Part shown: positions 1 through 63,933 of the stretch, in pieces
Layout: every line of letters starts with the position of its first letter
How positions within the stretch are numbered: position 1 is the first letter of the stretch
From: an uncultured Eubacteriales bacterium
Lineage (GTDB): Bacteria; Bacillota; Thermincolia; Thermincolales; CAZWUW01
Direction: 5' to 3'
DNA length: 63,933 nt
Assembly (NCBI GenBank): GCA_964636895.1
Contig: CAZWUW010000003.1
Coordinates: 1 to 63,933, forward strand
Translations under genes and position numbers: made by a program
Notes under the pieces: generated by a model
The model's database searches: none
Told to the model about the DNA's origin: nothing
The model's input: the letters and a program-made list of their open reading frames with translations, nothing else

Positions 1-519
1 GCCATGCCATGTTTGAACAAAAGCCTCACTTTCTTCCAGCGCTATTTGAGCGGTAGGGGCTACCCCGATCATGCCCCTGGACAGGCTGGCCCTGATACCG
101 CTTTGCCGGACGGCTTTGGCTGCTTCATCCATGAAAAAGTACATATCGGCGAAGGTGGTTGTCCCCGATTTAATCATTTCCAGCGTACACAGCATAGTTC
201 CCCAATATACGTCTTCCCCGGTTAAACGATCTTCCAGCGGCCAGATACGTTCAGAGAGCCACTGCATCAGCGGCAGGTCGTCGGCATAACTCCTGAGCAG
301 TGTCATCGCGGCATGGGTATGACAGTTGATCAGCCCCGGTAATGCCACCATACCTGTGGCGTCAATTGTTTTATCCGCTATCCAGCCTTTCTCTATCGTA
401 CCTGCCGGACCTACTGTCTTGATTTTGCCGGCATCAATAGTGATTTCGCCGTTTTGAATAATGTTTTCCTGGCCTGTCATAGGTATGACGGTGGCGCCTT
501 TAATTAATATTCTACTCAC
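1..519 (-). CDS. mtaD: 5'-methylthioadenosine/S-adenosylhomocysteine deaminase (amidohydrolase). N-terminal 173 codons only; the 3' end lies beyond the window edge.
   Basis: Reverse translation from GTG at 517-519 (GGAGG 7 nt upstream) reads MSRILIKGATVIPMTGQENIIQNGEITIDAGKIKTVGPAGTIEKGWIADKTIDATGMVALPGLINCHTHAAMT... The amidohydrolase metal-binding HxH (CHTH) and the following AAMTLLR..ADD.PLM.WL segment are typical of MtaD/DadD-type deaminases. Confidence 0.75.
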   Translation of the reverse strand, partial: MSRILIKGATVIPMTGQENIIQNGEITIDAGKIKTVGPAGTIEKGWIADKTIDATGMVALPGLINCHTHAAMTLLRSYADDLPLMQWLSERIWPLEDRLTGEDVYWGTMLCTLEMIKSGTTTFADMYFFMDEAAKAVRQSGIRASLSRGMIGVAPTAQIALEESEAFVQTWHG

Positions 520-530
520 GCTAATGCCTC

Positions 531-1121
531 CTACCACTGATTGTATTTAATGTTTTTCTTATCCCTCACTTCACCCTGCAAAGTTCGGGTCAGATAAATG
601 ATTTTACAGATATTCTCCAGGCTGGACGTCCATTGGTAAGCTTCTTCCAGTAACTGGCCGACAGCAAAACTGCCATGGCCGCGCACCATGACAATCTTAT
701 ATTCCTTTAGTAATTCAGGCAGTTTTGCCGCCACTTCCTGTGAACCCACAGTATGTTCCACTCCCAGCACAGGGATTTTGTGCAGCAAGTATTGCCCTTC
801 CGAATCAATCGGGATAATTTCATTATCAATAAGTGATAAAGCAGTGGCATATACCGGGTGAGCATGTACTATAGCAAGGGCGGCAGTCCCTTTAAATATG
901 GCCCGGTGAACTCCAATCTCTGTTGAGGCCAGAGTAATGTGAGCATCGTTTTTGTGCAAACCGGTTTCAATCAAATCCTGCTCTTCCAAATGACCCAGCA
1001 TTGAACCCCGCCTGGTAATTACCACCCGGTCACCCAGACGGACACTGAGATTACCACTATGGGAACTGTTCAGACCGGCTAGGAAAAGGTCCCGGCCAAT
1101 GCGTTGAAAATCCCTGATCAT
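531..1121 (-). CDS. Class II aldolase/adducin-fold protein (FucA/MtnB/Ald2 family). Candidate 5-(methylthio)ribulose-1-phosphate / 5-deoxyribulose-1-phosphate aldolase.
   Basis: 196-aa ORF with N-terminal SHSGNLS, a catalytic-Glu context STEIGVHRAIF, an HxH zinc motif in VHAHPVYATALS and a third His in HGSFAVG. Its start overlaps the aor stop by 1 nt and it ends 11 nt before the mtaD start. Confidence 0.8.
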   Translation of the reverse strand: MIRDFQRIGRDLFLAGLNSSHSGNLSVRLGDRVVITRRGSMLGHLEEQDLIETGLHKNDAHITLASTEIGVHRAIFKGTAALAIVHAHPVYATALSLIDNEIIPIDSEGQYLLHKIPVLGVEHTVGSQEVAAKLPELLKEYKIVMVRGHGSFAVGQLLEEAYQWTSSLENICKIIYLTRTLQGEVRDKKNIKYNQW

Positions 1122-2905
1122 CAGTTTGCCTCCAATCCCAACTGCGCCAGTTTGGCCTCTGCAGGGATACCATTATTATTCCAGCCGCGGAAACGATAAT
1201 ATTCTTCAAGCATCGGCTGCAACTCAACTACCCGGCCGGCGGAAGGCCCGGCTGCAACCGGTTCTTGCAGCAGCCTTGACGGTAAAGTGTCGTTTTCCCT
1301 AGTAAAACCTTCTCTTATATTGAACAACCGCTCCAGATTCCATATGCGCTCACCAATAACATGCAGGTCCTGGGGTTGATATGTTTCCCCGGTAACGGCG
1401 CTCAATAGGCGGGCAAAATACTCTTCCGAAACAGCCAGACCTAAAAAACGGCATAAGATTAATGAATCGACTGCGGCATTGACATTCTGATAAAAAATGG
1501 TTAAGCCGGCTTTGCCTGAGGTGGCAAAACGATCTACCATTTTCGGGACGCCAAGGGCTTCCGGTCCAACCATATAGGCCCGCAAATGACAGCCGCCCCG
1601 GTTAGAGGTGGCAAAACCAAGTCCCATGCCCTGCAAACCCCGCGGGTCATAAGCCGGTAGCTCCAGACCTTTGACCTGCATGGCAAATTCCTGCCCGCCC
1701 AGATCAGCAGCCAGTAGTTGGGTACCTTCACCTAACAAGGCACCTAAACCTTTCCGCCCGGCAATTTCCCTTATCAGGTCTAACAGTTTGCCCGTATCAC
1801 CAAAATTAAGACCGGTGTTATAAATCCCCTTTTCCTGCAATTCCATAGCAAAACCAATGGTTACCCCGACAGATATGGTATCTAATCCCAAGCGGTTGCA
1901 TAGATAGTTAGCTTCTGTAATTAATTCCAGGTCGCTAATCCCGCACTGTGGACCTAAAGCCCAGATTGATTCGTATTCGGGACCTTCCCCGGTATTGTTT
2001 TTGGTACCGGTTACTCTGGTGCACTGAATTGGACAGGCGTAACAACCGGTTTTTTTGATCGTCAGGGTCTCAGCCAGAGTTTCGCCGGAAATCTGCCCTG
2101 CTTGCGGGAACTGGGAAGCCTGAAAATTCCTGGCCGGAAAAATACCCATCTCATTGAACAGGTTTACCAGTACCGGGGTGCCAAATTCGGGCAGGCCCTG
2201 AGAGGTGATAGGATTGGCTTTAATCCACTTATTAGTTTCATAAAGTATAAAATCAAGTTTATCGCTGTCAGCCACAGGTACTTTGCGGGTACCTTTAACC
2301 ATTATTGCTTTTAAATTTTTGGCGCCCATAACGGCTCCAACGCCACCGCGGCCCAAGGCCCGGCTGCGGTCATTCATTATTGCCGCCAGCTTAACCTTGT
2401 TTTCACCGGCCGGCCCGATACAGGCCACACTGAAACCATCATCACCAATATCCTGCAACAGCCTGTCGGTAGTCGCCGGCACGTCCAATCCCCAATACTT
2501 GCGGGCATCTTTGATTTCTGCACCAGCTTCTGTAATTATAATATAAACAGGCATTTCTGCTGCGCCCTGAATAATTATGCCATCGTAACCACATTTCTTT
2601 AATCTGGCACCCCAAATACCTCCGGAATTGGAGTCGAATATTGTACCGGTTAGCGGTGACTTGGTAGAAACGCTGAACCGCCCCGAGGTGGGTACACGGG
2701 TGCCTGTCAGGGGACCGACTGTAAACACCAACCGGTTGCCCGGGCTAAGCGCATCGGTAGCAGGAGTTACTTCTTTGTGAACTAAATATGTGCCAAGCCC
2801 CCGACCGCCCAAGAATTTTTCCCTGATGCCGGCGGGCCAGGTTTCTTCAGTTATTCTTTTTGTGGTTAAATCAATTCTCAGTAACCGGCCCATCCACCCG
2901 TACAT
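1121..2905 (-). CDS. aor: Tungsten-containing aldehyde:ferredoxin oxidoreductase (AOR family).
   Basis: The ORF track gives 1121..2995. I prefer the ATG at 2903-2905 (MYGWMGRLLRIDLTT...), which has GGGAGGA 6 nt upstream and avoids overlapping the upstream gene. AOR hallmarks seen: the N-terminal MYGW.G..L.IDL pattern, a CxxCxxxC cluster motif (GCYACPIQC) and GFATSNRGGCHLR. Confidence 0.9.
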   Translation of the reverse strand: MYGWMGRLLRIDLTTKRITEETWPAGIREKFLGGRGLGTYLVHKEVTPATDALSPGNRLVFTVGPLTGTRVPTSGRFSVSTKSPLTGTIFDSNSGGIWGARLKKCGYDGIIIQGAAEMPVYIIITEAGAEIKDARKYWGLDVPATTDRLLQDIGDDGFSVACIGPAGENKVKLAAIMNDRSRALGRGGVGAVMGAKNLKAIMVKGTRKVPVADSDKLDFILYETNKWIKANPITSQGLPEFGTPVLVNLFNEMGIFPARNFQASQFPQAGQISGETLAETLTIKKTGCYACPIQCTRVTGTKNNTGEGPEYESIWALGPQCGISDLELITEANYLCNRLGLDTISVGVTIGFAMELQEKGIYNTGLNFGDTGKLLDLIREIAGRKGLGALLGEGTQLLAADLGGQEFAMQVKGLELPAYDPRGLQGMGLGFATSNRGGCHLRAYMVGPEALGVPKMVDRFATSGKAGLTIFYQNVNAAVDSLILCRFLGLAVSEEYFARLLSAVTGETYQPQDLHVIGERIWNLERLFNIREGFTRENDTLPSRLLQEPVAAGPSAGRVVELQPMLEEYYRFRGWNNNGIPAEAKLAQLGLEAN

Positions 2906-2927
2906 TTTTAGTCCTCCCGACCCGTAT

Positions 2928-3164
2928 TTAACCTCCGCCCACTGGCGGAAAAACACTGACCGTATCGCCGTCAACCAGGTCTTTTTCCAACGCACAATGG
3001 ATGCCGTTAACCAGAATTATAGTCGCTTCAGCTTCCGGTATATCATAAGCCCGGATAAGCTCCCGGACACTAAGGGGCCCCTCATGGATATAGGTAGCTT
3101 CACCGGATTTAAGATAATTCCGCAGCGTGGCAAAAACTTTCAGCGTTATTTGCATATTCACCAC
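2928..3164 (-). CDS. MoaD/ThiS-family ubiquitin-fold (sulfur-carrier-like) small protein.
   Basis: 78 aa ending ...DGDTVSVFPPVGGG-stop (C-terminal Gly-Gly). Size and pattern fit MoaD/ThiS. It lies 3 nt after the ahcY stop and 22 nt before the aor start. Confidence 0.7.
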   Translation of the reverse strand: MVNMQITLKVFATLRNYLKSGEATYIHEGPLSVRELIRAYDIPEAEATIILVNGIHCALEKDLVDGDTVSVFPPVGGG

Positions 3165-3167
3165 CCT

Positions 3168-4421
3168 CTATGCACCGTGTTCCCAACCATATAAATATGT
3201 TTCCTGTTCCGACGTTAGTTTATCTATGGTAGCTCCCAATGAGCGTATTTTGATTTCGGCTACGCGGTTGTCTATTTCCTGAGCCACCGGGTAAACCCGG
3301 TTATCCAACTGTCCGGCCTGATCGTTGATATATTTGGCGGAAAGAGCCTGAATGGCAAAAGACATATCCATAATTTCCGCCGGGTGGCCGTCACCGGCCG
3401 CCAGGTTAACCAACCGGCCTTCTGCCAGCAAGTATATTTTGCGGCCGTCGGCAAGAATAAATTCCTCGATATTCTGGCGCACCACCCTTTTCGTTCCGGC
3501 AAGTGCAGCCAGTTCCGGTATATTGATTTCCACATCAAAATGCCCGGCGTTTGCCAGCAGCACCCCGTTTTTCATTTTTTCAAAATGTTTGCCGCGAATA
3601 ACGTCCTTGCAGCCGGTCACGGTAATGAACACATCACCTAATATTGCGGCGTCATCCATGGTCATTACCTGGAAGCCGTCCATATGAGCTTCGATGGCCT
3701 TAATGGGATCAATCTCAGTTATAATGACCCTGGCGCCCAGCCCTTTGGCCTTCATGGCAATGCCTTTGCCGCACCAACCATAGCCTGCAACAACAACATT
3801 TTTACCGGAGACAATAAGGTTGGTGGTCCGCATGATACCGGTCCATACCGACTCCCCGGTACCGTACCGGTTATCAAAAAGATGTTTGCAATAGGCATCA
3901 TTAACTGCCATCATGGGAAACTTTAATAAGCCTTCTTGTTCCATGGCCCTGAGCCGCAGGATGCCGGTGGTAGTCTCTTCAGCACCACCGATTACGCCAG
4001 GCAGCAGGTCCTGACGCTCATTGTGCAGTATATTTACCAAGTCACCACCATCATCAATAATAATCTGTGGTCTGGTTTCCAAAACCTTGACCAGGTGCTC
4101 TTCATATTCTGCCGGGGTAGCGTTATACCAGGCAAACACCTGGATACCGTCTGCCACCAGGGCAGCAGCAATGTCATCCTGGGTGGATAAGGGGTTGCTG
4201 CCGGTAACAATCACTTCCGCTCCTCCGGCTTTTAGTACTTGCGCCAAATAGGCTGTCTTTGCTTCCAGATGTACGCTTACCGCAACCCTTTTCCCCTTAA
4301 ATGGCTGGTTGGCCTCAAAATCCTTTTTTATTTCATTTAAGACAGGCATGTGTTCTTTAACCCAGTCAATCTTCAACTTGCCCCCGGGGGCCAGCTTAAT
4401 GTCACGAACTATGTAATCCAT
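3168..4421 (-). CDS. ahcY: Adenosylhomocysteinase (short, archaeal/Firmicute-type, 417 aa). Could equally be an S-inosylhomocysteine hydrolase.
   Basis: MDYIVRDIKLAPGGKLKIDWVKEHMPVL..., an NAD-binding GYGWCGKG motif and a C-terminal ...LTSEQETYL tail. Full-length SAH-hydrolase pattern. Confidence 0.9.
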   Translation of the reverse strand: MDYIVRDIKLAPGGKLKIDWVKEHMPVLNEIKKDFEANQPFKGKRVAVSVHLEAKTAYLAQVLKAGGAEVIVTGSNPLSTQDDIAAALVADGIQVFAWYNATPAEYEEHLVKVLETRPQIIIDDGGDLVNILHNERQDLLPGVIGGAEETTTGILRLRAMEQEGLLKFPMMAVNDAYCKHLFDNRYGTGESVWTGIMRTTNLIVSGKNVVVAGYGWCGKGIAMKAKGLGARVIITEIDPIKAIEAHMDGFQVMTMDDAAILGDVFITVTGCKDVIRGKHFEKMKNGVLLANAGHFDVEINIPELAALAGTKRVVRQNIEEFILADGRKIYLLAEGRLVNLAAGDGHPAEIMDMSFAIQALSAKYINDQAGQLDNRVYPVAQEIDNRVAEIKIRSLGATIDKLTSEQETYLYGWEHGA

Positions 4422-4461
4422 TTAATTACCTCCCTCAATGTTATCATATTTTATGTATATA

Positions 4462-5499
4462 TTAACCAAAGATTTTCTTTAGATTATCTTCATATGGTGG
4501 ATATATGACCCCCCGGTCGGTAATAATGCCTTTGATTAAATGATGCGGAGTAACATCAAAGGCGGGATTATAAATCCGCACACCTTTAGGTGCTAAACCG
4601 ACGCCAAAGACTTCCGCCACTTCCCGGTGGTCTCTTTCCTCAATCGGAATATCATCACCATTTGCCAGCGCCAAATCAATAGTTGAAGCAGGTGCCGCCA
4701 CATAAAAAGGCACATTGTTTTCCTTTGCCAGCACTGCTACTGTATATGTACCAATTTTATTGGCCACATCTCCATTAGCCGTAATCCGGTCGGCACCAAC
4801 AACAGCCAGGTGAATTTTGCCCTGCCGCATCAGGTAGCCGGCCATGTTATCTGTAATCAGGGTCACCGGGATATTGTCCTGCATCAATTCCCAGGCGGTA
4901 AGCCGGGCCCCCTGCAACAATGGCCTGGTTTCATCAGCATAAACATGAATTCTTTTTCCTGCTTCATGCGCTGCTCTGATTACCCCCAGCGCGGTGCCAT
5001 AACCGGCGGTAGCCAATGCACCGGCATTGCAGTGGGTAAGGATGCTCGCCTCCGGTGGCACCAATTCATTGCCAAACCGGCCAATACTTCTGTTCATTTC
5101 AATATCTTCGGCAAAAATTCGACCGGCTTCTACGGTCATTATCCGCAGGATGTCAACCACTGGTCGGTCTGAATTTGTTTCGGCTATTTTGCGCATGCGG
5201 TTGATGGCCCAAAAAAGGTTAACTGCGGTAGGTCTGGTGGCCGCAAGTGTATTGGCAATCTGTTCTATACTGCGAAAAAACTCTTCATGAGCGCAGGAAC
5301 TAAATGACCGGGCCCCCAGCACCATCCCGAAAGCTGCTGCTGCTCCAATAGCCGGCGCTCCCCGTACCTGCATGGTCTTGATGGCTTCGGCCACATCATT
5401 ATATGTTCGGCAAGAGACATATTCTACATTATGGGGAAGTTTCGTTTGATCCAGCAATTCCAGGGTGTTATCCACCCATCTCATGGTATGCAAACTCAT
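4462..5499 (-). CDS. mtnA: S-methyl-5-thioribose-1-phosphate isomerase.
   Basis: 345 aa. Contains LELLDQTKLP..., VRGAPAIGAAAAFG, TRPTAVNLFWA and GADRITANGDVANKIGTY. eIF-2B/MtnA family signature. Confidence 0.9.
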   Translation of the reverse strand: MSLHTMRWVDNTLELLDQTKLPHNVEYVSCRTYNDVAEAIKTMQVRGAPAIGAAAAFGMVLGARSFSSCAHEEFFRSIEQIANTLAATRPTAVNLFWAINRMRKIAETNSDRPVVDILRIMTVEAGRIFAEDIEMNRSIGRFGNELVPPEASILTHCNAGALATAGYGTALGVIRAAHEAGKRIHVYADETRPLLQGARLTAWELMQDNIPVTLITDNMAGYLMRQGKIHLAVVGADRITANGDVANKIGTYTVAVLAKENNVPFYVAAPASTIDLALANGDDIPIEERDHREVAEVFGVGLAPKGVRIYNPAFDVTPHHLIKGIITDRGVIYPPYEDNLKKIFG

Positions 5500-6302
5500 T
5501 CTCCTTTTCCTGACCCCAGACTGCCCAGTTCACCAAGGGCAGTTTTGCATGTGCAGCTACGTTCTGCCGGCATGATAGCAACGGCCTGCATGATCAGTTT
5601 TTTTAGATTGTCATTATTGTTATTCATGGCTTCCAGTACTTCAGCATGAGTTAATGGGGTGGGTGAAATTCCGGCAGCAAAATTTGTTACTGCTGCCACC
5701 GTGGCGTAACATATTTCGGCTTCTCTGGCCAGTACCGCCTCAGGCACGGTGGTCATTCCCACCAGGTCACCGCCCAGGTGACTGTACATTTTAATTTCCG
5801 CGGGTGTTTCAAAGCGTGGGCCTTCTGTACATACATATGTACCTTGGTCATATATTTTTATATCCAAGTTCGCACCGGCTTTGGCGAGCACGTCCCGTAC
5901 CACTTTGCAATACGGTTCGGTCATATCAATATGTACAACACCTTGTTCGCCGTCTTCATAAAAGGTCTGCGGCCTGTTCTTGGTAAAATCGATAAACTGA
6001 TTAACCAGCACGAAATCACCCGGTCTCATCTCCAGATTCAGTGACCCGGTTGCGGCCGTGGCAATGATCTTCTCAACGCCCAGTTCTTTAAGAGCCAGTA
6101 TATTAGCCCGGTAATTTACTTTGTGCGGTGGAACAGCATGGTTTTCGCCGTGCCGGGCCAGAAAAGCCACTTTCTTGTTGGCATAAGTACCGATTTTAAT
6201 TGTTACCTGACCATAAGCCGTTTTAATGGTCTCCACGGTAATCTCACTTAATATCTGGGGATCATAAACCCCGGTTCCCCCAATGATGGCAATCTTGGGC
6301 AT
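5496..6302 (-). CDS. mtnP: 5'-methylthioadenosine (or methylthioinosine) phosphorylase.
   Basis: 268 aa. Contains MPKIAIIGGTGVY, FLARHG..H..PPHKVNYRANI and VGMTTVPEAVLAREAE. PNP/MTAP family. 4-nt overlap with the mtnA start. Confidence 0.85.
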   Translation of the reverse strand: MPKIAIIGGTGVYDPQILSEITVETIKTAYGQVTIKIGTYANKKVAFLARHGENHAVPPHKVNYRANILALKELGVEKIIATAATGSLNLEMRPGDFVLVNQFIDFTKNRPQTFYEDGEQGVVHIDMTEPYCKVVRDVLAKAGANLDIKIYDQGTYVCTEGPRFETPAEIKMYSHLGGDLVGMTTVPEAVLAREAEICYATVAAVTNFAAGISPTPLTHAEVLEAMNNNNDNLKKLIMQAVAIMPAERSCTCKTALGELGSLGSGKGE

Positions 6303-6350
6303 CTATTGTACCTCCTGTATGCTTCTGTACCTGCTTCTGTATTTGCTGCA

Positions 6351-7265
6351 TTACTTCTCAAATAATGCAGCGGCAAAGTCTCCGGCCTGAAAATCCCTGA
6401 GGTCATCTGTTTTTTCACCAATCCCGATTAGTTTTACAGGAATATCCAGTTCCGCCTTAATTCCAATAATTACACCGCCCTTAGCGGTTCCGTCCAACTT
6501 GGTCAGCACAATACCGGTTACACCAACGGCAGCATCAAATGTTTTGGCTTGATTAATGGCATTCTGCCCGGTGGTGGCATCTAAGACAAGTAACACTTCA
6601 TGAGGCGCGGTGGGAATTTCCCGGGAAACAACCCGAAAAACCTTCTTAAGTTCCTCCATTAAATTTGATTTGGTATGTAACCGACCAGCTGTATCAACAA
6701 TCAGAATATCCAAATTTCTGGCCCGGGATGCCTGAATAGCATCATAAACCACGGCAGCCGGGTCAGCCCCTTCGCGATGTTTGATGACGTCAACACCTGT
6801 TCTGTTGCCCCAAATTTCAAGTTGATCAATGGCAGCCGCCCGAAAGGTATCACCGGCGGCAATCAAAACTTTTTTGCCCTCATCCTTAAAACGGTTAGCC
6901 AATTTACCTATAGTAGTGGTCTTACCGACACCGTTCACCCCCACTACCATGATAATAACCGGTGCTGTCCCATTTATATTTAACGGTACATCTGCGCCAG
7001 TGAGAATCTCGGTAATCTGTTCCTGTAAAATCGGTTTCAGTTCCACAGCATCTTCAATCTTGCGTTCTTTTGCCCGCCGCCGTAGCTCTTCCACCAATGC
7101 TACTGCGGTATTTACACCTACATCTGCCTGAATAAGGATTTCTTCCAATTCCTCAAAAAGCTCATCATCAATTTTTTTTCGTCCGGTAACCAGGGTTTCT
7201 ATTTTTTCCACAAAGCCTTGACGTGTTTTAGTCAGACCAGCTTTTAACTTATCAAAAAAGCCCAC
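6351..7265 (-). CDS. ftsY: Signal recognition particle receptor FtsY.
   Basis: 304 aa. SRP GTPase motifs GVNGVGKTTTIGKLA, DTAGR and TKLDGTAKGG. Confidence 0.95.
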   Translation of the reverse strand: MGFFDKLKAGLTKTRQGFVEKIETLVTGRKKIDDELFEELEEILIQADVGVNTAVALVEELRRRAKERKIEDAVELKPILQEQITEILTGADVPLNINGTAPVIIMVVGVNGVGKTTTIGKLANRFKDEGKKVLIAAGDTFRAAAIDQLEIWGNRTGVDVIKHREGADPAAVVYDAIQASRARNLDILIVDTAGRLHTKSNLMEELKKVFRVVSREIPTAPHEVLLVLDATTGQNAINQAKTFDAAVGVTGIVLTKLDGTAKGGVIIGIKAELDIPVKLIGIGEKTDDLRDFQAGDFAAALFEK

Positions 7266-7324
7266 TCCGTACCCTCCTTGATACTAAATTGAAAGGTTAA
7301 GGACACACCTTAACCTACAACATT

Positions 7325-8476
7325 TTACCATATATATTGTTTTATCTCAATTGGTTTGCATAAATTCGTGTACTCCTGGGCTACGCCAAATTTTCGGTTC
7401 CTAATTTCGCTTTCCTCTGCCGGAGTTTTGGCTTCAAAAAACTTTTGCCCGAGCCGCTCATCTTCTTCGGCCAGGCTAAAGATCTGTTCCACCGTTGCTA
7501 TGACGGTGGCACCTCGCACTTTGCCGGAACTATCATGTCCGATGGCAATAATTGGCCGCCCCCATGTTCCCGGTCCGGCATTGGCATCCCCTATATGCAT
7601 AACCCCGGTACCACCGGGATGGGTGTGCACAATAACTGCATTTTCCGGGATTTCCCTGGCATATATCTGACGCAAAGACTTGCCTTTAATATCCACACAA
7701 CTTGCCGCTAATAACCTGGATGGCACATAGCCAATACCACCTACTACCATATTACCTTCTGCCACCACATGGCCATTATTGTCAATTTTTGCCATCATGG
7801 CAACTTCCCTGCCCTGGCCGACTTCCATGGATTTATCAACTAGTTGTCTGGCCAGTTCCTCCGAAATAGAATTAACACCAAGCCTGGGCAACTTCCAGTC
7901 CGGTTTTGTAAAATCCTCCTTTGTAAGACGGGGTTGTTCAGGTATGTCTGCTAACGGAATAACCGTGGAGAGCTCCAGGAATTTAAGGCTCATCTCCGTC
8001 GAACGGCGCATGATTTCTTTTTCTTCCTCCATGGTTTTGGCGGCCAGAATACGCAGATCAATTTGTTCAGTCTCTGTTGCCAGGTCAAAAAACTCCGGTC
8101 GGGGATAAATTAATCCTACACCGGCCAAATTTTCTTGTTTGATGCCGATAGCAACTAACGGAAGATTAAAAAAATCCACCCCGTTAACATCCGTTATCAA
8201 ACCAGTATGTCCGGGTCTGGTGGTTATCAGCACGGCATTATCCGGCAAATGCTCCAGTCCTTCAAGTAAACATTTGTTAGTCATGGATATAATATTGTTT
8301 AATTGTTGTCGCAATGGCATACCGGACAAACCGCCATCGCTAATTTCGGTGGTCCGGTCTATTATTCCATCCCGATTAACCAGGCCGAAACAACCGGCGT
8401 TTCGACCCTGACTAAGCTCATTGGTACGCTTAATCATATCATTGACAATGTATTTCGCTATTCCCCTTATTTCCAC
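7325..8476 (-). CDS. Uncharacterised protein with an internal tandem duplication. The C-terminal repeat carries a JAB/MPN-like HxH-x7-H-x2-D motif.
   Basis: 383-aa ORF with a GTG start at 8474-8476 and GGAGG 5 nt upstream. Repeat 1 is LPDNAVLITTRPGHTGLITDVNGVD...LVAIG. Repeat 2 is IPENAVIVHTHPGGTGVMHIGDANAG...IIAIG. I did not recognise a named family. Confidence 0.7.
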   Translation of the reverse strand: MEIRGIAKYIVNDMIKRTNELSQGRNAGCFGLVNRDGIIDRTTEISDGGLSGMPLRQQLNNIISMTNKCLLEGLEHLPDNAVLITTRPGHTGLITDVNGVDFFNLPLVAIGIKQENLAGVGLIYPRPEFFDLATETEQIDLRILAAKTMEEEKEIMRRSTEMSLKFLELSTVIPLADIPEQPRLTKEDFTKPDWKLPRLGVNSISEELARQLVDKSMEVGQGREVAMMAKIDNNGHVVAEGNMVVGGIGYVPSRLLAASCVDIKGKSLRQIYAREIPENAVIVHTHPGGTGVMHIGDANAGPGTWGRPIIAIGHDSSGKVRGATVIATVEQIFSLAEEDERLGQKFFEAKTPAEESEIRNRKFGVAQEYTNLCKPIEIKQYIW

Positions 8477-8567
8477 ATTAACCTCCTGTTAAATGGCACA
8501 CGATTTTTTGGGCCAATGTGCCTTAGTTAAAGGTTATTTTATCCTGCCGGGAAATAAGCTATACCCC

Positions 8568-11500
8568 TCAACTGACTTTGTCCACGGCTTCTGCTAAACG
8601 CATGGAAACCATTTTTGTAACACCCGACTCATCCATAGTCACACCATACAGAATATCCGCCACTTCCATAGTGCCTTTGCGGTGAGTTACCACGATAAAC
8701 TGGGACTGATCAGCAAATTCTTTCATAAAAGCGGCAAACCTGTCAACATTAGCTTCGTCAAGGGCAGCTTCAATTTCGTCCAACACACAGAAAGGACTAG
8801 GTTTAACCTTTAGTATAGCAAATAATAAAGCAATGGCCGTTAAGGCCCGTTCACCGCCGGAGAGCAGTGAAAGATGTTGGGGCTTTTTGCCGGGTGGCTG
8901 GGCGATAATCTCAATGCCAGTTTCCAGCATGTCGGTACTATCGGTAAGCTGTAAATCAGCATTGCCGCCACCAAACAGCGCACTGAAAACTTCGCGGAAA
9001 TTACTGTTGATTAGCTGAAATGCTTCCCGGAAGCGACCTGTCATAATATCATCCATCTCAGCTATAACCGTGTATAATGAATTCTTGGCTTCTTCCAGAT
9101 CTTTATGCTGAGCAGTAAGAAACTCATATCGTTCATTGACTCGGGCAAATTCTTCGATAGCTCCAAGGTTAACGGTACCCAAGCCAGAAATATGTCCTTT
9201 TAGTTCCTTTATCCGGGATGCTACTTCACGCCGGTTTTTTATTTCTGTTTTATTTAAAACGGCTTCTTCAAAAGTCAGACCGTGTTCTTCCATTAAGCGC
9301 TGCCTTGCATTTTCCATCTCCATTTCCAGCCTGGCGCGGCGGACATCAAAACTGTGGGCCTGTTCCTGCAAATAGCCAAACTGCTTCTGCAATTGTTTAA
9401 TATGAATTTCCAGGTCATTGAGACCGGCACGGTCACTCTGCCTTTCACCTTTAAGAGCATTTAGCTGCTCGCCGGTACTGCCTTTTTTGTCCACTTGTCT
9501 GATAATCTGCTCTTTTAGCACGGTAATTTCTTCATCAAGCCGGGTACCGGTTAAGCCGATTTCAGCCAATTTTGCTTCTTTATCCACGGCCTGCTGCCGG
9601 TATTCCTCCACACTGCGGTGCGCCCGGGCCAAAAGTTCTTCATACCCGGTTTCTTCTTGCTGCAGTGCGGCAAGCCGGACTCTTGACGCGGTAATCCGGG
9701 AAGTTATCTGTTCCCGAAATTCCTGTTGGTCTTTTACAGCTTCCTGTAATCTACCGATACTATGCTCAAGTTCTTTGTTTTTATTTTCAAGTTGCCCAAG
9801 TTTTTCTTTTAAAACTTCTCTTTTGTCACGCAGGCGCTTAATTTCAACACTTTCCTGCTCGATTTCCAGGTCAGCGGACTTTATCAGCCGTTCAATCCTT
9901 ACCTGTTCTACCTCCCGCTGTTCAAGGTCTTTTTTGATACCTGTCAATTGTAGTTGTTGCATCTGATTTTCATTACGCAAATGCTCAATATTATATTTAA
10001 TTTGGTTAATTTCTTGTTGCTTATTATTTTCGTCCGCCCGTTGTTTCTCTAAAACTCCTTGCAGTCGGGTCAGTTCTTTTTCCAGATTATCAATTTCACT
10101 CATCCGGCCCAGGAGAGTGGCGTTTCCTCTGGCAAAACTGCCTCCCGTAAAGCTACCTCCGGGATTGATAATCTCTCCGTCCAGAGTAACAAACTTATAA
10201 CGGTAACCGGCATCTTTGGCCACCTGCCTGGCCAGTTCAAGGTTTTGAAAGATAGCGATGCGCCCCAATAAAAACTGCAGGATGTTATTATACTGTTCAT
10301 CTATTTTAACTAAACCGGCTGCTGTGCCCAAACACCCCTTAGAATTAATGATTTTTTGCAGGGATTTATCGTGTTCATTATTTTTAATGGTGTTTAAAGG
10401 TAAAAAAGTAGCCCGCCCGGCCTTGTTGGCCTTCAAGTATTCAATAGCCCGCTGGGCATCACCATCAGTCCCGGAAACAATAAACTGCACCGCCCCGCCC
10501 AATGCAACTTCAATAGCCACGGCGTATTCCTCAGGTACTTGCAAGAGTTCTGCCAAAACACCGCATATTCCCTGCAGCTTCCCTGCCTGCCCGGCCTTCA
10601 GCACTTCCCGGACCCCTTTATGAAAGCCTTCATACTGCTGCTGCATTTCTTTTAAAACCCTGAGCCTGGATTCTTTAACACCGACAGTTTTTTGTTGCGC
10701 AGACAAGTCACCGCGCAAAGAGAACAGTTTTTTTTCGCTGTCGCCCTGTTCTTGGGCCAGCTCAGTCAAAGCAGCATCATTCTTCTTTATGTTTACTGTT
10801 ACAGCATTGCAATCCTGTTTAGTAAATGCCAGCACCGTGCTGTTTTCTGCCGCCTGTTTTTCAGCAGCTGCCCTTTCGACGGTGAGTTGAGCAATCCTTT
10901 TTTCATGGTTTTTTTCCTGTACTGCATAATTACCTATTTCATTGCGAACTTCAGCGATGCCATGAAGTATTTCAATGATATCGCCTTTACCACTTTCAAT
11001 GCCGGCATCCCCTTCGGCCAGACTATTAACTAAATCAGCCAGTTCAGCTTCCCGGGCGGCAGTTTCTATATGACCGGCGGCAATCTCCTGACGGATTTTG
11101 GCCAATGCATCTTCTTCCCCGGCGTATTGATTCTTCACTTCATCTATACGGTGTTTCATATCGGCTAATTCAGCAGTGAGCCTGTCTCTATCCCGGTTCA
11201 AACCGCGCCGGCGCTCTTCCGCTACATTGACTGCCGCTTCGTTTCTTTCTACCGCGCTAGACAGGTCAAAAACAGCCTGCTGAACCCCGGAAATCTCTTC
11301 GTCAAGCTTACTAATTCTAAGTTTAAGCTCCTCAACTCTTGATTCATTTCCCCGAAGTTGGGTTTCCACAGTCAGGGCAGCCTGCTTTTTTTCGTCCATT
11401 TCGGTATTGATTTCGGCTAGTTTGCCCCCAACTTCTTCTAATTGATGAACATATAGGTTAATTTCCAGTTTACTTAGTTCTTCTTTAAAATTCAAAAATT

Positions 11501-12140
11501 CTTCTGCTGTAGCGGCTTGCTCCTGCAAAGGTCCAACCTGAGCAGAAAGTTCACTAATTATATCACTGATACGCATCAGATTCTGCTCAGTGTCAGCTAG
11601 TTTTTTGGCTGCCTGAAGTTTACGGTTTTTATATTTGACAATTCCTGCGGCCTCTTCAATAAGTTGGCGGCGGTCTTCGGATCTGGCGTTCAGGATTTCA
11701 TCGATTTTTCCTTGACCAATAATAGAATAACCCTCCCGGCCTACCCCGGTATCCATAAAAAGCTCATGTATGTCCCGCAGCCGGCAGGGAGATTTGTTAA
11801 TCAGGAACTCACTGTCACCGGACCGGAACACCCGCCGGGTAACGGTGACTTCGGAATAATCCAGCGGGAATATGCCGTTGGAATTGTCCAGGGTTAAGGA
11901 TACTTCCGCCATCCCCACCGGCCGCCGCTTATCACTACCAGAAAAAATTATGTCTTCCATTTTGGCGCCCCGCAGTGATTTAGCGCTTTGTTCACCTAAC
12001 ACCCAGCGGATGGCGTCAGAGATATTGCTTTTGCCACTGCCGTTGGGACCTACGATACCGGTGACACCAGGGTTAAAATGCAATTCGATTTTATCGGCAA
12101 AGGATTTAAAACCTTGAATTTCCAATCGTTTTAGATGCAA
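8568..12140 (-). CDS. smc: Chromosome partition protein SMC.
   Basis: The ORF track extends to 12191. I prefer the TTG at 12138-12140 (GGAGGAAGTATT-TTG), which gives the canonical N-terminus (M)[16 protein letters not shown]. Walker [10 protein letters not shown], long coiled coils, a hinge, and C-terminal LSGGE...[10 protein letters not shown]. Confidence 0.95.
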
Positions 12141-12361
12141 AATACTTCCTCCCCAGAGACTTAGCTTATTAGAATACCGTCTGCCGTCCAAGCACCCGGA
12201 ATATAACCTTGTAAAGCTTATAATATTTCTATATCTGCAGTGAATTTACCTCTTTTTATACTGTGGGCAAAAGTGTGATTTTGGGTGATTAAAAACACAT
12301 ATGTATACTTCTTTTATAACTTGGGAAAATTAAACACATTCCATTTGAAGGAGCAAAGATT

Positions 12362-12811
12362 ATGTACCTGATAAATATTCTGAAAAAATTTCGCTTACTT
12401 GAGTTTTATATCGGCCTGCAACCTGAGGAAAAAGATTTTATGAATCACTACTCCAGGCAATTCCATTTCTATACACCGCCATGCAAAGATATACCGGCCT
12501 GTGAAGATTTATTGTTTTCCGTTAAAAGACCGGCGCAACTGTTATGGACCACGGCGGCTAATGCTATCCCTGACCGCAAGTGGGATTTTGCAGAAAAGCT
12601 TCTTGTAAAGGCTTTGGAAATAGCTAATGACCGTGAAGACCTGGCCTGGACGCACGCCAATCTTACCCAGTTATATTATGACCAGCATCGAAAAAAACCG
12701 GCCAGCATAAGAAAATGCCTGCATCACTGTCATCAATTGCTGGCTACCGGTTATTTTACTTCCTGGGCAGAAAATATGCTGGCCGAAGTAATGGTCATGC
12801 AAATACAATAG
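12362..12811 (+). CDS. Hypothetical protein (149 aa), possibly helical-repeat/TPR-like.
   Basis: ATG preceded by GAAGGAG. It is the only plus-strand gene between two long minus-strand blocks and is followed by a strong hairpin. No recognisable motif. Confidence 0.5.
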   Translation: MYLINILKKFRLLEFYIGLQPEEKDFMNHYSRQFHFYTPPCKDIPACEDLLFSVKRPAQLLWTTAANAIPDRKWDFAEKLLVKALEIANDREDLAWTHANLTQLYYDQHRKKPASIRKCLHHCHQLLATGYFTSWAENMLAEVMVMQIQ

Positions 12812-12815
12812 TCAT

Positions 12816-12861
12816 AAAAAAACAATGGTTTGCATGATAATTGCAAGCCATTGTTTTTTTT
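12816..12861. terminator. Bidirectional rho-independent terminator between convergent genes.
   Basis: AAAAAAA-CAATGGTTTGCA-(loop tgataat)-TGCAAGCCATTG-TTTTTTTT. The A-run and T-run flank a 12-bp stem. Confidence 0.7.
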
Positions 12862-12863
12862 CA

Positions 12864-13943
12864 CTAATCCATAGTTTTTCTGGTTGATACCAGATTAAAT
12901 TCCCGCCCATTGGCCTGAACCAACAGCACCATGCCCCGCTCATTATAATCATAGGGGCTAATGACAAAAGAATCCATACCCAACTCATGCTTAAAGTAGT
13001 TAACATTACTGTTCTTCTGGCCCCTGGCAATGGAAAGATCAGCGGCCGGCACTAGAAAAGCAGCTTGATTTACCTGTCCTACAATATTCCTGACCTTTGC
13101 AAGAAGCTGCCGCATCTGTTCTCTGGCCACCGCAGCTTCTACCAGTTCCCGGAAGGCGGGATGATAAGGTCCAGCCAGGACGTCGCCTGCCCAACTGATT
13201 TCCTCGCTGGGCTGGAGTCCAATACGAATAACCGGAATTTGCGCTTTTTCATATTTAATCAACAGGCTTTTGCATACCTGTACAGCATCTTCCAAAGACC
13301 AGGGTTGGTAATCACCTTGCTCATACATTTGGGCCAACAGCGTGCCCTTTAATACTAAACATGGATAGATTCTTACAAAATCAGGGTGCAAAGCAATAAT
13401 TTCTTCACCTGTAATGCCGGCTTTCACCCCGGTGTCACCCGGCAGTCCAATCATCATTTGCAGACCGAGAGTAAATCCCCAAGACTTGATTAATGCTACC
13501 GCCCTTAGCACATCCCTGCTGTTATGACCACGGTTTGCCTGGTTAAGCACCATGTTATCCATTGACTGGACACCCAGTTCAATAATGGATACGCCAAAAG
13601 ATGATAAGTTAGTTAAGGCTTCCTCATCTATAGCATCCGGGCGGGTAGAGATACGGATATGGTCTATTTGGCCCCGGTTTAAAGCTATTAAAGCAGGCGT
13701 TAATAGCTCCTTTTTTAAATCCGCGGAAATGGCGGTAAAACTACCGCCATAAAATGCTACTTCGACGGTGATGCCTTCCCCTTTTGGGATGTGGGGCAAG
13801 AAGTCGGCTAACTTTTGCTGAACAGCGACGGCATCCGGTATAACAGCCTGTCCGGTAATTCTGGCCTGATTACAAAATACACAACGGTGCGGACAACCCA
13901 AGTCCGGCACAAAAACAGGTATCACATAATGTCCTTTAGGCAT
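12864..13943 (-). CDS. Radical SAM protein (ELP3/HemN-like, no acetyltransferase domain).
   Basis: 359 aa. CxxxCxxC at the N-terminus (GCPHRCVFCNQ), followed by a TIM-barrel-like pattern (YGGSFT, IELGVQS). Confidence 0.85.
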   Translation of the reverse strand: MPKGHYVIPVFVPDLGCPHRCVFCNQARITGQAVIPDAVAVQQKLADFLPHIPKGEGITVEVAFYGGSFTAISADLKKELLTPALIALNRGQIDHIRISTRPDAIDEEALTNLSSFGVSIIELGVQSMDNMVLNQANRGHNSRDVLRAVALIKSWGFTLGLQMMIGLPGDTGVKAGITGEEIIALHPDFVRIYPCLVLKGTLLAQMYEQGDYQPWSLEDAVQVCKSLLIKYEKAQIPVIRIGLQPSEEISWAGDVLAGPYHPAFRELVEAAVAREQMRQLLAKVRNIVGQVNQAAFLVPAADLSIARGQKNSNVNYFKHELGMDSFVISPYDYNERGMVLLVQANGREFNLVSTRKTMD

Positions 13944-13960
13944 TGTATTCCACCATATCT

Positions 13961-14710
13961 CTAATCATTTTCGGGTCCCGGTGGAAAAGCAATATCACCG
14001 GATTGCAGTTTAGCCAGGGCATCACTGGCAGCAGCTTGTTCTGCTTCCTTTTTGGTTCGGCCGCTGCCGGATCCCCAGTTCCGGTCACGAAATCTAACGG
14101 CTGCGACAAACGTTTTTTCATGATCCGGACCGTATTCTTCAACTATAAAATAAGATAAAGTATTTTCTGTCCGCTGTTGTACCAGTTCCTGCAATTCTGT
14201 CTTATAATCACCGGCATTACCGCCCTTGGCGGTTACTTTTTCAATCACCGGCGCAAGTTCGCGAAGAATAAAGCTTTTGGTATTCTCCAGACCCTGATCC
14301 AGGTAAATTGCGCCAATTAATGCTTCTACTGCATCGGCCAGGATTGAAGGTCTTTGGCGGCCACCGCTTCTCTCTTCACCCCGGCCCATTAACAGACACT
14401 GACCTAGATTTAGCCGCTTGGCCATTTCAGCCAGTGAAGGCTCACACACTATCCCGGCCCGCATTTTTGTCAGAATCCCTTCCGGACAATCGTTGTTAAT
14501 CAGATATAAATACTCACTGATTACCAATTCCAGTACCGCATCACCCAAAAATTCCAACCGCTGATTATGCTCAAGGTTAAAATTCCTGTTTTCGTGGGCA
14601 TAAGAGCTATGGGTAAATGCCTGCCGGAACAGTGCCGGAGCATGCCAGGAAATCCTGAGATAATTCATCAAATCGTTCTGTAGGTTGGTAACATCCTTCA
14701 TCCTCATCAC
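13961..14710 (-). CDS. rnc: Ribonuclease III.
   Basis: RNase III signature NQRLEFLGDAVLELV and a C-terminal dsRBD (GPDHEKTF...GSGRTKKEAEQAAA). Confidence 0.95.
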   Translation of the reverse strand: MMRMKDVTNLQNDLMNYLRISWHAPALFRQAFTHSSYAHENRNFNLEHNQRLEFLGDAVLELVISEYLYLINNDCPEGILTKMRAGIVCEPSLAEMAKRLNLGQCLLMGRGEERSGGRQRPSILADAVEALIGAIYLDQGLENTKSFILRELAPVIEKVTAKGGNAGDYKTELQELVQQRTENTLSYFIVEEYGPDHEKTFVAAVRFRDRNWGSGSGRTKKEAEQAAASDALAKLQSGDIAFPPGPEND

Positions 14711-14723
14711 CCGGAAATCTTAT

Positions 14724-15965
14724 TTATTCCGCAAACCGGCGCAATAAAACTGTGGCATTGTGACCGCCAAAACCAAAAGAATTTGATATTGCGGCATTAA
14801 CGCTCCGCTTAACAGCCTTATTTGGGACATAATCCAGGTCACATTCCGGATCCGGGTTGGTCAGGTTTATTGTCGGCGGTATAACTCCCCGCTCAATGCT
14901 TAGTGCACAAATAATGGCTTCAATGCCGCCGGCTGCACCCAGCAAATGACCGGTCATAGATTTGGTGGAACTCACGGCCAGCTTGGGCGCATGTTCGCCA
15001 AATATCTTCCTGATTGCCAGGGTTTCCGCAATATCACCCAATGGCGTGGATGTCCCGTGGGCATTAACATAGTCAACTTGCTGCGGTTTCATGTCGGCAT
15101 CTTTCAGACAAAAGTCCATCGCCATAGCCGCACCCATACCTTCCGGGTCTGGCGCGGTAATATGGTGAGCGTCACAAGTCATCCCGTACCCGCCAATCTC
15201 AGCATAAATCTTCGCTCCCCGTTCCAGTGCATGTTCCAGACTCTCTAGCACCATTATGCCGGCACCTTCACCCATAACAAAGCCATCCCGTCCGGTATCA
15301 AAAGGTCTACTGGCTTTTTCTGGCTCTTCATTTCGGGTTGACATAGCCTTCATGGAACAAAACCCGGCCATGGCAAGCTTTATTACCGGAGCCTCACTGC
15401 CACCTGTAATCATAATATCAGCTTCCCCACGCTGGATAATCCTGAAGGCATCCCCAACAGAATTTGTACTGGCGGCACAAGCAGTTACCGCTGTTATATT
15501 GGGTCCTTTAAGATTATGCTTTATTGCAATATTTGCGCCGGCAATATTGGCTATCATCATTGGCACAAAAAAAGGCGTAATCCGGTTTGGACCTTTTGTC
15601 ATCATTACTATTGCCTGTTCTTCTATAGATTCAATACCACCAACACCTGAACCCAGAATGACGCCTGCGCGAAAGGGGTCATTATTGTGGTTTTGCAAAC
15701 CGGCATCTGCTATAGCCATATCAGCTGCAACTACAGCCAGTTGAGTAAACCTGTCCATGCGCCGGGCTTCCTTTTTATCTATAAAATCATGCGGGTCAAA
15801 GTCTTTAACCTCACCGGCAATCCTGGTCGGAAGCTCGCTGGCATCAAACCTTTTAATTAAATCTATGCCGCTTTTACCTTCTATCAAAGACTGCCAAAAC
15901 TGATCTTTGCCGGTACCCACCGGGGAAACTACACCAATACCGGTTACCACAACGCGTTTTTTCAT
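14724..15965 (-). CDS. fabF: 3-oxoacyl-ACP synthase II.
   Basis: 413 aa. Active-site [15 protein letters not shown], and GHLLGAAG...NSFGFGGHN. Confidence 0.95.
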
Positions 15966-15966
15966 G

Positions 15967-16947
15967 TCACACCTCGTTTCCGGCCAATTCCACTTCTTGT
16001 AAAAGTCTTTTGATGATTTCTTTTACCGGCAGTATTTCTTTAATTTCAAAAACCCGCTGGCCCGAGAAAACAAGGCCGTTGTCCATATCTCCCTGTTGAG
16101 CCGCCACTAAAGCTTTACTGATACAAAAACTACGGGAACATTTTTTTAAACATCCGTTACATTCATCAGGAGTCAGGTCTTCACCAGCAAAAAATCTTCT
16201 TGCAAAGTTGTTAATCAAACCTTGACCGGGCAATCCTACCGGGCTATCTACCAGCACAACGTCTTCCGGTTTAGCGTCAATATAAAGCTGCTTAAAAGCA
16301 TCCGCAGCATTAGATTCAACACTGGCAGCAAACCTGGTACCCATCTGCACACCGTCAGCCCCCAGCCTAAAAGCATCCACTATATCACCGCCATTAATAA
16401 TGCCACCGGCTGCAATAACTGGAATGTCAACGGCTCCTTTGACCTGGGGCACGAGTTCTTTCATCGATTTGCATTTTTCAGTACCAAGGTGACCACCGGC
16501 TTCTTTTCCTTCCACAACAATCGCTGCAGCTCCAAGTTTTTCAGCTATCTGAGCCAGCTTGGGGTTAGAAATAATCGGAACTATAGGCACATCCGCAGAT
16601 TTTCCCCAGCTATACATATCCCTGGAAAATCCGGCTCCCGATACAATTAAGTCAATACCTTCTTCAATTGCTGTTTTAATGGCATTGGCAAACTCATAAG
16701 CGGCAAACATAATGTTAATACCAATGATTCCTTTGGTCAACTCTCTTGCTTTGCGGATTTCCTGTTTCAGTTCGTCCATAGTCATAGCAGTTGCCGCAAT
16801 TAGTCCGATACCACCCTCTTCAGCCACTGCTGCCGCCAGCGGCGCAGTCGAAACCCGAACGGCCATGCCACCCTGGATAATAGGCAGTTTTGCAACCAGG
16901 TCGCCAATTTTTAATTCAGGTAGTTTCATCTTCTTCCTCCAATCCAA
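15967..16947 (-). CDS. FMN-dependent NPD/FabK-family oxidoreductase (second enoyl-ACP-reductase-II-like paralog) with a Cys-rich insert.
   Basis: 326 aa. Contains [14 protein letters not shown] and VQMGTRF, as in FabK/nitronate monooxygenase TIM barrels. Carries an extra [13 protein letters not shown] (Cx2Cx3Cx4C) motif that is absent from the other paralog. Confidence 0.75.
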
Positions 16948-17014
16948 TACACACGGGAAATATGCCTAATCCGAAAAAGTCCCGCAGCGTAAACCGCGGG
17001 ACTGTATCAGTGTA

Positions 17015-17245
17015 TTACTGACGTTCCTCGATGTATTTTACGGCATCACCAACGGTTTTAATTTTTTCCGCGTCTTCATCGGGTATTTCCATATCAAATT
17101 CTTCTTCCAGAGCCATGACCAGCTCAACAATATCCAGAGAATCAGCACCAAGGTCTTCAATAAAAGAGGATTCGGTTTTTACTTCAGCCTCTTCAACCCC
17201 CAACTGCTCGACAATAATGCTTTTAACCTTATCAAAAACTGCCAT
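17015..17245 (-). CDS. acpP: Acyl carrier protein.
   Basis: 76 aa with the phosphopantetheine site [12 protein letters not shown]. Confidence 0.95.
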
Positions 17246-17291
17246 GGTTTCACCTCCTCTCGATTAAAATATAATTTTTATAAAATATAAA

Positions 17292-18035
17292 TTACTGCAT
17301 AACCATGCCGCCATCAACAGCAATGGTTTGCCCAGTAATATAACTGGTCGCCTCCGATGCCAGGAATACAACTGTATTTGCAATATCCTCCGGCTGTCCC
17401 AGCCTGCCCAGAGGTATTTGTTCCTTTAGTTTTGATTTCACATTTTCGGGCAGCACATCTGTCATCTGGGTCTGAATGAAACCCGGCGCAACACAGTTTA
17501 CTGTGATTCCCCGGGAAGCTACTTCCCTGGCTACTGATTTACTAAGACCAATAATACCGGCCTTGGCAGCTGCATAATTAGCCTGCCCGGCATTACCCAT
17601 CAGACCAACCACAGAAGCAATATTGATTATCCTGCCGAAACGCTGCTTAATCATCGGGCTTATAATGGCTTTCGTGCAATTAAATACACCTTTGAGATTT
17701 ATATTAAGGACAGCATCCCAATCATCTTCTTTCATCCGCATTAACAGTGTATCACGGGTTATGCCCGCATTATTCACTAATATATCCAGTTTTCCAAATT
17801 TATCCAGGGCAGCCTGCACCATTTCCGCCACTTCAGCAGCATCAGCTACATTTGCTTTAACAGCCAAAGCCTGCTGCCCCAGTACGCGAATTTCACTGGC
17901 TACCTGCTCTGCGGCGGCCAGGTCAATATCGACTACTACCACGCTGGCACCGGCATTGGCTAGGGCGATGGCAACTGCCCGGCCGATACCGCGGGAGCCA
18001 CCGGTAACGAGAGCGGTCTTTTCCCTAAGAACCAT
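17292..18035 (-). CDS. fabG: 3-oxoacyl-ACP reductase.
   Basis: 247-aa SDR. Contains [12 protein letters not shown] and YAAAKAG. Confidence 0.9.
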
Positions 18036-18036
18036 T

Positions 18037-18975
18037 CTATATAACCTCCCTTAAATTTTCAAGCGTCATTTCCAATGATTTAATATCTTCAACATTATAT
18101 AATTGACTATCGGGCACAATTTTCTTAATCAAACCCAACAGTACCCGGCCCGGCCCTAATTCCACATAATATTGCACCCTATTTGCCGACATGTTGCGGA
18201 TACAGTCTTCCCATCGCACCGAACCACTTACCTGTTTGATGAGAGATTCTCTGATTTCCGCCGCTGTGCGCACAAAATCACCGCTAACATTAGCAATAAC
18301 AGGAACTTGCGGATTGGTAATGACAACCTCCGCCAAAACACCGGTCAGCCTATCCCCCGCCGGCGTCATCAGGCTGGAATGAAATGGTCCGCTCACCGGC
18401 AGGGCGAGTACCCTTTTGGCACCCTTTTCCTTGGCCTTGGCCACTGCTTGTTCAAGTGCGGCAGTTTCACCGGCAATAATTATTTGTCCGGGGCAGTTAT
18501 AATTAGCTACTTCCACCACGCCACCGGAAACTTCCCGGCATAGGGCATCAACTTTTTCCCGCTCCAGCCCCAGCACTGCAGCCATTCCTCCGGTGCCGGG
18601 CGGGGACGCCTGCTGCATAAATTCGCCCCGGCTGCGGACAACTTTGACCGCATCAGCAAAAGAAATTGCCCCAGCCGCAACCAGAGCGGCATACTCCCCC
18701 AGACTGTGACCGGCCAGCATATCCGGCCGAAATCCGCTACGGGCTTGAAAAACCCTTAAAATCGCAATGCTTGTAGTCAAAATTGCCGGCTGAGTAACGG
18801 CAGTCATTTTTAACTCATCTTCCGGACCGTTAAAACATAATGCAGTCAGGTCAAAACCCAACACGTCATTGGCCTCCTGGTAAATATCCCGGGCTTCCGG
18901 GAAGGCATTTGATAACTCTCTGCCCATGCCTACATACTGCGATCCCTGTCCCGGAAAAACGAAGCCTATCCGCAC
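18037..18975 (-). CDS. fabD: Malonyl-CoA:ACP transacylase.
   Basis: [11 protein letters not shown] and active-site GHSLGEY. Confidence 0.95.
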
Positions 18976-19910
18976 GACTCCACCTCCAGTTTGCGGAGAA
19001 CATTGCCGGCATTATTTATAATTTCATCAATAATTGCTTTGACCGGCATGATTTCATTCACCATACCCGCTATTTGGCCTGCCATAACAGTACCGTTTTC
19101 CACATCACCATCTATCATAGCAAGCTTCAAACTACCCACTCCAAGCTTTTCCAGTTCCATGGCCGGTACGCCCTGTTTTTCCATCTCTTCATAGAGTTTG
19201 GTTAGCTTGTTTTTTATTGACCTGACAGGATGACCCGTAGACCTGCCGGAGGCTATCGTATCCCGGTCTTTAGCTTTAATAATAGCTTTCTTTACGTTAT
19301 CATGAATAGTGCACTCAGCAGCACACATAAAACGGGTACCGATTTGCACGCCAACAGCGCCTAATGCCAGGGCAGCCACTAATCCGCGACCGTCGGCAAT
19401 ACCACCGGCGGCAATAACCGGAATTCTAACGGCATCTACAACCTGAGGCACCAGTGCCATGGTAGTCAACTCGCCAATATGTCCGCCCGACTCCGTACCT
19501 TCCGCTATAACAGCATCCACGCCCTGCTTTTCAAGCCGTTGGGCCAGAGCCACAGAAGGAATAACGGGAATCACTTTTGTCCCGATTTCTTTCAAAATGG
19601 GTATGTACTTGGCCGGATTACCCGCACCGGTAGTAATAACTGGCACCCGCTCAGCCTTTATCACTTCCATCACTTCTTCTACAAAAGGCGACATCATCAT
19701 AACATTAACACCAAAAGGCTTATTCGTGAGGGTTTTTAATTTTTTAATCTCTGTTCTAACCCAATCCGCAGGATTATGTCCGGCCCCGATAATTCCCAAA
19801 CCGCCGGCTTCCGAAACTGCTGCCGCTAACTCCGCCGTTGAAACCCAAGCCATACCACCCTGCAAAACAGGGTATTCAATACCTAACAAATCACATAAAA
19901 CTGTTTTCAT
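18966..19910 (-). CDS. fabK: Enoyl-ACP reductase II (FMN-dependent).
   Basis: 314 aa. Contains YPVLQGGMAWVS, VIAEGTESGGH, IAAGGIADGRG and VQIGTRF. Sits in the position between fabH and fabD. Confidence 0.8.
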   Translation of the reverse strand: MKTVLCDLLGIEYPVLQGGMAWVSTAELAAAVSEAGGLGIIGAGHNPADWVRTEIKKLKTLTNKPFGVNVMMMSPFVEEVMEVIKAERVPVITTGAGNPAKYIPILKEIGTKVIPVIPSVALAQRLEKQGVDAVIAEGTESGGHIGELTTMALVPQVVDAVRIPVIAAGGIADGRGLVAALALGAVGVQIGTRFMCAAECTIHDNVKKAIIKAKDRDTIASGRSTGHPVRSIKNKLTKLYEEMEKQGVPAMELEKLGVGSLKLAMIDGDVENGTVMAGQIAGMVNEIMPVKAIIDEIINNAGNVLRKLEVESCG

Positions 19911-19944
19911 TGTTTACAGCCCCCCTCCTGTCATCTGAATCAGA

Positions 19945-20970
19945 CTATCTGCTCCACCTGATTACACTAGAACCCCAAGTTAAACCCGCACCAAATCCAA
20001 CAATGACAATATTATCACCTTTCTTAATCCGGCCCTGATGAACGGCCTCAAAAAGGGCTACCGGTATTGATGCGGCTGATGTGTTTCCGTATTTTTGCAC
20101 ATTCACATAAACTCTGTCCATTGATACACCAAGGCGCTTAGCAGCAGCCTCAATAATTCTGATATTGGCCTGATGAGGAATAAAGCAGTCGATATCTTCT
20201 GCTTTGAGACCTGCACCGACTACCGCCTGGATAGCAGATGTGCCGATAATTTTAACGGCAAATTTGTATACTTCGCGCCCAACCATCTCCAAATAGTCAA
20301 GTTTTTCCGGAATGACTTTTACGTTAAATGCTGCTGCTTCCCCATCACACCCGGAACCCCTGGCCGGCATTTTCAGCAGCTCAGCGCCTGCACCGTCAGA
20401 ACCTAATTCGATAGAAAGGATGCCATATCCTGCTGCTACTTCCTGTAAAACTGCCGCCCCTGCGCCATCACCAAACAAAACACAGGTGTTGCGGTCTTCC
20501 CAGTCTATTATTTTAGAAAGCGCTTCCGCACCAATAACCAGTACCGTGTTATACAGCCCGCTTTTAATAAACTGGCTGCCTACAGCCAATGCATAAACAA
20601 AACCGGAACATCCTGCTTCCAGGTCAAAAGCCGCCGCCCGTACAGCACCAATTTTATCCTGAACAATACAGGCCGTTGCAGGAAAATACATGTCCGGGGA
20701 TATAGTGGCTACAATGATTAAATCAACATCTTCAGGCCTAACACCGGCGTCTAGCAGCGCCTGTGTTCCTGCTGCCACTGCCAGATCGGAAGTTGATAGC
20801 CCCGGGTCGGTAATACGGCGTTCCTGAATGCCGGAACGACTTTTTATCCATTCATCACTGGTGTCAACCATTTTTTCCAGTTCAGCGTTAGTCAGAACTC
20901 TTTCCGGCAAATGTATCCCCAGCCCGGTAATCCCTACCGGACGGCCTTTAAGCATTGGCACGCCGATCAT
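19945..20970 (-). CDS. fabH: 3-oxoacyl-ACP synthase III.
   Basis: Active-site EAGCSGFVYAL, HQANIRI and GFGAGLTWG. The start is ambiguous: ATG at 20970, GTG at 20961 or ATG at 20955. All three overlap the plsX stop. Confidence 0.9.
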   Translation of the reverse strand: MIGVPMLKGRPVGITGLGIHLPERVLTNAELEKMVDTSDEWIKSRSGIQERRITDPGLSTSDLAVAAGTQALLDAGVRPEDVDLIIVATISPDMYFPATACIVQDKIGAVRAAAFDLEAGCSGFVYALAVGSQFIKSGLYNTVLVIGAEALSKIIDWEDRNTCVLFGDGAGAAVLQEVAAGYGILSIELGSDGAGAELLKMPARGSGCDGEAAAFNVKVIPEKLDYLEMVGREVYKFAVKIIGTSAIQAVVGAGLKAEDIDCFIPHQANIRIIEAAAKRLGVSMDRVYVNVQKYGNTSAASIPVALFEAVHQGRIKKGDNIVIVGFGAGLTWGSSVIRWSR

Positions 20971-21967
20971 CTCCCGTCAGGTTATCACAAACACTTTCCC
21001 GGATACATTCTACAACGCTTCTTTCCACGCATTCCTTGGCCACTCTGATAGCGTTGGTGATGGCCCGGGCATGAGAACTGCCATGGCAAATGATACAAAC
21101 TCCATTAACTCCCAATAACGGTGCCCCGCCGGTTTCCGCATAATCTATTTTTTTTCTTAAGCCCTTGGCCTGTGTAAATATCAAGGCAGCGCCAATTTTA
21201 ACAAATATGTTTTTACGCAGTTCTTCTTTAATCATAATCATCAAATCAGTGGCCAGACCTTCCCCAAATTTGAGCACGATATTTCCCACAAATCCGTCAC
21301 AAACTACAACATCCGCTACTCCACTGGTAATCTCGCGCCCTTCAATGTTACCGGTAAAATTCAGGTTAGCCTTTTTCAGTAAACGGTAAGATTCAATATA
21401 CAGCTCATTACCCTTGGTTTCTTCTTCCCCAATATTTAATAACGCCACTTTGGGCTTGGGGCAGCCCATGATTTTTTGCGCATAAATTTCTCCCATAATT
21501 CCAAACTGCAAAAGGTTGGTTGGTTTTGACTCGGAGTTAGCCCCAACATCCAAAAGCAGTAGCCTGCCTTTAAGTGTGGGTATTAAACTAGCGATAGCCG
21601 GTCGGTCAATACCTTTAATCCGGCCCAGACCCAATAACGCGGCCCCCATAGCCGCGCCAGTACTCCCCGCTGAAACGATGGCATCGGCATGTTTTTCTTT
21701 TACTAACCTGGTGCCAACAACTATGGAGGAGTCTTTCTTTCTACGTAAAGCTACTGCCGGTTGTTCGCCCATTTCAATTATTTCCGTGGCATGCACCACG
21801 GAAATATCAGGATTTTGGGTATTATATGCAGCCAGTTCCTCACGGATTATTTTTTCATTGCCTACCAATATAACACCAATATTATAATTCCTGGCAGCTT
21901 CTACCGCTCCTTTGACGATTTCCGATGGAGCATAATCTCCACCCATCGCATCCACGGCAATTTTCAT
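20948..21967 (-). CDS. plsX: Phosphate acyltransferase.
   Basis: MKIAVDAMGGDYAP..., GSTGA and VCDGFVGN. Confidence 0.95.
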   Translation of the reverse strand: MKIAVDAMGGDYAPSEIVKGAVEAARNYNIGVILVGNEKIIREELAAYNTQNPDISVVHATEIIEMGEQPAVALRRKKDSSIVVGTRLVKEKHADAIVSAGSTGAAMGAALLGLGRIKGIDRPAIASLIPTLKGRLLLLDVGANSESKPTNLLQFGIMGEIYAQKIMGCPKPKVALLNIGEEETKGNELYIESYRLLKKANLNFTGNIEGREITSGVADVVVCDGFVGNIVLKFGEGLATDLMIMIKEELRKNIFVKIGAALIFTQAKGLRKKIDYAETGGAPLLGVNGVCIICHGSSHARAITNAIRVAKECVERSVVECIRESVCDNLTGDDRRANA

Positions 21968-21982
21968 GTCCTGGTTTCCTCC

Positions 21983-22549
21983 TTACCGGTTGATCACAAA
22001 AACACTAAAATCGCCTTCAAATACTATTTCCTGATTCACTCTCGAAACCACAGAAATACTGTACCGATTGCTCTTTTTTGAGTTGACTGTAGCCTTAGCG
22101 ATAATTTTTTCGCCCATAATCACCGGCCTTTTAAATACCACCTGGGCCGACCCAGTCAACGCCACTTCGGCATTTACCACTGCCACGGCCAGCGAATTAG
22201 CCTGCGCAAACAAAAAGTGCCCGCGGGCAATATCGTTCTTTCGGAACACCATGTCCGGTGTAACCTCCAGGATGGACAGAGCATTTTTGTCCAGTTCCAC
22301 ATCTACCGGCTCTCCTATAAGTTCGGCGCCGCTTAATGTTCTGATTTGGTCATAATTTCCCTCAGCCACTTTTTTGACTCTTTCTCTTAATTCGGGAATA
22401 CCCAATTCCAGCCTGTCAAGCCGGATGGTCTGGATGCTTACAGAAAACAGCCGGGCTAATTCCTCGTCCGGCAAAAAAGGATTCTCTTCTATAATGTTAC
22501 TCAATTCTTTCAGACGTAGTACCTTATTAGGCTTAATGCCGTTAGTCAT
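21983..22549 (-). CDS. fapR: Fatty-acid and phospholipid synthesis transcriptional repressor FapR.
   Basis: 188 aa. N-terminal HTH (LARLFSVSIQTIRLDR) plus a hot-dog thioesterase-like C-terminus. First gene of the fab operon. Confidence 0.9.
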   Translation of the reverse strand: MTNGIKPNKVLRLKELSNIIEENPFLPDEELARLFSVSIQTIRLDRLELGIPELRERVKKVAEGNYDQIRTLSGAELIGEPVDVELDKNALSILEVTPDMVFRKNDIARGHFLFAQANSLAVAVVNAEVALTGSAQVVFKRPVIMGEKIIAKATVNSKKSNRYSISVVSRVNQEIVFEGDFSVFVINR

Positions 22550-22571
22550 GATATATCACCTATAGATACAA

Positions 22572-22588
22572 TTAGTAGCTGCTACTAA
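22572..22588 (-). promoter_or_regulatory. Candidate FapR operator (17-bp palindrome).
   Basis: TTAGTAGC-T-GCTACTAA is a perfect 8-1-8 inverted repeat. It resembles the B. subtilis FapR consensus TTAGTACCAGATACTAA (from memory). It starts 4 nt downstream of the -10 element. Confidence 0.7.
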
Positions 22589-22592
22589 ACAT

Positions 22593-22621
22593 AGTATATG
22601 ATACCAGCTCCTAATTTGCAA
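22593..22621 (-). promoter_or_regulatory. SigmaA-type promoter of the fapR-fab operon.
   Basis: On the minus strand: TTGCAA (22621-22616), 17 nt, TATACT (22598-22593). About 45 nt upstream of the fapR ATG. Confidence 0.6.
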
Positions 22622-22652
22622 GCAAAAAGAATGTCGATGTCTCGGTAATAAT

Positions 22653-22690
22653 GAAAGAGCAAGCTATCATGCACCTTAGCTTGCTCTTTC
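22653..22690 (-). terminator. Hairpin downstream of rpmF (probable terminator).
   Basis: 14-bp perfect stem GAAAGAGCAAGCTA/TAGCTTGCTCTTTC with a 10-nt loop, 35 nt after the rpmF stop. The trailing U-run on the minus strand is weak. Confidence 0.5.
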
Positions 22691-22724
22691 ATTATTCCTT
22701 TTATTCCATATTTCCATTTTTTTC

Positions 22725-22904
22725 TTATTCGGCTTTGGCCACAACCTCTTTATCCTTGTAATACCCACATCCAGGGCAAACCCGATGAGGCATCTTCGGT
22801 TCGTGACATTGCGGACAAGAGATAAAGCCCGGAGCAGTAATCTTCTGCTGAGCCCTTCTCATTCTATTTTTTGATTTGGATCGTCTATGCTGCGGTACCC
22901 CCAT
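22725..22904 (-). CDS. rpmF: 50S ribosomal protein L32.
   Basis: Missing from the ORF track because it is only 59 aa. It reads [69 protein letters not shown] lies 6 nt upstream. Confidence 0.9.
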
Positions 22905-22927
22905 CTAACACACCTCCTTTAAGCCCT

Positions 22928-23440
22928 TTAAGATTTAAGATAATCTTTTAACGCCGCTAACCGTGGGTCAATGTCCTCTTCCTTGCAGTCGCATGCGCTT
23001 ATGTTTTTATTATGCCCACATATCGGGCAAATGCCCCGGCAGTCATTTGAACATACCGGTTTCATGGGCAGGTCCAGGATTATATTATCCCTAACCACAT
23101 CTGCAAAATCTATCTTATTATCCTCATATATATGGTAATTCCTGTACTCATCATCCCCGTCGTCAGCCTCGGAAACATGGCGGTACTGTTCCGCAAACGC
23201 TGTCAGCACATGATGTTTGTATGTATCCAGGCACCGACCGCAAACAAGCTGAAGCTCTCCGGAGATTTCACCTTTTACCAGCAACGAAACGCCAATATTG
23301 GTGATTGCCAATCGAACCGCCGCCGGTTCCGCAAAAACAGCCTGCCCGACGTCTATTTCAAGAGGCGGTATCTCCTCTTGAAATTCATAATGACGGGTTT
23401 CACCAGGGGCTTTGCGCAATTCGGTAACATCTATCCTCAT
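22928..23440 (-). CDS. yceD: YceD/DUF177 family protein.
   Basis: 170 aa with a C-terminal Cys cluster CSNDCRGICPICGHNKNISACDC. Conserved pairing directly upstream of rpmF. Confidence 0.85.
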   Translation of the reverse strand: MRIDVTELRKAPGETRHYEFQEEIPPLEIDVGQAVFAEPAAVRLAITNIGVSLLVKGEISGELQLVCGRCLDTYKHHVLTAFAEQYRHVSEADDGDDEYRNYHIYEDNKIDFADVVRDNIILDLPMKPVCSNDCRGICPICGHNKNISACDCKEEDIDPRLAALKDYLKS

Positions 23441-23509
23441 GGTAACACCTCATATTCAACAAATTTTATTATATACACCGGTATCTTTTTTGTCAAGGAA
23501 AATGTTGTC

Positions 23510-24529
23510 TTAAACGGGTTGTGTCTCGCTTACACTAACCTGGGCCTGGACGGCTGTGATAGCGGTGACATTGACAATATCCTGCACACTGCAACCCCGG
23601 GATAAGTCATTAACCGGTTTGGCCATACCCTGTAAAACCGGACCGACAGCTTCCGCATTAGCCAACCGCTGACCCAGTTTATAACCGATATTGCCGGACT
23701 GCAAATCAGGAAAAATCAATACATTTACATGTCCGGCTACATCACTGCCTGGTGCTTTGTGGGCACCAATAGCCGGCACAAGAGCTGCATCCGCCTGCAG
23801 TTCACCGTCTATACTTATGTGCGGATACCTAGCTTTGGCAATGGCGGTAGCACGGCGGACCTTTGCCACCATCTTGTGTTCCGCACTGCCTTTAGTTGAA
23901 AACGATAACATGCCTACCATGGGCTCCAGTCCTGCGAGTTGACAGGCTGTACCGGCCGTAGCAAAAGCGATTTCCGCCAGCTGTTCCGCCGTCGGTTCCG
24001 GATTTACGGCACAATCCGCAAAAACCATGACCCCTTTTTCACCGAACTGCCGGTTTGGCATGATCATTATAAAGGCACCGGAAACTACAGAGATGCCTGG
24101 TGCGGTTTTTATTATTTGCAGCGCCGGGCGCAAAACATCGGAGGTTGGACTCAAAGACCCTGCTACCATACCGTCGGCGTGACCCAGTTTGAGCATCATA
24201 GTTCCGTAGTATAGTGGGTCGGCCAGCAACCGACCGGCTTCATCTCTGGTCAAGCCTTTATGATGACGCAGTTTAAATAGTTCTGCACTATATTTATCAA
24301 GTTTTTCCTGCCGGTAATTGATAATTTGCACTCCGTCAAGACACACGCCCATTTTGGCAGCTTTTGCCATTATTTCGGATGCCTTACCCAACAGGATTAC
24401 TTTGGCAATTTTTTGTTCACAGATATCACCGGCAGCAGCTAATACCCGTTCATCAGCGGTTTCCGGGAGAACAATCCGCGCTAAACCTCTACTGGCCTTA
24501 AACCTTATTTTAGTCAACAGGTCCGGCAA
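23510..24529 (-). CDS. pta: Phosphate acetyltransferase (short form).
   Basis: 339 aa with a TTG start. Contains RIVLPE..DERVL.AA, GHADGMVAG and SRGCSVQDIVN. Confidence 0.8.
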   Translation of the reverse strand: MPDLLTKIRFKASRGLARIVLPETADERVLAAAGDICEQKIAKVILLGKASEIMAKAAKMGVCLDGVQIINYRQEKLDKYSAELFKLRHHKGLTRDEAGRLLADPLYYGTMMLKLGHADGMVAGSLSPTSDVLRPALQIIKTAPGISVVSGAFIMIMPNRQFGEKGVMVFADCAVNPEPTAEQLAEIAFATAGTACQLAGLEPMVGMLSFSTKGSAEHKMVAKVRRATAIAKARYPHISIDGELQADAALVPAIGAHKAPGSDVAGHVNVLIFPDLQSGNIGYKLGQRLANAEAVGPVLQGMAKPVNDLSRGCSVQDIVNVTAITAVQAQVSVSETQPV

Positions 24530-24701
24530 CTGTGTCCCCCCTTTGAGTCGAAAGATTAGTATTAGTTATTACACAAAATCGCTTTTTTAACTACTAAATA
24601 ACTTAATTTTGATATCCCTGATATAAAAATGTAATCACCGGCGGCAGGATAATCGTAGCAAACAGTGGAAAAACTACTAAATTAATAACAAGGAGGGCCC
24701 T

Positions 24702-25958
24702 ATGAATGTAGTTGGCTTAATTACCGAATATAACCCATTTCATAATGGCCACCGGCTGCACCTGGAGAATGCGGTGGAAATGACCCGGGCCGAAGCCGTG
24801 GTGGTGGTCATGAGTGGTAATTTTCTACAGCGGGGTGAGCCTGCTCTCTTCAATAAATGGAGCAGAGCTGGAATGGCGCTGGCCGGCGGAGCTGATGTGG
24901 TGCTGGAACTGCCGGCGGCCTTTGCCACTAGAAGCGCCCGCCAATTTGCGACCGGAGCAGTACGGATTCTAAACGACTCGGGTGTAGTAAGTCACCTATG
25001 TTTCGGCAGTGAATCGGGCGAGGTTGAACCGTTGCAAAGACTGGCCGATCTTTTCCGGCATGAACCGCCGGAGTTTAAGAAACTTATAAAAAAACACCTG
25101 CAATCAGGTGTTACACTGCCGGTAGCCGGGTCAAGGGCACTGGCGGAATATATGACGTTTTCCCGAACGGGTTTACAACCCAGCGACCGGGAGTTACTTA
25201 ACCGGCCTAACAATATCTTGGGCATAGAATACCTACGCGCCTTAGCAGATATCAACAGTGTGGTAAAACCGGTTACTATGGCCAGGGTAGCAGCCGGATA
25301 CCATGATACCCATTTTTCTTCCAATGGCATAGCCAGCGCTACCGGTATCCGAAAAGCCCTTGAAAAGTCAGGCGGTTTAACTGATGAAGTAAACGAGGTC
25401 GTGCCAATGGATACAATGCGTTTTATGCAGGAAGAAAGGGCGCTGGGCAGAGGACCGGTGTTTCCTGAACGTCTTATGCCGCTGCTTTTATATAGATTAA
25501 GAACAGCAACTAAGGAACAATTGGCGGCAACCCTGGATATCAGTGAGGGTCTTGAAAACAGGATTACCAGGGCGGCGCGTAATCCCGGCACTTATACCGA
25601 GTTTGTAGCTGCCATCAAAACCAAACGTTATACCCGAACTAGGATTCAACGGGCGCTGTTATACATTATGCTTGGTTTTAACAAAGAAATGGCAAATAAT
25701 TTTGATGTGTCCGGCCCAGGTTATATAAGAATTCTCGGTGTTTCTTCAAAAGGTCGTGAATTAATCCGGCATATGAAAAAAAGAGCGGCTTTACCTGTGG
25801 TTACAAGAGTGTTGCCCTTTATGGAAACACCTGGCCACGCTCGGGATATGTTGAGCTTCGATATCCTGGCCACCGACCTGTATACTTTGCTTTATCCCAA
25901 TTCCCACCTTTATGCAGCCGGTCAGGACTATAAAGTAATGCCGGTGATGCTAAAATAA
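24702..25958 (+). CDS. tmcAL: tRNA(Met) cytidine acetate ligase (YlbM/UPF0348 nucleotidyltransferase).
   Basis: MNVVGLITEYNPFHNGHRLHL, MSGNFLQRGEPA and NNILGIEYLRA. Confidence 0.8.
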   Translation: MNVVGLITEYNPFHNGHRLHLENAVEMTRAEAVVVVMSGNFLQRGEPALFNKWSRAGMALAGGADVVLELPAAFATRSARQFATGAVRILNDSGVVSHLCFGSESGEVEPLQRLADLFRHEPPEFKKLIKKHLQSGVTLPVAGSRALAEYMTFSRTGLQPSDRELLNRPNNILGIEYLRALADINSVVKPVTMARVAAGYHDTHFSSNGIASATGIRKALEKSGGLTDEVNEVVPMDTMRFMQEERALGRGPVFPERLMPLLLYRLRTATKEQLAATLDISEGLENRITRAARNPGTYTEFVAAIKTKRYTRTRIQRALLYIMLGFNKEMANNFDVSGPGYIRILGVSSKGRELIRHMKKRAALPVVTRVLPFMETPGHARDMLSFDILATDLYTLLYPNSHLYAAGQDYKVMPVMLK

Positions 25959-26023
25959 AATGGTATACCACGGTCTTTTTAACTATATATTTCATAAGAG
26001 AAACTTCTTATGAAGGTGATGTT

Positions 26024-27217
26024 TTGAAGCACGGTTATTTTTGGACCTTTTGTGTTATAAGCTTTGTAGTCTCAATGGTGATATTCCCGGGTGAAGTTTA
26101 TGATGCTGCCAGAACAGGTCTTAAAGCCTGGTGGGAAATTGTATTGCCCGCCCTTTTGCCATTTTTCATAGCCGCTGAATTACTAATGAACTTTGGTATC
26201 GTCCATTTCATGGGTGTACTGCTGGAACCGGTTATGCGGCCGCTTTTCAACGTGCCCGGTACCGGTTCTTTTGTTATGGCGGTGGGTTTCACCTCCGGCT
26301 TTCCCATAAGCTCATATATTACCGCCCAACTGCGAAAAGACCGCTTGTGTACAAGGATTGAGGCTGAAAGGCTAATGAGTTTCACCAACAACGCCTCACC
26401 GTTGTTCATGCTGGTTGCCGTTTCCGTAGGGATGTTCAAAGCCCCGGAGCTGGGGCTGGTGATTGCGGGAGCACATTACCTGGCCAACCTGACAGTTGGT
26501 CTTTTGCTTCGTTTTTACGGCCGCCATGACCCGGAAGTTTTACCCACCGTTATGCACAGCCGGGATCGGCTGCTGCGCCGAGCCTGGCAGCAAATGGCCA
26601 TAGCTTGGCAAAAAGAACGCCGCCCGCCCGGTAAATTATTGGGTGACGCTATTATAAACTCCGTAAATAAACTCTTGGCTATAGGCGGTTTTGTCATCAT
26701 CTTTGCAGTGTTAATCAGAATTCTTTCCAAGATTGGGTTAATGTCGTTCTTTGCCCATGCCCTGTCCCCTTTGCTAACGTCTGTGGGCTTACAACCGGCA
26801 GCCATTGATGCCCTGATGCAAGGCCTGTTTGAAGTAACTCTAGGTACCAAAGCGGCCAGCGAAGCCTTGATACCATTTTCTCAGCAAATTATGGTAGCCG
26901 CAATTTGCCTGGCTTGGAGCGGTTTATCCGTGCACGCTCAGGTAGCCGCCATGATCAGTGAAACAGATATCCGAATGCTGCCTTTTGTGCTGGCAAGATG
27001 CGGGCAAGCTGTACTGGCCGCCATATATTCCCTCTTACTCTTAAAGACTGATAACGGTACACTGTCATACTTGGCTAGGCCGGTTTTTCATTACCTGCCG
27101 GCAAGTGATGGATTTCCCGCATGGCTGGACACGCTTCGCTTTTCTTCATTTTTATTGACCGGTATGCTAATTTTTCTCATGATTATATGCACTTTCGTTA
27201 TATCTCTCAGGAAGTAA
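26024..27217 (+). CDS. ylbJ: Sporulation integral membrane protein YlbJ (nucleoside-recognition-domain family).
   Basis: 397-aa polytopic protein with a TTG start after GAAGGTGA. Its position in the ylb cluster fits YlbJ. Confidence 0.75.
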   Translation: MKHGYFWTFCVISFVVSMVIFPGEVYDAARTGLKAWWEIVLPALLPFFIAAELLMNFGIVHFMGVLLEPVMRPLFNVPGTGSFVMAVGFTSGFPISSYITAQLRKDRLCTRIEAERLMSFTNNASPLFMLVAVSVGMFKAPELGLVIAGAHYLANLTVGLLLRFYGRHDPEVLPTVMHSRDRLLRRAWQQMAIAWQKERRPPGKLLGDAIINSVNKLLAIGGFVIIFAVLIRILSKIGLMSFFAHALSPLLTSVGLQPAAIDALMQGLFEVTLGTKAASEALIPFSQQIMVAAICLAWSGLSVHAQVAAMISETDIRMLPFVLARCGQAVLAAIYSLLLLKTDNGTLSYLARPVFHYLPASDGFPAWLDTLRFSSFLLTGMLIFLMIICTFVISLRK

Positions 27218-27245
27218 AATAATTAGTATAATAATTTCCAAATAC

Positions 27246-27282
27246 AAAAAAAGTGACCCTTTATAGGTCACTTCTTTATTTT
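27246..27282. terminator. Bidirectional terminator.
   Basis: AAAAA-AAGTGACC-(ctttata)-GGTCACTT-cTTTATTTT, between the convergent ylbJ and the coiled-coil gene. Confidence 0.7.
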
Positions 27283-27762
27283 CTATTCTTTGGCTGCCGC
27301 AGCATCCTTTTCTATCTTAGGACCGTGTTTTAGTTCCTCTCGTCCGTTCTTAACCGTTACCAGATTGTTTTCCAGGTTTTTTTCCAATGTGTGCAACAAT
27401 TCGTCCGCAAACTGATAGGCGCTCATTTTTATTTCCCGGGATAAATTCTGCGCCTGTTCTACAATATCCCGGCCGTGTTCCTGGGCTTGCCTGGCAATTT
27501 CCGTTTCACCGGCCATTTTGGCAATCTCTTCTCTGGCTTCAGTCACAATCCGCTGCGCTTCTTTTTGCGCCTCATCTAAAATCCGTTCCCGCTCCTGAGT
27601 GATAACTTTTGCCTGTCGCATTTCTTCAGGTAAAGCTGTACGGACGTGATCAATCATATCCAGAATTAATTCATCATCGATTAATATCTTGCCAACTAAC
27701 GGTACTTTTGTACTATCCTCAACCATTTCTTCCATCTCATTCAAGACATCTAGGATATCCAT
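27283..27762 (-). CDS. Coiled-coil protein of unknown function (V-ATPase subunit-H/ATPase-like annotation class).
   Basis: The ORF track extends to 27855. I prefer the ATG at 27762 (GGAGGATGGCA-ATG), which removes the overlap with coaD. The sequence is E/Q/R/A-rich heptad-like. Confidence 0.6.
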   Translation of the reverse strand: MDILDVLNEMEEMVEDSTKVPLVGKILIDDELILDMIDHVRTALPEEMRQAKVITQERERILDEAQKEAQRIVTEAREEIAKMAGETEIARQAQEHGRDIVEQAQNLSREIKMSAYQFADELLHTLEKNLENNLVTVKNGREELKHGPKIEKDAAAAKE

Positions 27763-27775
27763 TGCCATCCTCCCC

Positions 27776-28267
27776 CTATTGGTCATTCTTATTGAACTTT
27801 TGGCGGAGCCGTTGTTCAACAAGTGCCGGCACAAAGGCTCCCACACATCCACCATATGAAGCTACTTCCTTAACCACACTGGAACTCAAAAAGGAAACAT
27901 CAGCCTGAGCCATCATAAATATGGTTTCTACTTCAGGCATGAGCTTTTTATTAGTTAACGCCATCTGAAATTCATTTTCAAAATCTGATATGGCCCTTAA
28001 ACCTCTTATGATTGCAGTTGCCTTATGTAGTCGAGCATAATTAACGGTAAGCCCAAAAAACGAACCCACCCGCACATTAGCGTACGGCGTTAATAATTTA
28101 TTTAACATTTCTACCCGCTCTTCAATAGTAAAGAGAGGTTGTTTGCCAGAGTTTTTGGAAACAGCAACTATTACTTCGTCAAAAACCTGAGCCGCCCGTC
28201 CAACAATATCCAGATGACCGTTGGTAACGGGATCAAAGCTCCCCGGATAGACGGCAATTCTATTCAA
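27776..28267 (-). CDS. coaD: Phosphopantetheine adenylyltransferase.
   Basis: AVYPGSFDPVTNGHLDIV and the family pattern ISSSVVKEV. Confidence 0.95.
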   Translation of the reverse strand: MNRIAVYPGSFDPVTNGHLDIVGRAAQVFDEVIVAVSKNSGKQPLFTIEERVEMLNKLLTPYANVRVGSFFGLTVNYARLHKATAIIRGLRAISDFENEFQMALTNKKLMPEVETIFMMAQADVSFLSSSVVKEVASYGGCVGAFVPALVEQRLRQKFNKNDQ

Positions 28268-28280
28268 TTTGCTCCTCCTT

Positions 28281-28844
28281 TCAATGTTCCGCCAGTGGAT
28301 ACCGGTAAATATTCAACAACGTATCCCCGTACTTTTCTTGGCGGACCATCATCAATTGCCCTACCTGCTCAGGCAATTGATCTTTTTTGCTGCTTTCAAC
28401 TATTACAAATCCTTCTTCATGTAATAAACTGTAATCATTTATTAATCCTAATGCTATTTTCTCATGATTTTTTAAATAAGGAGGGTCAATAAAAACCAAA
28501 TCAAAAACTATCCCCCGGTTCCTCAGCCTGTCCAAAGCCATCGTATAATCAAGCCGGTATGTCTCGGCCCTGTATAGCAAACCTGTCAGGGTTAGATTAT
28601 CCTGTAAAACCCGAAAAGCTCCGGGGTCGATTTCCACAAAAATAGCCTGGGCCGCCCCCCGGCTTAAAGCCTCAATACCAACACTGCCTGTCCCGGCAAA
28701 CAAATCAAGAAATACAGCATTCAAGACCCTGTTGCCCAATATGTTGAATAATGCCTCTTTGACCCTATCGGCAGTCGGTCTGGTCTCCATACCTTTAGGC
28801 GTTCTAAGCTTGCGTCCTTTTGCAGTTCCGGTTATAACCCGCAA
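28281..28844 (-). CDS. rsmD: 16S rRNA (guanine966-N2)-methyltransferase RsmD (YlbH).
   Basis: TTG start. Contains MRVITGTAKGRKL..P.G..TRPT.DRVKEALFNIL, DLFAGTG and FIDPPY. Confidence 0.9.
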   Translation of the reverse strand: MRVITGTAKGRKLRTPKGMETRPTADRVKEALFNILGNRVLNAVFLDLFAGTGSVGIEALSRGAAQAIFVEIDPGAFRVLQDNLTLTGLLYRAETYRLDYTMALDRLRNRGIVFDLVFIDPPYLKNHEKIALGLINDYSLLHEEGFVIVESSKKDQLPEQVGQLMMVRQEKYGDTLLNIYRYPLAEH

Positions 28845-28870
28845 TTATGACAGCACTCCCAATATGTGAA

Positions 28871-28898
28871 ATTATAGCATAATAATAAAATTATAGCA
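28871..28898 (-). promoter_or_regulatory. Two tandem extended -10 boxes upstream of rsmD.
   Basis: TGCTATAAT occurs twice on the minus strand (28879-28871 and 28898-28890), 19 bp apart. Both match TGnTATAAT. I could not identify a good -35. Confidence 0.45.
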
Positions 28899-29070
28899 CA
28901 TTAAAGATTAAAAAGCGATTTTTTTAAGATATTATTTTTGTCATTTATATGTATAATCTATAGCTGCAGAGTAAATAATACTATCAAAATTACATAGTGT
29001 AATTTTTGGAGGCAAGAGCGAGGATTAACCCTCCCCCAAACCAGCTCTTCCTCCGGTTTCTCCTCTCCCT

Positions 29071-29110
29071 GGAACGGTGGCTAAATGCCACCGTTCCTAA
29101 TATTTTTATT
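29071..29110 (+). terminator. Orphan plus-strand intrinsic-terminator-like hairpin.
   Basis: GGAACGGTGGC-taaat-GCCACCGTTCC followed by TAATATTTTTATT. There is no annotated plus-strand gene upstream. On the minus strand it lacks a U-tail. Confidence 0.5.
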
Positions 29111-29197
29111 AAGCAACAACATAGAAATGAGGAGTGGAAGCGCAATGACACTTCGAACTCCCCACTTATTTTTCAGGCATATTAAATCCCGGATTAT

Positions 29198-30040
29198 CTA
29201 TGACGTCTTTGAAATAAATCTTTTCATCAGCCAATTTGCTGACAAGTTTATTATCAGGATAGTAATAATCAATACTGTAGCCGTAGCAAAGGCTTTATCC
29301 ATAGCGCCCACTTCCATGGCCACAAGGTATAAATGCATCGACATGGTTCTAGCCTGGTCAAAAACACCGGTAGGTATACGCAGACTACCTCCAAGTGTCA
29401 GCATTAAGGCTGCCGTTTCGCCAACTACCCGGCCAATTGACAGAATAATCCCGGTGATAATCCCCGGTATGGCGCTAGGTAAAACGACCTTGGCAATAGT
29501 CTGCCACTTCGTAGCACCCAAAGCCTGACTACCTTCACGATAAGACATAGGTACTGTTTTCAATGCTTCTTCCGCTGTTCTAATTATTGTAGGCAAAATC
29601 ATGGTAGCGGCAGTAAGTGAACCGGAGATCAGGGACCAACCTTTAGTTATAGGTTCCAACAGGATAACAAAAAAAGTAAAACCAAAAAGTCCAAAAACTA
29701 TAGAAGGGATACCTGCCAGGGCATCAGTCCCAAACCTGATAAACCTGGTCAGCATTCCGTCCCTGGTGTATTCGTTCAGATAAATAGCTGCGCCTACACC
29801 AATAGGGGTGGCAATTACCAAAGATAATAAGGTGAAATATACCGTTCCCAGAATAACCGGAAAAATACCGCCTTTAGCCCCCATTTTGCGCGGCTTATCC
29901 AGAAGAAAATTAAGATTTACGTGACCTAATCCTTCAAATAAAATATAACCCAATATCACAGTCAAAATAATTACCGTGGATATTGCGGCCGAAAGAAGCA
30001 CTGCTTTGGCTATTTTTTGATTTGTTTTGACGCTGGCCAT
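29198..30040 (-). CDS. pstA: Phosphate ABC transporter permease PstA.
   Basis: 280 aa, 6 TM. EAA-loop region ...REGSQALGATKWQTIAKVVLP. Overlaps the pstC stop. Confidence 0.9.
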   Translation of the reverse strand: MASVKTNQKIAKAVLLSAAISTVIILTVILGYILFEGLGHVNLNFLLDKPRKMGAKGGIFPVILGTVYFTLLSLVIATPIGVGAAIYLNEYTRDGMLTRFIRFGTDALAGIPSIVFGLFGFTFFVILLEPITKGWSLISGSLTAATMILPTIIRTAEEALKTVPMSYREGSQALGATKWQTIAKVVLPSAIPGIITGIILSIGRVVGETAALMLTLGGSLRIPTGVFDQARTMSMHLYLVAMEVGAMDKAFATATVLIITILIINLSANWLMKRFISKTS

Positions 30041-30948
30041 TATGCTCTGCTCACCCCTTTTTTCGCCACATAAGCAGCGATTGTATTCAGCAGCATAATT
30101 ACAATAAAGAGAACAATCCCGGTGGCAAAAAGTGCGTTCATATGATAGCCGGACGCGTAATTCATTTCAATAGCAATGTTTCCGGTAAGGGTTCGAACCG
30201 GAGCAAAAATTGATTGGGGTATTAACGGTGTATTCCCGGCAACCATTATCACCGCCATCGTTTCACCAAGAGCCCGGCCCATGCCCAACACAACCGCGGC
30301 GATAATCCCGGAAACTGCCGCCGGCACTATTACTTTATAAACCGTCTGCCAGTGCGAAGCTCCCAGCGCCAGAGATGCCTCTTTATACTCACGAGGTACG
30401 GACCTGATAGCGTCCTCGGAAATATTAATAACTGTAGGTAGAATCATAATAGCTAAAATAATTGCCGCCGACAACACACTAAAACCTTTTTGATACTGGG
30501 GGTCCAGAATACCGGATAAGTATGAACGCTGGAGATGCATAATCGTACTATTAATAATTACCATGCCAAATAATCCGTATACTACTGAGGGAATCCCAGC
30601 CAGGAGTTCAATAGCCGGTCTGACCAAGCGGCTGATTTTGGGATTAGAGAATTCCGCCAGATAAATGGCAGTGGCAACTCCAAGGGGAACGCCCAAGATT
30701 AGGGCACAGAAAGTAACCACAAAAGTACCGATAATCATCGGCAGGATGCCAAAAAACCCAGCGGTGGGACGCCATTCAGTACCCAGCAGAAATTTGGTCA
30801 GGCCTACTTTTTCAAAAATCGGCAGACCTTCTTTGATGACAAAACCACCTATAAAAATAATCACCACAACCGAGACAAAAGCACATGCTAGGAGCATTTT
30901 TTCGTAAAAAATTTCTCTTGTTTTATAATACAAAAACATCACTCCCAA
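30040..30948 (-). CDS. pstC: Phosphate ABC transporter permease PstC.
   Basis: 302 aa. Contains REYKEASLALGASHWQTVYKVIVP. The start is ambiguous (TTG at 30948 or ATG at 30939). Confidence 0.9.
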   Translation of the reverse strand: MGVMFLYYKTREIFYEKMLLACAFVSVVVIIFIGGFVIKEGLPIFEKVGLTKFLLGTEWRPTAGFFGILPMIIGTFVVTFCALILGVPLGVATAIYLAEFSNPKISRLVRPAIELLAGIPSVVYGLFGMVIINSTIMHLQRSYLSGILDPQYQKGFSVLSAAIILAIMILPTVINISEDAIRSVPREYKEASLALGASHWQTVYKVIVPAAVSGIIAAVVLGMGRALGETMAVIMVAGNTPLIPQSIFAPVRTLTGNIAIEMNYASGYHMNALFATGIVLFIVIMLLNTIAAYVAKKGVSRA

Positions 30949-30952
30949 AGGA

Positions 30953-30980
30953 ATATAGGGTGGATTAATCCACCCTATAT
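30953..30980 (-). other. Perfect palindrome/hairpin between pstS and pstC.
   Basis: ATATAGGGTGGAT-TA-ATCCACCCTATAT. Probably an intra-operon attenuator or mRNA-stabilising hairpin. Confidence 0.5.
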
Positions 30981-31015
30981 ATTATAACTTATTTTCGCTG
31001 CCTTGAAAGACTTTT

Positions 31016-31882
31016 TTATTTTGCTATCGAAATAAATTCTTCGGCAACAATTTTTTGTCCGTCCGGACCCAGTACATAGTCAATAAAGGTCTGAGTTGCC
31101 GCGTCCGGCGTACCGCTTGTGAGGAAAAGGAACGGGCGGGCTATTTTGTAAGAATCGTTTAACACATTCTCATCAGTTGCGTCTATGCCCTCAACTTTTA
31201 TTGCTTTTACAGAGGTATCCAGTGAACCCAGGGAGATGTAACCAATGGCATTTTCATCCTGAGATACGGCAGTTCTGACGGCCCCGGTAGAACTCTGTAC
31301 CACAGCACTGTCAATAAATTTGCCATCCTTACCCAGCACGATTTCCTGAAAAGCGCCCCGTGTGCCGGAAGCCTCGTCACGGTTAACCACAGTTATGGGA
31401 GCATCTTTGCCGCCAACTTCTTTCCAGTTTTTAATTTCGCCGTTATAGATTTTCTTGATTTGTTCCAGTTTCAGGTCGGTCACTTTACTTTGGGGATTAA
31501 CAACTACGGCAATACCATCTTTGGCAATTATGGTTTCCTTAAGACCAGCGGCCTTTTCTTCGGACTTCAGTGCACGGGATGATGTTCCAATGTTGGCAGT
31601 TTTATCCTGAGCAGCTTTCACACCTGCGCTGGAACCACCGCCGGCCACATCAACCTTAATGTCTTTATTGACTTCCTCAAAAGCCTGGGCCAGTTCTTCA
31701 GCCAACGGTTGTACGGATGTGGATCCGGCAATATTTACTTTGCCGCTTGCTTTTTCGGTGCTTTCAGTATTCTGACCTTCAGTTTTGGGCTCCTCTTGCT
31801 TGCCGCAACCTACCACGGCTACCATTGCAGACAAAACTATGACCATTAAAACTACTAACTTTGCTTTTTTCCAGGTCATCAT
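31016..31882 (-). CDS. pstS: Phosphate-binding lipoprotein PstS.
   Basis: 288 aa. Lipobox VVGCG, then GSTSVQPL, GGGSSAG and RDEASGTRGAF. PBP-like-2 phosphate-binding pattern. Confidence 0.9.
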   Translation of the reverse strand: MMTWKKAKLVVLMVIVLSAMVAVVGCGKQEEPKTEGQNTESTEKASGKVNIAGSTSVQPLAEELAQAFEEVNKDIKVDVAGGGSSAGVKAAQDKTANIGTSSRALKSEEKAAGLKETIIAKDGIAVVVNPQSKVTDLKLEQIKKIYNGEIKNWKEVGGKDAPITVVNRDEASGTRGAFQEIVLGKDGKFIDSAVVQSSTGAVRTAVSQDENAIGYISLGSLDTSVKAIKVEGIDATDENVLNDSYKIARPFLFLTSGTPDAATQTFIDYVLGPDGQKIVAEEFISIAK

Positions 31883-31957
31883 GCTTTTGTGCTTCCCCCT
31901 TTAATTTTAACTTTATTTTTTGTGGTGGTTGCATTTTCATGTCCACCTATATTAAGA

Positions 31958-32032
31958 ATTATATATCAACTTTGTAAAATGCCAATTAGCAACCTGTTAA
32001 CTTTGTATTAATATATGTTAAGAAATTGTTAA
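31958..32032 (-). promoter_or_regulatory. Pho-box array plus -10 element upstream of pstS-pstC-pstA.
   Basis: Minus strand: TTAACA(32032)-n5-TTAACA-n4-TTAATA-n5-TTAACA-n6-TAATTG-n4-TTTACA(31978-31973)-n9-TATAAT(31963-31958). The hexamers are phased at 10-11 bp, as for B. subtilis PhoP TT(A/T/C)ACA repeats. Confidence 0.6.
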
Positions 32033-32503
32033 CTAGTGCTTGGTGAATCTGTCTGCCACTTTGCTGGCTGCATAGGACCAGGGTTTGACGCGGGCTAGAA
32101 AACCGCTGGTGTTAATCATGGCAACTACTTGTTGAATTAATTCTCTGGTTTTGCCCTGCTCTCCTACATCGAGATGAATTTCTACCGTCACCCGGGAACT
32201 GTAAGCGGTAAAATAATCTATTATGCTTCCGGCTAACTCCAGGCTCTGGGACGCTTCGGAAAAAATTCTTTGCTTAAAGGAAGTCAAATTCTTTTGCCGC
32301 GCCTTGGTATAGTAAAATCGGGCACCTTTGCCTACCCGGTGAATAATAACGGCGGTAACAAAACAAGTCACCTTCCCTGGCTGGGAATCTGTCCCGATGG
32401 TCAGGCGATAACAGTCCTTCGGGTGCGCTACTATAAAATCCGTAATATCCCGCAGCATTTCCTCCATACTAAGTCGTCCTTTGGTGGGGCTGATAAAATC
32501 CAT
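32033..32503 (-). CDS. YkuK/DUF458 family (RNase H-like fold) protein.
   Basis: The ORF track extends to 32512 (GTG). I prefer the ATG at 32503 (GGAGAGGAG 8 nt upstream). Contains ...YRLTIGTDSQ...VTAVIIHRVGKGARFYY... Confidence 0.6.
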   Translation of the reverse strand: MDFISPTKGRLSMEEMLRDITDFIVAHPKDCYRLTIGTDSQPGKVTCFVTAVIIHRVGKGARFYYTKARQKNLTSFKQRIFSEASQSLELAGSIIDYFTAYSSRVTVEIHLDVGEQGKTRELIQQVVAMINTSGFLARVKPWSYAASKVADRFTKH

Positions 32504-32674
32504 TATCAACACTCCTCTCCCATGCCCTTGCTATAAGTTTGTGCATTTATGCAAACAAATAGACACTGGTCTCTTGCCAGCGTCTATTCACAGTTATCAG
32601 TAAGAAAACACAGGCCTGTATGCAAAGTCATGTTGCTTCCCCCTCACTTTTCTTCTTATTTTATACTATTCAAT

Positions 32675-32721
32675 TTAACACTGTATTAATTCCGTGTTAA
32701 ATATTATAAAACCTTTATAAT
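32675..32721 (+). promoter_or_regulatory. Possible Pho-box-like repeats plus -10 upstream of the glycosyltransferase operon.
   Basis: TTAACA(32675)-n5-TTAATT(32686)-n5-TTAAAT(32697)-n13-TATAAT(32716). The region is AT-rich, so chance matches are likely. Confidence 0.3.
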
Positions 32722-32854
32722 TCCACAGTTTTATTCATGCTTTCTTTTAATCTCAGCCTTTACATGAAAATGATATTGTACTATTATATTAAAAGGAAAC
32801 AAAACCTAGCCTTTACTATATTGTGAAACTTTGTACAAACTAGGAGGAGCCGTT

Positions 32855-34024
32855 TTGTCATTATTGGAGCAGGAAAACATAGTTTGTATTTCTTCAATAG
32901 ACTGGGATCCTATTTGGACCAGGAAACAGCAGGTAATGTCCCGGTTACCCAAATCAAATAAAATCCTGTATGTCGAACCACCCATTACATTGATTTCCCC
33001 GTTCAAAGATCCGTCACTGTGGGGAAAATGGCGTCTATGGCGGCAGGGCATCCGTAAATTGCAAGAAAACCTTTATCTGTGGTCACCACCTGTAATTTTA
33101 CCTTTTGGCAATAAATACAGGTTGATTAACCGTTTAAATCAGTGGTGGCTGGCCCTTTTTTTGCGCCGGATAATGAAAAATCTAGACATGGAAAACAACA
33201 TATTATGGACCTACATGCCAAATTCCGCCGATATTACCGATTTGCTTGAACATAAACTGCTGGTGTATGATTGTGTGGATGAACACTCGGAATACACCGG
33301 GCTAATCAATAAACAGGTTATGTTGCACATGGAGCAGGATTTGTTGCGGCAGTGCGACTTTACTTTTGTTACCGCTGCCGGCCTCTATAATACAAAAAAA
33401 GATTTTGCCAGGCGAATGTATTATTTACCTAATGCTGCCAATGTTGAGCTGTTTATGCAGGCCCAGAACCCGGCAACCCTTATTCCTGCCGAGATGGCGG
33501 CAATAAACAGACCTGTTATCGGTTTTGTGGGCGTGATCCAGGACTGGGTAGACCTTGACTTGATTGCCCGGGTTGCAAAGAGTTACCCTGCCTGGTCAGT
33601 GGTAATGATTGGCCCTGTAGGCGTGGGCATAGATATATCCGGATTGCAAAAATTACCGAATGTACACTTGCTCGGACGCAAAGATGTAAAAGAACTTCCC
33701 GGTTACATTAAAGCTTTCGACGTATGTCTGAATGCTTTTAAATTAAATGAATTAACGGACAAAGTAAGCCCCCTCAAGTTTTATGAATATCTAGCCGCCG
33801 GCAAACCCATTGTCACTGTTAATATGCCCGGTGTCCGCGAATTTGCGGATATTGTGGAAATTGCCAATACTGCAGATGAATTTGTATCTGCAGTTGCCAG
33901 GGCTGTTCAGGAGGAAACCCCTGATAAACTGGCGGCACGTCTAAAAAGGGCGCAGGAAAACTCATGGGAAAGCCGGGTGCAATTCATGATGCAAAAAATA
34001 AAGGAGGATGTTAATGAGTACTAA
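32855..34024 (+). CDS. Family-1 (GT-B) glycosyltransferase, TuaH-like N-terminus.
   Basis: The ORF track starts at 32831. I prefer the TTG at 32855 (AGGAGGAGCCGTT-TTG). Contains IVCISSIDWDPIWTRKQQVMSRL..ILYVEPP and a C-terminal E..LKFYEYLAAGKPIV. Confidence 0.8.
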   Translation: MSLLEQENIVCISSIDWDPIWTRKQQVMSRLPKSNKILYVEPPITLISPFKDPSLWGKWRLWRQGIRKLQENLYLWSPPVILPFGNKYRLINRLNQWWLALFLRRIMKNLDMENNILWTYMPNSADITDLLEHKLLVYDCVDEHSEYTGLINKQVMLHMEQDLLRQCDFTFVTAAGLYNTKKDFARRMYYLPNAANVELFMQAQNPATLIPAEMAAINRPVIGFVGVIQDWVDLDLIARVAKSYPAWSVVMIGPVGVGIDISGLQKLPNVHLLGRKDVKELPGYIKAFDVCLNAFKLNELTDKVSPLKFYEYLAAGKPIVTVNMPGVREFADIVEIANTADEFVSAVARAVQEETPDKLAARLKRAQENSWESRVQFMMQKIKEDVNEY

Positions 34025-35330
34025 TATGAAAGCTAATGGTAACAAGGTTGCTGTTTTTGGTTTGGGTTTTGTTGGACTGCCGCTGGCGCTGAGTTATGCC
34101 CTCAGGGGATGTGAAGTGGTCGGGGTAGATATTGACCCACGGCTTGTGCATGAACTGAACAGCGGCATCACCCACCACCTGGAGCGTTATCATGACACAC
34201 CTATTCAGCAAGTGCTCGCTGATGAACTGCGGAGTGGCCGTTTCCGGGCTACTACCGATGCCGGTGAAGCCATGAAAATATGTGACAGCTTTATCATGAC
34301 TGTCGGTATTCCGGTAAATGACGGACAGCACGACTTCAGCCATGTAGAGTCCTGTGCCCGGGTAATTGCCGGTGGTCTAAAGCCTGATGACCTGGTAATT
34401 GTCCGCAGCACACTGATTCCCGGTATGACGCGTAATTTTATCCAGCCGATTCTGGAAGAAAGTGGCCTGACTGCCGGCAAAGATTTTTATTTAGCTTACT
34501 CTTCTGAACGGATTGCCGAAGGCAAGGCTTTTGATGAATTTGAGAATATGCCTACTTTAATTAGCGGCATAAATGAAGCCAGCAGAAAAAGGGCTAAGGC
34601 TTTGATGAGCATTGTGACAAAAGCGGATTTAGTGGAAGCCTCTTCTTTTGAGGTTGTTGAGTCCGCCAAAGTTATGGAAAATGTTTCCCGTGATGTTAAT
34701 ATTGCCATGGTACAGGAATTTGCCCGTTTCACCAAGGCGTTGGGTATCGATATCTTTGAAGTAATCAAGGTTGCTAATACTCATAAACGGGTGCAACTGC
34801 TTTTTCCGGGCCCGGGAGTTGGTGGATACTGCCTACCTAATGCTATTCATTACCTGTCGCCAAAAGGTGATGAATTAGGCATTCCTTTAAAATTATTAAA
34901 ATTAGCCCGTAAGATAAATGAAGATGTCCCGGCTTTTGTTGCCGGACTGATTATGAAAAATTTGCCGGTGCCGCCCGCTAAAGCTAAAATTGCCGTACTG
35001 GGGATTGCCATGAAAGATTATTCCAGTGACGACAGGATAAGTCCGGCTCTTGACGTAATTGAACTTCTGCTTAAGTCAGGTATTGAAGTGGCGGCTTTTG
35101 ACCCGGCAGTGCCGACCAGGCACGATTTTTCCGTTGCTTCCCTGGAAGAAGCGGTTGAAGGTGCTCACGGTATTTTGGTCCTGGCCAGACAGGACGGCAT
35201 TGGCTATAATAATTTCAAGCTGTTTAATTCTGTCATGAGTAAAAACGGCACTCCTTTTATTGTAGACACCAAAAACTATTATGACCGAAATGAAGTGGAG
35301 GACGCCGGTATTAAATTAGAAACTTTATAA
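34014..35330 (+). CDS. Nucleotide-sugar (UDP-sugar) 6-dehydrogenase.
   Basis: VAVFGLGFVGLPLA Rossmann motif and catalytic Cys in GPGVGGYCLPN. The start overlaps the GT stop. ATG at 34014 has AAGGAGG 6 nt upstream. Confidence 0.85.
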   Translation: MSTNMKANGNKVAVFGLGFVGLPLALSYALRGCEVVGVDIDPRLVHELNSGITHHLERYHDTPIQQVLADELRSGRFRATTDAGEAMKICDSFIMTVGIPVNDGQHDFSHVESCARVIAGGLKPDDLVIVRSTLIPGMTRNFIQPILEESGLTAGKDFYLAYSSERIAEGKAFDEFENMPTLISGINEASRKRAKALMSIVTKADLVEASSFEVVESAKVMENVSRDVNIAMVQEFARFTKALGIDIFEVIKVANTHKRVQLLFPGPGVGGYCLPNAIHYLSPKGDELGIPLKLLKLARKINEDVPAFVAGLIMKNLPVPPAKAKIAVLGIAMKDYSSDDRISPALDVIELLLKSGIEVAAFDPAVPTRHDFSVASLEEAVEGAHGILVLARQDGIGYNNFKLFNSVMSKNGTPFIVDTKNYYDRNEVEDAGIKLETL

Positions 35331-35373
35331 AAACAAGCAAAAAAGCTCATCTTTTGAGCTTTTTTGCTTGTTT
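35331..35373 (+). terminator. Rho-independent terminator.
   Basis: 19-bp stem AAACAAGCAAAAAAGCTCA/TGAGCTTTTTTGCTTGTTT immediately after the dehydrogenase stop. Confidence 0.75.
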
Positions 35374-35386
35374 GGGAGGCCAGCCA

Positions 35387-36682
35387 ATGAAAAAGTATAC
35401 TGAATTAACGCTTGAACAACGTTTTGCCTTGCTGAGTTTTTTTGTTATTGCTGTGCTTGGCAGTTTGCTGGCCATAGGTAATTACTGGTTTAGCAGGAAC
35501 CAAATGCTGAATGCCTCAGGTGGGTACGCGGAAATATGGGTTAACTCCATAGTCAGATATCACCTACAGGAGTCGGATTTTAATCAGAAAATTTCAGCCA
35601 GCCGTTATGAAGAACTTAACCGGTTTATGCAAAACAATATACAGAGTAAGGATGTCAAACGTATAAAAATATGGGACCTTAACGGACGGGTGGTTTATTC
35701 CAATGAACCTAGTATTATCGGTAAAACCTTTAAAATTGGCGAAGGTTTGCATTCGGCCCTGAAAGGACAGGTATCCGCTGAGTTTGTGCCCCTTCTGGAG
35801 AATGAACATCAAACGGAAAGCGGACTGGCAGCCAGGCTGCTGGAAATCTATGCGCCAATTTTTTCCCAGGACCAAAAAATTATTGGTGCCTTTGAGCTGT
35901 ACATCAGTGACCGGGTACTAATAACCCATGTTAACAAGAACCGGTTGATGACACTGCTGTTAATTGCCTTCAGTCTCATATTGTTCTATTTTTCTCTGAT
36001 TGGTGTTTTCAGAAAGGCCTCCAAAACAATTGACACTCAACATAAAAGAATTGACACACTAAGTTCTCATCTGGATGATGCTTTATCATGGCAGGAAAAG
36101 AGTTATGTCGGCATCATCAAAGCTTTGCTGACCGCCCTTGATGCCAAGGATAGTTATACTGCCGGACATGCGATCAGGGTAACCGATTTTTCATTAAAAA
36201 TTGGCCAGTCCATGAAACTTTCACCAGAGCGTTTAAAATTACTGGAAGAAGCCGCTCTCTTCCATGATATCGGCAAAATAGGGATCCCCGAACAAGTGCT
36301 GAACAAACCCGCCAAATACAGTGAGGCGGAACGTATTGTTATCCAAAATCACTCTACTATCGGCTATGATATTATTAATTCCATACACTATTTTTCAGAA
36401 CATGCCAAAATTGTGCGGCATCACCATGAATGGTATGACGGCACCGGTTATCCGGATGGTCTTAAAGGGGCCGACATACCTCTGGAAGCTAGGATTCTGG
36501 CGGTTGCCGATACTTTTGATGCCCTGATCACAAACCGGCCATACAAACCGGGACTATCAACCGAGTTGGCGCTGGATATACTCCAGAACGAAAAAAATAC
36601 CCATCTAGACCCGGCAATAGTTGACCTTTTCATAAAATGCGAAGATGTGTTTTTTACACCCGGGCAACCCTTTACCAGATGA
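35387..36682 (+). CDS. Membrane-anchored HD-GYP domain protein (putative c-di-GMP phosphodiesterase) with an extracytoplasmic sensor region.
   Basis: ATG at 35387 after GGGAGG. Two TM segments flank a loop of about 150 aa. Contains HAIRV, HDIGKIGIP and HHEWYDGTGYPDGL. Confidence 0.85.
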   Translation: MKKYTELTLEQRFALLSFFVIAVLGSLLAIGNYWFSRNQMLNASGGYAEIWVNSIVRYHLQESDFNQKISASRYEELNRFMQNNIQSKDVKRIKIWDLNGRVVYSNEPSIIGKTFKIGEGLHSALKGQVSAEFVPLLENEHQTESGLAARLLEIYAPIFSQDQKIIGAFELYISDRVLITHVNKNRLMTLLLIAFSLILFYFSLIGVFRKASKTIDTQHKRIDTLSSHLDDALSWQEKSYVGIIKALLTALDAKDSYTAGHAIRVTDFSLKIGQSMKLSPERLKLLEEAALFHDIGKIGIPEQVLNKPAKYSEAERIVIQNHSTIGYDIINSIHYFSEHAKIVRHHHEWYDGTGYPDGLKGADIPLEARILAVADTFDALITNRPYKPGLSTELALDILQNEKNTHLDPAIVDLFIKCEDVFFTPGQPFTR

Positions 36683-36875
36683 CGACTGGTAAAAATGGGC
36701 GGTGTTTTTAAAACCTTCATCTGCCCAGTTTACGCCTTGTTCAAGTTGAGATAGAAATTTATCCACTATTCTGGCATAGACCGGCATCCCATCATTTTCC
36801 AAAATATCCCTGGCAAGTAAGTTGCAAAAATTCTCCGGCGACCGTTGAACTTGCCCCCTTTTCATTCGAAATTTG

Positions 36876-37772
36876 CTATTTTATTGGAATGAAGCCTTGC
36901 TCTTCTACAATTTGCTGTCCTTCCCGGCTCAAAGTAAAGTCTACAAATGATTTTATGTGCCCCAGAGGTTCACCGGCGGTATATAAATATAAAGAACGGG
37001 AAATGGGATAATCTCCCGATTTTACATTTTCATTACTGGGGTCTAACGCCTCTGCACCTGGTTTCAAGGCGATTTTTAGGATTTTTACATCTTTATTGGC
37101 TTTTGCATCACCAATGCCCACATAGCCGATAGCAGTTTTTTGTTTTGCTGTTTCTTCTGTTTCAGCCCGGGAAGTTTGAACAAATAATGTATTGGCACTA
37201 AATGGTGCGTCCTTCAGTACATGTTCCTTAAAATAGTCATGTGTACCTGAATTGGCTTCACGGGAAATGATTTTGATAGCTTCGTTTTTACCACCAACCT
37301 CTTGCCAGTTGATTATCTTGCCGGTAAAAATATCTCTTAATTGCTCTATACTTAATTGTGTTACCGGATTATCCTTATTTACTACAATAGCCAGACCATC
37401 CAGGGCTATAATAAATTCCTTCGGTTCAATACCTTTACTTATCGCTTCTTCAATTTCTGCGGGCTTCATTTTCCTGGAAGCATTGGCAATATCGGTGGTA
37501 CCCACGGTTAAAGCCTTGATACCGGTTCCCGAACCTCCGCCCACGACTGCCAATTGCGTATCCCGATTTTTCTCCATAAAAGCTTCCGCCATGGCTTTAC
37601 TTAGATAAACCATGGTATCGGAGCCTTTGATATTAATTACTTTATTATCAACCGTAATTTCGTTATTTTCTGCAACAGGTTTTTCCCCTGTTTTTTTTGT
37701 GCCAGTACAGCCTGTTAATAAGCCGGAAATTAACAAAACCATAATTCCTATGACAATCCTTTTTTTCATCAT
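36876..37772 (-). CDS. PstS-family phosphate-binding lipoprotein (third paralog), coupled to the chemoreceptor gene.
   Basis: 298 aa. Lipobox LLTGCTG, then GSDTM, GGGSGTG and SREANSGTHDYF. Its RBS (GGAGG) lies inside the last codons of the upstream mcp. Confidence 0.85.
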   Translation of the reverse strand: MMKKRIVIGIMVLLISGLLTGCTGTKKTGEKPVAENNEITVDNKVINIKGSDTMVYLSKAMAEAFMEKNRDTQLAVVGGGSGTGIKALTVGTTDIANASRKMKPAEIEEAISKGIEPKEFIIALDGLAIVVNKDNPVTQLSIEQLRDIFTGKIINWQEVGGKNEAIKIISREANSGTHDYFKEHVLKDAPFSANTLFVQTSRAETEETAKQKTAIGYVGIGDAKANKDVKILKIALKPGAEALDPSNENVKSGDYPISRSLYLYTAGEPLGHIKSFVDFTLSREGQQIVEEQGFIPIK

Positions 37773-37774
37773 TC

Positions 37775-39856
37775 TTAAACCTCCATTTTCTCTTGCTCCT
37801 CACAACTCTCTTCTTCGACTAACCTGAACTTAGATACCATCCCGGCCAGTTCCTGAGCCACATTCATCAACAGGTGGGAGGTATCATTAATTTCGGCCAG
37901 CGCATTGGTCTGGTGATGCGTACTCTGAGCAATGTATTCTGCTCCCTTGTTAGTCTCCGCAGTAATCAGACTAATGCTTTCCACCGCCTGGGCTATTTCC
38001 TCTACCGAATGACTTTGGCCCTCTACGCTGGCCATAATATTTTCTATGATGCCGTAATTTTTGTTAATCTCCGTAATAATTTTCTGCAGACTAACCACAG
38101 TTTGGTCAGCAAGAACCATGCCGCTTTTTACAGAAACAGTTACCTGATCCATATCATTAAGCAATATTTCTTCTCTTTTACGAATATTTTCAATAATTGT
38201 ATTTATCTCTTTGGCTGCTGAGCTGCTTTCCTCGGCTAAAATCTTGATACGGTCCGCTACAACGCCGAAGCTCCGGCCAAATTCCCCCGCCTGGGCCGCC
38301 TCTATGGCCGCATTTAAAGCCAACAGGTTAGTCTCCTGAGCCACTGTCTTGATCATTTTTACAAAGTTCATAATCTGCTCGATGGCAACGTAAAGTTCCT
38401 TTAGCGAATTAGCTGTTTCCAATGTGGATTTTTCAATTTCCTGCAGTGACCCGGCCGCATTTTCCACCGATTCCTCACCGGTGACTGCCAGTTCAGTAGT
38501 CAGGCGGCTGTTTTCAACGGCCTCAGTACTGGCTGTATTTATACGGCGCACTTCTTCAACAATCTGATTCATCACCACCCCTAATTCATGAATGCTGGCG
38601 TTGTTAGCTTCGGCTCCGGCCGAAACTTCCTGGGTAACACCCGATATTTGTACCATATCATCTTTAATCTGCGCTACCGAATTATTAAGGTTTGCGGCCA
38701 TGGTATCTACCAGTTTTGCGGTATCCCGCATCTTTCTGATCATCATATTTTTCTGTTCTATCATGGTGTTGTATATGCCGGCCAGTTCCTCAAACTCATC
38801 TCCGGTTTTTATATCGGCCTTTACTGTAAAATCATTGTCTTCTACCTTTTTCAACAAATGCATAATCTGAGTCAGGGCAGCTGTGAACCTGCGAACCAAT
38901 AAAACTCCAATTAATAGGGAAAATATACCGCTGGCCGCCATTGTCATCAGAGACATAAACCTGATTCTGTTCGCAGCAGCAAAATATTCTTCCTTAGCAA
39001 CAAAAACCGTTACTACCCACCTGGATTTTGGTACTGTTTTATAAAAAACCATATAGCTTTCCTGACCCAGTTGAATTTCTCTAATGCCCTGAATCTTGCT
39101 GGCATCCGTTTTTATATCGGCAAGAATTTCCCGCATCACGGGATACTCTGTTGTTGTTAACATTTTAACCTGTTTTGGATGATAAAGCACGATTCCATTG
39201 TTATTAACCATATAACCAAACCCGCGCTGACCAAAAGACCTTTGATACAAGTGCCTGGTAAAATAGCTTAAATCGTAGGTAATAACCACTACTCCGGTTA
39301 CCAGTCCGGTCTGCTCCATGACAGGATAAGACATTGATATGACCGGCAGTTTAATATTTGTTTTACTGTAATTGGATAACATTGCCCCACCAATGGCAAA
39401 GCGCCGCTCCTGAATGGCTTTAGTAAAATAGTCTTGTTTGCGCAAATCCAAACCCTGGTATTTGCCATGCCAACTGTCGGCGACCACCCGGCCGTTTTTG
39501 GCCACTACAAACATGTTTTCATAGATACCGCCGGCTTTCACATAGTTATCACGAAGTGCACCGGTAACTTCACGAAGATTATCAAGGTTATTGATTTTAC
39601 CGGTATTATTATAATCATTAAGTATTTTTCTGAATGAAGGTGTAGTGGCCAGGTTTTTTAACATGCCTTCCGTATCTTCAACTGAAGTTTCCATGGCATT
39701 GGCCATGCCTTTAACAATTTCCTGCAGCCGACTTTCTTCGCTTTGACGAATGGCATTATAGGTTTCTATATATGCAAAACCACCCAGCAGTATTATGGGT
39801 ATTACAGATGTTATTAAAAATAAAATGCTCAGCTTATATTTAATACTAATTTTCAT
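37775..39856 (-). CDS. Methyl-accepting chemotaxis protein with a double-Cache-like sensor and HAMP.
   Basis: ATG at 39856 after GAGGGAG. TM, a periplasmic domain of about 270 aa, TM, HAMP, then the signalling domain ...LLALNAAIEAAQAGEFGRSFGVVADRIKILAEES... Confidence 0.9.
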   Translation of the reverse strand: MKISIKYKLSILFLITSVIPIILLGGFAYIETYNAIRQSEESRLQEIVKGMANAMETSVEDTEGMLKNLATTPSFRKILNDYNNTGKINNLDNLREVTGALRDNYVKAGGIYENMFVVAKNGRVVADSWHGKYQGLDLRKQDYFTKAIQERRFAIGGAMLSNYSKTNIKLPVISMSYPVMEQTGLVTGVVVITYDLSYFTRHLYQRSFGQRGFGYMVNNNGIVLYHPKQVKMLTTTEYPVMREILADIKTDASKIQGIREIQLGQESYMVFYKTVPKSRWVVTVFVAKEEYFAAANRIRFMSLMTMAASGIFSLLIGVLLVRRFTAALTQIMHLLKKVEDNDFTVKADIKTGDEFEELAGIYNTMIEQKNMMIRKMRDTAKLVDTMAANLNNSVAQIKDDMVQISGVTQEVSAGAEANNASIHELGVVMNQIVEEVRRINTASTEAVENSRLTTELAVTGEESVENAAGSLQEIEKSTLETANSLKELYVAIEQIMNFVKMIKTVAQETNLLALNAAIEAAQAGEFGRSFGVVADRIKILAEESSSAAKEINTIIENIRKREEILLNDMDQVTVSVKSGMVLADQTVVSLQKIITEINKNYGIIENIMASVEGQSHSVEEIAQAVESISLITAETNKGAEYIAQSTHHQTNALAEINDTSHLLMNVAQELAGMVSKFRLVEEESCEEQEKMEV

Positions 39857-39905
39857 TAGCTTCTCCCTCATTAAATCATTTTATGATGTGCTTTTCTACG
39901 CATTC

Positions 39906-39933
39906 TTTAAAGAGGTTGTTAACCGGGTGTTAA
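39906..39933 (-). promoter_or_regulatory. Pho-box-like phased hexamers upstream of mcp.
   Basis: Minus strand: TTAACA(39933-39928)-n5-TTAACA(39922-39917)-n5-TTTAAA(39911-39906). About 50 nt upstream of the mcp ATG. Confidence 0.5.
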
Positions 39934-40028
39934 TATTTGCTTAAAATTTATGGCGTTAAAAAGTCTATGAAAAAAGGTCATCACTTGAAATAATCCACTA
40001 AGACTAATTTCAAGTTTTGACCTTTGTA

Positions 40029-40742
40029 TTATGACGATGTGTCCCGGAACTTGTAGCCTATTCCCCGAATGGTCTCTATGTAGACTGGGTTACCCGGATC
40101 CGGCTCAACTTTTAAACGCAAATGCCGAATATGTACATCAACGGTTCTGGTATCATGACTATAATCAAACCCCCAAATCTGATCCAGCAGAAAGTCCCTG
40201 GTGAAAACCTTGCCAGGGTTAGTGGCCATCAACTTCAGCAATTCATACTCTTTCAGCGTAAATTCCCGTTTCCTGTCGTTAATCCAGACTTCAAACTGGT
40301 CAGGTTTGATAGTAATATGACCAAATACAATTTCCGACTGTTTATCCCATTTACTAACTGCCGGAGTAAATTTCCTCAAGCGTGCTTTTACTCTGGCTAT
40401 AAGCTCCCGGGGACTAAATGGTTTAGTCATATAGTCATCGGCACCAATTTCCAAACCCAGCACCTTATCCAGTTCGTCAGTTTTAGCAGTAAGCATAATT
40501 ATAGGAATTCCTGTGGTTTTGTCATTTTTCCGCAGTTGACGGCATACTTCCAATCCGTCTATACCTGGTAACATAACGTCAAGTATGATTAAATCCGGTT
40601 TTTCTATTTCCGCCATTTTCAGGGCAGTAATTCCCTCAGTAGACACCTTTACCTGAAAACCTTCTTTCTCGAGATTAAATCTGATTAACTCAAGAATATG
40701 GATTTCATCATCTACCACTAATATACCGGGCATCCTACTCAC
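40029..40742 (-). CDS. OmpR/PhoB-family response regulator (PhoP/PhoB-like).
   Basis: 237 aa. Receiver domain DDE...D(54)VMLPG...K, then a winged-helix C-terminus ...IETIRGIGYKFR. Confidence 0.9.
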   Translation of the reverse strand: MSRMPGILVVDDEIHILELIRFNLEKEGFQVKVSTEGITALKMAEIEKPDLIILDVMLPGIDGLEVCRQLRKNDKTTGIPIIMLTAKTDELDKVLGLEIGADDYMTKPFSPRELIARVKARLRKFTPAVSKWDKQSEIVFGHITIKPDQFEVWINDRKREFTLKEYELLKLMATNPGKVFTRDFLLDQIWGFDYSHDTRTVDVHIRHLRLKVEPDPGNPVYIETIRGIGYKFRDTSS

Positions 40743-40764
40743 CTCATTTTTAGCCTTTATTTAC

Positions 40765-40818
40765 AATTTACATTACCAATGTAAAAGCTGCGTTGGCGAC
40801 TGGTTAATTCTATGTTAA
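40765..40818 (-). promoter_or_regulatory. Pho-box-like hexamers plus -10 upstream of the response regulator.
   Basis: Minus strand: TTAACA(40818-40813)-n5-TTAACC(40807-40802)-n16-TTTACA(40785-40780)-n9-TAAATT(40770-40765). The hexamers are in an 11-bp register. Confidence 0.5.
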
Positions 40819-40851
40819 TTTATGGTTATAATTTCGTTTTTCTAATTCTAA

Positions 40852-41625
40852 TTATCCGAAATTGCCTACTAGATAATCTTCAGTTGTCTTTACCCGGGGA
40901 TTGACCAGAATTTCATCGGCCTTGCCATGCTCCACCAACTCACCGTTCAGGAAAAAGGCGATGCGATCAGATATTCTCCGCGCCTGGCCTAAATTATGGG
41001 TAACCACCACTACAGTATAAGTGCTTTTTAATTCATTGAGCAGCGCCTCAATTTTGGAAGTTGAAATTGGATCCAGACTGGCACATGGCTCGTCTAACAA
41101 AATAATCTCCGGTTTTACAGCCAGTACCCGGGCGATACAAAGTCGCTGCTGTTGTCCGCCGGATAATGAAAACCCGGAACTATGTATTTTATCCTTGACC
41201 TCATCCCAAAGATTGGCCTGCCGCAGACTTTTTTCAATAATCTCTGTTAATTCTATTTTTGTAACGTCAGGATTACTCTCTCTGACACCAAAGGCAACAT
41301 TTTCAAAAATTGTCATTTGAAACGGGTTTGGATGCTGAAAGACCATACCTACCTTGCGGCGCAGAACCACCGGATCAACTCTGGTATCGTATATATTGTG
41401 GCCGTCCAAAGTAATATTTCCCGACAACTTAAAAGTTGGCACTAAGTCACACAATCTGTTAAGACATCTAAGCAGAGTAGTTTTTCCACAGCCGGACGGA
41501 CCAATTAAGGCCAAAATTTCTCTTTTAAAAATATCAAGACTAACATCTTTGAGTACCTGTTGCTTGCCATACCAAGCATTGACATTATTTACGGACATGT
41601 TCAACTGATTTGCATTGTTTATCAT
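40852..41625 (-). CDS. pstB: Phosphate ABC transporter ATP-binding protein.
   Basis: Walker A GPSGCGKTT, signature LSGGQQQRLCIAR, Walker B ILLDEP. Confidence 0.95.
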   Translation of the reverse strand: MINNANQLNMSVNNVNAWYGKQQVLKDVSLDIFKREILALIGPSGCGKTTLLRCLNRLCDLVPTFKLSGNITLDGHNIYDTRVDPVVLRRKVGMVFQHPNPFQMTIFENVAFGVRESNPDVTKIELTEIIEKSLRQANLWDEVKDKIHSSGFSLSGGQQQRLCIARVLAVKPEIILLDEPCASLDPISTSKIEALLNELKSTYTVVVVTHNLGQARRISDRIAFFLNGELVEHGKADEILVNPRVKTTEDYLVGNFG

Positions 41626-42554
41626 TGAGACACCTCCTTGGTAGTTTTACGGCTGATTAAGTCAACTAAAAAATTAATTGCCAAAATTATCAGGATTAGC
41701 ACTACACTTGCCCCAAAAGCCTTGATGGCAGAATTTCCCTCTCCCGCGGGAGAAGAGAAATAAATATATGTAGTCAGCGTACTACCTGTATTTTGGAGGG
41801 TGCTCAGCCAGTTTTGCGGCTGCCACCAGGGTTGATTACCGGTCATATTCATAGAACCGCCCAGGGTTAGCCATACAATAGCAGTATCGCCGGCAATCCG
41901 GCCGATACCAAGTACTGTCCCGGTTACGATGCCGGGCCGAGCCACCGGCAATACTACCCGGAGGATTGTCCGCCATTTGCTGGCACCGAGAGACATGGCC
42001 GCTTCCCGGTAAGAATTGGGTACGGCTTTGATAGCTTCTTCCGCAGATTTAATAATAAATGGCAGCACCATAATAGCCATGGTTATGCCGGCAACAAAAA
42101 ATGACCGGCCAAAGGCCTTGGCATTTTCAACCCCTTCGGCATACGTACTCAAAAAACCCATACCGGGGAGCGTAAAAATAGCCAAGCCAAATATTGCATA
42201 AATTATTGTCGGTACACCGGCTAACACTTCAATTCCGGAGCGTAGTAAGGCAATCATGCGGGTATTTGGTGCGTATTCAGCCAGATATATGGCCGTTGCC
42301 ACGGCCCATGGCAAGGCCACAATAATCCCAATGACAATAAGCATAATTGTACCAACAATTGGGGTCCGGATTCCGCCGCTTTGATTCTGGTCCATACTGG
42401 GGGCCGGATCCTCGAATAAAAATGCCGGATTAATGGCTTGCAACCCATTTGCAAACAAATAAACAACTATTGCCAAGCATATAATAATCGCTAAAATTCC
42501 GGCCAGCCAACAAAATGCCGGGCCCGGCGTAATTCTTCCTTTAGACTGCAGCAT
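41622..42554 (-). CDS. pstA: Phosphate ABC transporter permease PstA (second operon).
   Basis: The ORF track extends to 42590. I prefer the ATG at 42554 (GGGGG 8 nt upstream). Contains YREAAMSLGASKWRTILRVVLP. Confidence 0.9.
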   Translation of the reverse strand: MLQSKGRITPGPAFCWLAGILAIIICLAIVVYLFANGLQAINPAFLFEDPAPSMDQNQSGGIRTPIVGTIMLIVIGIIVALPWAVATAIYLAEYAPNTRMIALLRSGIEVLAGVPTIIYAIFGLAIFTLPGMGFLSTYAEGVENAKAFGRSFFVAGITMAIMVLPFIIKSAEEAIKAVPNSYREAAMSLGASKWRTILRVVLPVARPGIVTGTVLGIGRIAGDTAIVWLTLGGSMNMTGNQPWWQPQNWLSTLQNTGSTLTTYIYFSSPAGEGNSAIKAFGASVVLILIILAINFLVDLISRKTTKEVSQ

Positions 42555-43587
42555 CAGACGAACCCCCTTTCGAGACACTACGGGCAACAAGTTTGGCCGA
42601 AATACTCAATAGCATACTGCTAAGCAATAAAAGTGTCCCCAGTGTAAAAAGCGCCGACTCTGTAGAAATGACACTCATGCCTTCACCGTTATCTACAATT
42701 GTTGACGCCATGGTACGTAAAGGTTCCAGGAAAAATACCAGACCATGCCTGATATCCGGTAGAAAGGCCACACTGCCGCTAACCATGGATAAAGCAATGG
42801 CTTCCCCGACTGCTCTGCCGGCGGCCAAAATTGCACCGGCAACAATCCCCGGCCGGGCAACTGGCAGCATTATTTTTATGATTACACGCCAGGGCGTAAC
42901 ACCCAGGGCCAGTGCCCCTTCTTTAAAAGAATTAGGTACTGCCCGCAGGGCATCAGCAGCCAAAGCAATGAATATTGGCATAATCATAATTGCCAGGACT
43001 ATTATGCCTACCAACAGACCGGTGCCGTCCATAGCAAACTGCTGAATATATTTTAAAGCCAACTGATCAGAAACAAAGGTTTGACGAATAAAGGGAACGA
43101 TTACCAAAAGACCAATAAGACCATATATTACCGATGGTATCGAAGCCAGCAGACGTACTGTTGATTCCATTGGCTTCCTGAGCCATAACGGCGCCAGTTC
43201 AACCAGAAAGATAGCACAGCCAAGCCCCAGTGGCACAGCAATAAAAAGTGCACCAAAAGTGGTAAGAAAAGTCCCTGCAATAATTGGCAGAGCCCCAAAT
43301 TTCCAACTGGGAGTAGTGTTGCCTGCCAGCCAAGCGGCAGTGAAATCCTCGTCCCAGCCTTTTCCGCTAATGAATGATAAACCATTTTGCTGAAGTACAG
43401 GTAACGCTTTTTGGGTCACGAACATGAATATAACTAATATAAGTACGCTACTTAAAATTGTGGCAATAAGGAGGGAATTTTCCGCGAGCTTTTCTGACCA
43501 ATAGCGAATTTTTTGATGCTGCTTCCGTCCCTGTACAGTTAAATCCAGTGCCTGTACTTCGGGTCGGATGGAATCCATCTGGTTCAT
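42541..43587 (-). CDS. pstC: Phosphate ABC transporter permease PstC (second operon).
   Basis: The ORF track extends to 43602. I prefer the ATG at 43587 (GAGGGGTGG upstream). Contains FKEGALALGVTPWRVIIKIMLP. Confidence 0.9.
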   Translation of the reverse strand: MNQMDSIRPEVQALDLTVQGRKQHQKIRYWSEKLAENSLLIATILSSVLILVIFMFVTQKALPVLQQNGLSFISGKGWDEDFTAAWLAGNTTPSWKFGALPIIAGTFLTTFGALFIAVPLGLGCAIFLVELAPLWLRKPMESTVRLLASIPSVIYGLIGLLVIVPFIRQTFVSDQLALKYIQQFAMDGTGLLVGIIVLAIMIMPIFIALAADALRAVPNSFKEGALALGVTPWRVIIKIMLPVARPGIVAGAILAAGRAVGEAIALSMVSGSVAFLPDIRHGLVFFLEPLRTMASTIVDNGEGMSVISTESALFTLGTLLLLSSMLLSISAKLVARSVSKGGSSDAAV

Positions 43588-43609
43588 TAAACCACCCCTC
43601 ACAAATATT

Positions 43610-43663
43610 AAAAAAAGGAATGCCGCCGCCAGTGTAACTGCTGACTGGCGGCAATTGCATTCC
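43610..43663 (-). terminator. Strong intra-operon terminator/attenuator between pstS and pstC.
   Basis: Minus strand: GGAATGC-aatt-GCCGCCAGT-(loop)-ACTGGCGGC-GGCATTCC followed by TTTTTTT. Confidence 0.7.
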
Positions 43664-43683
43664 AGTCACTGGATTAATTATAA

Positions 43684-44868
43684 TTAATCTGTTTCAACCG
43701 GGATATATTCATTTGCCACTATCTTCTGACCGGCAGGACTCTGAATATATTCTACAAAGGTTTTGGCCAGGCCATCAGCCTCACCTTTGGTAGCCATAAG
43801 GAACGGTCTGACAACTTTGTATGTATCATTTTTTGCGTTTGCAAAACTAGGTACAACACCGTCAAGTGTAGGTGCATTTACGGTTTTATCAATATAACCT
43901 AAAGAGATATACCCGATGGCGTTTTTATTGGAGGCAACAGCCTGGCGAACCAGCCCATTGGAAGCATGGGTCTTGGCAGTTACGGCGACTTTGCCACCTT
44001 TACCCAGGAAATGTTCAATAAAGTATTCACCGGTACCGGAAGCCGCATCACGCACATTCAGGATTATAGGTGCATCGGTGCCGCCAAGTTCTTTCCAACT
44101 GGTGATTTCCCCTTTGAAAACCTTTTTTACCTGTTCGGTGGTAAGGTTTTTAATAGGGTTATCAGGGTTTACAACCACAGCAATGCCGTCATTGGCAATA
44201 ATGTATGCTTTCAGCTTTTCAGCTTCTTCGGGTTTCAGAAAACGGGAAGAGTTACCGATATTAACCTTGCCTTCCGTTGCGTCTTTGATGCCTACACTGG
44301 AACCACCGCCGGTGACGGTAATTTGAACATCAGGATTTTTTTTCTTGAAGGCATCGGCCAGTTCCTGAGCCAATGGTTGAACGGAAGTAGAACCACTGAT
44401 TTTCAGTTCACCAGAATGTCCGGCAAACTGGTCGACAGTCACGGTTTTGGATGCAGCATCCCATTTAACGTTACAATTAAAAGCTTCACCGATGAAACGA
44501 AGGGGAACCAGGGTCTTACCGTTTTTAATCTTAGCCGGAACATCGAGTGTTACTGAATTGCCGTTTACTAAGGCTGTTTTTTCTCCGACTACCAGTTTTA
44601 CAGTAATGTTTTTCTTACTGGCGGTAATAGTCTTGGTTTGACCTTGCCAATCCAATTTGGCACCAAGAGCCTCAAAAATTTCTCTGATTGGTACCAGCGT
44701 GCGGCCATTTTCAATCTGTGGGGCAACAGTCATTTTTAAATTCGTATCATTAACAACAACCTTTATACCGGCAGCTTCAACCGGACCGACATTAACAAGA
44801 CCAAAGCCAAAAACTGTAAATAACATAGAAGCAATGATAAGCCAGCTAATCTTTTTCAAAACATTCAC
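43684..44868 (-). CDS. pstS: PstS phosphate-binding protein fused to an N-terminal copper-amine-oxidase-N-like domain.
   Basis: 394 aa. The signal peptide ends VEA-AG and there is no lipobox. Residues about 35-145 match the Cu-amine-oxidase N-terminal pattern (NGRTLVPIREIFEALGAKLDW...NGKTLVPLRFIGEAFNCNVKWD). PstS motifs follow (GSTSVQPL, GGGSSVG, RDAASGTGEYF). Confidence 0.85.
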   Translation of the reverse strand: MNVLKKISWLIIASMLFTVFGFGLVNVGPVEAAGIKVVVNDTNLKMTVAPQIENGRTLVPIREIFEALGAKLDWQGQTKTITASKKNITVKLVVGEKTALVNGNSVTLDVPAKIKNGKTLVPLRFIGEAFNCNVKWDAASKTVTVDQFAGHSGELKISGSTSVQPLAQELADAFKKKNPDVQITVTGGGSSVGIKDATEGKVNIGNSSRFLKPEEAEKLKAYIIANDGIAVVVNPDNPIKNLTTEQVKKVFKGEITSWKELGGTDAPIILNVRDAASGTGEYFIEHFLGKGGKVAVTAKTHASNGLVRQAVASNKNAIGYISLGYIDKTVNAPTLDGVVPSFANAKNDTYKVVRPFLMATKGEADGLAKTFVEYIQSPAGQKIVANEYIPVETD

Positions 44869-44969
44869 TCCTTAATTTTATTTTGCTTTTTTCATGCCAT
44901 CATTTTTTTCCCTTTAAGAATACCACCAGAACTGCTTCACCTCCCGTATGAATTTACAAAGGCATATTA

Positions 44970-45022
44970 ATAATAACGGTAATTTGTAAAATCTAACTTA
45001 CGTTATATTAAATCCTTGTTAA
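44970..45022 (-). promoter_or_regulatory. Pho-box array plus -10 upstream of the second pst operon.
   Basis: Minus strand: TTAACA(45022-45017)-n5-TTAATA-n5-TAAGTT-n4-TTTACA(44990-44985)-n9-TATTAT(44975-44970). Confidence 0.55.
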
Positions 45023-45156
45023 TTAAAACAAAAGTTTATGTTCACTTTTTGTCGATTGAATATGGATTTTATTGGACATGCTTTAAAAGTATAAAATATT
45101 GTTAAATGGATAATTTATTTCATGTATTTATTTATTAAATGAGAGGTGAATGATAC

Positions 45157-46143
45157 TTGTATAAAGCGGAAATCTTCAGATTGCTGGGTGTTAACATCGA
45201 TATGGCCATAGAAGCCCATGATATAGTACGTGGGGACACTGGTCAGGAAATAGCCGGCGTTAAAATGGACCGGGAGCAAACCGAATATGCGGAAGTCACC
45301 ATTATTAAAGTGCAGGACTCATCGGCCGAGCAAATTATGGGCAAGCCCCGGGGTACATATATAACGATTGATGCCCCGGTAATCCGCGAACCTGATAAAG
45401 TAGCTCATAAGGAAATTGCCAGGACTCTGGCCAAGCATTTAGGTACTATGCTGAAACTTGAACCAAAAGATAATGTCCTGATAATCGGGCTGGGCAACTG
45501 GAATGCCACTCCTGATGCCCTGGGTCCGCGGGTTGTGCACTATAGTTTGGTGACCCGGCATCTACATCAATATGCCCCCCCCGAAATTACGGCAGGGTTA
45601 CGCCCCGTCAGTGCACTGGCGCCTGGCGTGTTGGGTATCACCGGTATTGAAACCGCAGAAATAATAAAAGGCGTGGTCGAAAAAACCAAGCCTAATCTGG
45701 TTATTGCTATTGATGCCTTAGCAGCTCAAAGTGTGGAACGTATTGCCGCCTCCATTCAATTGGCTGATACCGGTATTAGTCCGGGTTCGGGTGTAGGCAA
45801 CAAACGCCAGGGTATTAATCATGAAAGCATGGGGGTACCGGTGATAGCTATAGGTGTACCTACAGTGGTTAATGCGGCTACTATTGCCCAAGAAACACTG
45901 GATAAATTTTTGCATCAAATGACCGCGAATCCGGTAACTCAAAATACGGTATCCGGTTTTAACCCAATAACCATGCAAGAAATAATTCAGGATGTTTTAA
46001 AACCATATTCCGCTAACTTGATGGTAACACCAAAGGAGATTGATGACTTGATCAACAACATCGGGAAAATTGTTGCCAACGGTGTATCTCAGGCATTACA
46101 TCCGGACATCGACCCGGAAGAATTTGAAACTTATCTGCATTAA
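45157..46143 (+). CDS. gpr: Germination protease (GPR endopeptidase).
   Basis: 328 aa, TTG start after GAGAGGTGA. Contains ...IGLGNWNATPDALGPRVV... and ...AIDALAA...SIQLADTGISPGSGVGN... Confidence 0.9.
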   Translation: MYKAEIFRLLGVNIDMAIEAHDIVRGDTGQEIAGVKMDREQTEYAEVTIIKVQDSSAEQIMGKPRGTYITIDAPVIREPDKVAHKEIARTLAKHLGTMLKLEPKDNVLIIGLGNWNATPDALGPRVVHYSLVTRHLHQYAPPEITAGLRPVSALAPGVLGITGIETAEIIKGVVEKTKPNLVIAIDALAAQSVERIAASIQLADTGISPGSGVGNKRQGINHESMGVPVIAIGVPTVVNAATIAQETLDKFLHQMTANPVTQNTVSGFNPITMQEIIQDVLKPYSANLMVTPKEIDDLINNIGKIVANGVSQALHPDIDPEEFETYLH

Positions 46144-46154
46144 GTTTACAAATT

Positions 46155-46184
46155 GAACAAGCGGACCCGATAGTCCGCTTGTTC
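46155..46184. terminator. Hairpin between the convergent gpr and SASP genes.
   Basis: GAACAAGCGGAC-ccgata-GTCCGCTTGTTC (12-bp stem). The flanking U/A runs are weak. Confidence 0.5.
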
Positions 46185-46200
46185 AGGATATATCTTAAAT

Positions 46201-46434
46201 CTAGGGAGTAGTGGTGCCGGCACCACCGGCTAAGGATTGTTCATAAGCCTGAATCATCCGCCGAACCATGTGGCCGCCAACGGCACCACAGTCCCTAGAA
46301 GAGATGTTACCCCAGTAACCACCCTGAATTTGACTGGTAACGCCAACTTCATTAGCCATTTCATACTTAAACTGATACATGGCTTTTTGAGCTTCAGGGA
46401 CAACTAATTGGTTCCTTTTTTGTCCGGTTCCCAT
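46201..46434 (-). CDS. Small acid-soluble spore protein, alpha/beta type.
   Basis: ATG at 46434 after GGGGGGAATAATTCA. Reads MGTGQKRNQLVVPEAQKAMYQFKYEMANEVGV...GGYWGNISSRDCGAVGGHMVRRMI. Confidence 0.9.
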   Translation of the reverse strand: MGTGQKRNQLVVPEAQKAMYQFKYEMANEVGVTSQIQGGYWGNISSRDCGAVGGHMVRRMIQAYEQSLAGGAGTTTP

Positions 46435-46483
46435 TGAATTATTCCCCCCTTTCTGCAATTCATATCGGGGTCATAAGGTATCA

Positions 46484-46702
46484 TTAGGCTTTGCCGGCAA
46501 GGGATTGCTCGTAGGCCTCAATCATTCTCTTTACCATGTTACCACCAACGGCACCACAGTCTCTCGAAGAGATGTTACCCCAGTAACCGCCTTGAATCTG
46601 GTTGGTAACCCCTACCTGATTGGCAATTTCATACTTGAACTGATACATAGCCTTTTGAGCTTCGGGAACAACTAGTTGATTACGCTTTTGTCCAGTACCC
46701 AT
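46484..46702 (-). CDS. Small acid-soluble spore protein, alpha/beta type.
   Basis: 72 aa. Differs from its neighbour at 6 of the first 69 positions. AAGGAGGTG RBS. Confidence 0.9.
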   Translation of the reverse strand: MGTGQKRNQLVVPEAQKAMYQFKYEIANQVGVTNQIQGGYWGNISSRDCGAVGGNMVKRMIEAYEQSLAGKA

Positions 46703-46923
46703 TAAGTTTCACCTCCTTTTAGTTTACTACTTCTAGTATTAGTTTCGGCAAACACCATTATACTAGAAATGTTTTCTCAATACCCCGTGCCTTTCCAAGT
46801 TAATAACAGGATTTTTTATCGATGATTATTTTAATGAAAAATGCTGGACATACTACAATAAAAGGCCTGTCTGGGCTTACTGCTTACTAAACAACAATGA
46901 TTTTCTAAAGGAGCTGAAACCCC

Positions 46924-48720
46924 TTGATAAAGCTCACCATAGACGGACAAAAAATCCAGGCTGAACCTGGTACAAGTATTTTAGAAGCTGCCCGGCAGCA
47001 AGGTATTTATATCCCTACTCTTTGTTATCTAAAAGAATTAAACGAAATCGGAGCCTGCCGGGTCTGCCTGGTGGAAGTAACCGGCACCAGAACCCTGCAG
47101 CCAGCCTGTGTATATCCGATAGCCCAGGGTATGAACGTGTATACACATTCCCCCCGGGTAATTAAAGCCCGTAAAATGGTGCTGGAGCTTTATTTGTCAA
47201 ACCATCCCTTTGAATGCCTGACCTGTGTACGCAACCAGCGCTGCGAACTGCAGCAGTTAGCCGAAAGATACCACGTCCGTCATCTGATGGTGCATGGTGA
47301 ATCAAAACGTTACCCCATTGATGACCAGTCACCCGCCATGGTAAGGGAACCCGCCAAATGCGTGGTTTGCCGCCGTTGTGTCAGAGTTTGTAAAGATGTC
47401 CAGGAGATCGGTATATACCAAATTGCAGAACGGGGATTTGATGCCGTTGCATCTCCGGCCTTTAAAAAGAGTTTGGCCGAAACCCCGTGTATCTATTGTG
47501 GCCAATGTCTGCAGTTATGCCCAACAGCAGCGATCCATGAAAAAGAGGATCTGGAAACAGTCTGGAAAGCGCTTAGTGACCCCAAAAAACATGTGGTAAT
47601 TCAGACCGCACCGTCCGTAAGAGGTACCCTGGGCGAAGAATTCGGTATGCCTATCGGCACCCTGGTAACCGGTAAAATGGTTTCGGCAATCCGCCGGCTG
47701 GGATTTGATAAGGTTTTTGATGACTGTTTCGGTGCCGATATAGTATGTCTTGAGGAAGGCGCTGAACTGATCCACAGACTGGAGCACGACGGCCCTTTGC
47801 CCCAGTTTACCTCCTGTTGTCCGGGCTGGCTGAGATTTTGCCTGTTATTCTATCCTGAGCTTATTCCTCATATTTCATCAGTAAAGCCACCACAGCAGGT
47901 GTTCGGGGCACTGGTAAAAACATATTACGCTCAATTAGCGGGTATTGACCCGAATAATATTTTTAGCGTTTCAGTGATGCCCTGTGTAGCTAAAAAATGG
48001 GAAAGGCAAAGGGGTACAGGTACCCATGACAGTGGTGTACAGGATGTTGATGTGGTATTAACTACCCGGGAACTGTCACAAATGATCAGGACAGCAGGTA
48101 TTGATTTAAACGATATGCCGGATGAGGATTTTGATGAGCCTATGGGCTATGCTAGCGGGGCCGGGATTGTTTTTGGCTCGGGCGGCGGTGTGGCCGAAGG
48201 CGTTTTGCGCACAGTTTACGAGAAAGTAACCGGGGAAACCCTGGATAATGTTGAATTTAAAGAAATCCGCACCTTTGAAAAAATCAAAGCGGCGGAAATC
48301 AATATTGGTGACCGTACAATCAGATGCGCCACCGTAAGAACCACCGGTGAAGCCAGGAAATTAATTGACCGGATTAAAGCCGGTACAGAACAATATGATT
48401 TTATTGAGGTCATGGCCTGTCCCGGCGGCTGTATCGGCGGAGGCGGACAACCAATTTACAGCGGCCTTGATCAATGGGACCAGCAAATGAAACAGCGTTA
48501 TAAACGTGCGGATGCCCTCTTTAAACAAGACCGGTTAAAAGAACACCGCAAAGCCCATGAAAACCCGTTTGTCAAAAAGCTGTACGACGAATTTCTGGGC
48601 AGTCCGTTAAGCGACAAGTCCAAGCAACTGGTGCATACTTCTTATACTGAGATCCCATTATATGATATCAATGGGACCGCAACCAGTATGGACGAAAAAA
48701 ATAATGAACACATTATATAA
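46924..48720 (+). CDS. Monomeric [FeFe]-hydrogenase (CpI-like M3 architecture).
   Basis: TTG start after AAGGAG. N-terminal 2Fe-2S domain, His-ligated cluster HPFECLTCVRNQRC and two ferredoxin motifs (CVVCRRCVRVC, CIYCGQCLQLCP). H-cluster motifs TSCCPGW, MPCVAKKWE and EVMACPGGCIGGGGQP. Confidence 0.9.
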   Translation: MIKLTIDGQKIQAEPGTSILEAARQQGIYIPTLCYLKELNEIGACRVCLVEVTGTRTLQPACVYPIAQGMNVYTHSPRVIKARKMVLELYLSNHPFECLTCVRNQRCELQQLAERYHVRHLMVHGESKRYPIDDQSPAMVREPAKCVVCRRCVRVCKDVQEIGIYQIAERGFDAVASPAFKKSLAETPCIYCGQCLQLCPTAAIHEKEDLETVWKALSDPKKHVVIQTAPSVRGTLGEEFGMPIGTLVTGKMVSAIRRLGFDKVFDDCFGADIVCLEEGAELIHRLEHDGPLPQFTSCCPGWLRFCLLFYPELIPHISSVKPPQQVFGALVKTYYAQLAGIDPNNIFSVSVMPCVAKKWERQRGTGTHDSGVQDVDVVLTTRELSQMIRTAGIDLNDMPDEDFDEPMGYASGAGIVFGSGGGVAEGVLRTVYEKVTGETLDNVEFKEIRTFEKIKAAEINIGDRTIRCATVRTTGEARKLIDRIKAGTEQYDFIEVMACPGGCIGGGGQPIYSGLDQWDQQMKQRYKRADALFKQDRLKEHRKAHENPFVKKLYDEFLGSPLSDKSKQLVHTSYTEIPLYDINGTATSMDEKNNEHII

Positions 48721-48727
48721 AAAAATT

Positions 48728-48760
48728 CCGGCTAAAGTGTTATCCCTCAACTTTAGCCGG
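48728..48760. terminator. Hairpin after the hydrogenase gene.
   Basis: CCGGCTAAAGT-(11 nt)-ACTTTAGCCGG. The second arm overlaps the last codons of the convergent DUF421 gene. Confidence 0.4.
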
Positions 48761-49444
48761 ACTAATTTCAATTTCGCCTTTTTTACTTACATATAACCAG
48801 CCTTTTGTATCCAGGCTGGCAAATAATACCTCCTGTGCCGAAGTAATATCTCTCTGCTTCAATTCAAATGTTAACCAGTGCTCCGACAGCCCGGTTTTTT
48901 TAAGATTATCGGGTAAAATACGGCCGTCAATAATCAATGGCACGGAAAGTCCTTCATACAAAGTACATATATGCATATCTTCCGGGGTCAACTGCCGTTT
49001 TTGGGACTTCGGCACAACACTCAAGCGGCCCGAAGTTTCAAGTATGGCAAATTCCACATCAGCTATATTAGCAATCCCTTTATCTCTTAATTGGGTCAAT
49101 AAATCATGAACGTTGTACCTGGACCTGCGCATCTGCGCTTCGTCAATTATTCCATTGGTAATAATGATAGAAGGTTTGCCGGAAATCAGTTTCCGGGCGA
49201 CAATGCTTTTCAAACAAATCCAGGACAGCACAACCTCAGCCACCATTAATGTTATTATCGGTATAAGGCCCTGCAGCAGTGTAATATGCTTCTCAGTCAT
49301 TGGCAGAGCGGCAAGTTCGGCTATCACAATGGCTACTACCAAGTCAAAGGGGGACAGTTGGCCCACTTCCCTTTTGCCCATTACTCGCATTACAATTAAC
49401 AGTGTCATGTAAATGAATAAGGTGCGAAAAATACTGTCTATCAT
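48740..49444 (-). CDS. DUF421 (YetF/YrbG-like) membrane protein.
   Basis: 234 aa. Contains VMGKREVGQLSPFDLVVAIVIAELAA and a C-terminal soluble domain. Confidence 0.8.
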   Translation of the reverse strand: MIDSIFRTLFIYMTLLIVMRVMGKREVGQLSPFDLVVAIVIAELAALPMTEKHITLLQGLIPIITLMVAEVVLSWICLKSIVARKLISGKPSIIITNGIIDEAQMRRSRYNVHDLLTQLRDKGIANIADVEFAILETSGRLSVVPKSQKRQLTPEDMHICTLYEGLSVPLIIDGRILPDNLKKTGLSEHWLTFELKQRDITSAQEVLFASLDTKGWLYVSKKGEIEISPAKVEG

Positions 49445-49530
49445 TTGATGGCCTCTTTTATCTGTTGAACTTGTGCAGGCTAATGGGGCTGGTACTGCAA
49501 CTGGTAGCTACGATGATATTTTATCCATAC

Positions 49531-51582
49531 TCAACAAATTGTATGATGAGAAAAGACATTAAACTTTTCCGCAATCTTTTCTTTTAAAAGAACATTATCC
49601 GGTTGCAGTAGTCCGGGGTCGGCAGCAATCAAAGCAAAGGCTTCCCGGCGGGAAAGCTCCAGAACTTCCGTGTCCCGTAAAATATCCGCTATTTTTAATT
49701 CCGGCAGCCCGGATTGCCGGGTGCCAAAGAATTCGCCCGGTCCGCGCAGCTGAAGATCTTCTTCGGCCAGGATGAATCCATCGGTCGTCTGCTCCATGAT
49801 TTTCATCCGGGCCTTCCCCTCATCCGTTTTGGGATTAGCCACCATTATACAAAATGACTGGTGTTCTCCGCGTCCCACCCTGCCCCTGAGCTGATGCAAT
49901 TGGGCCAGGCCAAACCGTTCGGCATCATTAATAAGCATTATGTTGGCATTGGGTATATTCACTCCTACTTCAATCACGGTCGTCGCTACCAGCACTTGTA
50001 CTTCACCGGTGCGGAAACGCTGCATGACAGCTTCTTTTTGGGATTTCTTCAAGCGGCCGTGCACAAGACCGATATTATAATCAGGAAACACTTCAGTTAA
50101 CCGATCCGCCATTTCTACTGCCGCACCCACATCTATTTTCTCCGATTCCTCTACCAGCGGACAAACCACGTAAGCCTGTCTCCCCGCAGCAACTTGCTGG
50201 CTGATAAAAGCATAAACCTTTGGCAGCGATTTTTCAGTGCGCCAGTAAGTTTTTACAGGCCGGCGGCCGGGAGGAAGTTCATTTATCACCGATATATCCA
50301 AGTCCCCATAAAGGGTTAAGGCCAGTGTACGCGGAATAGGTGTAGCTGTCATCACCAGTACATCAGGATTCGTCCCTTTTTCCTGAAGTCTGGCCCTTTG
50401 CCGTACCCCGAAACGGTGTTGTTCATCCGTTACCGCCAAGCCCAGGCGATTGAAACAAACTTCCTCCTGAATCAATGCATGAGTACCTACCAATACATCA
50501 ATTGCACCTTTGCGAATACTCTCAAGCATTGCTGTTTTTTCTTTTTTTGTCAGGCTGCCGGTGAGTAATCCAACCTTAATTTCAAGTGGTTCCAGTAGCT
50601 CACAAAGACCCTCAAAATGTTGTTCAGCCAAAATTTCCGTAGGTGCCATCAATACTCCCTGGCAGCCGCTGGCTACGGTTTTAACCAATGCAGCAGCAGC
50701 CACAACAGTCTTACCGGAGCCCACATCCCCCTGCACCAGCCGGTTCATGGGGTTTTCCTTTTCCATATCCGTAATGATTTCGCTTAGCACCTTTTGCTGA
50801 GCCGTAGTTAAAGCAAAAGGCAGTCTGTCCAAAAATGCCTGATATAAAGGACCATCAGGTTTGTGCCGAATACCCTGCACATTTTTGTGACTGCCTGCCT
50901 TCAAAATCGCCAAACCTAACTGCAATAAAAATAATTCTTCAAAAACCAGCCTTTTCCTGGCCTGGATTAAATCATCCGGACTAGCCGGAAAATGAATCTG
51001 CGATACTGCCTCGGTCAGGGGCAGCCAGCCGTATTTTTGCCGCAGGTACCGAGGCATAAACTCTTGTAACAAGCCGGCATGTTCATCAACAACATTTTTC
51101 ATTATATTTCTGAACGTCCGTTGTGGCAATCCTTCGGTGGTAGGATACACCGGTACAATCCGCCCGGTATGAACCGGGTCTTCAGTATCTATTACTTCAT
51201 AGTCACTGACAGAGATTTGAATCCCGCCGTATTTTTTTTCCACCCGGCCGGATATAATCAGCTCTTTACCCTGGTTAAACTGTTTCTTCAAAAATAATTG
51301 ATTAAACCAGACAGCATAACCTACTGATACTCCGTCATGTAAAGCGACTTTTAAAATATTCAAACCTCGCCGGGGACGCACTTCCTGACAGGCTAGTACA
51401 GTCCCCTGAATTGTTTCCGTATCACCGTCCTGCAACTGATGAAACTTTTTCAGATTACTCCGGTCTTCATAGCGCCGGGGAAAATAATACAATAAATCCG
51501 CCAAGCTAAAAATACCTAACTTTTCCAGAAGTTTTACCCGCTTTGGACCAATGTTTTTTATATAACGCAAGTCCGTTGTCAT
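49531..51582 (-). CDS. recG: ATP-dependent DNA helicase RecG.
   Basis: The ORF track extends to 51702. I prefer the ATG at 51582 (MTTDLRYIKNIGPKRVKLLEKLGI...), which removes the overlap with degV. Helicase motifs GDVGSGKT, DEQHRFG and QLHQLRGRVGRG. Confidence 0.95.
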   Translation of the reverse strand: MTTDLRYIKNIGPKRVKLLEKLGIFSLADLLYYFPRRYEDRSNLKKFHQLQDGDTETIQGTVLACQEVRPRRGLNILKVALHDGVSVGYAVWFNQLFLKKQFNQGKELIISGRVEKKYGGIQISVSDYEVIDTEDPVHTGRIVPVYPTTEGLPQRTFRNIMKNVVDEHAGLLQEFMPRYLRQKYGWLPLTEAVSQIHFPASPDDLIQARKRLVFEELFLLQLGLAILKAGSHKNVQGIRHKPDGPLYQAFLDRLPFALTTAQQKVLSEIITDMEKENPMNRLVQGDVGSGKTVVAAAALVKTVASGCQGVLMAPTEILAEQHFEGLCELLEPLEIKVGLLTGSLTKKEKTAMLESIRKGAIDVLVGTHALIQEEVCFNRLGLAVTDEQHRFGVRQRARLQEKGTNPDVLVMTATPIPRTLALTLYGDLDISVINELPPGRRPVKTYWRTEKSLPKVYAFISQQVAAGRQAYVVCPLVEESEKIDVGAAVEMADRLTEVFPDYNIGLVHGRLKKSQKEAVMQRFRTGEVQVLVATTVIEVGVNIPNANIMLINDAERFGLAQLHQLRGRVGRGEHQSFCIMVANPKTDEGKARMKIMEQTTDGFILAEEDLQLRGPGEFFGTRQSGLPELKIADILRDTEVLELSRREAFALIAADPGLLQPDNVLLKEKIAEKFNVFSHHTIC

Positions 51583-51611
51583 TTTGTTCCGTCCACTCCC
51601 CAACCTCTCTG

Positions 51612-52457
51612 TCAGGCCGGATAAACTATAATTCCCACTACACCCGGACCAACGTGGGTACCTACTACAGATCCCAGTTCGCTGATAATTATTTCTGAAC
51701 AATTCAACATTGACTTAACCCGTTCCTGCACCTTCAGCATGGAAGTATAGTCATCACTGTGTACTATGGCGCATACCAGCCGCCTGCCGGGATCAAAACC
51801 GCCGGCGGCCAGTTCCACCATCCGTTCAGTTGCTCTGGCTTTGCCCCGGACCTTTTCCAATGGTACAACCATTCCATCTGCAAGCCCTAAAATCGGTTTA
51901 ATGTTCAGCAGTGCACCTAACAGTGATCCGGCTTTACCGATACGACCGCCCCGCGCCAGGAATTCCAATGTATCTACAACAAATAAAACTTTAACTCTGT
52001 CAATTAATTCACTCACCTGGCTCAGGATTTCCTTACGCGTCCGGCCTTCCCGGGCAGACCTGGCGGCGGCTAGCACAATTAGACCCAAACCCATACTGCA
52101 TGACCTAGAGTCAATAACAAAAACATCCTTGGAATCAACCATGGTTTTGGCTAATTGAGCCGAATGAAATGTGCCGCTTAACGCTGATGTAATATGAATT
52201 GAAATAACACTGTCCCCTTTTTGGGTCAGGCGCTCATATAAAGCTACAAACTCACCCGGTGCCGGCTGGGATGTAGTGGGTAAAGCCGCTGAATTCCGAA
52301 GGCGGTGATAAAATGTAGATGCATCCAGGTCAACTCCATCCCGGTAAATCTCCTGGCCAAACACCACTTTCAAAGGTACTACAATAATACCGTATTTTTC
52401 CACCAGTTCTGCCGGTAAATCTGCAGTACTGTCGGTAACTATGCGCACGGTTCCCAT
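51612..52457 (-). CDS. DegV-family fatty-acid-binding protein (FakB-type).
   Basis: VRIVTDSTADLP... with the DegV pattern throughout. Adjacent to the DAK2-domain gene. Confidence 0.85.
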   Translation of the reverse strand: MGTVRIVTDSTADLPAELVEKYGIIVVPLKVVFGQEIYRDGVDLDASTFYHRLRNSAALPTTSQPAPGEFVALYERLTQKGDSVISIHITSALSGTFHSAQLAKTMVDSKDVFVIDSRSCSMGLGLIVLAAARSAREGRTRKEILSQVSELIDRVKVLFVVDTLEFLARGGRIGKAGSLLGALLNIKPILGLADGMVVPLEKVRGKARATERMVELAAGGFDPGRRLVCAIVHSDDYTSMLKVQERVKSMLNCSEIIISELGSVVGTHVGPGVVGIIVYPA

Positions 52458-52490
52458 ATTAAATCTCCCTTTTCAAAATATCAAGCTTTT

Positions 52491-54077
52491 TTATTCAACT
52501 GAAAACAGGTAATAATATAACGGTTGACCGCCATAATGCATTTCTGTTTCTAGCTGCGGCCACTTATCGACAATTGCAGTCATTAAGGCATTCGCCTGGT
52601 CTGCGGTAATATCCGCTCCGTAAAAAACAGACAATATTTCTTTGCTGTCATCCAGCACGGAAATAATTGATTCCAATGTGACCGCATTTATGTCCTGGCC
52701 GGCTACTTTAATTTCATCGTCAATAATCCCCAAAATATCTCCCTTATTGATTGACTTGTCGTTAAAGAAAGTATCCCGCACAGCAAAGGTAACTTCACCT
52801 GAAATAATATGTTTTATAGTTTCCTGCATCAACCGCACACATTCTGCCGGCTCCTTTTCCGGTGTAAAAGCCAGCATTGCAGCTATACCCTGCTGAATGC
52901 TGCGGGTCGGTATAACCTCAACATTTTTGGGGGTTAGCTTGCGGACCAGTTGAGCAGTTAAAATGATATTGCTATTGTTAGGCAGGATAATCACATGCTC
53001 TGCCGGCACTTTTGCTATGGCGCGGGCAATTTCTTCGGCACTGGGATTCATGGTCTGCCCACCGGAAATCACTTCATCTGCGCCCAGACTAAAAAAAACT
53101 TCCTCCAGTCCACTGCCGGACGCTACCACAACCATCCCAACTGGTTTTTGCCCGCCTTCCGGAACAACCTGACGATGCTGCAGGGCCATATTATCCACCT
53201 TAATCTGGTAAATTTCCCCGAATTCCAGGCAAATCTCCAAAGCCTGCCCCGGTTGGTTGGTGTGCAAATGCACCTTGACGGTTTCATCCGTACCCACCAC
53301 CAGCAGACTGTCACCGAGGTCATTTAACCGGTTCCGTATTAAATCGGTTTGCAAGCTCTGTCCTTTGATTAACAGTTCGGTACAATATCGATATGCAATT
53401 TCGACACTTTCAGGTGCCGGAGATAATGGTCGGGCAAGTTCAGCCGGCAAATTACAGTCCGTCAAAATCGTCTTGGCATCATTGGCACCGGCCAAAAAAC
53501 CGCTCAAAATTACTTCCCAACCTTTGCCACCGGCATCTACCACCCCGGATTGAGCCAGTATCGGGAGCATTTTGGGCGTTTCCGCCAATGCTGCCCTGCC
53601 ACCGGCCAAGGCGGCGGCAAGTACGCCATTTGGGGCTACCTTTTTTTTGGCGGCGTTCTTGGCTGCCTGGGAAGCCCCTCTGGCGACGGTGAGAATAGTC
53701 CCTTCCACCGGTTTCATAACAGCCCGGTAAGCAACTTCTGTACCATTATGCAAAGCATCGGCCAAAATAATAGAATTGGCCTGTTGCTTATCCTTTAGTA
53801 CTTTGGCTATGCCCCTTAGCAACTGCGAAAGAATAACTCCGGAATTACCCCGGGCACCCATCAGTGCACCCCTGGCAGCTGCCTCGGCTACAGCACCGAG
53901 CTTTGCCGGCATGATACTCTCCACTTCCTTGGCCGCTGAAGCCATAGTAAGGTACATGTTGGTACCGGTATCACCGTCAGGTACAGGGAACACATTCAGG
54001 GCATCTATTTTTAGTTTCGATTCTGCTAACGTTTCTGCCGCCCTTAGGATCATCCGGGCATACTTTTCCCCGTCCAA
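52491..54077 (-). CDS. DAK2-domain protein YloV (fatty acid kinase FakA-type).
   Basis: TTG start. Contains DALNVFPVPDGDTGTNM and GARGNSGVILSQ. About 528 aa, typical of YloV/FakA. Confidence 0.85.
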   Translation of the reverse strand: MDGEKYARMILRAAETLAESKLKIDALNVFPVPDGDTGTNMYLTMASAAKEVESIMPAKLGAVAEAAARGALMGARGNSGVILSQLLRGIAKVLKDKQQANSIILADALHNGTEVAYRAVMKPVEGTILTVARGASQAAKNAAKKKVAPNGVLAAALAGGRAALAETPKMLPILAQSGVVDAGGKGWEVILSGFLAGANDAKTILTDCNLPAELARPLSPAPESVEIAYRYCTELLIKGQSLQTDLIRNRLNDLGDSLLVVGTDETVKVHLHTNQPGQALEICLEFGEIYQIKVDNMALQHRQVVPEGGQKPVGMVVVASGSGLEEVFFSLGADEVISGGQTMNPSAEEIARAIAKVPAEHVIILPNNSNIILTAQLVRKLTPKNVEVIPTRSIQQGIAAMLAFTPEKEPAECVRLMQETIKHIISGEVTFAVRDTFFNDKSINKGDILGIIDDEIKVAGQDINAVTLESIISVLDDSKEILSVFYGADITADQANALMTAIVDKWPQLETEMHYGGQPLYYYLFSVE

Positions 54078-54102
54078 TACTGTTTATCCCCCTTAATACC
54101 GG

Positions 54103-54438
54103 TTAAATGCTGATTACCCGGACTCCCTGGACATTTATGTTAACTGATTTTACTTGCAAACCGGTTTGCTTTTCTACCTGGTATTTCACCTTATCCACAA
54201 TATTTCTGGCCACTTCTGCAATATTAATACCATAGCTTACAATTACATACAGGTCTATAACTACATACTCATCCTCAAAGACAACTTCTACACCTTTGGT
54301 CAGGTCTTCCTTGCCCAGTAAATGACCGAGACCGTCCTTCAGTTTACGTCCGGCCATGCCCACTAGACCGTAACATTCAATAGCCGCAGCCCCGGCAATG
54401 GTGGCAATCACTTCTTCAGAAATATTAACCATACCCAC
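54103..54438 (-). CDS. Asp23/Gls24 family envelope-stress protein (YloU-like).
   Basis: 111 aa. Contains ISEEVIATIAGAAAIECYGLVGM... Confidence 0.85.
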   Translation of the reverse strand: MGMVNISEEVIATIAGAAAIECYGLVGMAGRKLKDGLGHLLGKEDLTKGVEVVFEDEYVVIDLYVIVSYGINIAEVARNIVDKVKYQVEKQTGLQVKSVNINVQGVRVISI

Positions 54439-54487
54439 GGTAACCTCTCCTTCCGGTCAAAATCCTAAAAAAGATGAGGATAATTCC

Positions 54488-54700
54488 TCATCTTACAATA
54501 CTAATTTGCTCTTTCTGCAGATCATCCAATTCAGCCAATAATGTGTCCAAGTCAATTCCGTGCATCCTGGCACCGGCCTCTATTGACTCCTGAACGGCAC
54601 CCATACAAGTCAAACAGGCCATGCCGTGCTTTTTAAAAACCTCCCTGACTTTTGGGTGGGCTTGTAACGCTTCTAAAATGGACATGTCTTTGTTAAACAA
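54488..54700 (-). CDS. DUF1858 / hybrid-cluster-protein-associated redox disulfide-type small protein.
   Basis: The ORF track extends to 54805. I prefer the TTG at 54700 (GAGGAGGTG 7 nt upstream). Reads (M)FNKDMSILEALQAHPKVREVFKKHGMACLTCMGAVQESIEAGARMHGIDLD. Confidence 0.65.
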   Translation of the reverse strand: MFNKDMSILEALQAHPKVREVFKKHGMACLTCMGAVQESIEAGARMHGIDLDTLLAELDDLQKEQISIVR

Positions 54701-54862
54701 TGAACCCCACCTCCTCACGGCTTTTATTAAACCAATTCTACATTTACCAGACGAATTCCTGCCAATTGCAGCGGAAAAAAGTTCACCGAAAACTATTCTT
54801 GTCAACCACCCTGTTATTTGATATAATAGAAAAGCTATGAAATCCTAAAGGAGGTGAACTCC

Positions 54863-55051
54863 ATGGCAAAATGCGAAATTTGCGGCAAAGGGATCAGCAC
54901 TGGTATCCAGCTTTCCCACTCCCACATTCGCACCAAGAGAACCTGGTCGCCTAACATACAAAAAGTAAAAGCCGTGGTCAACGGGGCACCGAAGAAAATT
55001 AATGTGTGCACCAGATGTCTCCGGTCCGGCAAAGTACAAAGAGCTATCTAA
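54863..55051 (+). CDS. rpmB: 50S ribosomal protein L28.
   Basis: ATG at 54863 after AAAGGAGGTG. Reads MAKCEICGKGISTGIQLSHSHIRTKRTWSPNIQKV... Confidence 0.95.
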   Translation: MAKCEICGKGISTGIQLSHSHIRTKRTWSPNIQKVKAVVNGAPKKINVCTRCLRSGKVQRAI

Positions 55052-55084
55052 AAGGATTTGGTTATCAAATCCTTTTTTTATTTT
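55051..55084. terminator. Bidirectional terminator between rpmB and hslO.
   Basis: AAAGGATTTG-gttat-CAAATCCTTT followed by TTTTTATTTT. Confidence 0.75.
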
Positions 55085-55982
55085 ATTCAGCTTTTGGCGT
55101 TTGTGCTTCCGTCAGCAGTTTTTCCAGTTCATTTCTTTCAAAATGATGTACTTCGGAGCAAAAGTGACATTTGATTTCTGCCACCCCCAGCTCATCGATC
55201 ATGCTTTTTATCTCACCAGCGCCAAGACTGATAATAATTGGTTCCAGCATTTCTTTTGAGCACCGGCACCGGAAGGCCAGCGGCCTGGTCTCCAGCAAAT
55301 TGAACTGCAGCGGGCCTAACAAGTCCGCGAGGATTTCTTCGGGAGAGTGGCCGGCAGCAATCATGTTACTGACAGGTAAAACAAACTTTAGCATTTCTTC
55401 CAGTCTGTCAGTGGTTTCCTCGTCTGCTCCGGGCATCAGTTGGATAAAAAAACCGCCGGCGGACTGTACCGAACCATCCGGTTCCACCAAGACCCCCAGT
55501 GAAACAACCGTCGGTATTTGTTCTGAATTAGCAAAATACAAGGCCAGATCCTCGCCGATTTCACCTGTAACCAGCGGGCTGCTGCCTGTATACGGCTCTT
55601 TCAGCCCCAGGTCCCGGGAGATATAAATAAATCCCTTTTTACCCACCGCCCCACCCACATCCAGTTTGTTACCCTTACTAGGCAGATGTACATCAGGGTT
55701 TTGCACATAACCACGCAAGTATCTGCCGGCATCAACGCTGCATACAATGGCACCCAACGGGCCATCTCCGATTATACGCAAAGTAAGTAGATCTTCACCC
55801 TTCAGATTCGCAGAGAGCAAACCCCCGGCAGTCAGTACCCGCCCCAGAGCAGCGGTGGCGGTAGGAAAAGTACCATGTCTTAGCCGGCTTTCTTCCACCA
55901 GGTTTGGAGTACGGGCAGCAATGGCGCGAATCATTCCCTGAGCAGCTGTGCCTATCACCATATAGTCCGGTTTATTCATCAT
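55083..55982 (-). CDS. hslO: Redox-regulated chaperone Hsp33.
   Basis: 299 aa. C-terminal zinc centre CRCS...(KCHFCSEVHHF). The start overlaps the upstream gene's stop (ATGA). Confidence 0.9.
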   Translation of the reverse strand: MMNKPDYMVIGTAAQGMIRAIAARTPNLVEESRLRHGTFPTATAALGRVLTAGGLLSANLKGEDLLTLRIIGDGPLGAIVCSVDAGRYLRGYVQNPDVHLPSKGNKLDVGGAVGKKGFIYISRDLGLKEPYTGSSPLVTGEIGEDLALYFANSEQIPTVVSLGVLVEPDGSVQSAGGFFIQLMPGADEETTDRLEEMLKFVLPVSNMIAAGHSPEEILADLLGPLQFNLLETRPLAFRCRCSKEMLEPIIISLGAGEIKSMIDELGVAEIKCHFCSEVHHFERNELEKLLTEAQTPKAE

Positions 55983-58204
55983 AACACCTCTTCTCTGTTA
56001 ATGATTAATGTTAAATAAGGTGCAGCGCCAAAGCTGATCATCGTAGCGGCCGCTACTACCCCGGAGTCATTGAACAATAAAGCCGCCAGAGCACCGATTA
56101 TCATACCGGTCATGCCGCCGTGAAAATACGGGTAATCGGCTTTTATCTTGCGGCCGTTGACCGGCCTCAGCGTGTTAAATATTATGAATCCGGCCAGGCC
56201 GGTCAAAAAGGTCCAACTCCAGGTGGTACGCTTGATGAGTTTCCAGTTCATAGCTGCTTTTCTGGTAATAATATTTAGTATTTCTCCGGCTCCGGTTTCC
56301 CGGATCAAACTAACGGTGCGGCCAATGTGGGTCTGTGCGGTCTGGCTTCTGTTCATATCGTATACTAAAAATAATCCCAGCATCAGCCCGATACCTAAAG
56401 CAAGCGTCAGTAAAGAATTGCGATTAATGGTATATCCGGCCAACACCAGCATAACGCCCCCAAAACCGGCCACCGCAGCTATTCCGCCGCCTACATTGGT
56501 CCCCAGTTCGGGAGCGACAATAACATATATGCCCAGTAAAAATACACCGCCTATAATCAATCTGGCTATCGCATCATTTAATTTACATACTGAGACAAGG
56601 CCGGTCAGACCGGCAATGAGTGTTCCCAGCAAGACACCCATATATTCATTACCCAGTCCGTAAAAGCGGGCACCGGTCATCGGGTCATAACTTAACGGTG
56701 ACGTTTTGTTCAGCGGGGCCCCAATAAAAAGGTCTATTATAATCGTAATTGCAGTAAACAATGCAATCACAACAAACGGTCCCAGCTCGTTTTTTCTGCC
56801 GAGGATATATCCAAACAGGGAAATTAACAGTGTCAGACCCAAAGCTGCAATGATTCCGGAAACTAGCTGCGGTTGCGGCAATATAATGCTTTGCAGCAAC
56901 AAAGCCAGCGGTACGGCCGTCAGTGCCATAAGCGCCGGTTTTAATCGGCGGACAAAGCCCTGACGTAAAAGCAGTCCAATTATGACCACCATCAGAATAA
57001 CCAATACTGTATTGATATATCCCTTTACCAAAGGATATCTTAGTGAATTAGTGTATACAATCCTCTTGTTGCTGTCTGACAGCATTTTAAAATCCGCCCG
57101 GCCAGGCCGACTTTCTATCGCCTGCCCATTAAATAACAGGCCTTCCTCCCCCTTTAGTACGTTACTAATGCCAAAAAAACCGGCTACCGTGGGAGCAATA
57201 TCGGTATTCGCCACCAGGCCGTTTCTCTTAATAGTCCCGGACCACAACAAACCCGGCGCAATGCCTTTACCGGCGACAATAACAGGGGTCAGATAGTTTT
57301 CCTCGGCCATAGCGGCAAAAGTCGGCTCCGGTACTATAATCATCAGCAGGTCATGCTGCCAATCCAATTGTTCGGCTACGCTGCCAATAAATCCGTCCAG
57401 TTCGTGGAGGATTTTTTTTCTTTCCTGTTGCACAACCCTCGTCAAAGAAATGTCGGTCATCTTATCCAGCATGGAAGTCTCAGCGGTTTCAATTACTATC
57501 AGTGCCGCTTTGCTACGCATTTCCCTTAACATATGAAGCCAGCGTGGATAATCAGGTTTTCTGCCGGCAATACGATCAGGGGCTTTAACCATGGTGCCGC
57601 TTCCAACATCACCAAAATCCACCAGCCCCAGACTGTCCATAGCAATATTCACTACGTGTCGGTTAACCTCTTTATCTACATCCGTATTGCCGATAACAGC
57701 AGTTTTTTTGCCGTGCCGGTGCAAAGCCTCGCCAATGGACCCAATCGTATAATTATACTTTAAATCACTATTGGATTTTAAAATGTCCACAATCCCTAAG
57801 TGGACAACAGACCCAGGTGCCGGCCGCCGCCCGGTTCGACGGAAATATGCATCGCCGGCCGTCCCCGCTTCATAAGGTTCCGACTCGTTATAAGCTAACC
57901 CGCCCAAAAAACCACCCTTTAATTTAAAACCGGCACCAATTGTTGTATATGTATTTTCCGGTGTGCGCGCAACACCGGCGGCAGGATTAGTGGTCATTAA
58001 GCCAATTGCACCTGCTGCGGAAATCTTTTTAATATTTGGTAATTCATTATTAACCAGGTCTTCCACCGTAACCCGGTCAATCACCACCAATACTACCGTC
58101 CCTGGCGATGTACCGTTCGGACCTGCAGCAGCCACTGCTGCCCCCGAAAAAATCAGGAGAAAACACAGACAAAGGCAAATAATTGTAGCTCTTTTAAATT
58201 TCAA
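55979..58204 (-). CDS. Uncharacterised envelope protein: signal peptide, phosphodiesterase/alkaline-phosphatase-like ectodomain and a C-terminal polytopic membrane domain (paralog 1).
   Basis: 741 aa, TTG start after GGAAGGAGAG. Contains VVLVVIDRV...LPNIKK...ARTPENTYTTIGAG...GLVANTDIAPTVAGFFGI. About 10 hydrophobic segments follow, with GARFYGLGNEYMGVLLG, GTNVGGGIAAV and LLFNDSGVVAAA. Confidence 0.7.
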   Translation of the reverse strand: MKFKRATIICLCLCFLLIFSGAAVAAAGPNGTSPGTVVLVVIDRVTVEDLVNNELPNIKKISAAGAIGLMTTNPAAGVARTPENTYTTIGAGFKLKGGFLGGLAYNESEPYEAGTAGDAYFRRTGRRPAPGSVVHLGIVDILKSNSDLKYNYTIGSIGEALHRHGKKTAVIGNTDVDKEVNRHVVNIAMDSLGLVDFGDVGSGTMVKAPDRIAGRKPDYPRWLHMLREMRSKAALIVIETAETSMLDKMTDISLTRVVQQERKKILHELDGFIGSVAEQLDWQHDLLMIIVPEPTFAAMAEENYLTPVIVAGKGIAPGLLWSGTIKRNGLVANTDIAPTVAGFFGISNVLKGEEGLLFNGQAIESRPGRADFKMLSDSNKRIVYTNSLRYPLVKGYINTVLVILMVVIIGLLLRQGFVRRLKPALMALTAVPLALLLQSIILPQPQLVSGIIAALGLTLLISLFGYILGRKNELGPFVVIALFTAITIIIDLFIGAPLNKTSPLSYDPMTGARFYGLGNEYMGVLLGTLIAGLTGLVSVCKLNDAIARLIIGGVFLLGIYVIVAPELGTNVGGGIAAVAGFGGVMLVLAGYTINRNSLLTLALGIGLMLGLFLVYDMNRSQTAQTHIGRTVSLIRETGAGEILNIITRKAAMNWKLIKRTTWSWTFLTGLAGFIIFNTLRPVNGRKIKADYPYFHGGMTGMIIGALAALLFNDSGVVAAATMISFGAAPYLTLIINREEVL

Positions 58205-59363
58205 AATACTCTCTCCTTCCGGTATCCTTTAGACAATACCGGTAAAAATCCACTGTTTTTGCAATCATGGTATCCTTTGAGAATTCAGAGACGGTCATTT
58301 CATTCCCGGCCTGGCCCATTTTTCCCCTCAGCTCAGGCTGCGCCAGCAGTATTTTTATGGCGCTTGCCAATGCCCCGGCATCACGGGGCGGCACCAGCAT
58401 CCCGTTTTGTTCCGGCTTAACCAGTTCCGGGAGTCCGCCCACAGCGGAAGCAATTACCGGCTTACCGGCAGCCATGGCTTCAATAGTCGTAATTGATAAA
58501 CCTTCCGATATAGAGGGAACCACAAAAATATCAAACAATTTCAAAAAAGGGGTAATGTCAGGTTGGTAACCGGTGAAAACAACCCGACCGGCTAAGCCGG
58601 CCCGCTGCACCCGGTCTTCGAGTTCAGCCCGCAGAGGCCCGTCACCAACAATCATAAATAATCCGGCACAGGCTTCATTTACCAACACATCAATAGCTTC
58701 AATAAATACAGCAAGACCTTTCTGGGGTGCCATGCGGGCTACAGTTCCCACTACCGGCACATCCGGTCCAATACCGTAATTCTTGCGTAACAGTGTGAGA
58801 TCCGGCTCTGTCCGGAACCTGGCCAAATCAATGCCGTTATATATGGCCACGACTTTATTGGGGGGAATCCCAAATTTCTCCTCCATTTCATCCCTTAGCG
58901 CCCGGGACACGGTTATGATACCCGAAGTCCTCCGACCCAGCACTCTTTCCCCCCGGGTAAAAAACAATCGTTTCAGCAATGGCACCTCGTCATAAACCAC
59001 AAAGTTATGTACGGTGGCAATGATTACCGGCACACCGGCCAGCCAGGCCGCAATCCGGCCTACCAACCCCGCTTTGGAACCATGACAATGCACAATGTCA
59101 AAACCGGTTTTTTTAATTAATCTATATAGTTCAAAAATACATTTCAGATCTTTTTCAGGCTGAATAGGACCGACGATTTCCACCTGGTGGTATTTGATCC
59201 CTTGGGCTTCAATTTCCCGCACCATACCAAAATTAGCCGCACCCGGACCAGCCACCTCTACCATAAAATCGGTCGCCGATAATCCACCGGTCAAATCCAA
59301 CAGGTGTTGTTTCATGCCGCCCGCAGCAGGTCTGACAATGTGTAAAACATTAATATTTTTCAT
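58194..59363 (-). CDS. GT4-family (GT-B) glycosyltransferase.
   Basis: 389 aa. Contains VLHIVRPAAGGM and a C-terminal EGLSITTIEAMAAGKPVIASAVGGLPELV. 11-nt overlap with the downstream paralog 1. Confidence 0.85.
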   Translation of the reverse strand: MKNINVLHIVRPAAGGMKQHLLDLTGGLSATDFMVEVAGPGAANFGMVREIEAQGIKYHQVEIVGPIQPEKDLKCIFELYRLIKKTGFDIVHCHGSKAGLVGRIAAWLAGVPVIIATVHNFVVYDEVPLLKRLFFTRGERVLGRRTSGIITVSRALRDEMEEKFGIPPNKVVAIYNGIDLARFRTEPDLTLLRKNYGIGPDVPVVGTVARMAPQKGLAVFIEAIDVLVNEACAGLFMIVGDGPLRAELEDRVQRAGLAGRVVFTGYQPDITPFLKLFDIFVVPSISEGLSITTIEAMAAGKPVIASAVGGLPELVKPEQNGMLVPPRDAGALASAIKILLAQPELRGKMGQAGNEMTVSEFSKDTMIAKTVDFYRYCLKDTGRREYFEI

Positions 59364-59467
59364 GAATTCACCGGTTTCCCCTCAGAGACATAAATATTAC
59401 CATTTATCCTCACATCTTGTTTTTGCACTATATTCGACAAATATCTCTGCTGACCTGCAAAACTGTT

Positions 59468-59497
59468 AAAGCCGGTCGTTTTATCCCAACCGGCTTT
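59468..59497 (-). terminator. Hairpin at the 3' end of the L,D-transpeptidase gene.
   Basis: AAAGCCGGT-(12 nt)-ACCGGCTTT. One arm covers the stop codon. AACAGTTTTG follows on the minus strand. Confidence 0.4.
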
Positions 59498-60191
59498 ACA
59501 AGCCTACAGCAGCATATATATCTGCATCCACCTGACCCGTCACTTCAAAATAATGCTCTTTTTGAAACTGTTTGAGGGCTTTTTCGGTAGCTTTACCAAA
59601 GAAACCATCTATTTCGGCCTGAAAATATCCCTGTTCTTTTAATTTCATCTGCAGCAGCATAACATCTGAACCCCGGTGACCACTGTGCAGGGTTCGCCTT
59701 TCTTCATAGAAAGGCGGATAAATCATGCCTTTAATGCTAACTCTGCTGCCTTCAGCTACCAAATCGTATAGTTCTTCAACATCCCGGTTAAGCATCCGAA
59801 TACACCCATGACTTGCCGCCGAACCAATGGACCAGGGCTTATTCGTGCCGTGGATGCCATACAACCCCCATGGCACGTTCAAGCCCATCCATCTGGTACC
59901 AAATCCTGTTCCCCAGTGACGGGCCTTGCGTTTAATAATCCAATCTCCCACCGGTGTTGGCGATTCTTCTTTACCGATAGCTACATGATATGACTTGTAT
60001 TGTTTGTTGTTTACATAAACAGTAAGCATTTTTGTTTTTTTGTCAATAACAATGTAATTCTTCCCACTTTCTGCTGGAGCCGCTGTTGCGATGACCGGCG
60101 CTATAATTATCATAATACCTGTGAGCAGCAGACATATTTTCATAATAACCCTTGACTTCAAAAAGCAAACACCTCCACTTAAAACTCTCAA
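59496..60191 (-). CDS. L,D-transpeptidase (YkuD fold) with a C-terminal peptidoglycan-binding domain.
   Basis: Catalytic SHGCIRM. PG_binding_1-like tail GSDVMLLQMKLKEQGYF...DGFFGKATEKALKQFQ. The start is ambiguous (60191, 60161 TTG or 60143 ATG). Confidence 0.85.
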   Translation of the reverse strand: MRVLSGGVCFLKSRVIMKICLLLTGIMIIIAPVIATAAPAESGKNYIVIDKKTKMLTVYVNNKQYKSYHVAIGKEESPTPVGDWIIKRKARHWGTGFGTRWMGLNVPWGLYGIHGTNKPWSIGSAASHGCIRMLNRDVEELYDLVAEGSRVSIKGMIYPPFYEERRTLHSGHRGSDVMLLQMKLKEQGYFQAEIDGFFGKATEKALKQFQKEHYFEVTGQVDADIYAAVGL

Positions 60192-60213
60192 GGATTATTT
60201 TTTGTAATGAGAC

Positions 60214-62196
60214 TTAAATATATTCATTCTGAATACTCAATAACAAGCCCAGTGGGATAATAAGATATGTAAACATCATGGCAGTAGCTATGACCCCGGT
60301 ATCATTGAAAAGAAATGCCACCACACCGCCGAAAAACAATACCGTAAAACCTTTTGCCAAATATGGATGAGTTGCCTGCATCCGGCTAAATTCACCTTGG
60401 CGAAACATTTTATAAATTAGATAAAACTCAGCCAGTAAAATCAGATTCCATGGTGGTATTATTAGCATTAAAAGAAACAATGAAAGTTTTGACCATAAAA
60501 TTTTTAAAAATTTGGCTCCAAAATCTCCGCTTAGCAGTTCAGTCAACACTTTTCCGGCATGGGTCCGTTCAGGGTTAAGGGTGGCATCAAGATATGCGAT
60601 GCCAATTTCCACCGCAAAAACTGCAATTACAATTAACATGACCTGCCGCCAATGCACCGGTTTTTTGCCTGCCAGCACTGTAACAGTCACAGTGGCCACC
60701 ACCATGGCGGCAATAGTCCCGCCAACATTTGCCCCAAAACGCGGACTCAAACCAACCACCGGCAGTAATGTAAATATCAATCCCGTCACTATAGCTAAAC
60801 CACGGGAAAACCGCAGAGTATGGAAAATCAGGAATTGACCCAGTACAGTAGCACCCAGCAAAATTCCCATAGTGTCATTATTCATTCCATAATATCTGCC
60901 GCCCATAAAAACGTCGGAAAAGCCCAATGGCGAATTAAGGTAAAGCCCCCCACCGGTAAAAAGTCCGGCCAACAGCACAATTGCGGTTATAAAACCGGCC
61001 CCTCCCAGCAACGGCAAAAGCTTTTTGGCCCGGCTGAGCAAGCAGCTTAAAATGCTTGTCGTAAACACAATAATCAGGGTGAATAAATAGGAGCCGGCGA
61101 AATTCAAAAACGGCGAGAGCATAAATGTCACCATAGGCAAGGTTATAACACCGCAGGCCAAGAACCGGATAATCGCCGGAGCAACTCTAAGCCGCCGGCG
61201 TAAAACGGGCATATACAAAAAAACCATAGCCAAAACCGTAACAGCAACGTAAAATCCGTGCATGATGTAGCGACTGATTTTTAGGTTCTTATACTGTGCC
61301 AAGCTATTAATCGTATAAGTCAGCGCGTTATCATGACTGCTGACCCTAATGGGCTCACCTATGTATGTTGTGTTTTTGTTAATACCAAAATGCTTGAAAA
61401 CCGTTGGCACAAAGTCAACATTAGCTACTAAACCCGGTCGCTTGGTGGTGCCGGAAGTCACAATGCCGCCTTTGACAATACCGCCTTTGATACGGGGGCC
61501 GGTCATAATCACGGGAGTCAGGCTAAAATTGCCTTGGCTGATCATTTCCTGCGATGGATTCGGAGTTAACAGCAACAGTAATGTATTATCTTGGTCAATT
61601 TTAGTAAATATCCGGCCTAATAAATTATCGGCCTGGTTAAGAACATCCGAAGACTCGCCGTAATTTATGACCAGGATATCGGCAATTTCGTATATCCGCG
61701 CAAATTCAGCCAACAGAAGTTCATTATTGGAGCCAGTAACAGTATATGGTACTTTCCCGTTTTCATCAGCCGCTAATAATATTGTTTGCCGGTCGGGACG
61801 GGAGGAATTGGTTTTTTCCAGTACAGCAATTTTCAAACCGTTTTCCCGTGCCGTTCTGCCAAAGTTACCAGCCTTGCCGCTGTCTTGCGGATAACTTGCC
61901 CGCATGCCCATATTGAGGGACAGATAGCCGCTTTCCCGGTTTTCCCACGAAAATGACTTGCCCCGAACATTCATTAATCCTATACCGCTTTTGTCCAGCA
62001 AGGACTTGAAATTTGGCATGTCGGCCTTGACCAGATCATCAATCCCGATCCGGTCAATAACGAAAATCACCGCTTTGCGCTGATCATTTTTTTCCGCCGC
62101 AGTTATCGGACTTCCGTAAGCCGTCCAAAATACCGCTAACAGCACCATTAGCAGTATCCACTTTGCTTTTGTAGCTTTTAAATATTGAGAGTGCAT
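60214..62196 (-). CDS. Uncharacterised envelope protein, paralog 2 of 55979..58204.
   Basis: The ORF track extends to 62220. I prefer the ATG at 62196 (AAGGAG 7 nt upstream). Shares with paralog 1: V(I/V)DR..(I/V).(D/E)DLV...(L/M)PN(I/F)K, LTPVI, GLVAN.D..PTV..FGI, G.R(F/Y)YG..N..MG(V/I)LLG, G(T/A)NVGG.IAA and FND(S/T)GV(V/I)A. Confidence 0.7.
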   Translation of the reverse strand: MHSQYLKATKAKWILLMVLLAVFWTAYGSPITAAEKNDQRKAVIFVIDRIGIDDLVKADMPNFKSLLDKSGIGLMNVRGKSFSWENRESGYLSLNMGMRASYPQDSGKAGNFGRTARENGLKIAVLEKTNSSRPDRQTILLAADENGKVPYTVTGSNNELLLAEFARIYEIADILVINYGESSDVLNQADNLLGRIFTKIDQDNTLLLLLTPNPSQEMISQGNFSLTPVIMTGPRIKGGIVKGGIVTSGTTKRPGLVANVDFVPTVFKHFGINKNTTYIGEPIRVSSHDNALTYTINSLAQYKNLKISRYIMHGFYVAVTVLAMVFLYMPVLRRRLRVAPAIIRFLACGVITLPMVTFMLSPFLNFAGSYLFTLIIVFTTSILSCLLSRAKKLLPLLGGAGFITAIVLLAGLFTGGGLYLNSPLGFSDVFMGGRYYGMNNDTMGILLGATVLGQFLIFHTLRFSRGLAIVTGLIFTLLPVVGLSPRFGANVGGTIAAMVVATVTVTVLAGKKPVHWRQVMLIVIAVFAVEIGIAYLDATLNPERTHAGKVLTELLSGDFGAKFLKILWSKLSLFLLMLIIPPWNLILLAEFYLIYKMFRQGEFSRMQATHPYLAKGFTVLFFGGVVAFLFNDTGVIATAMMFTYLIIPLGLLLSIQNEYI

Positions 62197-62346
62197 ATCG
62201 AACTCCTTTATACTTGCCATATTTTATTATATACTCTTTACCATAGTGTCGTCCAATATATCAGGCAATAGTTTAAGCAAAAGGCAGGAAACTCCAACAT
62301 AGGTGGCGAAGAAAAATAATACCGTCTATCAAAGGAGTAAGAATAA

Positions 62347-62772
62347 ATGGTAATTCGAGGCAAGGACGCGCACATTCTTAGCGAGAAACATAAGCGAATA
62401 CTAAAAATCAGGATTGAAAACCGAATAAAAACCGTAAATAACAAGGATAAGGGTACCGTCCGCTGGGAGACCCGCAAAAAACTGGCTACCATCTCATCTT
62501 CAAAGGACTTTATTATAAAACTTGTCTCACGAGTGGAACTGTTATATCAGATGTTATTTGACCGCAACTTCCCGGTGTCGGCAAAAGTAGCAAGAATAGT
62601 CACTGCCGGATTGCTTTACTTTATATCGCCCGGTGATTTCCTGCCTGATGACATCCCGGGTTTGGGCTACCTGGATGATGCCTTTGTTATTAATGAAATC
62701 TGGGATAAAGTCAGCCAGGAAGTGCAGAATTATATTTCTATAAAAGGATTGGATGCAGATAAATATATATAA
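62347..62772 (+). CDS. DUF1232 (YkvA-like) membrane-associated protein.
   Basis: 141 aa. Contains LLYFISPGDFLPDDIPGLGYLDDAFV. AAAGGAG RBS. Confidence 0.75.
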   Translation: MVIRGKDAHILSEKHKRILKIRIENRIKTVNNKDKGTVRWETRKKLATISSSKDFIIKLVSRVELLYQMLFDRNFPVSAKVARIVTAGLLYFISPGDFLPDDIPGLGYLDDAFVINEIWDKVSQEVQNYISIKGLDADKYI

Positions 62773-62775
62773 AAC

Positions 62776-62807
62776 AAAACCCGGTCAAATAAACCGGGTT
62801 TTATCTT
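62776..62807 (+). terminator. Rho-independent terminator.
   Basis: AAAACCCGGT-caaataa-ACCGGGTTTT-ATCTTT. Confidence 0.8.
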
Positions 62808-62816
62808 TAAAAATAT

Positions 62817-62840
62817 TCCATTGTCGTATCCATTGTCGTA
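62817..62840. repeat. Tandem 12-bp direct repeat.
   Basis: TCCATTGTCGTA occurs twice back to back, between the DUF1232 terminator and the 3' end of tRNA-Pro. Confidence 0.6.
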
Positions 62841-62888
62841 AACAAGCGTTTATGTTAAATCGTTTATACTACGAAGATAACGCTTAAA

Positions 62889-62965
62889 TGGTCGGGCTAG
62901 CGAGATTCGAACTCACGACCTCTACCACCCCAAGGTAGCGCGCTACCAAACTGCGCTATAGCCCG
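62889..62965 (-). tRNA. tRNA-Pro (anticodon GGG), CCA-encoded.
   Basis: Folded by hand on the minus strand: CGGGCTA-TA-GCGC-AGTTTGGTA-GCGC-G-CTACC-TTGGGGT-GGTAG-AGGTC-GTGAG-TTCGAAT-CTCGC-TAGCCCG-A-CCA. 77 nt, all four stems pair, U33 and G37 flank GGG. Confidence 0.9.
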
Positions 62966-63043
62966 ACACATCAACCATTATACAATATAAATAGCCATTT
63001 TGCAAGGAAAACATATTACCTTGTTTTGGTTATTAGATCACGG

Positions 63044-63933
63044 TTATTTCATCACTTCTAAAGCCCTGGCACCAACCGGGTTCGGTTCCAGTTCCAGCAC
63101 TTTTGAATGAATGCCTGCTTCCCAAAAGGTATCCTTCATAACCTTGGCCACCGGTCCGGCATTTTGGTCACAAAAGGCGACCAACGTCGGACCGGCACCG
63201 CTTAAGGCCACGCCTTTAGCCCCAGCCAGCCGGGCGGCGGCAAAAACCTTTTTCATGCCGGGAACCAAATTAGCCCGGTATGGCTGGTGCAGCCGGTCTT
63301 CCATTGCTGTACTAAGCATGCCTAAGTCACCTCTGATAAATGAGGCCACCAGCAGCGCTACTCGGCTGATATTGAATACAGCGTCCTGTACCGAAACCTG
63401 CTGGGGTAGTACCTCGCGGGCCAATTTAGTCGGCAAGGCGAAATCCGGGATGGCCACTACACATTTCAATCCGGCCGGCGGATCTATTTTGCAATATTTT
63501 ACTTCTCCCTCTACCATGGCGCTGACCACAATACCGCCAATCATAGCGGGTGCCACATTATCTGGATGACCCTCAATAGCCGCCGCAAAACTCAGAATAT
63601 CTTTTTCACTGAAAGGATTGCCGGCAATAATATTAGCCCCCACCAAGCCGCCAACAATGGCAGCGGCACTGGAGCCAAGCCCCCGGGCCAGCGGAATATT
63701 GTTAATTAGTTTTAAGCGCAGTCCCCGGGGAGAGTATTTTGCCTCATGGAATACTCTGGCTGCGGCAAGGTAGACAATATTACTCTGGTCACGGGGGATC
63801 TTTTCCGCACCGTCTCCTTCCACTTCAATAAAAATGCCACCTGGGACTTCTTCCATTTCCACTATATTATAAAGCTTTAAAGCCATGCCCAGAGTATCAA
63901 AACCCGGACCCAAATTAGCCGTAGTAGCCGGAA
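63044..63933 (-). CDS. thrB: Homoserine kinase (the first few N-terminal codons lie outside the window).
   Basis: The frame stays open to the window edge (...PATTANLGPGFDTLGMAL...). GHMP kinase motif PLARGLGSSAAAIVGG. Confidence 0.9.
   Translation of the reverse strand, partial: PATTANLGPGFDTLGMALKLYNIVEMEEVPGGIFIEVEGDGAEKIPRDQSNIVYLAAARVFHEAKYSPRGLRLKLINNIPLARGLGSSAAAIVGGLVGANIIAGNPFSEKDILSFAAAIEGHPDNVAPAMIGGIVVSAMVEGEVKYCKIDPPAGLKCVVAIPDFALPTKLAREVLPQQVSVQDAVFNISRVALLVASFIRGDLGMLSTAMEDRLHQPYRANLVPGMKKVFAAARLAGAKGVALSGAGPTLVAFCDQNAGPVAKVMKDTFWEAGIHSKVLELEPNPVGARALEVMK

Follow-up and report, generated by a model that had tools for sequence, protein, structure and literature searches.

A predicted operon for disposal of SAM by-products that contains an adjacent aldehyde:ferredoxin oxidoreductase and class II aldolase gene pair

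The stretch of DNA analysed here (63,933 nucleotides, hereafter the window), a sequence present only in DNA metagenome runs, opens with seven minus-strand genes, confirmed in its list of open reading frames (ORFs), and ftsY is the neighbour upstream of mtnP:

1-519, minus strand: mtaD, N-terminal 173 residues, gene cut by the window edge
531-1121, minus strand: class II aldolase, 196 residues, with a C-terminal tail at 534-575
1121-2905, minus strand: aor, ATG start with a GGAGG ribosome-binding site
2928-3155 (ATG start) or 2928-3164 (GTG start), minus strand: MoaD/ThiS-like gene
3168-4421, minus strand: ahcY homolog (ORF and family profile)
4462-5499, minus strand: mtnA (ORF and family profile)
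5496-6302, minus strand: mtnP (ORF and family profile)
6351-7265, minus strand: ftsY

The seven-gene operon and every junction length given in the original prediction match these coordinates, and family profiles uphold its gene identities (MtnP, MtnA, AhcY, MoaD-like, AOR, aldolase and MtaD). mtnP and mtnA overlap by 4 nt, and aor and the aldolase gene by a single nucleotide (TGATG); the gaps are 40 nt between mtnA and ahcY, 3 nt between ahcY and the MoaD-like gene (12 nt with the ATG start of the latter), 22 nt from there to aor, and 11 nt between the aldolase gene and mtaD. The minus-strand intergenic gaps of the operon contain no site resembling an intrinsic terminator, and a riboswitch search found none. 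As the ftsY-mtnP gap is just 48 nt long and terminator-free, the transcript may start further upstream, with ftsY possibly co-transcribed; in Carboxydocella the same gap measures only 4 nt. Genes for the later steps of methionine salvage had been reported as missing, and searches combined with a by-eye reading of the smc-rnc-fab-plsX region agree: none of the larger ORFs of the window outside the operon belongs to the classical pathway, and no mtnB-type gene is present in the window.

The nucleoside-salvage genes carry signs of a particular route. MtnP, assigned as a 5'-methylthio-/5'-deoxy-nucleoside phosphorylase with a PNP_UDP_1 domain, scores 308 bits against the MTAP model TIGR01694 (cut-off 275) and 263 bits, also above cut-off, against the MTI-phosphorylase model NF006599. 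Its Asn207 (codon 5682-5684) occupies the position recognising the purine 6-substituent, where MTA phosphorylases have Asp; the surrounding motif, VTNFA, aligns with TDYD of four solved MTAPs, and the Asn is conserved in all operon-bearing relatives. On this evidence the enzyme may favour hypoxanthine nucleosides (MTI and 5'-deoxyinosine). The AhcY homolog (TIGR00936, 619 bits against a cut-off of 498) has the motif HLEAK at residues 51-55 (4257-4271), matching the HxExK fingerprint that marks SIH-preferring enzymes (PMC10978960) and conserved in 11 relatives; we predict that it acts as an S-inosyl-L-homocysteine hydrolase. The families originally assigned to these two proteins thus stand, but the HxExK motif and the MtnP Asn indicate a deaminase-first, hypoxanthine route. 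The MtaD fragment (Amidohydro_1), whose full-length ortholog follows the aldolase gene in relatives, has as its best NCBIfam models a chlorohydrolase and an MTA/SAH/5'-deoxyadenosine deaminase. MtnA (IF-2B domain; 467 bits with TIGR00512, cut-off 279) shares 45% identity with its counterpart in the validated E. coli DHAP-shunt cluster and is predicted from its family profile to be a 5-methylthioribose-1-phosphate/5-deoxyribose-1-phosphate isomerase.

The aldolase matches Aldolase_II (PF00596, 117 bits) and the NCBIfam family PRK08660 (255 bits against a cut-off of 203). Residues N24, E68, H86, H88, Y111 and H149 are invariant in the family alignment, with no exception at the metal ligands or at the Glu that lines up with FucA Glu73. 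Profile and sequence comparison rejected MtnB (44 bits, with a cut-off of 137), E. coli Ald2, to which the original prediction had looked (28% identity and a different NCBIfam family), and DrdA (19 bits). By this classification the protein is a third lineage beside Ald2 and DrdA, and we propose that it cleaves 5-deoxy- or 5-methylthio-ribulose-1-phosphate to DHAP and an aldehyde. No characterised member of PRK08660 was found; the NCBIfam label is just 'aldolase', and the nearest solved structure, 2fk5, bears only a depositor's name. Residues 183-196 (534-575, minus strand) form a C-terminal tail that ends in KYNQW. The terminal Trp is found in 56/56 aor-linked aldolases against 0/23 aor-less ones, with further cases seen, and hints at a physical partnership between aldolase and AOR.

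With AFOR_N (271 bits) and AFOR_C (487 bits) domains and 48.6% identity to the Pyrococcus furiosus enzyme (1aor), the aor product is predicted to be a tungsten-type aldehyde:ferredoxin oxidoreductase; it keeps the Cys-x2-Cys-x3-Cys…Cys cluster ligands, the Glu of EGPEYE and the His of GGCH. Genes for electron-transfer subunits of the AorA or AorC type do not lie beside the window aor. In a neighbour-joining tree, aldolase-linked AORs, that of the window among them, form their own clade with moderate support (bootstrap 67/100); the four characterised AORs in the tree all lie outside it. An unbiased metagenome sample placed the aldolase gene downstream of 4/4 evaluable AORs of this clade and of 0 of about 50 that belong neither to the clade nor to its two mixed sister groups; directly upstream of an AOR from a sister group lies deoC. 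The MoaD-like protein (ThiS family PF02597, 43 bits) ends in GG, and in 42 sources, the window and 41 loci, a GG-ending MoaD-like ORF lies no more than 2.5 kb from an AOR gene. Such genes accompany AOR genes family-wide, including in AOR clades that have no aldolase, which fits the suggestion that this gene serves AOR maturation; its product probably carries sulfur for the pterin cofactor of AOR or helps to mature it.

Among 80 genomic loci spanning many phyla, aor lies directly upstream of the aldolase gene (ald) on the same strand in 57, and in 46 of these 57 pairs the gap is at most 17 nt or the genes overlap; the pair is kept at all non-Bacillota loci. No aor-ald fusion was seen among the best 150 cluster representatives. 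This adjacency across phyla, the pairing-specific AOR clade and the Trp that tracks aor together support a functional coupling of aldolase and AOR. By sequence comparison, aor and the ald that follows it make up the conserved unit, apparently an old and mobile two-gene module, and the feeder genes upstream of it vary by lineage. Thermincola-like bacteria and Carboxydocella, with aldolases that share 73-82% identity with that of the window, have mtnP-mtnA-ahcY…mtaD in this role: the order mtnP-mtnA-ahcY-(moaD)-aor-ald-mtaD recurs in seven metagenome-assembled genomes (L001-L003, L005-L007, L014) and the full operon in the cultured Carboxydocella sporoproducens DSM 16521 (L162). The arrangement is therefore no one-off, and every close relative with the operon also has aor. 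The original prediction saw an aor embedded in a salvage operon; it is indeed there, but it was not added to a resident shunt aldolase. Relatives such as L020, L045 and L050 have an uninterrupted mtnP-mtnA-ahcY-mtaD operon, which shows that the aor-ald pair, already in existence, was inserted as a unit between ahcY and mtaD.

Elsewhere the company is different. In Anaerolineae, genes for RhaI (584 bits, above cut-off), rhamnulokinase and an ABC transporter lie directly upstream of aor-ald, and Dehalococcoidia show the order aor-ald-rhamnulokinase; we propose that the module serves rhamnose catabolism in these other phyla. The gene for a LarA-like 2-hydroxyacid racemase was also found to adjoin moaD-aor-ald. 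The linkage to mtn genes is limited to related Bacillota lineages and therefore reflects few independent events. Proximity of mtnA to aor-ald at one further locus (L067) was rejected as a link, the neighbourhood being one of housekeeping genes only. This narrow mtn linkage and the non-orthology of the aldolase to both validated shunt aldolases count against the pathway proposed below.

On balance, we consider it probable, though well short of assured, that the operon encodes a deaminase-first disposal of SAM by-products ending in ferredoxin-linked aldehyde oxidation. MtaD would deaminate 5'-deoxyadenosine, MTA and SAH to the corresponding inosine forms, the AhcY homolog, as an SIH hydrolase, would release homocysteine, and MtnP would phosphorolyse 5'-deoxyinosine or MTI to hypoxanthine and 5-deoxy- or 5-methylthio-ribose-1-phosphate. 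After isomerisation of these by MtnA, the resulting ribulose-1-phosphates would be cleaved by the PRK08660-type aldolase to DHAP plus either acetaldehyde or 2-(methylthio)acetaldehyde, which the translationally coupled AOR would oxidise in an irreversible step to acetate or 2-(methylthio)acetate, reducing ferredoxin. That oxidation would pull the aldol cleavage, whose equilibrium favours condensation (equilibrium constant about 1e-4; PMC6079011). We infer all substrates and products, the direction of the AOR and its metal from sequence; gene context gives the proposed ferredoxin-linked oxidative ending good support, and the literature yielded no description of such an ending to this pathway. 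It had been put forward as an energy-conserving variant, a claim that finds no support: little flux is involved, and oxidising the aldehyde directly to the acid forgoes the ATP of the acetyl-CoA route. Likelier benefits are the pull on an unfavourable cleavage and the removal of a toxic aldehyde.

The most serious competitor, which we nevertheless hold to be unlikely, is that aor-ald is a passenger: a general unit for deoxy-sugars (rhamnose, fucose or another ketose-1-phosphate) that came to lie between ahcY and mtaD in one Bacillota lineage and has no metabolic link to MtnA, the products of which would be handled elsewhere or excreted. Most aor-ald pairs do stand alone or in sugar clusters instead of beside mtn genes, the L067 case is mere neighbourhood, and the aldolase is an ortholog of neither Ald2 nor DrdA. 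Yet the pair was inserted within an operon of tight junctions and retained there in Thermincola-like genomes and Carboxydocella, the operon offers no other enzyme for the MtnA product (nor the window an mtnB-type gene), and a phosphorylase, MtnA and a FucA-like aldolase make up the type of cluster shown to form the shunt (PMC6079011).

Somewhat less likely again is a PRK08660 protein that releases no aldehyde and would instead be a dehydratase, decarboxylase or epimerase of the class II fold, or an obligatory partner subunit of this AOR clade docking through its terminal Trp, with the aldehydes for AOR coming from elsewhere. In two rhamnose clusters (L081, L082) aor-ald adjoins a further aldolase of RhaD-like or FucA-like type, so that this protein need not be the sole or the main aldolase in every context, and the lack of a characterised relative and the perfect correlation of the terminal Trp with aor point the same way; against it stand the invariant metal ligands and Glu, the protein's position as sole aldolase candidate in Anaerolineae, Dehalococcoidia and the window operon, and the pairing of a sister AOR group with DeoC, a bona fide aldolase. 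AOR reactions are reversible in principle. A biosynthetic direction, with AOR making the aldehyde from a carboxylic acid and reduced ferredoxin and the aldolase adding DHAP to give a deoxy-ketose phosphate, would suit the aldol equilibrium and the reduction of acids by AORs in acetogens (PMC11353040). It is nonetheless very improbable: the informative neighbourhoods are all catabolic or salvage in character (uptake transporters, isomerase, kinase, phosphorylase, deaminase), and no consumer of the product is encoded nearby.

Read as a disposal pathway, the operon shares with the DHAP shunt and 5-deoxyribose disposal (MtnP or MtnN plus MtnK, MtnA and Ald2 in Rhodospirillum rubrum and E. coli; DrdK-DrdI-DrdA in Bacillus thuringiensis) its logic and first enzymes, in the order phosphorylase, MtnA and class II aldolase, the clustering of the genes, and the products DHAP and aldehyde. 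It differs in its PRK08660 aldolase lineage and in its dedicated, co-operonic and translationally coupled AOR. Reduction to the alcohol, which the original prediction gave as the fate of the aldehyde, is one described outcome but not the only one: in anaerobic E. coli, acetaldehyde derived from 5-deoxyribose goes partly to acetate through AdhE by way of acetyl-CoA (PMC10986504), and ferredoxin-linked oxidation is not among the described fates. The deaminase-first route known from Methanocaldococcus jannaschii and Thermotoga maritima (DadD/MtaD with SIH hydrolase) resembles the window in an MtaD-type deaminase co-encoded with an HxExK AhcY homolog, and the Asn of the phosphorylase at the purine 6-substituent position is a further point of likeness. 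Here, however, all steps are joined with MtnA, aldolase and AOR in one operon, and which substrates AhcY and MtnP prefer is predicted from motifs only. Characterised AORs (1aor, 9g7j, 9mqx and Aromatoleum AorB, 8c0z) are 43-49% identical to the window AOR and share its two domains, [4Fe-4S] Cys ligands and active-site Glu and His; the window enzyme differs in belonging to a separate clade defined by the downstream PRK08660 aldolase, and in a defined pathway context as opposed to generalist aldehyde scavenging.

DmpFG and BphIJ are aldolase-dehydrogenase channelling complexes, and there too an aldolase gene adjoins that of the enzyme clearing its toxic aldehyde product; aor-ald has unrelated folds and cofactors and would yield a free acid instead of an acyl-CoA. 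In the catabolism of L-rhamnose and L-fucose, lactaldehyde is oxidised in a last step, for example by E. coli AldA; there too a deoxy-ketose-1-phosphate aldolase is paired with an aldehyde-oxidising enzyme. A RhaEW aldolase-dehydrogenase fusion was reportedly described by Rodionova et al. in 2013 in Chloroflexi and Actinobacteria; aor and ald are instead two separate genes, found in the RhaI/rhamnulokinase clusters of Chloroflexota, and their predicted oxidant is a ferredoxin-dependent tungstopterin enzyme as against an NAD-dependent dehydrogenase. An aldehyde-releasing step is expected in several independent contexts, namely the rhamnose clusters, the LarA-like racemase locus and deoC beside the sister-group AOR, and these speak for the proposed oxidative ending.

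Seven minus-strand ORFs run head to tail across positions 1-6302 of the window, and their identities are backed by both Pfam and NCBIfam matches:

5496-6302, minus strand: mtnP; product above the curated cut-off
4462-5499, minus strand: mtnA; product above the curated cut-off
3168-4421, minus strand: ahcY; product above the curated cut-off
2928-3155, minus strand: MoaD/ThiS-like gene (PF02597, 43 bits; C-terminal …PPVGGG)
1121-2905, minus strand: aor, encoding an aldehyde:ferredoxin oxidoreductase (AOR) with AFOR_N and AFOR_C domains
531-1121, minus strand: class II aldolase gene, ald (PF00596, 117 bits; family PRK08660, above the curated cut-off)
1-519, minus strand: mtaD, partial gene (first 173 codons)

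Going down the string, mtnP and mtnA overlap by 4 nt, three gaps of 40, 3 (or 12) and 22 nt follow, aor and ald share 1 nt (TGATG), and 11 nt separate ald from mtaD; the string, its identities and its junctions were re-derived from ORFs and family matches as originally described. The 173-residue mtaD fragment best matches the MTA/SAH/5'-deoxyadenosine deaminase families, at scores necessarily below the full-length cut-offs, and relatives encode a full-length ortholog. With mtnP, mtnA and an aldolase in one tightly packed string, the locus is a cluster of the DHAP-shunt, or 5-deoxyribose disposal, type (PMC6079011). Family searches of the larger ORFs in the 64-kb window, together with one region read by eye, revealed none of the downstream genes of classical methionine salvage (mtnB, mtnC or mtnW/X, mtnD, transaminase), in keeping with the absence noted originally.

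No terminator-like sites were found between the operon genes, promoter and terminator counts were no higher than in shuffled sequence, and Rfam, applied to the entire window, returned one tRNA only and neither a Moco or SAM riboswitch nor any other kind near the operon. Because only 48 nt without a terminator (6303-6350) separate ftsY from mtnP, transcription may begin further upstream, and the salvage operon may be co-transcribed with a housekeeping operon; the corresponding spacing is 4 nt in Carboxydocella sporoproducens DSM 16521 (locus L162, 2093-2098). Relatives carry the salvage operon inside a conserved smc-ftsY … ffh region, where it abuts ftsY without a terminator. Between smc and ftsY, a minus-strand ORF of 383 aa (7325-8476) has no Pfam or NCBIfam match and is conserved there in Thermincola-like relatives too (ORF cluster c20). 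The window sequence itself was found solely in DNA metagenome runs from rock, sediment and bioreactor.

On balance, we lean towards the following mechanism. MtaD would deaminate 5'-deoxyadenosine, MTA and SAH, the AhcY homolog, acting as an S-inosylhomocysteine (SIH) hydrolase, would return homocysteine, and MtnP and MtnA would convert the 5'-deoxy and 5'-methylthio nucleosides to ribulose-1-phosphates. Cleavage of MTRu-1-P and 5-deoxyribulose-1-P by the aldolase would yield DHAP plus 2-(methylthio)acetaldehyde or acetaldehyde, which the AOR would oxidize to the acid with ferredoxin. The 2-(methylthio)acetate derived from MTA would be a disposal product and not a means of sulfur salvage.

The aldolase belongs to the class II (FucA-like) enzymes, having the Aldolase_II fold, three metal-binding histidines (H86, H88, H149), the catalytic E68 and the phosphate-binding N24, all of which are invariant in the aldolase alignment (A1) and aligned with FucA residues. 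These residues count against the rival view that the PRK08660 protein has a non-aldolase role. It is not MtnB, scoring 44 bits against a cut-off of 137 on TIGR03328 and 47 against 226 on NF006672, which accords with the original prediction on this point. Nor is it an ortholog of Ald2: identity to the Ald2 of the E. coli mtnK-mtnA-ald2 cluster is 28%, and E. coli Ald2 falls in a different NCBIfam family, matching PRK08087 at 364 bits and PRK08660 at only 71 bits. DrdA of Bacillus thuringiensis (structure 6btd) is barely detectable (19 bits, E = 0.008), excluding orthology there as well. The nearest solved structure is 2fk5, an uncharacterised Thermus thermophilus protein, and structure prediction from a shallow alignment gave an unusable model (pLDDT 43). 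Since the protein is an ortholog of neither Ald2 nor DrdA, its proposed shunt role rests on context and not on homology; the drd clusters were first predicted from context of the same kind (PMC6079011). 'Fuculose-phosphate aldolase' is probably a misnomer for this enzyme. The wider family also contains tandem two-domain aldolases of ~390-440 aa (representatives P0153, P0156, P0162-P0164, P0166 and others).

Alignment of the AOR to structure 1aor shows conservation of CYACPIQC, EGPEYES, GGCHLR, LGLDTIS and DSLILC, and thus of the Cys-x2-Cys-x3-Cys…Cys [4Fe-4S] ligands, the active-site Glu and His and the pterin-binding Asp motifs of the family. Tungsten is the predicted metal and ferredoxin the predicted electron acceptor. 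In AorABC-type bacterial AORs, genes for AorA (polyferredoxin) and AorC (FAD subunit) lie adjacent, whereas the only genes next to the window aor are those for the MoaD-like protein and the aldolase. Family-wide, AOR genes of 41 loci besides the window have a MoaD-like ORF with a C-terminal Gly-Gly beside them. Because these loci include clades that lack the aldolase, such ORFs point to a role in AOR maturation and not in salvage chemistry, which supports the maturation factor originally proposed.

The seven window proteins were mapped onto 80 genomic loci surrounding aldolase homologs (53-82% identity), and in 57 of these aor lies directly upstream of ald on the same strand, with stop and start codons overlapping or at most 17 nt apart in 46 of the 57 pairs. 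The genomes carrying aor-ald are labelled as Bacillota, Actinomycetota, Chloroflexota, Planctomycetota, Bacteroidota, KSB1, Calditrichota, Aerophobetes and Deltaproteobacteria. The conserved unit is aor followed by ald, not the whole operon. A rival explanation takes the pair for a passenger module unrelated to MtnA. Weighing on the other side, seven Thermincola-like metagenome-assembled genomes and the cultured C. sporoproducens share the order mtnP-mtnA-ahcY-(moaD)-aor-ald-mtaD. The co-occurrence of aor with mtn genes and aldolase, put forward as a check in the original prediction, holds among close relatives that have the operon, and linkage to mtn genes is confined to related Bacillota lineages. 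In a sister lineage (L020, L032, L045, L050, L062) the mtnP-mtnA-ahcY-mtaD operon is unbroken and the aldolase, accompanied or not by aor, lies a few kb away, which implies that in the lineage of the window aor-ald entered between ahcY and mtaD as one unit. Proximity of mtnA to aor-ald in the deltaproteobacterial locus L067 was discarded as evidence, the intervening genes being bamD, dapA, dapB, dapL and folK.

All 23 of the 80 loci that lack aor come from the Pelotomaculum / Desulfotomaculaceae / Peptococcaceae group. The flanks murI … ald … and a conserved 181-aa gene without a Pfam match are common to many, and this retention of the same neighbours suggests that aor was probably lost in the group. 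The aor-less loci of Pelotomaculum type include L013, L016-L018, L021-L023, L026, L028, L030, L031 and L033, as well as L035, L037-L039, L042, L043, L047 and L049.

In a reciprocal scan, metagenome contigs were searched with a consensus of the aldolase-linked AORs, yielding 80 AOR loci (45-62% identity) selected without regard to their neighbours. A neighbour-joining tree built with five solved AOR-family structures added places the aldolase-linked AORs in a single clade, with moderate bootstrap support (67/100), and the aldolase lies downstream in each of the four metagenomic members that could be evaluated. Presence of the aldolase varies within two neighbouring groups, and none of the ~50 AORs outside the clade and these two groups has one downstream. 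Outside the aldolase-linked clade fall the P. furiosus AOR (48.6% identical to that of the window), 9g7j, 9mqx and Aromatoleum AorB. A sister AOR group without the PRK08660 aldolase shows a second kind of aldolase-AOR pairing, deoC-aor. The deoC gene (285 bits) stands directly upstream of aor in L085 (6134-8758), and probably also in L084 (1-2268). To our knowledge, what bacterial tungsten AORs do physiologically is mostly unclear, and the present analysis links one of their clades to a specific, testable pathway.

Neighbouring ORFs were clustered de novo and then scanned for families. Many aor-ald pairs stand alone among housekeeping genes, and several occur in sugar clusters. In the Anaerolineae loci L077, L079 and L080, the pair is directly preceded by genes for an ABC sugar transporter, an FGGY kinase resembling rhamnulokinase and an L-rhamnose isomerase (above cut-off on TIGR02635, with 584 bits), and the order in the Dehalococcoidia locus L064 is aor-ald-rhamnulokinase. 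A homolog of the LarA-like nickel-pincer 2-hydroxyacid racemase (410 bits, below the LarA cut-off) is found just upstream of moaD-aor-ald in L071 (4772-7464) and L078 (3710-7482), L078 also having RhaI (L-rhamnose isomerase) upstream; a conserved protein of ~420-460 aa without a family match is encoded just upstream in both loci too. The metagenome locus L081 reads rhaB, rhaD-like, rhaA, moaD, aor, ald, and L082 reads rhaB, fucA-like, aor, ald; as a further aldolase is encoded in these two, the PRK08660 protein may not be the sole aldolase everywhere. The sugar and deoC contexts each contain an aldolase step that frees a short aldehyde, namely lactaldehyde from rhamnulose-1-P or acetaldehyde from deoxyribose-5-P, which is what a model of aldolase-AOR coupling predicts. 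The same module appears to turn L-lactaldehyde into lactate via AOR, an anaerobic form of rhamnose catabolism.

A C-terminal Trp is present in 56 of 56 evaluable aor-linked aldolases from the genome loci and in none of the 23 aor-less ones (nominal p = 3.5e-19, a value that overstates independence given the phylogenetic clustering of the aor-less set). The residue follows a variable, charged tail of ~14 residues, often as [Y/F]-x-x-W, and the window aldolase ends in …KYNQW. It recurs in the Carboxydocella aldolase and in four of six metagenomic cases; one case ends in F instead, and a distant homolog (40% identity) lacks the Trp. Tails of aor-less aldolases have been truncated or replaced (…KAWPN in L013). 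Such a pattern would be expected if the tail mattered only in partnership with AOR. It could be a docking element and, in conjunction with the overlapping stop and start codons, hints indirectly at a stable channelling complex. Alternatively, the tail could act as an active-site lid; FucA, whose C-terminal tail is mobile, offers an analogy. We raise only tentatively, with more doubt than conviction, the proposal that aor-linked aldolases dock by their tails to form a tungsten-dependent aldolase-oxidoreductase bienzyme, a portable module handing short toxic aldehydes to the tungstopterin site. Its aldehydes would be acetaldehyde, 2-(methylthio)acetaldehyde and lactaldehyde, and anaerobes of many phyla would plug it into SAM by-product salvage or deoxy-sugar catabolism. 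Among the best 150 cluster representatives at 50% identity there were no AOR-aldolase fusion proteins, only tandem double aldolases. If docking is real, a whole clade of bacterial AORs would acquire a defined physiological job, and the terminal Trp offers a mutational handle on the enzyme partnership.

The remaining salvage enzymes can be annotated more precisely. Residues 51-55 of AhcY (window 4257-4271) read HLEAK, as in 11 relatives, matching the HxExK nucleobase-binding fingerprint that, versus HxTxE/Q, separates SIH-preferring hydrolases from SAH hydrolases (PMC10978960). 'AhcY' in such operons is thus probably an SIH hydrolase, which fits the co-operonic MtaD deaminase. Asn207 of MtnP (codon 5682-5684, VTNFA) aligns with the Asp (TDYD) of four solved MTA phosphorylases, and the MTAP and MTIP NCBIfam models both pass their cut-offs on MtnP. 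Trimeric purine nucleoside phosphorylases carry Asp at the position contacting the 6-substituent and N7 for 6-aminopurines, and Asn for 6-oxopurines. Asn207 accordingly suggests specificity for 5'-methylthioinosine and 5'-deoxyinosine, and 'MtnP' in such operons is probably an MTI/5'-deoxyinosine phosphorylase. The HxExK of AhcY and the Asn of MtnP are kept in every relative having the operon. A deaminase-first, hypoxanthine route is known from M. jannaschii and T. maritima, and the two residue signatures together with the co-encoded MtaD point to such a route here. Annotation is thereby improved for 'ahcY', 'mtnP' and 'fuculose-phosphate aldolase'.

A further and unlikely rival has the AOR operating reductively. 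The equilibrium constant for aldol cleavage is ~1e-4, favouring condensation (PMC6079011), and an irreversible, high-affinity aldehyde sink is therefore a sensible partner for the aldolase. Energy conservation by this oxidation, part of the original prediction, is a weak idea because the salvage flux is small and a direct step from aldehyde to acid forgoes the ATP obtainable through acetyl-CoA. Encoded on the plus strand at 46924-48720 is an [FeFe]-hydrogenase of the monomeric type, whose N-terminus bears 2Fe-2S and 4Fe-4S domains; it could serve as a sink for reduced ferredoxin, and nothing ties it to the operon.

Taken singly, the DHAP shunt, the deaminase route and the AORs are all known. 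The alcohol, originally taken as the described fate of the shunt aldehyde, is correct for E. coli as far as ethanol is concerned, but acetaldehyde there also passes via AdhE to acetyl-CoA and acetate (PMC10986504), and oxidation as such is therefore not new. In the open-access full-text literature we found no description of a dedicated co-operonic ferredoxin-type AOR ending the shunt, of an aor-ald module that spans phyla and has an AOR clade to itself, of the terminal-Trp aldolase signature, or of the use of the module in rhamnose clusters. The shunt would gain a third aldehyde fate, a ferredoxin-linked route to the acid independent of CoA and NAD. Strict anaerobes are rich in radical-SAM enzymes, and such a route is relevant to them; C. 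sporoproducens DSM 16521 provides a cultured carrier of the operon.

Elsewhere in the window, a candidate tungstate transporter was rejected, the PBP_like_2/ABC sets being two Pst phosphate systems. These separate Pst-type ABC gene sets (29198-31882 and 36876-44868) include three PstS-family binding proteins, one carrying an N-terminal copper-amine-oxidase-like domain, and between the sets lie genes for a response regulator, a methyl-accepting chemotaxis protein and an HD-domain protein. A fab cluster, read by eye, contains two apparent FabK-like (nitronate-monooxygenase-type) enoyl-ACP reductase genes on the minus strand (15967-16947 and 18966-19910). Two further minus-strand ORFs, 55979-58204 (741 aa) and 60214-62220 (668 aa), have no Pfam match, the former adjoining a GT4 glycosyltransferase gene (58194-59363).

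What the first reader, a model, noticed from the sequence alone, without database searches (positions are those of the whole stretch)
36876..39933. Pho-box-controlled chemoreceptor translationally coupled to a PstS paralog: candidate binding-protein-mediated phosphate taxis
Seen: a double-Cache MCP (37775..39856) is followed after 2 nt by a PstS-family lipoprotein (36876..37772). The PstS RBS (GGAGG) lies inside the last mcp codons (AAA ATG GAG GTT TAA ga ATG). Two perfect TTAACA hexamers plus TTTAAA at 11-bp spacing precede the mcp. The PstS paralog keeps the phosphate-binding signature segments (GSDT, GGGSGTG, SREANSGT), but no permease or ATPase is attached to it. Established: in Pseudomonas aeruginosa, low-phosphate taxis through CtpL requires PstS as an indirect ligand-presenting protein. 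Inference: this is a dedicated sensor pair (PstS-like protein docking on the Cache domain) for Pi chemotaxis in a Gram-positive anaerobe. I am not aware that this has been described.
Basis: partly seen in the sequence, partly recalled or inferred. Interest (0 to 1): 0.65.

Follow-up and report, generated by a model that had tools for sequence, protein, structure and literature searches.

The report
Chemoreceptor paired with dedicated PstS
A phosphate-starvation-controlled two-gene operon encodes a chemotaxis receptor and its own phosphate-binding lipoprotein, and this pairing recurs in 13 of 14 related loci from anaerobic Bacillota, so it is a strong but untested candidate for binding-protein-mediated phosphate taxis in Gram-positive bacteria.

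Summary
A dCache_1-HAMP-MCP gene (37775..39856, minus strand) is followed after 2 nt by a PstS-family lipoprotein gene (36876..37772). The pstS ribosome-binding site lies in the last mcp codons. Four TT(A/T)A-type hexamers at exact 11-bp spacing precede mcp.

One point needs correcting. The pair sits inside a phosphate-starvation island. pstS1-pstC-pstA-pstB and a PhoP-like regulator lie directly upstream, and a second pstS3-pstC-pstA cluster lies 5 kb downstream.

Comparative evidence is strong:
- The sensor domain belongs to a rare, sharply bounded family: 3 clusters at E<=1e-30 among 1.84 billion representatives.
- In 13 of 14 informative loci a pstS gene follows the mcp directly, although the flanking genes differ.
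- In the window's clade the pstS is a dedicated paralog, tightly coupled (-50 to +47 nt), and monophyletic.
- In Alkaliphilus, Alkalithermobacter and Acetoanaerobium the mcp sits just upstream of the canonical pstSCAB.
- Pho boxes are conserved upstream of mcp.
- All linked PstS proteins keep the nine phosphate ligands.

Best reading: Pi-loaded PstS2 docks on the dCache ectodomain, as PstS does on CtpL (confidence about 0.52). Docking itself is inferred. Direct sensing by the receptor remains a live rival. I rate it a new variant of a known kind.

The parts
39967..40025 (-). Intrinsic terminator after the PhoP-like regulator gene. It isolates mcp-pstS2 as a separate transcription unit.
   Evidence: RNA fold -26.3 kcal/mol, z -5.8, 0 of 200 shuffles as good, followed by U6.
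39906..39944 (-). Pho-box array: TTAAGC-N5-TTAACA-N5-TTAACA-N5-TTTAAA at 11-bp periodicity.
   Evidence: Sequence. The same motif lies upstream of pstS1, pstS3 and the regulator. It is conserved 80-115 nt upstream of mcp in orthologous loci. It matches the B. subtilis PHO box definition (PMC11870197).
39878..39898 (-). Candidate -10 elements: TAGAAA (39898..39893), within a GTAGAAAA block shared with L002 and L005, and TAAAAT (39883..39878). The transcription start is not determined.
   Evidence: Sequence reading and comparison of upstream regions. This is inference.
39863..39869 (-). mcp ribosome-binding site GAGGGAG.
   Evidence: Sequence.
37775..39856 (-). Methyl-accepting chemotaxis protein, 693 aa. 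TM1 is about aa 9-29. dCache_1 is about aa 34-284 (39005..39757). TM2 is about aa 300-322. HAMP is at 38756..38902 and the MCP signalling domain at 37964..38512.
   Evidence: Pfam, ortholog alignment.
37780..37784 (-). pstS2 ribosome-binding site GGAGG, inside the last mcp codons.
   Evidence: Sequence. Equivalent sites occur in orthologs with gene overlaps of 7 to 50 nt.
36876..37772 (-). PstS2, a dedicated phosphate-binding lipoprotein of 298 aa (lipobox LTGC, Cys22). Predicted Pi ligands: S51, D52, T53, S81, S99, R171, S175, G176, T177.
   Evidence: TIGR02136 at 270.8 bits. Alignment to 4Q8R/4GD5/4PQJ/4OMB. Ligand list from PMC5381212. Conservation in 13 linked PstS.
40029..40742 (-). OmpR/PhoB-family response regulator, the presumed PhoP and presumed activator of the Pho boxes. 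Its own Pho box lies at 40802..40818.
   Evidence: Pfam and NCBIfam, motif hit. The same gene lies next to the pair in L005 and L014.
40852..44868 (-). pstS1 (Cu_amine_oxidN1-PstS fusion)-pstC-pstA-pstB, the high-affinity phosphate transporter of the same island. A Pho box lies at 45006..45022.
   Evidence: NCBIfam equivalog hits above cutoff for PstC, PstA and PstB, Pfam, motif.

Best explanation
mcp-pstS2 is a two-gene operon of the phosphate-starvation (Pho) regulon. Proposed steps:
1. When phosphate is scarce, the phosphorylated PhoP-like regulator binds the four 11-bp-spaced TTAACA-type boxes and switches the operon on.
2. Because the pstS2 start site lies in the end of mcp, the two proteins are made together.
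3. PstS2 is tethered to the outer face of the membrane by its lipid anchor and captures phosphate with the standard PstS binding site.
4. The closed, phosphate-loaded form docks on the double-Cache ectodomain of the receptor.
5. The signal passes through HAMP to the conserved CheA/CheW-binding tip, and the cell swims up phosphate gradients at concentrations too low for direct sensing.

In the window's lineage the receptor-serving PstS has become a separate paralog, and transport uses PstS1 and PstS3. In Alkaliphilus, Alkalithermobacter and Acetoanaerobium one PstS would serve both transporter and receptor, as in Pseudomonas aeruginosa.

Shown here: gene anatomy, the separate transcription unit, Pho boxes, conservation of the pair, and intact phosphate ligands. 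Inferred: PhoP binding, phosphate binding, docking, and the motility output.
For: - Anatomy and coupling.
- Own promoter: a terminator follows the regulator gene. In L005 an EAL gene on the opposite strand separates the regulator from mcp.
- Pho boxes: the motif recurs upstream of pstS1, pstS3, the regulator and mcp and is conserved upstream of mcp in 10 other distinct loci.
- Rare, bounded sensor family: only 3 representatives at E<=1e-30 among 1.84e9, followed by a drop to 27% identity.
- Look-ups from PstS2 homologs: 9 of 11 had this mcp directly upstream.
- Sensor-based scan of 185,579 species genomes: 6 loci. Five have pstS directly downstream and the sixth sits next to a PhoP-like regulator and phn genes.
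- Flanking genes differ in nearly every locus while the pair is kept.
- Dedicated PstS2 proteins form one clade, separate from the transporter PstS of the same genomes. Two context predictions made from the tree were confirmed, as was one negative.
- Gap between mcp and pstS is -50 to +47 nt in 8 loci.
- All nine phosphate ligands are kept in all 13 linked PstS.
- The sensor domain is as conserved as the signalling domain (0.45 vs 0.42 mean identity). PstS divergence tracks the sensor (partial r 0.73) and not the signalling domain (-0.21). This is weak evidence.
- Precedent: Pi-loaded PstS binds CtpL-LBD with KD 3.7 uM (PMC4926252).
Against: - No physical or expression data exist. No RNA runs were found and no complex model could be run.
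- Adjacency could be inherited from an ancestral mcp | pstSCAB arrangement in which both units are simply Pho-controlled. In L012, L013 and L015 pstS has its own Pho boxes.
- One family member (L014) has no adjacent pstS.
- No residue distinguishes linked from unlinked GSDT-type PstS, so no docking surface is visible in sequence.
- A dCache domain normally binds small ligands directly.
- Flagellar or che genes are not in the window, so motility of this organism is unverified.
Confidence: 0.52

Rival explanations
1. Direct sensing plus co-regulation. The dCache domain itself binds phosphate or another phosphorus compound. PstS2 is just one more high-affinity binding protein feeding PstCAB. The genes are neighbours because both belong to the Pho regulon and descend from an ancestral mcp-next-to-pstSCAB arrangement.
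For: - In Alkaliphilus, Alkalithermobacter and Acetoanaerobium the mcp and pstSCAB have separate Pho-box promoters.
- L014 keeps the mcp without an adjacent pstS.
- PstS2 is indistinguishable at the ligand site from transporter PstS.
- dCache domains usually bind small molecules. CtpH senses Pi directly (PMC4926252).
- C. jejuni tlp2 (Cache) is co-transcribed with the Pho gene phoX without any SBP role being shown (PMC6250842).
Against: - This reading does not explain why a monophyletic PstS paralog stays fused to mcp (-50..+47 nt) in 9 distinct loci with otherwise unrelated flanks, while the same genomes keep other PstS copies with their permeases.
- It does not explain why the neighbour is pstS rather than any other Pho gene in 13 of 14 loci.
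Confidence: 0.27
2. Same sensor pair, different output. The receptor-PstS2 pair reports phosphate status to a chemosensory pathway that controls something other than swimming direction, such as surface attachment or dispersal through c-di-GMP, or it modulates Pho signalling itself.
For: - c-di-GMP phosphodiesterase genes lie beside the pair: HD-GYP in the window and L001, EAL in L005, L007, L014, L018 and L019.
- The PhoP-like regulator has no partner kinase in the window.
- No flagellar or che genes are present in the window.
Against: - The protein has a standard MCP signalling domain with the conserved hairpin tip.
- No CheA-like or alternative output gene is linked to it.
- Phosphodiesterase neighbours fit equally well with a 'detach and swim' starvation programme.
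Confidence: 0.13
3. The real ligand is arsenate or another oxyanion. PstS2 would act as an analog-binding sensor.
For: - In L008 the pair lies next to a molybdopterin oxidoreductase, an Fe-S subunit and an ArsR-type regulator.
- Ser-type PstS (C. perfringens PBP-1) discriminates arsenate only about 150-fold (PMC5381212).
Against: - The L008 enzyme scores best as PhsA-like and is far below the ArrA cutoff: 219.8 bits against 1600.
- All other loci have Pho-type neighbours: pst, phoU, PLC, alkaline phosphatase, phn.
- PstS2 carries Asp in the GSDT motif, like the high-affinity P. aeruginosa-type PstS.
Confidence: 0.04

Closest known systems
CtpL-PstS phosphate taxis of Pseudomonas aeruginosa (Rico-Jimenez et al. 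2016, PMC4926252)
   Same: In both, a PstS-family (PF12849) phosphate-binding protein is the proposed indirect ligand of a chemoreceptor. Both are expressed under phosphate limitation and serve taxis at low Pi. In the Alkaliphilus/Alkalithermobacter relatives the same PstS would serve both transporter and receptor, as in P. aeruginosa.
   Different: The CtpL sensor is an HBM domain, whereas this one is a dCache_1 domain, so the receptors are not homologous in the sensor. ctpL and pstS are unlinked, whereas here the genes are adjacent or overlapping. Here the window's clade has a dedicated PstS paralog. The SBP is a membrane-tethered lipoprotein of a Gram-positive cell, not a free periplasmic protein. 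CtpL-PstS is proven biochemically, and this pair is not.
BasT/BasB and CosT/CosB of Halobacterium salinarum (cited in PMC8050422)
   Same: A binding-protein gene lies directly beside the transducer gene. The SBP has no transporter of its own and serves the receptor. This is the same genetic logic as mcp-pstS2.
   Different: Those systems are archaeal. Their ligands are amino acids and compatible solutes, their SBP families differ (Peripla_BP_6 and others), and the SBP gene lies upstream rather than downstream. No sequence relationship was tested.
Enterobacterial SBP-dependent chemoreception (Tar-MBP, Trg-RBP/GBP, Tap-DppA, Tsr-LsrB)
   Same: A closed, ligand-loaded SBP docks on the receptor ectodomain. 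The SBP gives high affinity and links taxis to uptake.
   Different: Those receptors have four-helix-bundle sensors. Their SBP genes lie with transporter operons. They are not under Pho control.
SBP-sensor kinase pairs encoded together (LuxP-LuxQ, TorT-TorS, AioX-AioS, XylFII-LytS)
   Same: A dedicated, transporter-less SBP is encoded next to its membrane receptor. PMC8050422 notes that this is typical for kinases.
   Different: The output is a histidine kinase, not a chemoreceptor.
Bacillus subtilis PhoP PHO box (four TT(A/T/C)ACA units at 11-bp periodicity; Eder et al. 1999 as cited in PMC11870197)
   Same: The hexamer consensus, periodicity and number of units are the same. The position just upstream of a weak -10 without a -35 also matches.
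   Different: Binding has not been tested. Only two of the four units are perfect. The cognate regulator scores below the NCBIfam PhoB cutoff (241.6 against 296.2) and has no adjacent PhoR.

Membership tests
PstS family phosphate-binding protein (TIGR02136 / PF12849) | Profile match above the curated cutoff over the full length | tested here: met
   TIGR02136 at 270.8 bits against 206.6, residues 2-297. PF12849 at E 1.4e-50.
PstS family phosphate-binding protein (TIGR02136 / PF12849) | Phosphate-ligand residues of solved PstS structures are present | tested here: met
   The nine ligands of C. perfringens PBP-1 (S11, T12, S13, S41, S59, R125, S129, G130, T131; PMC5381212) align to S51, D52, T53, S81, S99, R171, S175, G176, T177. 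Seven positions are identical. Ser13 is Thr. T12 is Asp, as in the GSDT motif of 4PQJ in its printed alignment.
PstS family phosphate-binding protein (TIGR02136 / PF12849) | Export signal or lipoprotein anchor | tested here: met
   N-terminal hydrophobic segment and lipobox LTGC (Cys22). All 13 linked PstS have a signal sequence ending in G/A-C.
PstS family phosphate-binding protein (TIGR02136 / PF12849) | Encoded in an operon with pstC, pstA and pstB | tested here: not met
   pstS2 follows mcp and is followed by a convergent HD-GYP gene. pstCAB lie 3 kb upstream in a separate unit behind a terminator. So it belongs to the protein family but not to a transporter operon.
PstS family phosphate-binding protein (TIGR02136 / PF12849) | High-affinity phosphate binding | not testable with these tools
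   Needs ITC or radioligand binding.
Methyl-accepting chemotaxis protein with dCache_1 sensor | dCache_1 between two TM helices, then HAMP and the MCP signalling domain | tested here: met
   PF02743 at 105.9 bits (cutoff 45, model positions 1-239 of 240). PF00672 at 33 bits. PF00015 at 122.9 bits. The conserved tip ETNLLALNAAIEAAQAGE is present.
SBP-dependent chemoreceptor system (CtpL-PstS type) | The sensor domain binds the ligand-loaded SBP and not the ligand itself | not testable with these tools
   Only single chains from the window can be folded.
SBP-dependent chemoreceptor system (CtpL-PstS type) | Receptor homologous to CtpL (HBM sensor domain) | tested here: not met
   The sensor is dCache_1. 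The closest solved structures are Cache domains. It may work like CtpL but is not a member of that family.
SBP-dependent chemoreceptor system (CtpL-PstS type) | Functional link between receptor and PstS, here tested as co-conservation | tested here: met
   13 of 14 informative loci have pstS directly after this mcp family. 9 of 11 look-ups of PstS2 homologs had the mcp upstream.
Pho regulon member (Bacillus-type PHO box) | Four TT(A/T/C)ACA-like units at 11-bp periodicity upstream of the promoter | tested here: met
   TTAAGC, TTAACA, TTAACA, TTTAAA at 39944, 39933, 39922 and 39911. The same motif lies before pstS1, pstS3 and the regulator. It is conserved in orthologous promoters. Definition from PMC11870197.
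Pho regulon member (Bacillus-type PHO box) | Induction by phosphate limitation, and PhoP binding | not testable with these tools
   No RNA runs hold this sequence. EMSA or qRT-PCR is needed.

The most novel reading that the evidence does not exclude
A small family of double-Cache chemoreceptors in anaerobic Bacillota takes a protein, the phosphate-loaded PstS lipoprotein, as its ligand. It would be the first SBP-dependent chemoreceptor defined in Gram-positive bacteria and the first dCache-PstS pair. It would also be a clear case of subfunctionalisation. In Alkaliphilus-type genomes one PstS serves both transporter and receptor. In the window's lineage a duplicated PstS has become a receptor-only subunit, translationally coupled to the receptor.
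Probability: 0.5. Interest if true: 0.72.

Novelty: new variant of a known kind. Interest (0 to 1): 0.6.

Why it matters
SBP-mediated chemoreception is well documented only in a few proteobacteria and one archaeon. A recent review states that in bacteria the SBP genes involved lie with transporter genes, which makes such systems hard to predict from genomes. Here the genome itself points to the partner, and this matters for four reasons:
- It gives a ready-made, testable receptor-SBP pair in Firmicutes. Indirect sensing has been suspected there (B. subtilis McpC) but no partner has been identified.
- It would show that a dCache domain, the commonest bacterial extracellular sensor, can read a protein ligand.
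- It suggests that phosphate foraging by taxis belongs to the starvation programme of subsurface and alkaline-habitat anaerobes. That programme also includes Pst uptake, phosphate-free wall and lipid synthesis, and c-di-GMP breakdown.
- Cultured relatives carry the same receptor family next to pstS (Alkaliphilus transvaalensis, Alkalithermobacter paradoxus, Acetoanaerobium pronyense), so experiments are feasible.

Tried and rejected
- Word-index homolog search with the sensor domain alone returned nothing at 1e-5, although close relatives exist. This is a tool limitation.
- Exact look-up of PstS2 found it is not on record. A 99% twin contig was found through the homolog list instead.
- The first GTDB scan, using an alignment of close relatives only, chose poor patterns and found nothing. 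A second scan with a diverse alignment worked.
- The metagenome scan added one locus, and its contig ends right after mcp, so it is uninformative.
The single-sequence search was used instead.
- No RNA-seq runs hold the region, so co-transcription and induction could not be read.
- The arsenate-sensing idea, prompted by the L008 context, was rejected. The oxidoreductase there is PhsA-like and far below the ArrA cutoff.
- I looked for residues that distinguish MCP-linked from unlinked PstS, as a possible docking surface. No informative position emerged.
- I looked for a PhoR-type kinase in the window by H-box, N-box and G2 motifs and found none.
- No convincing terminator lies downstream of pstS2 (z 0.76).
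- The 86-codon ORF at 36605..36865 just after pstS2 overlaps the convergent HD-GYP gene. It is not called in the twin contig, so I treat it as non-coding.
Full report
**1. What is in the sequence**

On the minus strand the window carries this row of genes:
- pstS1 (43684..44868). It has a signal peptide and a Cu_amine_oxidN1 domain fused to a PstS domain.
- pstC (42541..43602), pstA (41622..42590) and pstB (40852..41625).
- An OmpR/PhoB-family response regulator (40029..40742).
- The mcp (37775..39856).
- pstS2 (36876..37772).

A convergent HD-GYP gene (35354..36682, plus strand) closes the locus.

The mcp encodes dCache_1 (E 3e-30, full-length model match), HAMP and an MCP signalling domain. 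The true start is ATG 39856. All orthologs begin there, and GAGGGAG lies 6 nt upstream.

pstS2 starts 2 nt after the mcp stop, and its GGAGG sits inside the last mcp codons. PstS2 scores 270.8 bits on TIGR02136 against a cutoff of 206.6 and has a lipobox (LTGC, Cys22).

The one misleading statement is that no permease or ATPase is attached. That holds for the operon but not for the neighbourhood. A complete pstSCAB lies just upstream, and a second cluster, pstS3-pstC2-pstA2 (29198..31882), lies downstream.

**2. A separate, Pho-controlled transcription unit**

Immediately after the regulator gene there is a strong hairpin followed by U6 (40025..39967). It folds at -26.3 kcal/mol with z -5.8, and none of 200 shuffles fold as well. 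The simple terminator scan missed it because of its long loop.

Downstream of the hairpin lie four hexamers at exact 11-bp spacing: TTAAGC, TTAACA, TTAACA and TTTAAA (39944..39906). This matches the Bacillus subtilis PHO box, which is four TT(A/T/C)ACA-like units at 11-bp periodicity (Eder et al. 1999 as cited in PMC11870197).

The pattern TTHACA-N5-TTHACA with at most one mismatch occurs 10 times in the window against 4.1 expected. Only 1 of 100 shuffles reaches 10. More telling is where the hits fall. Six of the ten lie in gene orientation in five intergenic regions:
- upstream of pstS3, where there are four units (31995..32032);
- in the RNaseH-like/tua-like divergent region (32684..32700);
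- upstream of mcp;
- upstream of the regulator (40802..40818);
- upstream of pstS1 (45006..45022).

Tandem TTAACA-like repeats also sit 80-115 nt upstream of the mcp start in L002, L005, L007, L008, L009, L011, L012, L014, L015 and L016. In L012 three units are perfect. This is phylogenetic footprinting across sensors that are only 32-72% identical. I could not test PhoP binding or induction, because no RNA runs hold this sequence.

**3. Is the pair co-conserved?**

Starting from PstS2 homologs, 11 proteins were looked up without knowing their context. Nine had a dCache_1 MCP directly upstream:
- P0001 in L001, a 99% twin of the window.
- P0003 in L002-L004, P0005 in L005 and P0006 in L006.
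- P0008 in L007 and P0010 in L008.
- P0032 in L009, which is Alkalithermobacter paradoxus.
- P0014 in L018.
- P0012 in L019, where only the MCP C-terminus remains at the contig edge (46% identity).

The two exceptions, P0020 in L010 and P0019 in L020, are plain pstSCAB-phoU operons. In an NJ tree they fall outside the MCP-linked clades. The contexts of P0014, P0012 and P0019 were predicted from that tree before I looked them up.

Starting from the receptor, a diverse sensor-domain alignment (A3) was scanned over one genome for each of 185,579 species. It found six loci:
- A Bacillota MAG with mcp-pstS overlapping.
- Alkaliphilus transvaalensis, Alkalithermobacter paradoxus and Acetoanaerobium pronyense, each with mcp followed by pstS-pstC-pstA-pstB.
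- Alkalithermobacter thermoalcaliphilus, with an mcp remnant followed by intact pstSCAB.
- A Clostridiaceae MAG (L014) with a PhoP-like regulator, then mcp, then GntR, a 5'-nucleotidase, phnG and phnH. It has no adjacent pstS.

Counting distinct loci, 13 of 14 informative cases have pstS as the next gene.

The flanks are not conserved:
- Upstream neighbours: a regulator, an EAL gene, a sigma factor, a molybdopterin oxidoreductase, pstC/A, or a rhodanese.
- Downstream neighbours: phospholipase C, a glycosyltransferase, PAP2, EAL, HD-GYP, or pstCAB.

So the pair itself is what is kept.

**4. The sensor family is rare and bounded**

An exhaustive phmmer search of the window's sensor domain ran against 1.84 billion cluster representatives. 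It gave three hits at E<=1e-30, at 68%, 50% and 33% identity, which correspond to the three subclades above. The scores then fall abruptly to generic dCache hits (27% identity, 109 bits). The closest solved structures are distant Cache domains (best E 5.5e-10, partial).

Within the family the sensor domain is as conserved as the signalling domain. Mean pairwise identity is 0.45 against 0.42. This suggests strong constraint on the ectodomain.

**5. Two genetic states**

In the window's clade (window, L002, L005, L006, L007, L008, L011, L018) the mcp-pstS distance is -50 to +47 nt, and a good RBS sits in or just after the mcp 3' end. The linked PstS proteins form one clade, distinct from the transporter-associated PstS1 and PstS3 of the same genomes.

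In the Alkaliphilus/Alkalithermobacter/Acetoanaerobium group the gap is 124-164 nt. It contains its own Pho boxes and a -10 element, and the linked PstS is the transporter's own.

The simplest history has three steps:
1. Originally the mcp lay next to pstSCAB.
2. pstS was then duplicated.
3. One copy was retained in an operon with the receptor.

**6. Is PstS2 a phosphate binder?**

The nine phosphate ligands of C. perfringens PBP-1 are S11, T12, S13, S41, S59, R125, S129, G130 and T131 (PMC5381212). They align to S51, D52, T53, S81, S99, R171, S175, G176 and T177. Seven are identical. Ser13 is replaced by Thr. The remaining position is Asp, in the GSDT motif also seen in the alignment to PDB 4PQJ.

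All 13 MCP-linked PstS share this pattern, apart from a Ser for the final Thr in L002, and so do two unlinked relatives. Nothing at the sequence level argues for a changed ligand.

The arsenate idea was raised by the L008 neighbourhood, but it is not supported. The oxidoreductase there is PhsA-like and far below the ArrA cutoff.

**7. Mechanism**

The best-supported model has these steps:
1. Pi limitation leads PhoP~P to bind the four boxes.
2. The receptor and the tethered PstS2 are made together.
3. PstS2 captures Pi.
4. The closed form docks on the dCache ectodomain.
5. The signal passes through HAMP and the conserved tip to CheA.
6. The cell moves up low-level Pi gradients.

Step 1 is predicted from motifs. 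Step 2 follows from the anatomy. Step 3 follows from family membership. Steps 4 to 6 are inference from conserved gene pairing and from the CtpL-PstS precedent. In that system Pi-loaded PstS binds CtpL-LBD with KD 3.7 uM, while CtpL-LBD does not bind Pi (PMC4926252).

One weak extra hint comes from divergence patterns. PstS divergence tracks sensor-domain divergence (r 0.94, partial r 0.73 given the signalling domain). The reverse partial correlation is -0.21. That analysis uses 11 pairs with non-independent distances, so it is suggestive only.

The main rival is direct sensing by the dCache domain, with pstS as a co-regulated neighbour. It is favoured by the separate promoters in the Alkaliphilus group and by L014. 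It does not explain why a monophyletic, transporter-less PstS stays fused to the receptor in nine distinct loci.

**8. Context**

The island looks like a phosphate-sparing and foraging programme. It contains the following:
- Two pst clusters.
- A TuaH-like glycosyltransferase and an NDP-sugar dehydrogenase.
- In relatives: phospholipase C, alkaline phosphatase, PAP2, MGDG synthase and phn genes.
- c-di-GMP phosphodiesterase genes next to the pair in seven distinct loci.

Runs that hold the sequence are rock, sediment and bioreactor metagenomes. The cultured relatives are, from my own knowledge of their descriptions, alkaliphilic anaerobes.

**9. Comparison with known systems, and novelty**

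The pair would work like CtpL-PstS, but it is not a member of that family because the sensor is dCache_1 rather than HBM. Its genetic logic, a transporter-less SBP encoded beside its transducer, matches Halobacterium BasT/BasB and CosT/CosB and the SBP-kinase pairs.

The 2021 review states that bacterial SBP genes serving chemoreceptors are found with transporter genes (PMC8050422). Five full-text searches and the 2023 SBP survey show no mcp-pstS pair and no Pi taxis system in Gram-positive bacteria.

I rate it a new variant of a known kind. My confidence in the full docking model is 0.52. My confidence is about 0.85 for the narrower claim that this is a conserved, Pho-box-preceded and functionally coupled receptor-PstS pair.

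Noticed in passing
window 43684..44868 (-); also L001 1463..2638 and L005 1210..2385: The transporter's PstS1 is not a lipoprotein. It has a signal peptide and a Cu_amine_oxidN1 domain (aa 38-145) fused in front of the PstS domain. This may be a cell-wall or S-layer anchor. The fusion is conserved in two relatives.
   Followed up: partly
window 29198..31882 (-): The second pst cluster, pstS3-pstC2-pstA2, has four Pho-box units upstream but no pstB. RsmD (28281..28844) and CoaD (27776..28267) follow after a 350-nt gap. It may borrow PstB from the first cluster.
   Followed up: partly
window 40029..40742 (-): The PhoP-like response regulator sits after pstB, where phoU often is. It has its own Pho box and no partner histidine kinase. 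No H-box, N-box or G2 motif was found in any ORF of the window. The same orphan arrangement occurs in L005 and L014.
   Followed up: partly
window 35354..36682 (+); L005 6014..7669; L007 8910..10154; L014 3374..4615; L018 4742..5590; L019 3600..4841: c-di-GMP phosphodiesterase genes recur beside the mcp-pstS pair. The window has an HD-GYP with a membrane sensor N-terminus, and the relatives have EAL genes. This suggests that phosphate starvation also lowers c-di-GMP, a 'detach and swim' response.
   Followed up: no
L016 5905..6700 (Alkalithermobacter thermoalcaliphilus): The mcp is a pseudogene. It has 155 intact N-terminal codons (75% identical to A. paradoxus), then a stop, an internal deletion of about 1.5 kb and an out-of-frame fragment. 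The downstream pstSCAB is intact.
   Followed up: yes
window 32831..35330 (+) and 32033..32512 (-); L002 3182..9500: The surroundings look like a phosphate-sparing island. In the window there is a TuaH-like glycosyltransferase, an NDP-sugar dehydrogenase and an RNaseH-like PF04308 gene with a Pho box between them. Relatives carry Zn-dependent phospholipase C, alkaline phosphatase, PAP2 and MGDG synthase.
   Followed up: partly
L008 3203..5742: In one metagenomic relative the pair lies directly after a PhsA-like molybdopterin oxidoreductase, an Fe-S subunit and ArsR- and MerR-type regulators. The substrate is unknown, and the enzyme does not match ArrA at the curated cutoff.
   Followed up: partly
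window 36605..36865 (-): An 86-codon ORF starts 10 nt after the pstS2 stop and overlaps the 3' end of the convergent HD-GYP gene. It is not called in the 99% twin contig and is probably not a gene.
   Followed up: no

Follow-up and report, generated by a model that had tools for sequence, protein, structure and literature searches.

The locus at 55979..62220 of a 63,933-nucleotide stretch of DNA from an uncultured Eubacteriales bacterium (the window) encodes two related polytopic envelope proteins, here called par1 and par2, together with a GT4 glycosyltransferase and an L,D-transpeptidase, and raises the question of what such a pair of proteins does. A preliminary description had read both as phosphodiesterase-like proteins of a previously undescribed family. 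An ORF check of the window returned the four ORFs and hslO on the minus strand, at the coordinates given before and in the order par2, L,D-transpeptidase, GT4, par1 and hslO (Table 1). There is an overlap of 11 nt between the 3' end of the GT4 gene and the start of par1, and one of 4 nt between the par1 stop and the start of hslO; Pfam confirmed hslO as HSP33. None of the genes identified next to these four in the window encodes a flippase. The par2 start proposed earlier is favored over the end of the mechanical ORF, because a ribosome-binding site (AAAGGAG) lies 6 nt upstream of it and the promoter-like site would put the transcript start after 62220. An alternative start of the L,D-transpeptidase is the ATG at 60143.

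Table 1. Features of the par1/par2 locus, in positions of the window.
Feature	Position	Strand	Description
par2	60214..62196	-	660 aa from ATG 62196; mechanical ORF reaches 62220
par2 parts	60214..62196	-	N-in anchor, shortened AP-fold outer domain and 11-helix membrane domain
Promoter-like site TGGACG-18-TATAAT	62226..62255	-	Just upstream of par2; consensus scan, pattern match only
L,D-transpeptidase	59496..60191	-	Signal/anchor segment, YkuD catalytic domain and C-terminal PG_binding_1
GT4	58194..59363	-	Cytoplasmic, retaining glycosyltransferase; both GT-B halves in Pfam
par1	55979..58204	-	Canonical family member, 741 aa, TTG start
par1 N-terminal membrane anchor	58127..58183	-	Residues 8-26, N terminus inside; hydropathy and positive-inside count
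par1 extracytoplasmic AP-superfamily-fold domain	57095..58126	-	Residues ~27-370; Foldseek, iPGM profile alignment and column counts
par1 11-helix membrane domain	55982..57094	-	Residues ~371-741; model, conservation and topology

Searches of Pfam, NCBIfam and PDB sequences placed neither protein in a named family, and every database name in the family, which comprises ~6000 clusters at 50% identity, is "hypothetical". As anticipated in the preliminary description, the family thus appears to be new, and its function can be approached here by inference from sequence. Its members, of ~730 aa, were found in at least 539 species genomes; carriers include Thermoanaerobacter, Carboxydothermus, Desulfotomaculum, Syntrophomonas and their relatives, whose wall polymers are poorly described. 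Across the family, at least 13 polar residues are 97–100% conserved. BLASTP aligned par1 and par2 from end to end (25% identity, E 5e-41) with the motifs listed earlier visible in the alignment, indicating that the two are paralogs. They differ in how closely they follow the family: of 56 conserved columns, par1 departs from the consensus in 2 (D242E and R245M) and par2 in 18, including N173K, D175N, D491G, R648S and N653F, while retaining R513, Y515, N519, H626, N712 and D713 (par1 numbering). Orthologues of par1 share 42–69% identity, and those of par2 in two other loci (L001 and L003) 34–35%. Judged from these alignments, par2 is a divergent, degenerate paralog and an old duplicate; its subfamily, though more degenerate, has been kept across one clade.

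We then consider the outer domain, on which the earlier functional proposal was built. The AlphaFold2 model of par1 (pLDDT 88, pTM 0.84) gave 135 PDB matches at E<=1e-3 in Foldseek, and the best 50 of the 135 all belonged to the alkaline phosphatase (AP) superfamily, supporting the fold that had been assigned to the ectodomains by eye. LtaS and LtaP were among the top matches (8e-6 to 4e-5), and the periplasmic domains of YejM/PbgA gave the lowest rmsd (5.7–6.3 Å). At the sequence level, the C-terminal D..PT motif had weak profile matches to iPGM and sulfatases, and the Pfam families Metalloenzyme, Sulfatase and Phosphodiest weakly matched 3–7 of 33 family members (Sulfatase in 6, best E 5e-4). 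The superfamily's catalytic set is by contrast not conserved; it comprises a Ser, Thr or formylglycine nucleophile, which begins the helix that follows core strand 2, and metal ligands, namely an Asp behind strand 1, an Asp-His pair and further His residues. The nucleophile position, T81 of par1, caps helix 82-91 at its N terminus in the model, and its column in 180 members contains T 40, N 31, S 31, I 17, L 12 and V 10, that is, Thr or Ser in only 39%; no conserved Ser or Thr was found in the neighboring columns. A shared T/S-x-E-N nucleophile element had been proposed from ARTPEN in one paralog and FSWEN in the other, but both BLASTP and MAFFT set par1 T81 against an Asn of par2, and the pairing fails. 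When profiles were aligned with iPGM (5vpu), P292-x-P294 (Pro in 90% and 83%) stood in place of the Asp-His metal pair; D43, the first metal Asp, is kept by 77% of members, and no outer-domain histidine is conserved (at most 41% in any column of the 180 members). These observations leave phosphodiesterase or phosphotransferase chemistry unsupported. The conserved polar set that is left consists of N173, D175, R182, D242, R245, D270, S322, N333 and D335; of these, N173, D175, D242, R245, S322, N333 and D335 are 91–100% conserved and lie at core-strand ends. Since this strongly conserved pocket occupies the canonical AP active-site position, the outer domain may be the catalytic part. In short family members, most of the outer domain is gone, and its last ~60 aa are kept with the membrane domain.

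Several known proteins combine an AP-fold outer domain with a membrane domain. LtaS, EptA/MCR-1 and OpgB act on lipid head groups; in them, the membrane domain is N-terminal and a sulfatase-type catalytic domain, with a catalytic Thr, is C-terminal. The par1 family runs the other way (anchor, outer domain, 11 helices), its membrane domain is unrelated, and neither the catalytic Thr nor the metal ligands are conserved. YejM/PbgA/LapC similarly has an AP-fold outer domain, not known to have a complete catalytic set, on a polytopic membrane domain, but its domain order is opposite to that of par1, its polar site is much less strongly conserved, its role is confined to LPS regulation in Gram-negative bacteria, and we know of no glycosyltransferase partner for it. 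The 'ectodomain-first' order is not unprecedented: the eukaryotic GPI ethanolamine-phosphate transferases PIG-N, PIG-O and PIG-G (Mcd4, Gpi13 and Gpi7) have one N-terminal helix, a luminal AP-superfamily domain with zinc-dependent catalytic residues and many C-terminal helices, in a domain of PigN or PIGO/PIGG type. As in GPI synthesis, where PIG-A is a GT4 enzyme, the family has a GT4 neighbor, and a PIG-L-family deacetylase gene follows the family gene in loci L002 and L072. PIG-N, PIG-O and PIG-G are multi-spanning proteins with AP-like active sites (PMC9168625). When domain order, a Pfam PigN search and catalytic residues were compared, the par1 family shared the order but lacked the nucleophile and all His ligands, and none of 33 members matched the PigN C-terminal domain at E<=10.

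The preliminary description had treated the membrane domain as secondary, but conservation across the family's sequences indicates that the strongest family-wide selection is there. The par1 membrane domain was modeled with a pLDDT of 90.5 and a pTM of 0.90. Hydropathy, the positive-inside rule and the model helices together predict 12 helices, namely the anchor (helix 2-19 in the AlphaFold2 model) plus 11, with both termini inside; the fusion proteins described below, in which a glycosyltransferase lies between two copies, independently require the same orientation of both termini. The arrangement of anchor, outer domain and helices described before therefore stands, with 11 helices instead of about 10, and with a par2 ectodomain of ~275 aa, lacking an insert found in par1, instead of about 350. 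Every invariant motif falls outside in the predicted topology. D491, R513, Y515, N519, E520, H626, R648, K649, N712 and D713 are predicted to lie in outer-face loops, and among 180 diverse members R513, N519, H626 and D713 are conserved in 100% and Y515, K649 and N712 in 99%.

No Pfam or NCBIfam family matched the membrane domain, no sequence match to GT-C families was found, and Foldseek returned no PDB fold match at E<=1e-3. The top two matches, which alone stood above noise, were RodA (6pl6_A) and WaaL (7tpg_B), at a probability of 0.63, an E of 0.44-0.48 and a TM-score of 0.35; the next had a probability of 0.14. RodA and WaaL are outer-face enzymes that use undecaprenyl-diphosphate-linked sugars, and the SEDS glycosyltransferases (RodA/FtsW) and the O-antigen ligase WaaL depend on conserved Arg, His and Asp residues in outer loops. 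The likeness does not extend to sequence or layout: when the membrane-domain profile was compared with E. coli FtsW and WaaL in hhalign, probabilities stayed below 1%, Pfam FTSW_RODA_SPOVE and Wzy_C matched none of 33 members searched, and the helix count and loop positions differ. Self-alignment with hhalign detected no internal repeat (probability 0.1%).

The genes beside the family provided a second line of evidence. In the GT4 protein, both GT-B halves, Glyco_transf_4 at the N terminus and Glycos_transf_1 at the C terminus, were above Pfam thresholds (scores of 136 and 104 bits, with 26 and 28 required; E values of 1.2e-39 for Glycos_transf_1 and 1.5e-29 for Glyco_transf_4), in agreement with its earlier identification; no NCBIfam equivalog reached its cut-off, and the closest solved structures are BshA (3e-26) and PglA (1.5e-25). 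Among 85 loci from Bacillota species genomes, an orthologous GT4 gene was adjacent (<300 nt) on the same strand in 39 (24 upstream and 15 downstream), a frequency that no other neighbor approaches, which upholds the earlier view of GT4 as a functional partner. About half of the loci are without an adjacent glycosyltransferase gene, and many of those contigs end early. The link is physical in some members: 5 of the 150 best family representatives are ~1770-aa proteins, the four scanned being copy-GT2-copy fusions, and a 1479-aa protein is copy-copy. The fused GT2 domain scored best against AglJ (1.8e-22) and PpgS (2.4e-16), which are polyprenyl-phosphate sugar synthases, and worst against PgaC (6e-4), a processive synthase.

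Flippase-type proteins occur in the same settings. A MurJ-family gene overlaps the start of one fusion gene (L088), and in all four short actinobacterial-type loci the product of the next gene combines a GT4 with a fused, flippase-like LPG_synthase_TM/TIGR00374 domain. In most Bacillota loci, a glycosyltransferase is present and no separate flippase gene lies nearby. This linkage suggests a lipid-linked sugar handled outside the cell membrane, rather than the phosphate chemistry of the AP-like domain. The deacetylase neighbors (the two PIG-L genes and a CE4 gene in L001), together with BshA and PglA as the nearest solved GT4 structures, fit a HexNAc sugar. In three-component extracytoplasmic glycosylation systems, a polyprenyl-phosphate sugar synthase of GtrB or PpgS type and a flippase work with a polytopic GT-C transferase such as GtrC, YfhO, ArnT or Rv3779. 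The combination of lipid-sugar synthase, flippase and polytopic outer-face transferase is an established logic (PMC11127046). Like those systems, the par1 family has a large polytopic protein, with an outer domain, that is genetically linked to a glycosyltransferase and a flippase; its fused GT2 is closest to AglJ and PpgS, and outer-face loops are the predicted location of its conserved acidic and basic residues. It differs in having a membrane domain with neither a GT-C sequence match nor a significant fold match, a GT4 rather than a GT2 as the Bacillota partner, an AP-fold outer domain that precedes the membrane domain instead of following it, and copies that often occur two together and would act jointly.

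The L,D-transpeptidase was identified as described before, with YkuD (1.3e-23; 84.7 bits against a cut-off of 23.4) and PG_binding_1 (9e-15) in Pfam and the catalytic motif HG...SHGCIRM, with the catalytic His and the SHGC(I/V)R signature of YkuD enzymes, readable in the translation ('...IHGTNKPWSIGSAASHGCIRM...'). Its gene lies downstream of a par2-type gene in the window and in L001, L003, L094, L096, L097 and L098. The association noted earlier is therefore real, but it is restricted to the par2 subfamily in a single clade; there, the tie to par2 suggests that the site of action is peptidoglycan.

We tentatively propose, with a probability of about 0.45, that par1-type proteins are extracytoplasmic transferases acting on a GT4-made lipid-linked sugar. 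At the inner face, GT4 would build, on a membrane lipid, a sugar that is probably a HexNAc; the lipid-sugar would be flipped, in other lineages by the fused or adjacent flippase-type proteins; and par1 would use it as an outer-face donor from which the sugar or head group passes to an acceptor in the envelope. In favor of this proposal are the glycosyltransferase and flippase linkage, the selection on the membrane domain, the predicted topology, the fold hint from RodA and WaaL, and the deacetylase neighbors. Against it stand the weakness of that fold match and the negative hhalign comparison, the loci with no adjacent glycosyltransferase gene, the absence of an identified flippase gene beside the four genes of the window, the conserved polar pocket of the outer domain, and the fact that GT4 enzymes, to our knowledge, normally do not charge polyprenyl phosphate. 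The outer-face basic cluster of the membrane domain may hold the lipid phosphate, with the remodeled AP pocket above it (D335, N333, S322, D242 and D175) serving as the acceptor or head-group site. By analogy with the natural copy-GT-copy fusions, par2 most likely pairs with par1.

An unlikely alternative keeps to the preliminary description: the outer domain would be a phosphotransferase or phosphodiesterase that moves or removes the phospho-linked head group of a phospholipid-type donor made by GT4, in the manner of LtaS, EptA, OpgB and PIG-N/O/G, and lipid binding would be all that is left to the membrane domain. It would account for the AP-superfamily fold, the weak Pfam matches to Metalloenzyme, Sulfatase and Phosphodiest, the conserved polar residues where AP active sites lie and the domain order shared with PIG-N/O/G, and the actinobacterial-type GT4 is fused to an MprF-type flippase-like domain; since such a domain flips modified phospholipids, the donor would contain a phosphodiester. 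The erosion of the nucleophile (Asn in par2), the Pro-x-Pro in place of Asp-His, the missing histidines, the incomplete D43, the lack of a PigN match and, in the short members, the loss of most of the AP domain all speak against this chemistry. The same loss of the catalytic set would suit a sensor, scaffold or regulator built on a dead AP fold, which binds an envelope lipid or glycolipid and controls its synthesis, for example through GT4 activity, much as in YejM/PbgA/LapC, whose domains are the lowest-rmsd matches; par2, further degenerated and still conserved across its clade, would suit it too. We give this explanation little credence: the near-invariant polar residues, including outer-face Arg, His, Lys, Asp and Asn, fit a catalytic or substrate site better than a scaffold, an in-frame glycosyltransferase fusion suggests a pathway step over regulation, and the domain order is the reverse of that in YejM.

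It is also improbable, and more so than the phosphate-based alternative, that the membrane domain is an exporter, flippase or channel for the glycosyltransferase product, with the outer domain receiving or modifying that product as it emerges. A polytopic domain of 11 helices, a glycosyltransferase placed between two copies as in synthase-channel architectures, and the scarcity of separate flippase genes in Bacillota loci would all fit an exporter. Where flippase-type functions can be recognized, however, they are already provided, by the MurJ-type gene abutting the GT2 fusion and by the domain fused to the actinobacterial-type GT4; the fused GT2 resembles polyprenyl-phosphate sugar synthases and not processive ones; the membrane domain has no internal repeat; no transporter is prominent among its fold matches (all at a probability of 0.14 or less); and the invariant residues are grouped on one face instead of along a pore.

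An extension of the transferase proposal, which we regard as possible but doubtful, is that the 11-helix domain represents an unrecognized fold class, a new type of lipid-linked-sugar transferase beside GT-C and SEDS, which would work as a dimer or pseudo-dimer, use an AP fold without nucleophile or His ligands as its acceptor or head-group pocket, and make a HexNAc/HexN envelope glycoconjugate. Under the same reading, this glycoconjugate would be common in thermophilic and syntrophic Clostridia-type Bacillota, with a short form of the protein in actinobacterial-type lineages.

The family adds up to ~6000 clusters of an envelope protein that carries no family name and whose membrane half has no solved relative, and its linkage to glycosyltransferases and flippases makes it a concrete candidate for a part in the synthesis of an envelope glycoconjugate. 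Should catalysis lie in the membrane domain, the enzymes that transfer lipid-linked sugars would gain a new class; should it lie in the outer domain, an alkaline phosphatase fold would be operating without its canonical nucleophile and metals. The par1/par2 pair and the copy-GT-copy fusions may offer a clean case of pseudoenzyme pairing.

The two paralogous polytopic envelope proteins, par1 and par2, lie in a series of four minus-strand open reading frames followed by hslO, as the preliminary description had read it. The two proteins can be aligned end to end (25% identity, E 5e-41), and the motifs that it had listed as shared appear in this alignment. The translation of the L,D-transpeptidase gene contains the SHGCIRM catalytic motif. 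The GT4 glycosyltransferase gene overlaps par1 by 11 nt and par1 overlaps hslO by 4 nt, and 132 nt lie between the L,D-transpeptidase and GT4 genes. For par2, the ATG at 62196 chosen originally is almost certainly the true start rather than that at 62220, because AAAGGAG is present 6 nt upstream of it and a transcript from the putative promoter would begin past the ATG at 62220.

Coordinates of the gene cluster, its surroundings and related features in other loci
Feature	Source	Coordinates	Strand	Details
par2	window	60214..62220	minus	mechanical ORF; ATG 62196 preferred
L,D-transpeptidase	window	59496..60191	minus	231 aa; Pfam YkuD 1.3e-23, PG_binding_1 9e-15
GT4	window	58194..59363	minus	389 aa; Pfam Glycos_transf_1 1.2e-39, Glyco_transf_4 1.5e-29
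par1	window	55979..58204	minus	741 aa; TTG start
par1 residues 239-245	window	57470..57490		G-D-x-x-R element of outer pocket
hslO	window	55083..55982	minus	Pfam HSP33
Genes 3' of hslO	window	51612..55982		DUF1858, Asp23, Dak2/FakA-like kinase, DegV, RecG
Promoter-like element	window	62255..62226		TGGACG-18-TATAAT, 5' of par2
DUF1232 ORF	window	62347..62772	plus	141 aa; Pfam 5e-11
Terminator-like hairpin	window	62771..62807		16-bp stem
Small metallophosphoesterase	L003	10246..10797		Metallophos_2 4e-28
VTT/DedA-family protein	L003	710..1378
VTT/DedA-family protein	L092	2438..2977
Fusion gene	L088	2094..7403

The genes 3' of hslO occur in the same order in two other loci carrying family members (L001 and L003), indicating that the cluster is an insertion in an otherwise conserved housekeeping region beside thrB. 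Between par2 and thrB, a DUF1232 open reading frame runs divergently from par2; the terminator-like hairpin at its 3' end could also stop the thrB transcript from the opposite strand. A small calcineurin-like metallophosphoesterase gene, missing from the window, is found between the par1 orthologue and hslO in L003, L007 and L008, and a larger Metallophos/SbcD-like gene lies 3' of the family gene in L041, L042, L076 and L079.

To estimate the size of the family, we ran an exhaustive profile search, which returned 6001 representatives of 50%-identity clusters at E<=1e-3 (3298 at E<=1e-30), with a typical length of ~730 aa. At least 539 loci were confirmed in species-representative genomes; the hosts include Thermincola, Desulfotomaculum, Desulforudis, Carboxydothermus, Thermoanaerobacter, Caldanaerobacter, Caldicoprobacter, Geosporobacter, Syntrophomonas and Halanaerobiales. 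Neither par1 nor par2, scanned singly, gave a usable match in Pfam or NCBIfam, every source name of a family member is 'hypothetical protein', and full-text literature searching found no paper on the family, in agreement with the earlier view that it is undescribed. A second homology search with a profile of the membrane domain only yielded 96 matches, all hypothetical, none of which had a Pfam domain on the membrane part.

We then modelled par1 with AlphaFold2 from a 33-sequence alignment (pLDDT 88, pTM 0.84). Foldseek comparison of this model with the PDB gave 135 matches at E<=1e-3, and among the matches listed all belong to the alkaline phosphatase (AP) superfamily, including an iPGM-like protein, LtaS/LtaP, sulfatases, ENPPs, phosphopentomutase and YejM/PbgA. 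At the sequence level, phmmer and profile hmmsearch searches of the PDB gave only sub-threshold AP-superfamily matches for the outer, extracytoplasmic domain; the C-terminal D..PT..G element of the family profile gives weak matches to iPGM and sulfatases, and Pfam Metalloenzyme, SGSH_C, Sulfatase and Phosphodiest match weakly in 3-7 of the 33 members. Together, the structural and weak sequence matches bear out the AP fold first proposed for the ectodomain.

The chemistry proposed along with the fold, that of a phosphodiesterase or phosphotransferase, was not borne out. In the par1 model, the equivalent of the AP nucleophile is T81, which caps the N terminus of helix 82-91 immediately past strand 66-71. 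Among 180 diverse members this column is mixed (T 40, N 31, S 31, I 17, L 12, V 10), with Asn in par2. The Asp-His metal pair aligns, in a profile alignment with iPGM 5vpu, with P292-x-P294, where Pro is present in 90% and 83% of members, respectively; His does not exceed 41% in any outer-domain column of the 180-member alignment, and D43, past strand 1, is Asp in 77%. By contrast, N173, D175, R182, D242, R245, D270, S322, N333 and D335 of the outer domain are 91-100% conserved. Judged by secondary-structure order rather than measured distances, most of the conserved polar residues follow the core strands, the location of the AP active site. The outer domain is thus not decayed, and its pocket looks re-tooled rather than dead. 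In the window, the pocket element G-D-x-x-R (94-96% conserved elsewhere) reads A-E-T-S-M in par1, and par2 likewise lacks its Arg, so that R245 is missing from both copies. One 680-aa Thermogemmatispora sp. protein (P0204) has an N-terminal PLD-like segment (PLDc_2, 3e-8) with an HxK...GSxN motif in place of most of the AP domain. We did not take it as support for phosphodiester chemistry: as a lone sequence that lacks a membrane helix ahead of the outer segment, it is probably a chimeric gene model, although it may represent a real domain swap.

Conservation is strongest in the membrane domain. The 180-sequence alignment shows no variation at R513, N519, H626 and D713, 99% conservation at Y515, K649 and N712, and 96-98% at D491, W662, R648, N653 and E520. 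From hydropathy, the positive-inside rule and the helices of the model we derived a topology of an N-in anchor (8-26), the outer domain, 11 helices and a C-in end, with all conserved membrane-domain motifs on predicted outer loops (496-521, 564-570, 616-661 and 712-714). Short members (546-709 aa) retain the membrane domain and only the last ~60 outer-domain residues (S322 to G360); the core of the family consists of the membrane domain plus this segment.

A model of the membrane domain only was very confident (pLDDT 90.5, pTM 0.90), and Foldseek found no PDB match to it at E<=1e-3. The best two fold matches, RodA (6pl6_A) and the O-antigen ligase WaaL (7tpg_B), are weak (E ~0.45, probability 0.63, TM-score 0.35), after which the probability drops to 0.14. 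PDB sequence searches with this domain and its profile gave no match, and hhalign did not link the profile to E. coli FtsW or WaaL; we therefore do not claim membership of SEDS/WaaL by sequence and retain the weak fold hint alone. This domain, the part of the family that is most conserved, has no known relative.

Next, we clustered the open reading frames around 85 family loci. An orthologue of the window GT4 lies less than 300 nt away on the same strand in 39 of them (24 upstream and 15 downstream of the family gene). The next commonest neighbours are a downstream block of speD and menaquinone genes and housekeeping genes. This block (L004, L005, L010-L013, L015-L018 and others) comprises speD (AdoMet decarboxylase), a heptaprenyl-diphosphate synthase subunit, UbiD, UbiA, UbiE and a flavoprotein; we set aside a link to polyprenyl metabolism as likely plain synteny, since neither the window nor the two-copy clade has the block. 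Further genes that recur nearby (SbcCD-like, tRNA synthetases, Gpr, SpoIIP, TauE and arginine deiminase) were rejected as housekeeping genes. Deacetylase genes occur occasionally: PIG-L in L002 and L072, and CE4 in the place of GT4 in L001.

Other lineages point the same way as the GT4 linkage. Five of the 150 best representatives are ~1770-aa fusions (P0082, P0094, P0116, P0128 and P0180), and the four scanned have the order copy-GT2-copy; P0052 (1479 aa) is a copy-copy tandem fusion. Such fusions need N-in and C-in ends, in agreement with the derived topology. For the fused GT2, the highest scores are those against polyprenyl-phosphate sugar synthases (AglJ 1.8e-22, PpgS 2.4e-16 and a dolichyl-phosphate hexose transferase) and the lowest is that against the processive synthase PgaC, all below curated cut-offs. 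One fusion gene is overlapped at its start by a gene of the MurJ family. Next to the family gene, all four short-form loci carry a gene for a GT4 with a fused flippase-like LPG_synthase_TM/TIGR00374 domain, which scores above the NCBIfam cut-off.

In L003 a gene for a VTT/DedA-family membrane protein lies immediately 5' of the par2 orthologue, and L092 has one close to its par1/par2-family gene. A connection with undecaprenyl phosphate recycling has been made for DedA-type proteins, so these neighbours could be relevant to a lipid-carrier pathway. The four short-form, actinobacterial-type loci (L086, L091, L092 and L093) all have a chlorite-dismutase-family (HemQ-like) gene divergently adjoining the family gene, with glutaredoxin, BolA and Fe-S assembly genes close by.

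We also compared the two copies. At the 56 columns at least 90% conserved, par1 is canonical, with two deviations (D242E and R245M), whereas par2 has 18, including N173K, D175N, D491G, R648S and N653F; par2 nevertheless retains R513, Y515, N519, H626, N712 and D713. In P0082 and P0094, scored per copy, the second copy outscores the first, an arrangement that parallels the degenerate and canonical pair of the window. In L001 (Phosphitispora fastidiosa) and L003, the upstream copies fall with par2 (34-35% identity) and the downstream copies with par1 (42-44%); the duplication is old. A metagenome scan with a par2-type profile added five loci, of which the four that reach far enough all have the L,D-transpeptidase gene after the par2-type one. 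In L096 the order is par2, L,D-transpeptidase, CorA, GT4, par1. There are thus two sub-modules, par2 with L,D-transpeptidase and GT4 with par1, between which unrelated genes may intervene. The four-gene neighbourhood first described is accordingly a conserved set, in one clade only; family-wide, the L,D-transpeptidase is a neighbour in just 4 of 85 loci, counting the window.

Building on the observed folds, conservation pattern, topology parity, glycosyltransferase and flippase linkage, and fusions, we propose extracytoplasmic transfer from a lipid-linked sugar made by GT4, to which we assign a probability of about 0.45. GT4 would make the lipid-linked sugar on the inner face; the nearest solved GT4s (BshA and PglA) and the deacetylase neighbours suggest HexNAc as the sugar. 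After flipping of this product, the Arg/His/Lys cluster on the outer face of par1 would bind the lipid phosphate, and par1 would pass the sugar or head group on to an acceptor in the envelope, the remodelled AP pocket lying above the cluster. par2 would be a degenerate partner subunit, and in the two-copy clade the site of action would be peptidoglycan processed by the linked L,D-transpeptidase. A more tentative proposal, to which we give a low but appreciable probability, is that the membrane domain represents a new transferase class for lipid-linked sugars.

Other readings assign the activity differently. The AP fold and the conserved residues after its core strands would suit the original idea of a non-canonical phosphotransferase in the outer domain, which we regard as unlikely given the mixed nucleophile column and the Pro-x-Pro at the metal pair. 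Eukaryotic PIG-N, PIG-O and PIG-G have the same domain order as the par1/par2 family. These multi-spanning proteins have AP-like active sites (PMC9168625), whereas their catalytic residues are missing from the family, which does not match the PigN domain. LtaS, EptA and OpgB differ in domain order and in having a catalytic Thr that the family does not keep, and on both grounds the family falls outside that group. The polytopic membrane domain could instead be an exporter or flippase; a transporter-like internal duplication was sought in it by self-hhalign, which found no repeat, and we consider this role quite improbable. The least probable reading is a non-enzymatic regulator resembling YejM, which is among the Foldseek matches of par1 but to which the family is not related, because the domain order fails.

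In its working, the par1/par2/GT4 system comes closest to the three-component extracytoplasmic glycosylation systems, in which a lipid-sugar synthase, a flippase and a polytopic outer-face transferase form an established logic (PMC11127046); its polytopic component differs in not being a recognisable member of GT-C, SEDS or WaaL. Taken together, par1 and par2 represent a large and unnamed family, with a confident model and clear genomic partners. It is a new protein family at the heart of a known kind of glycosylation system, with a function that we infer from context.
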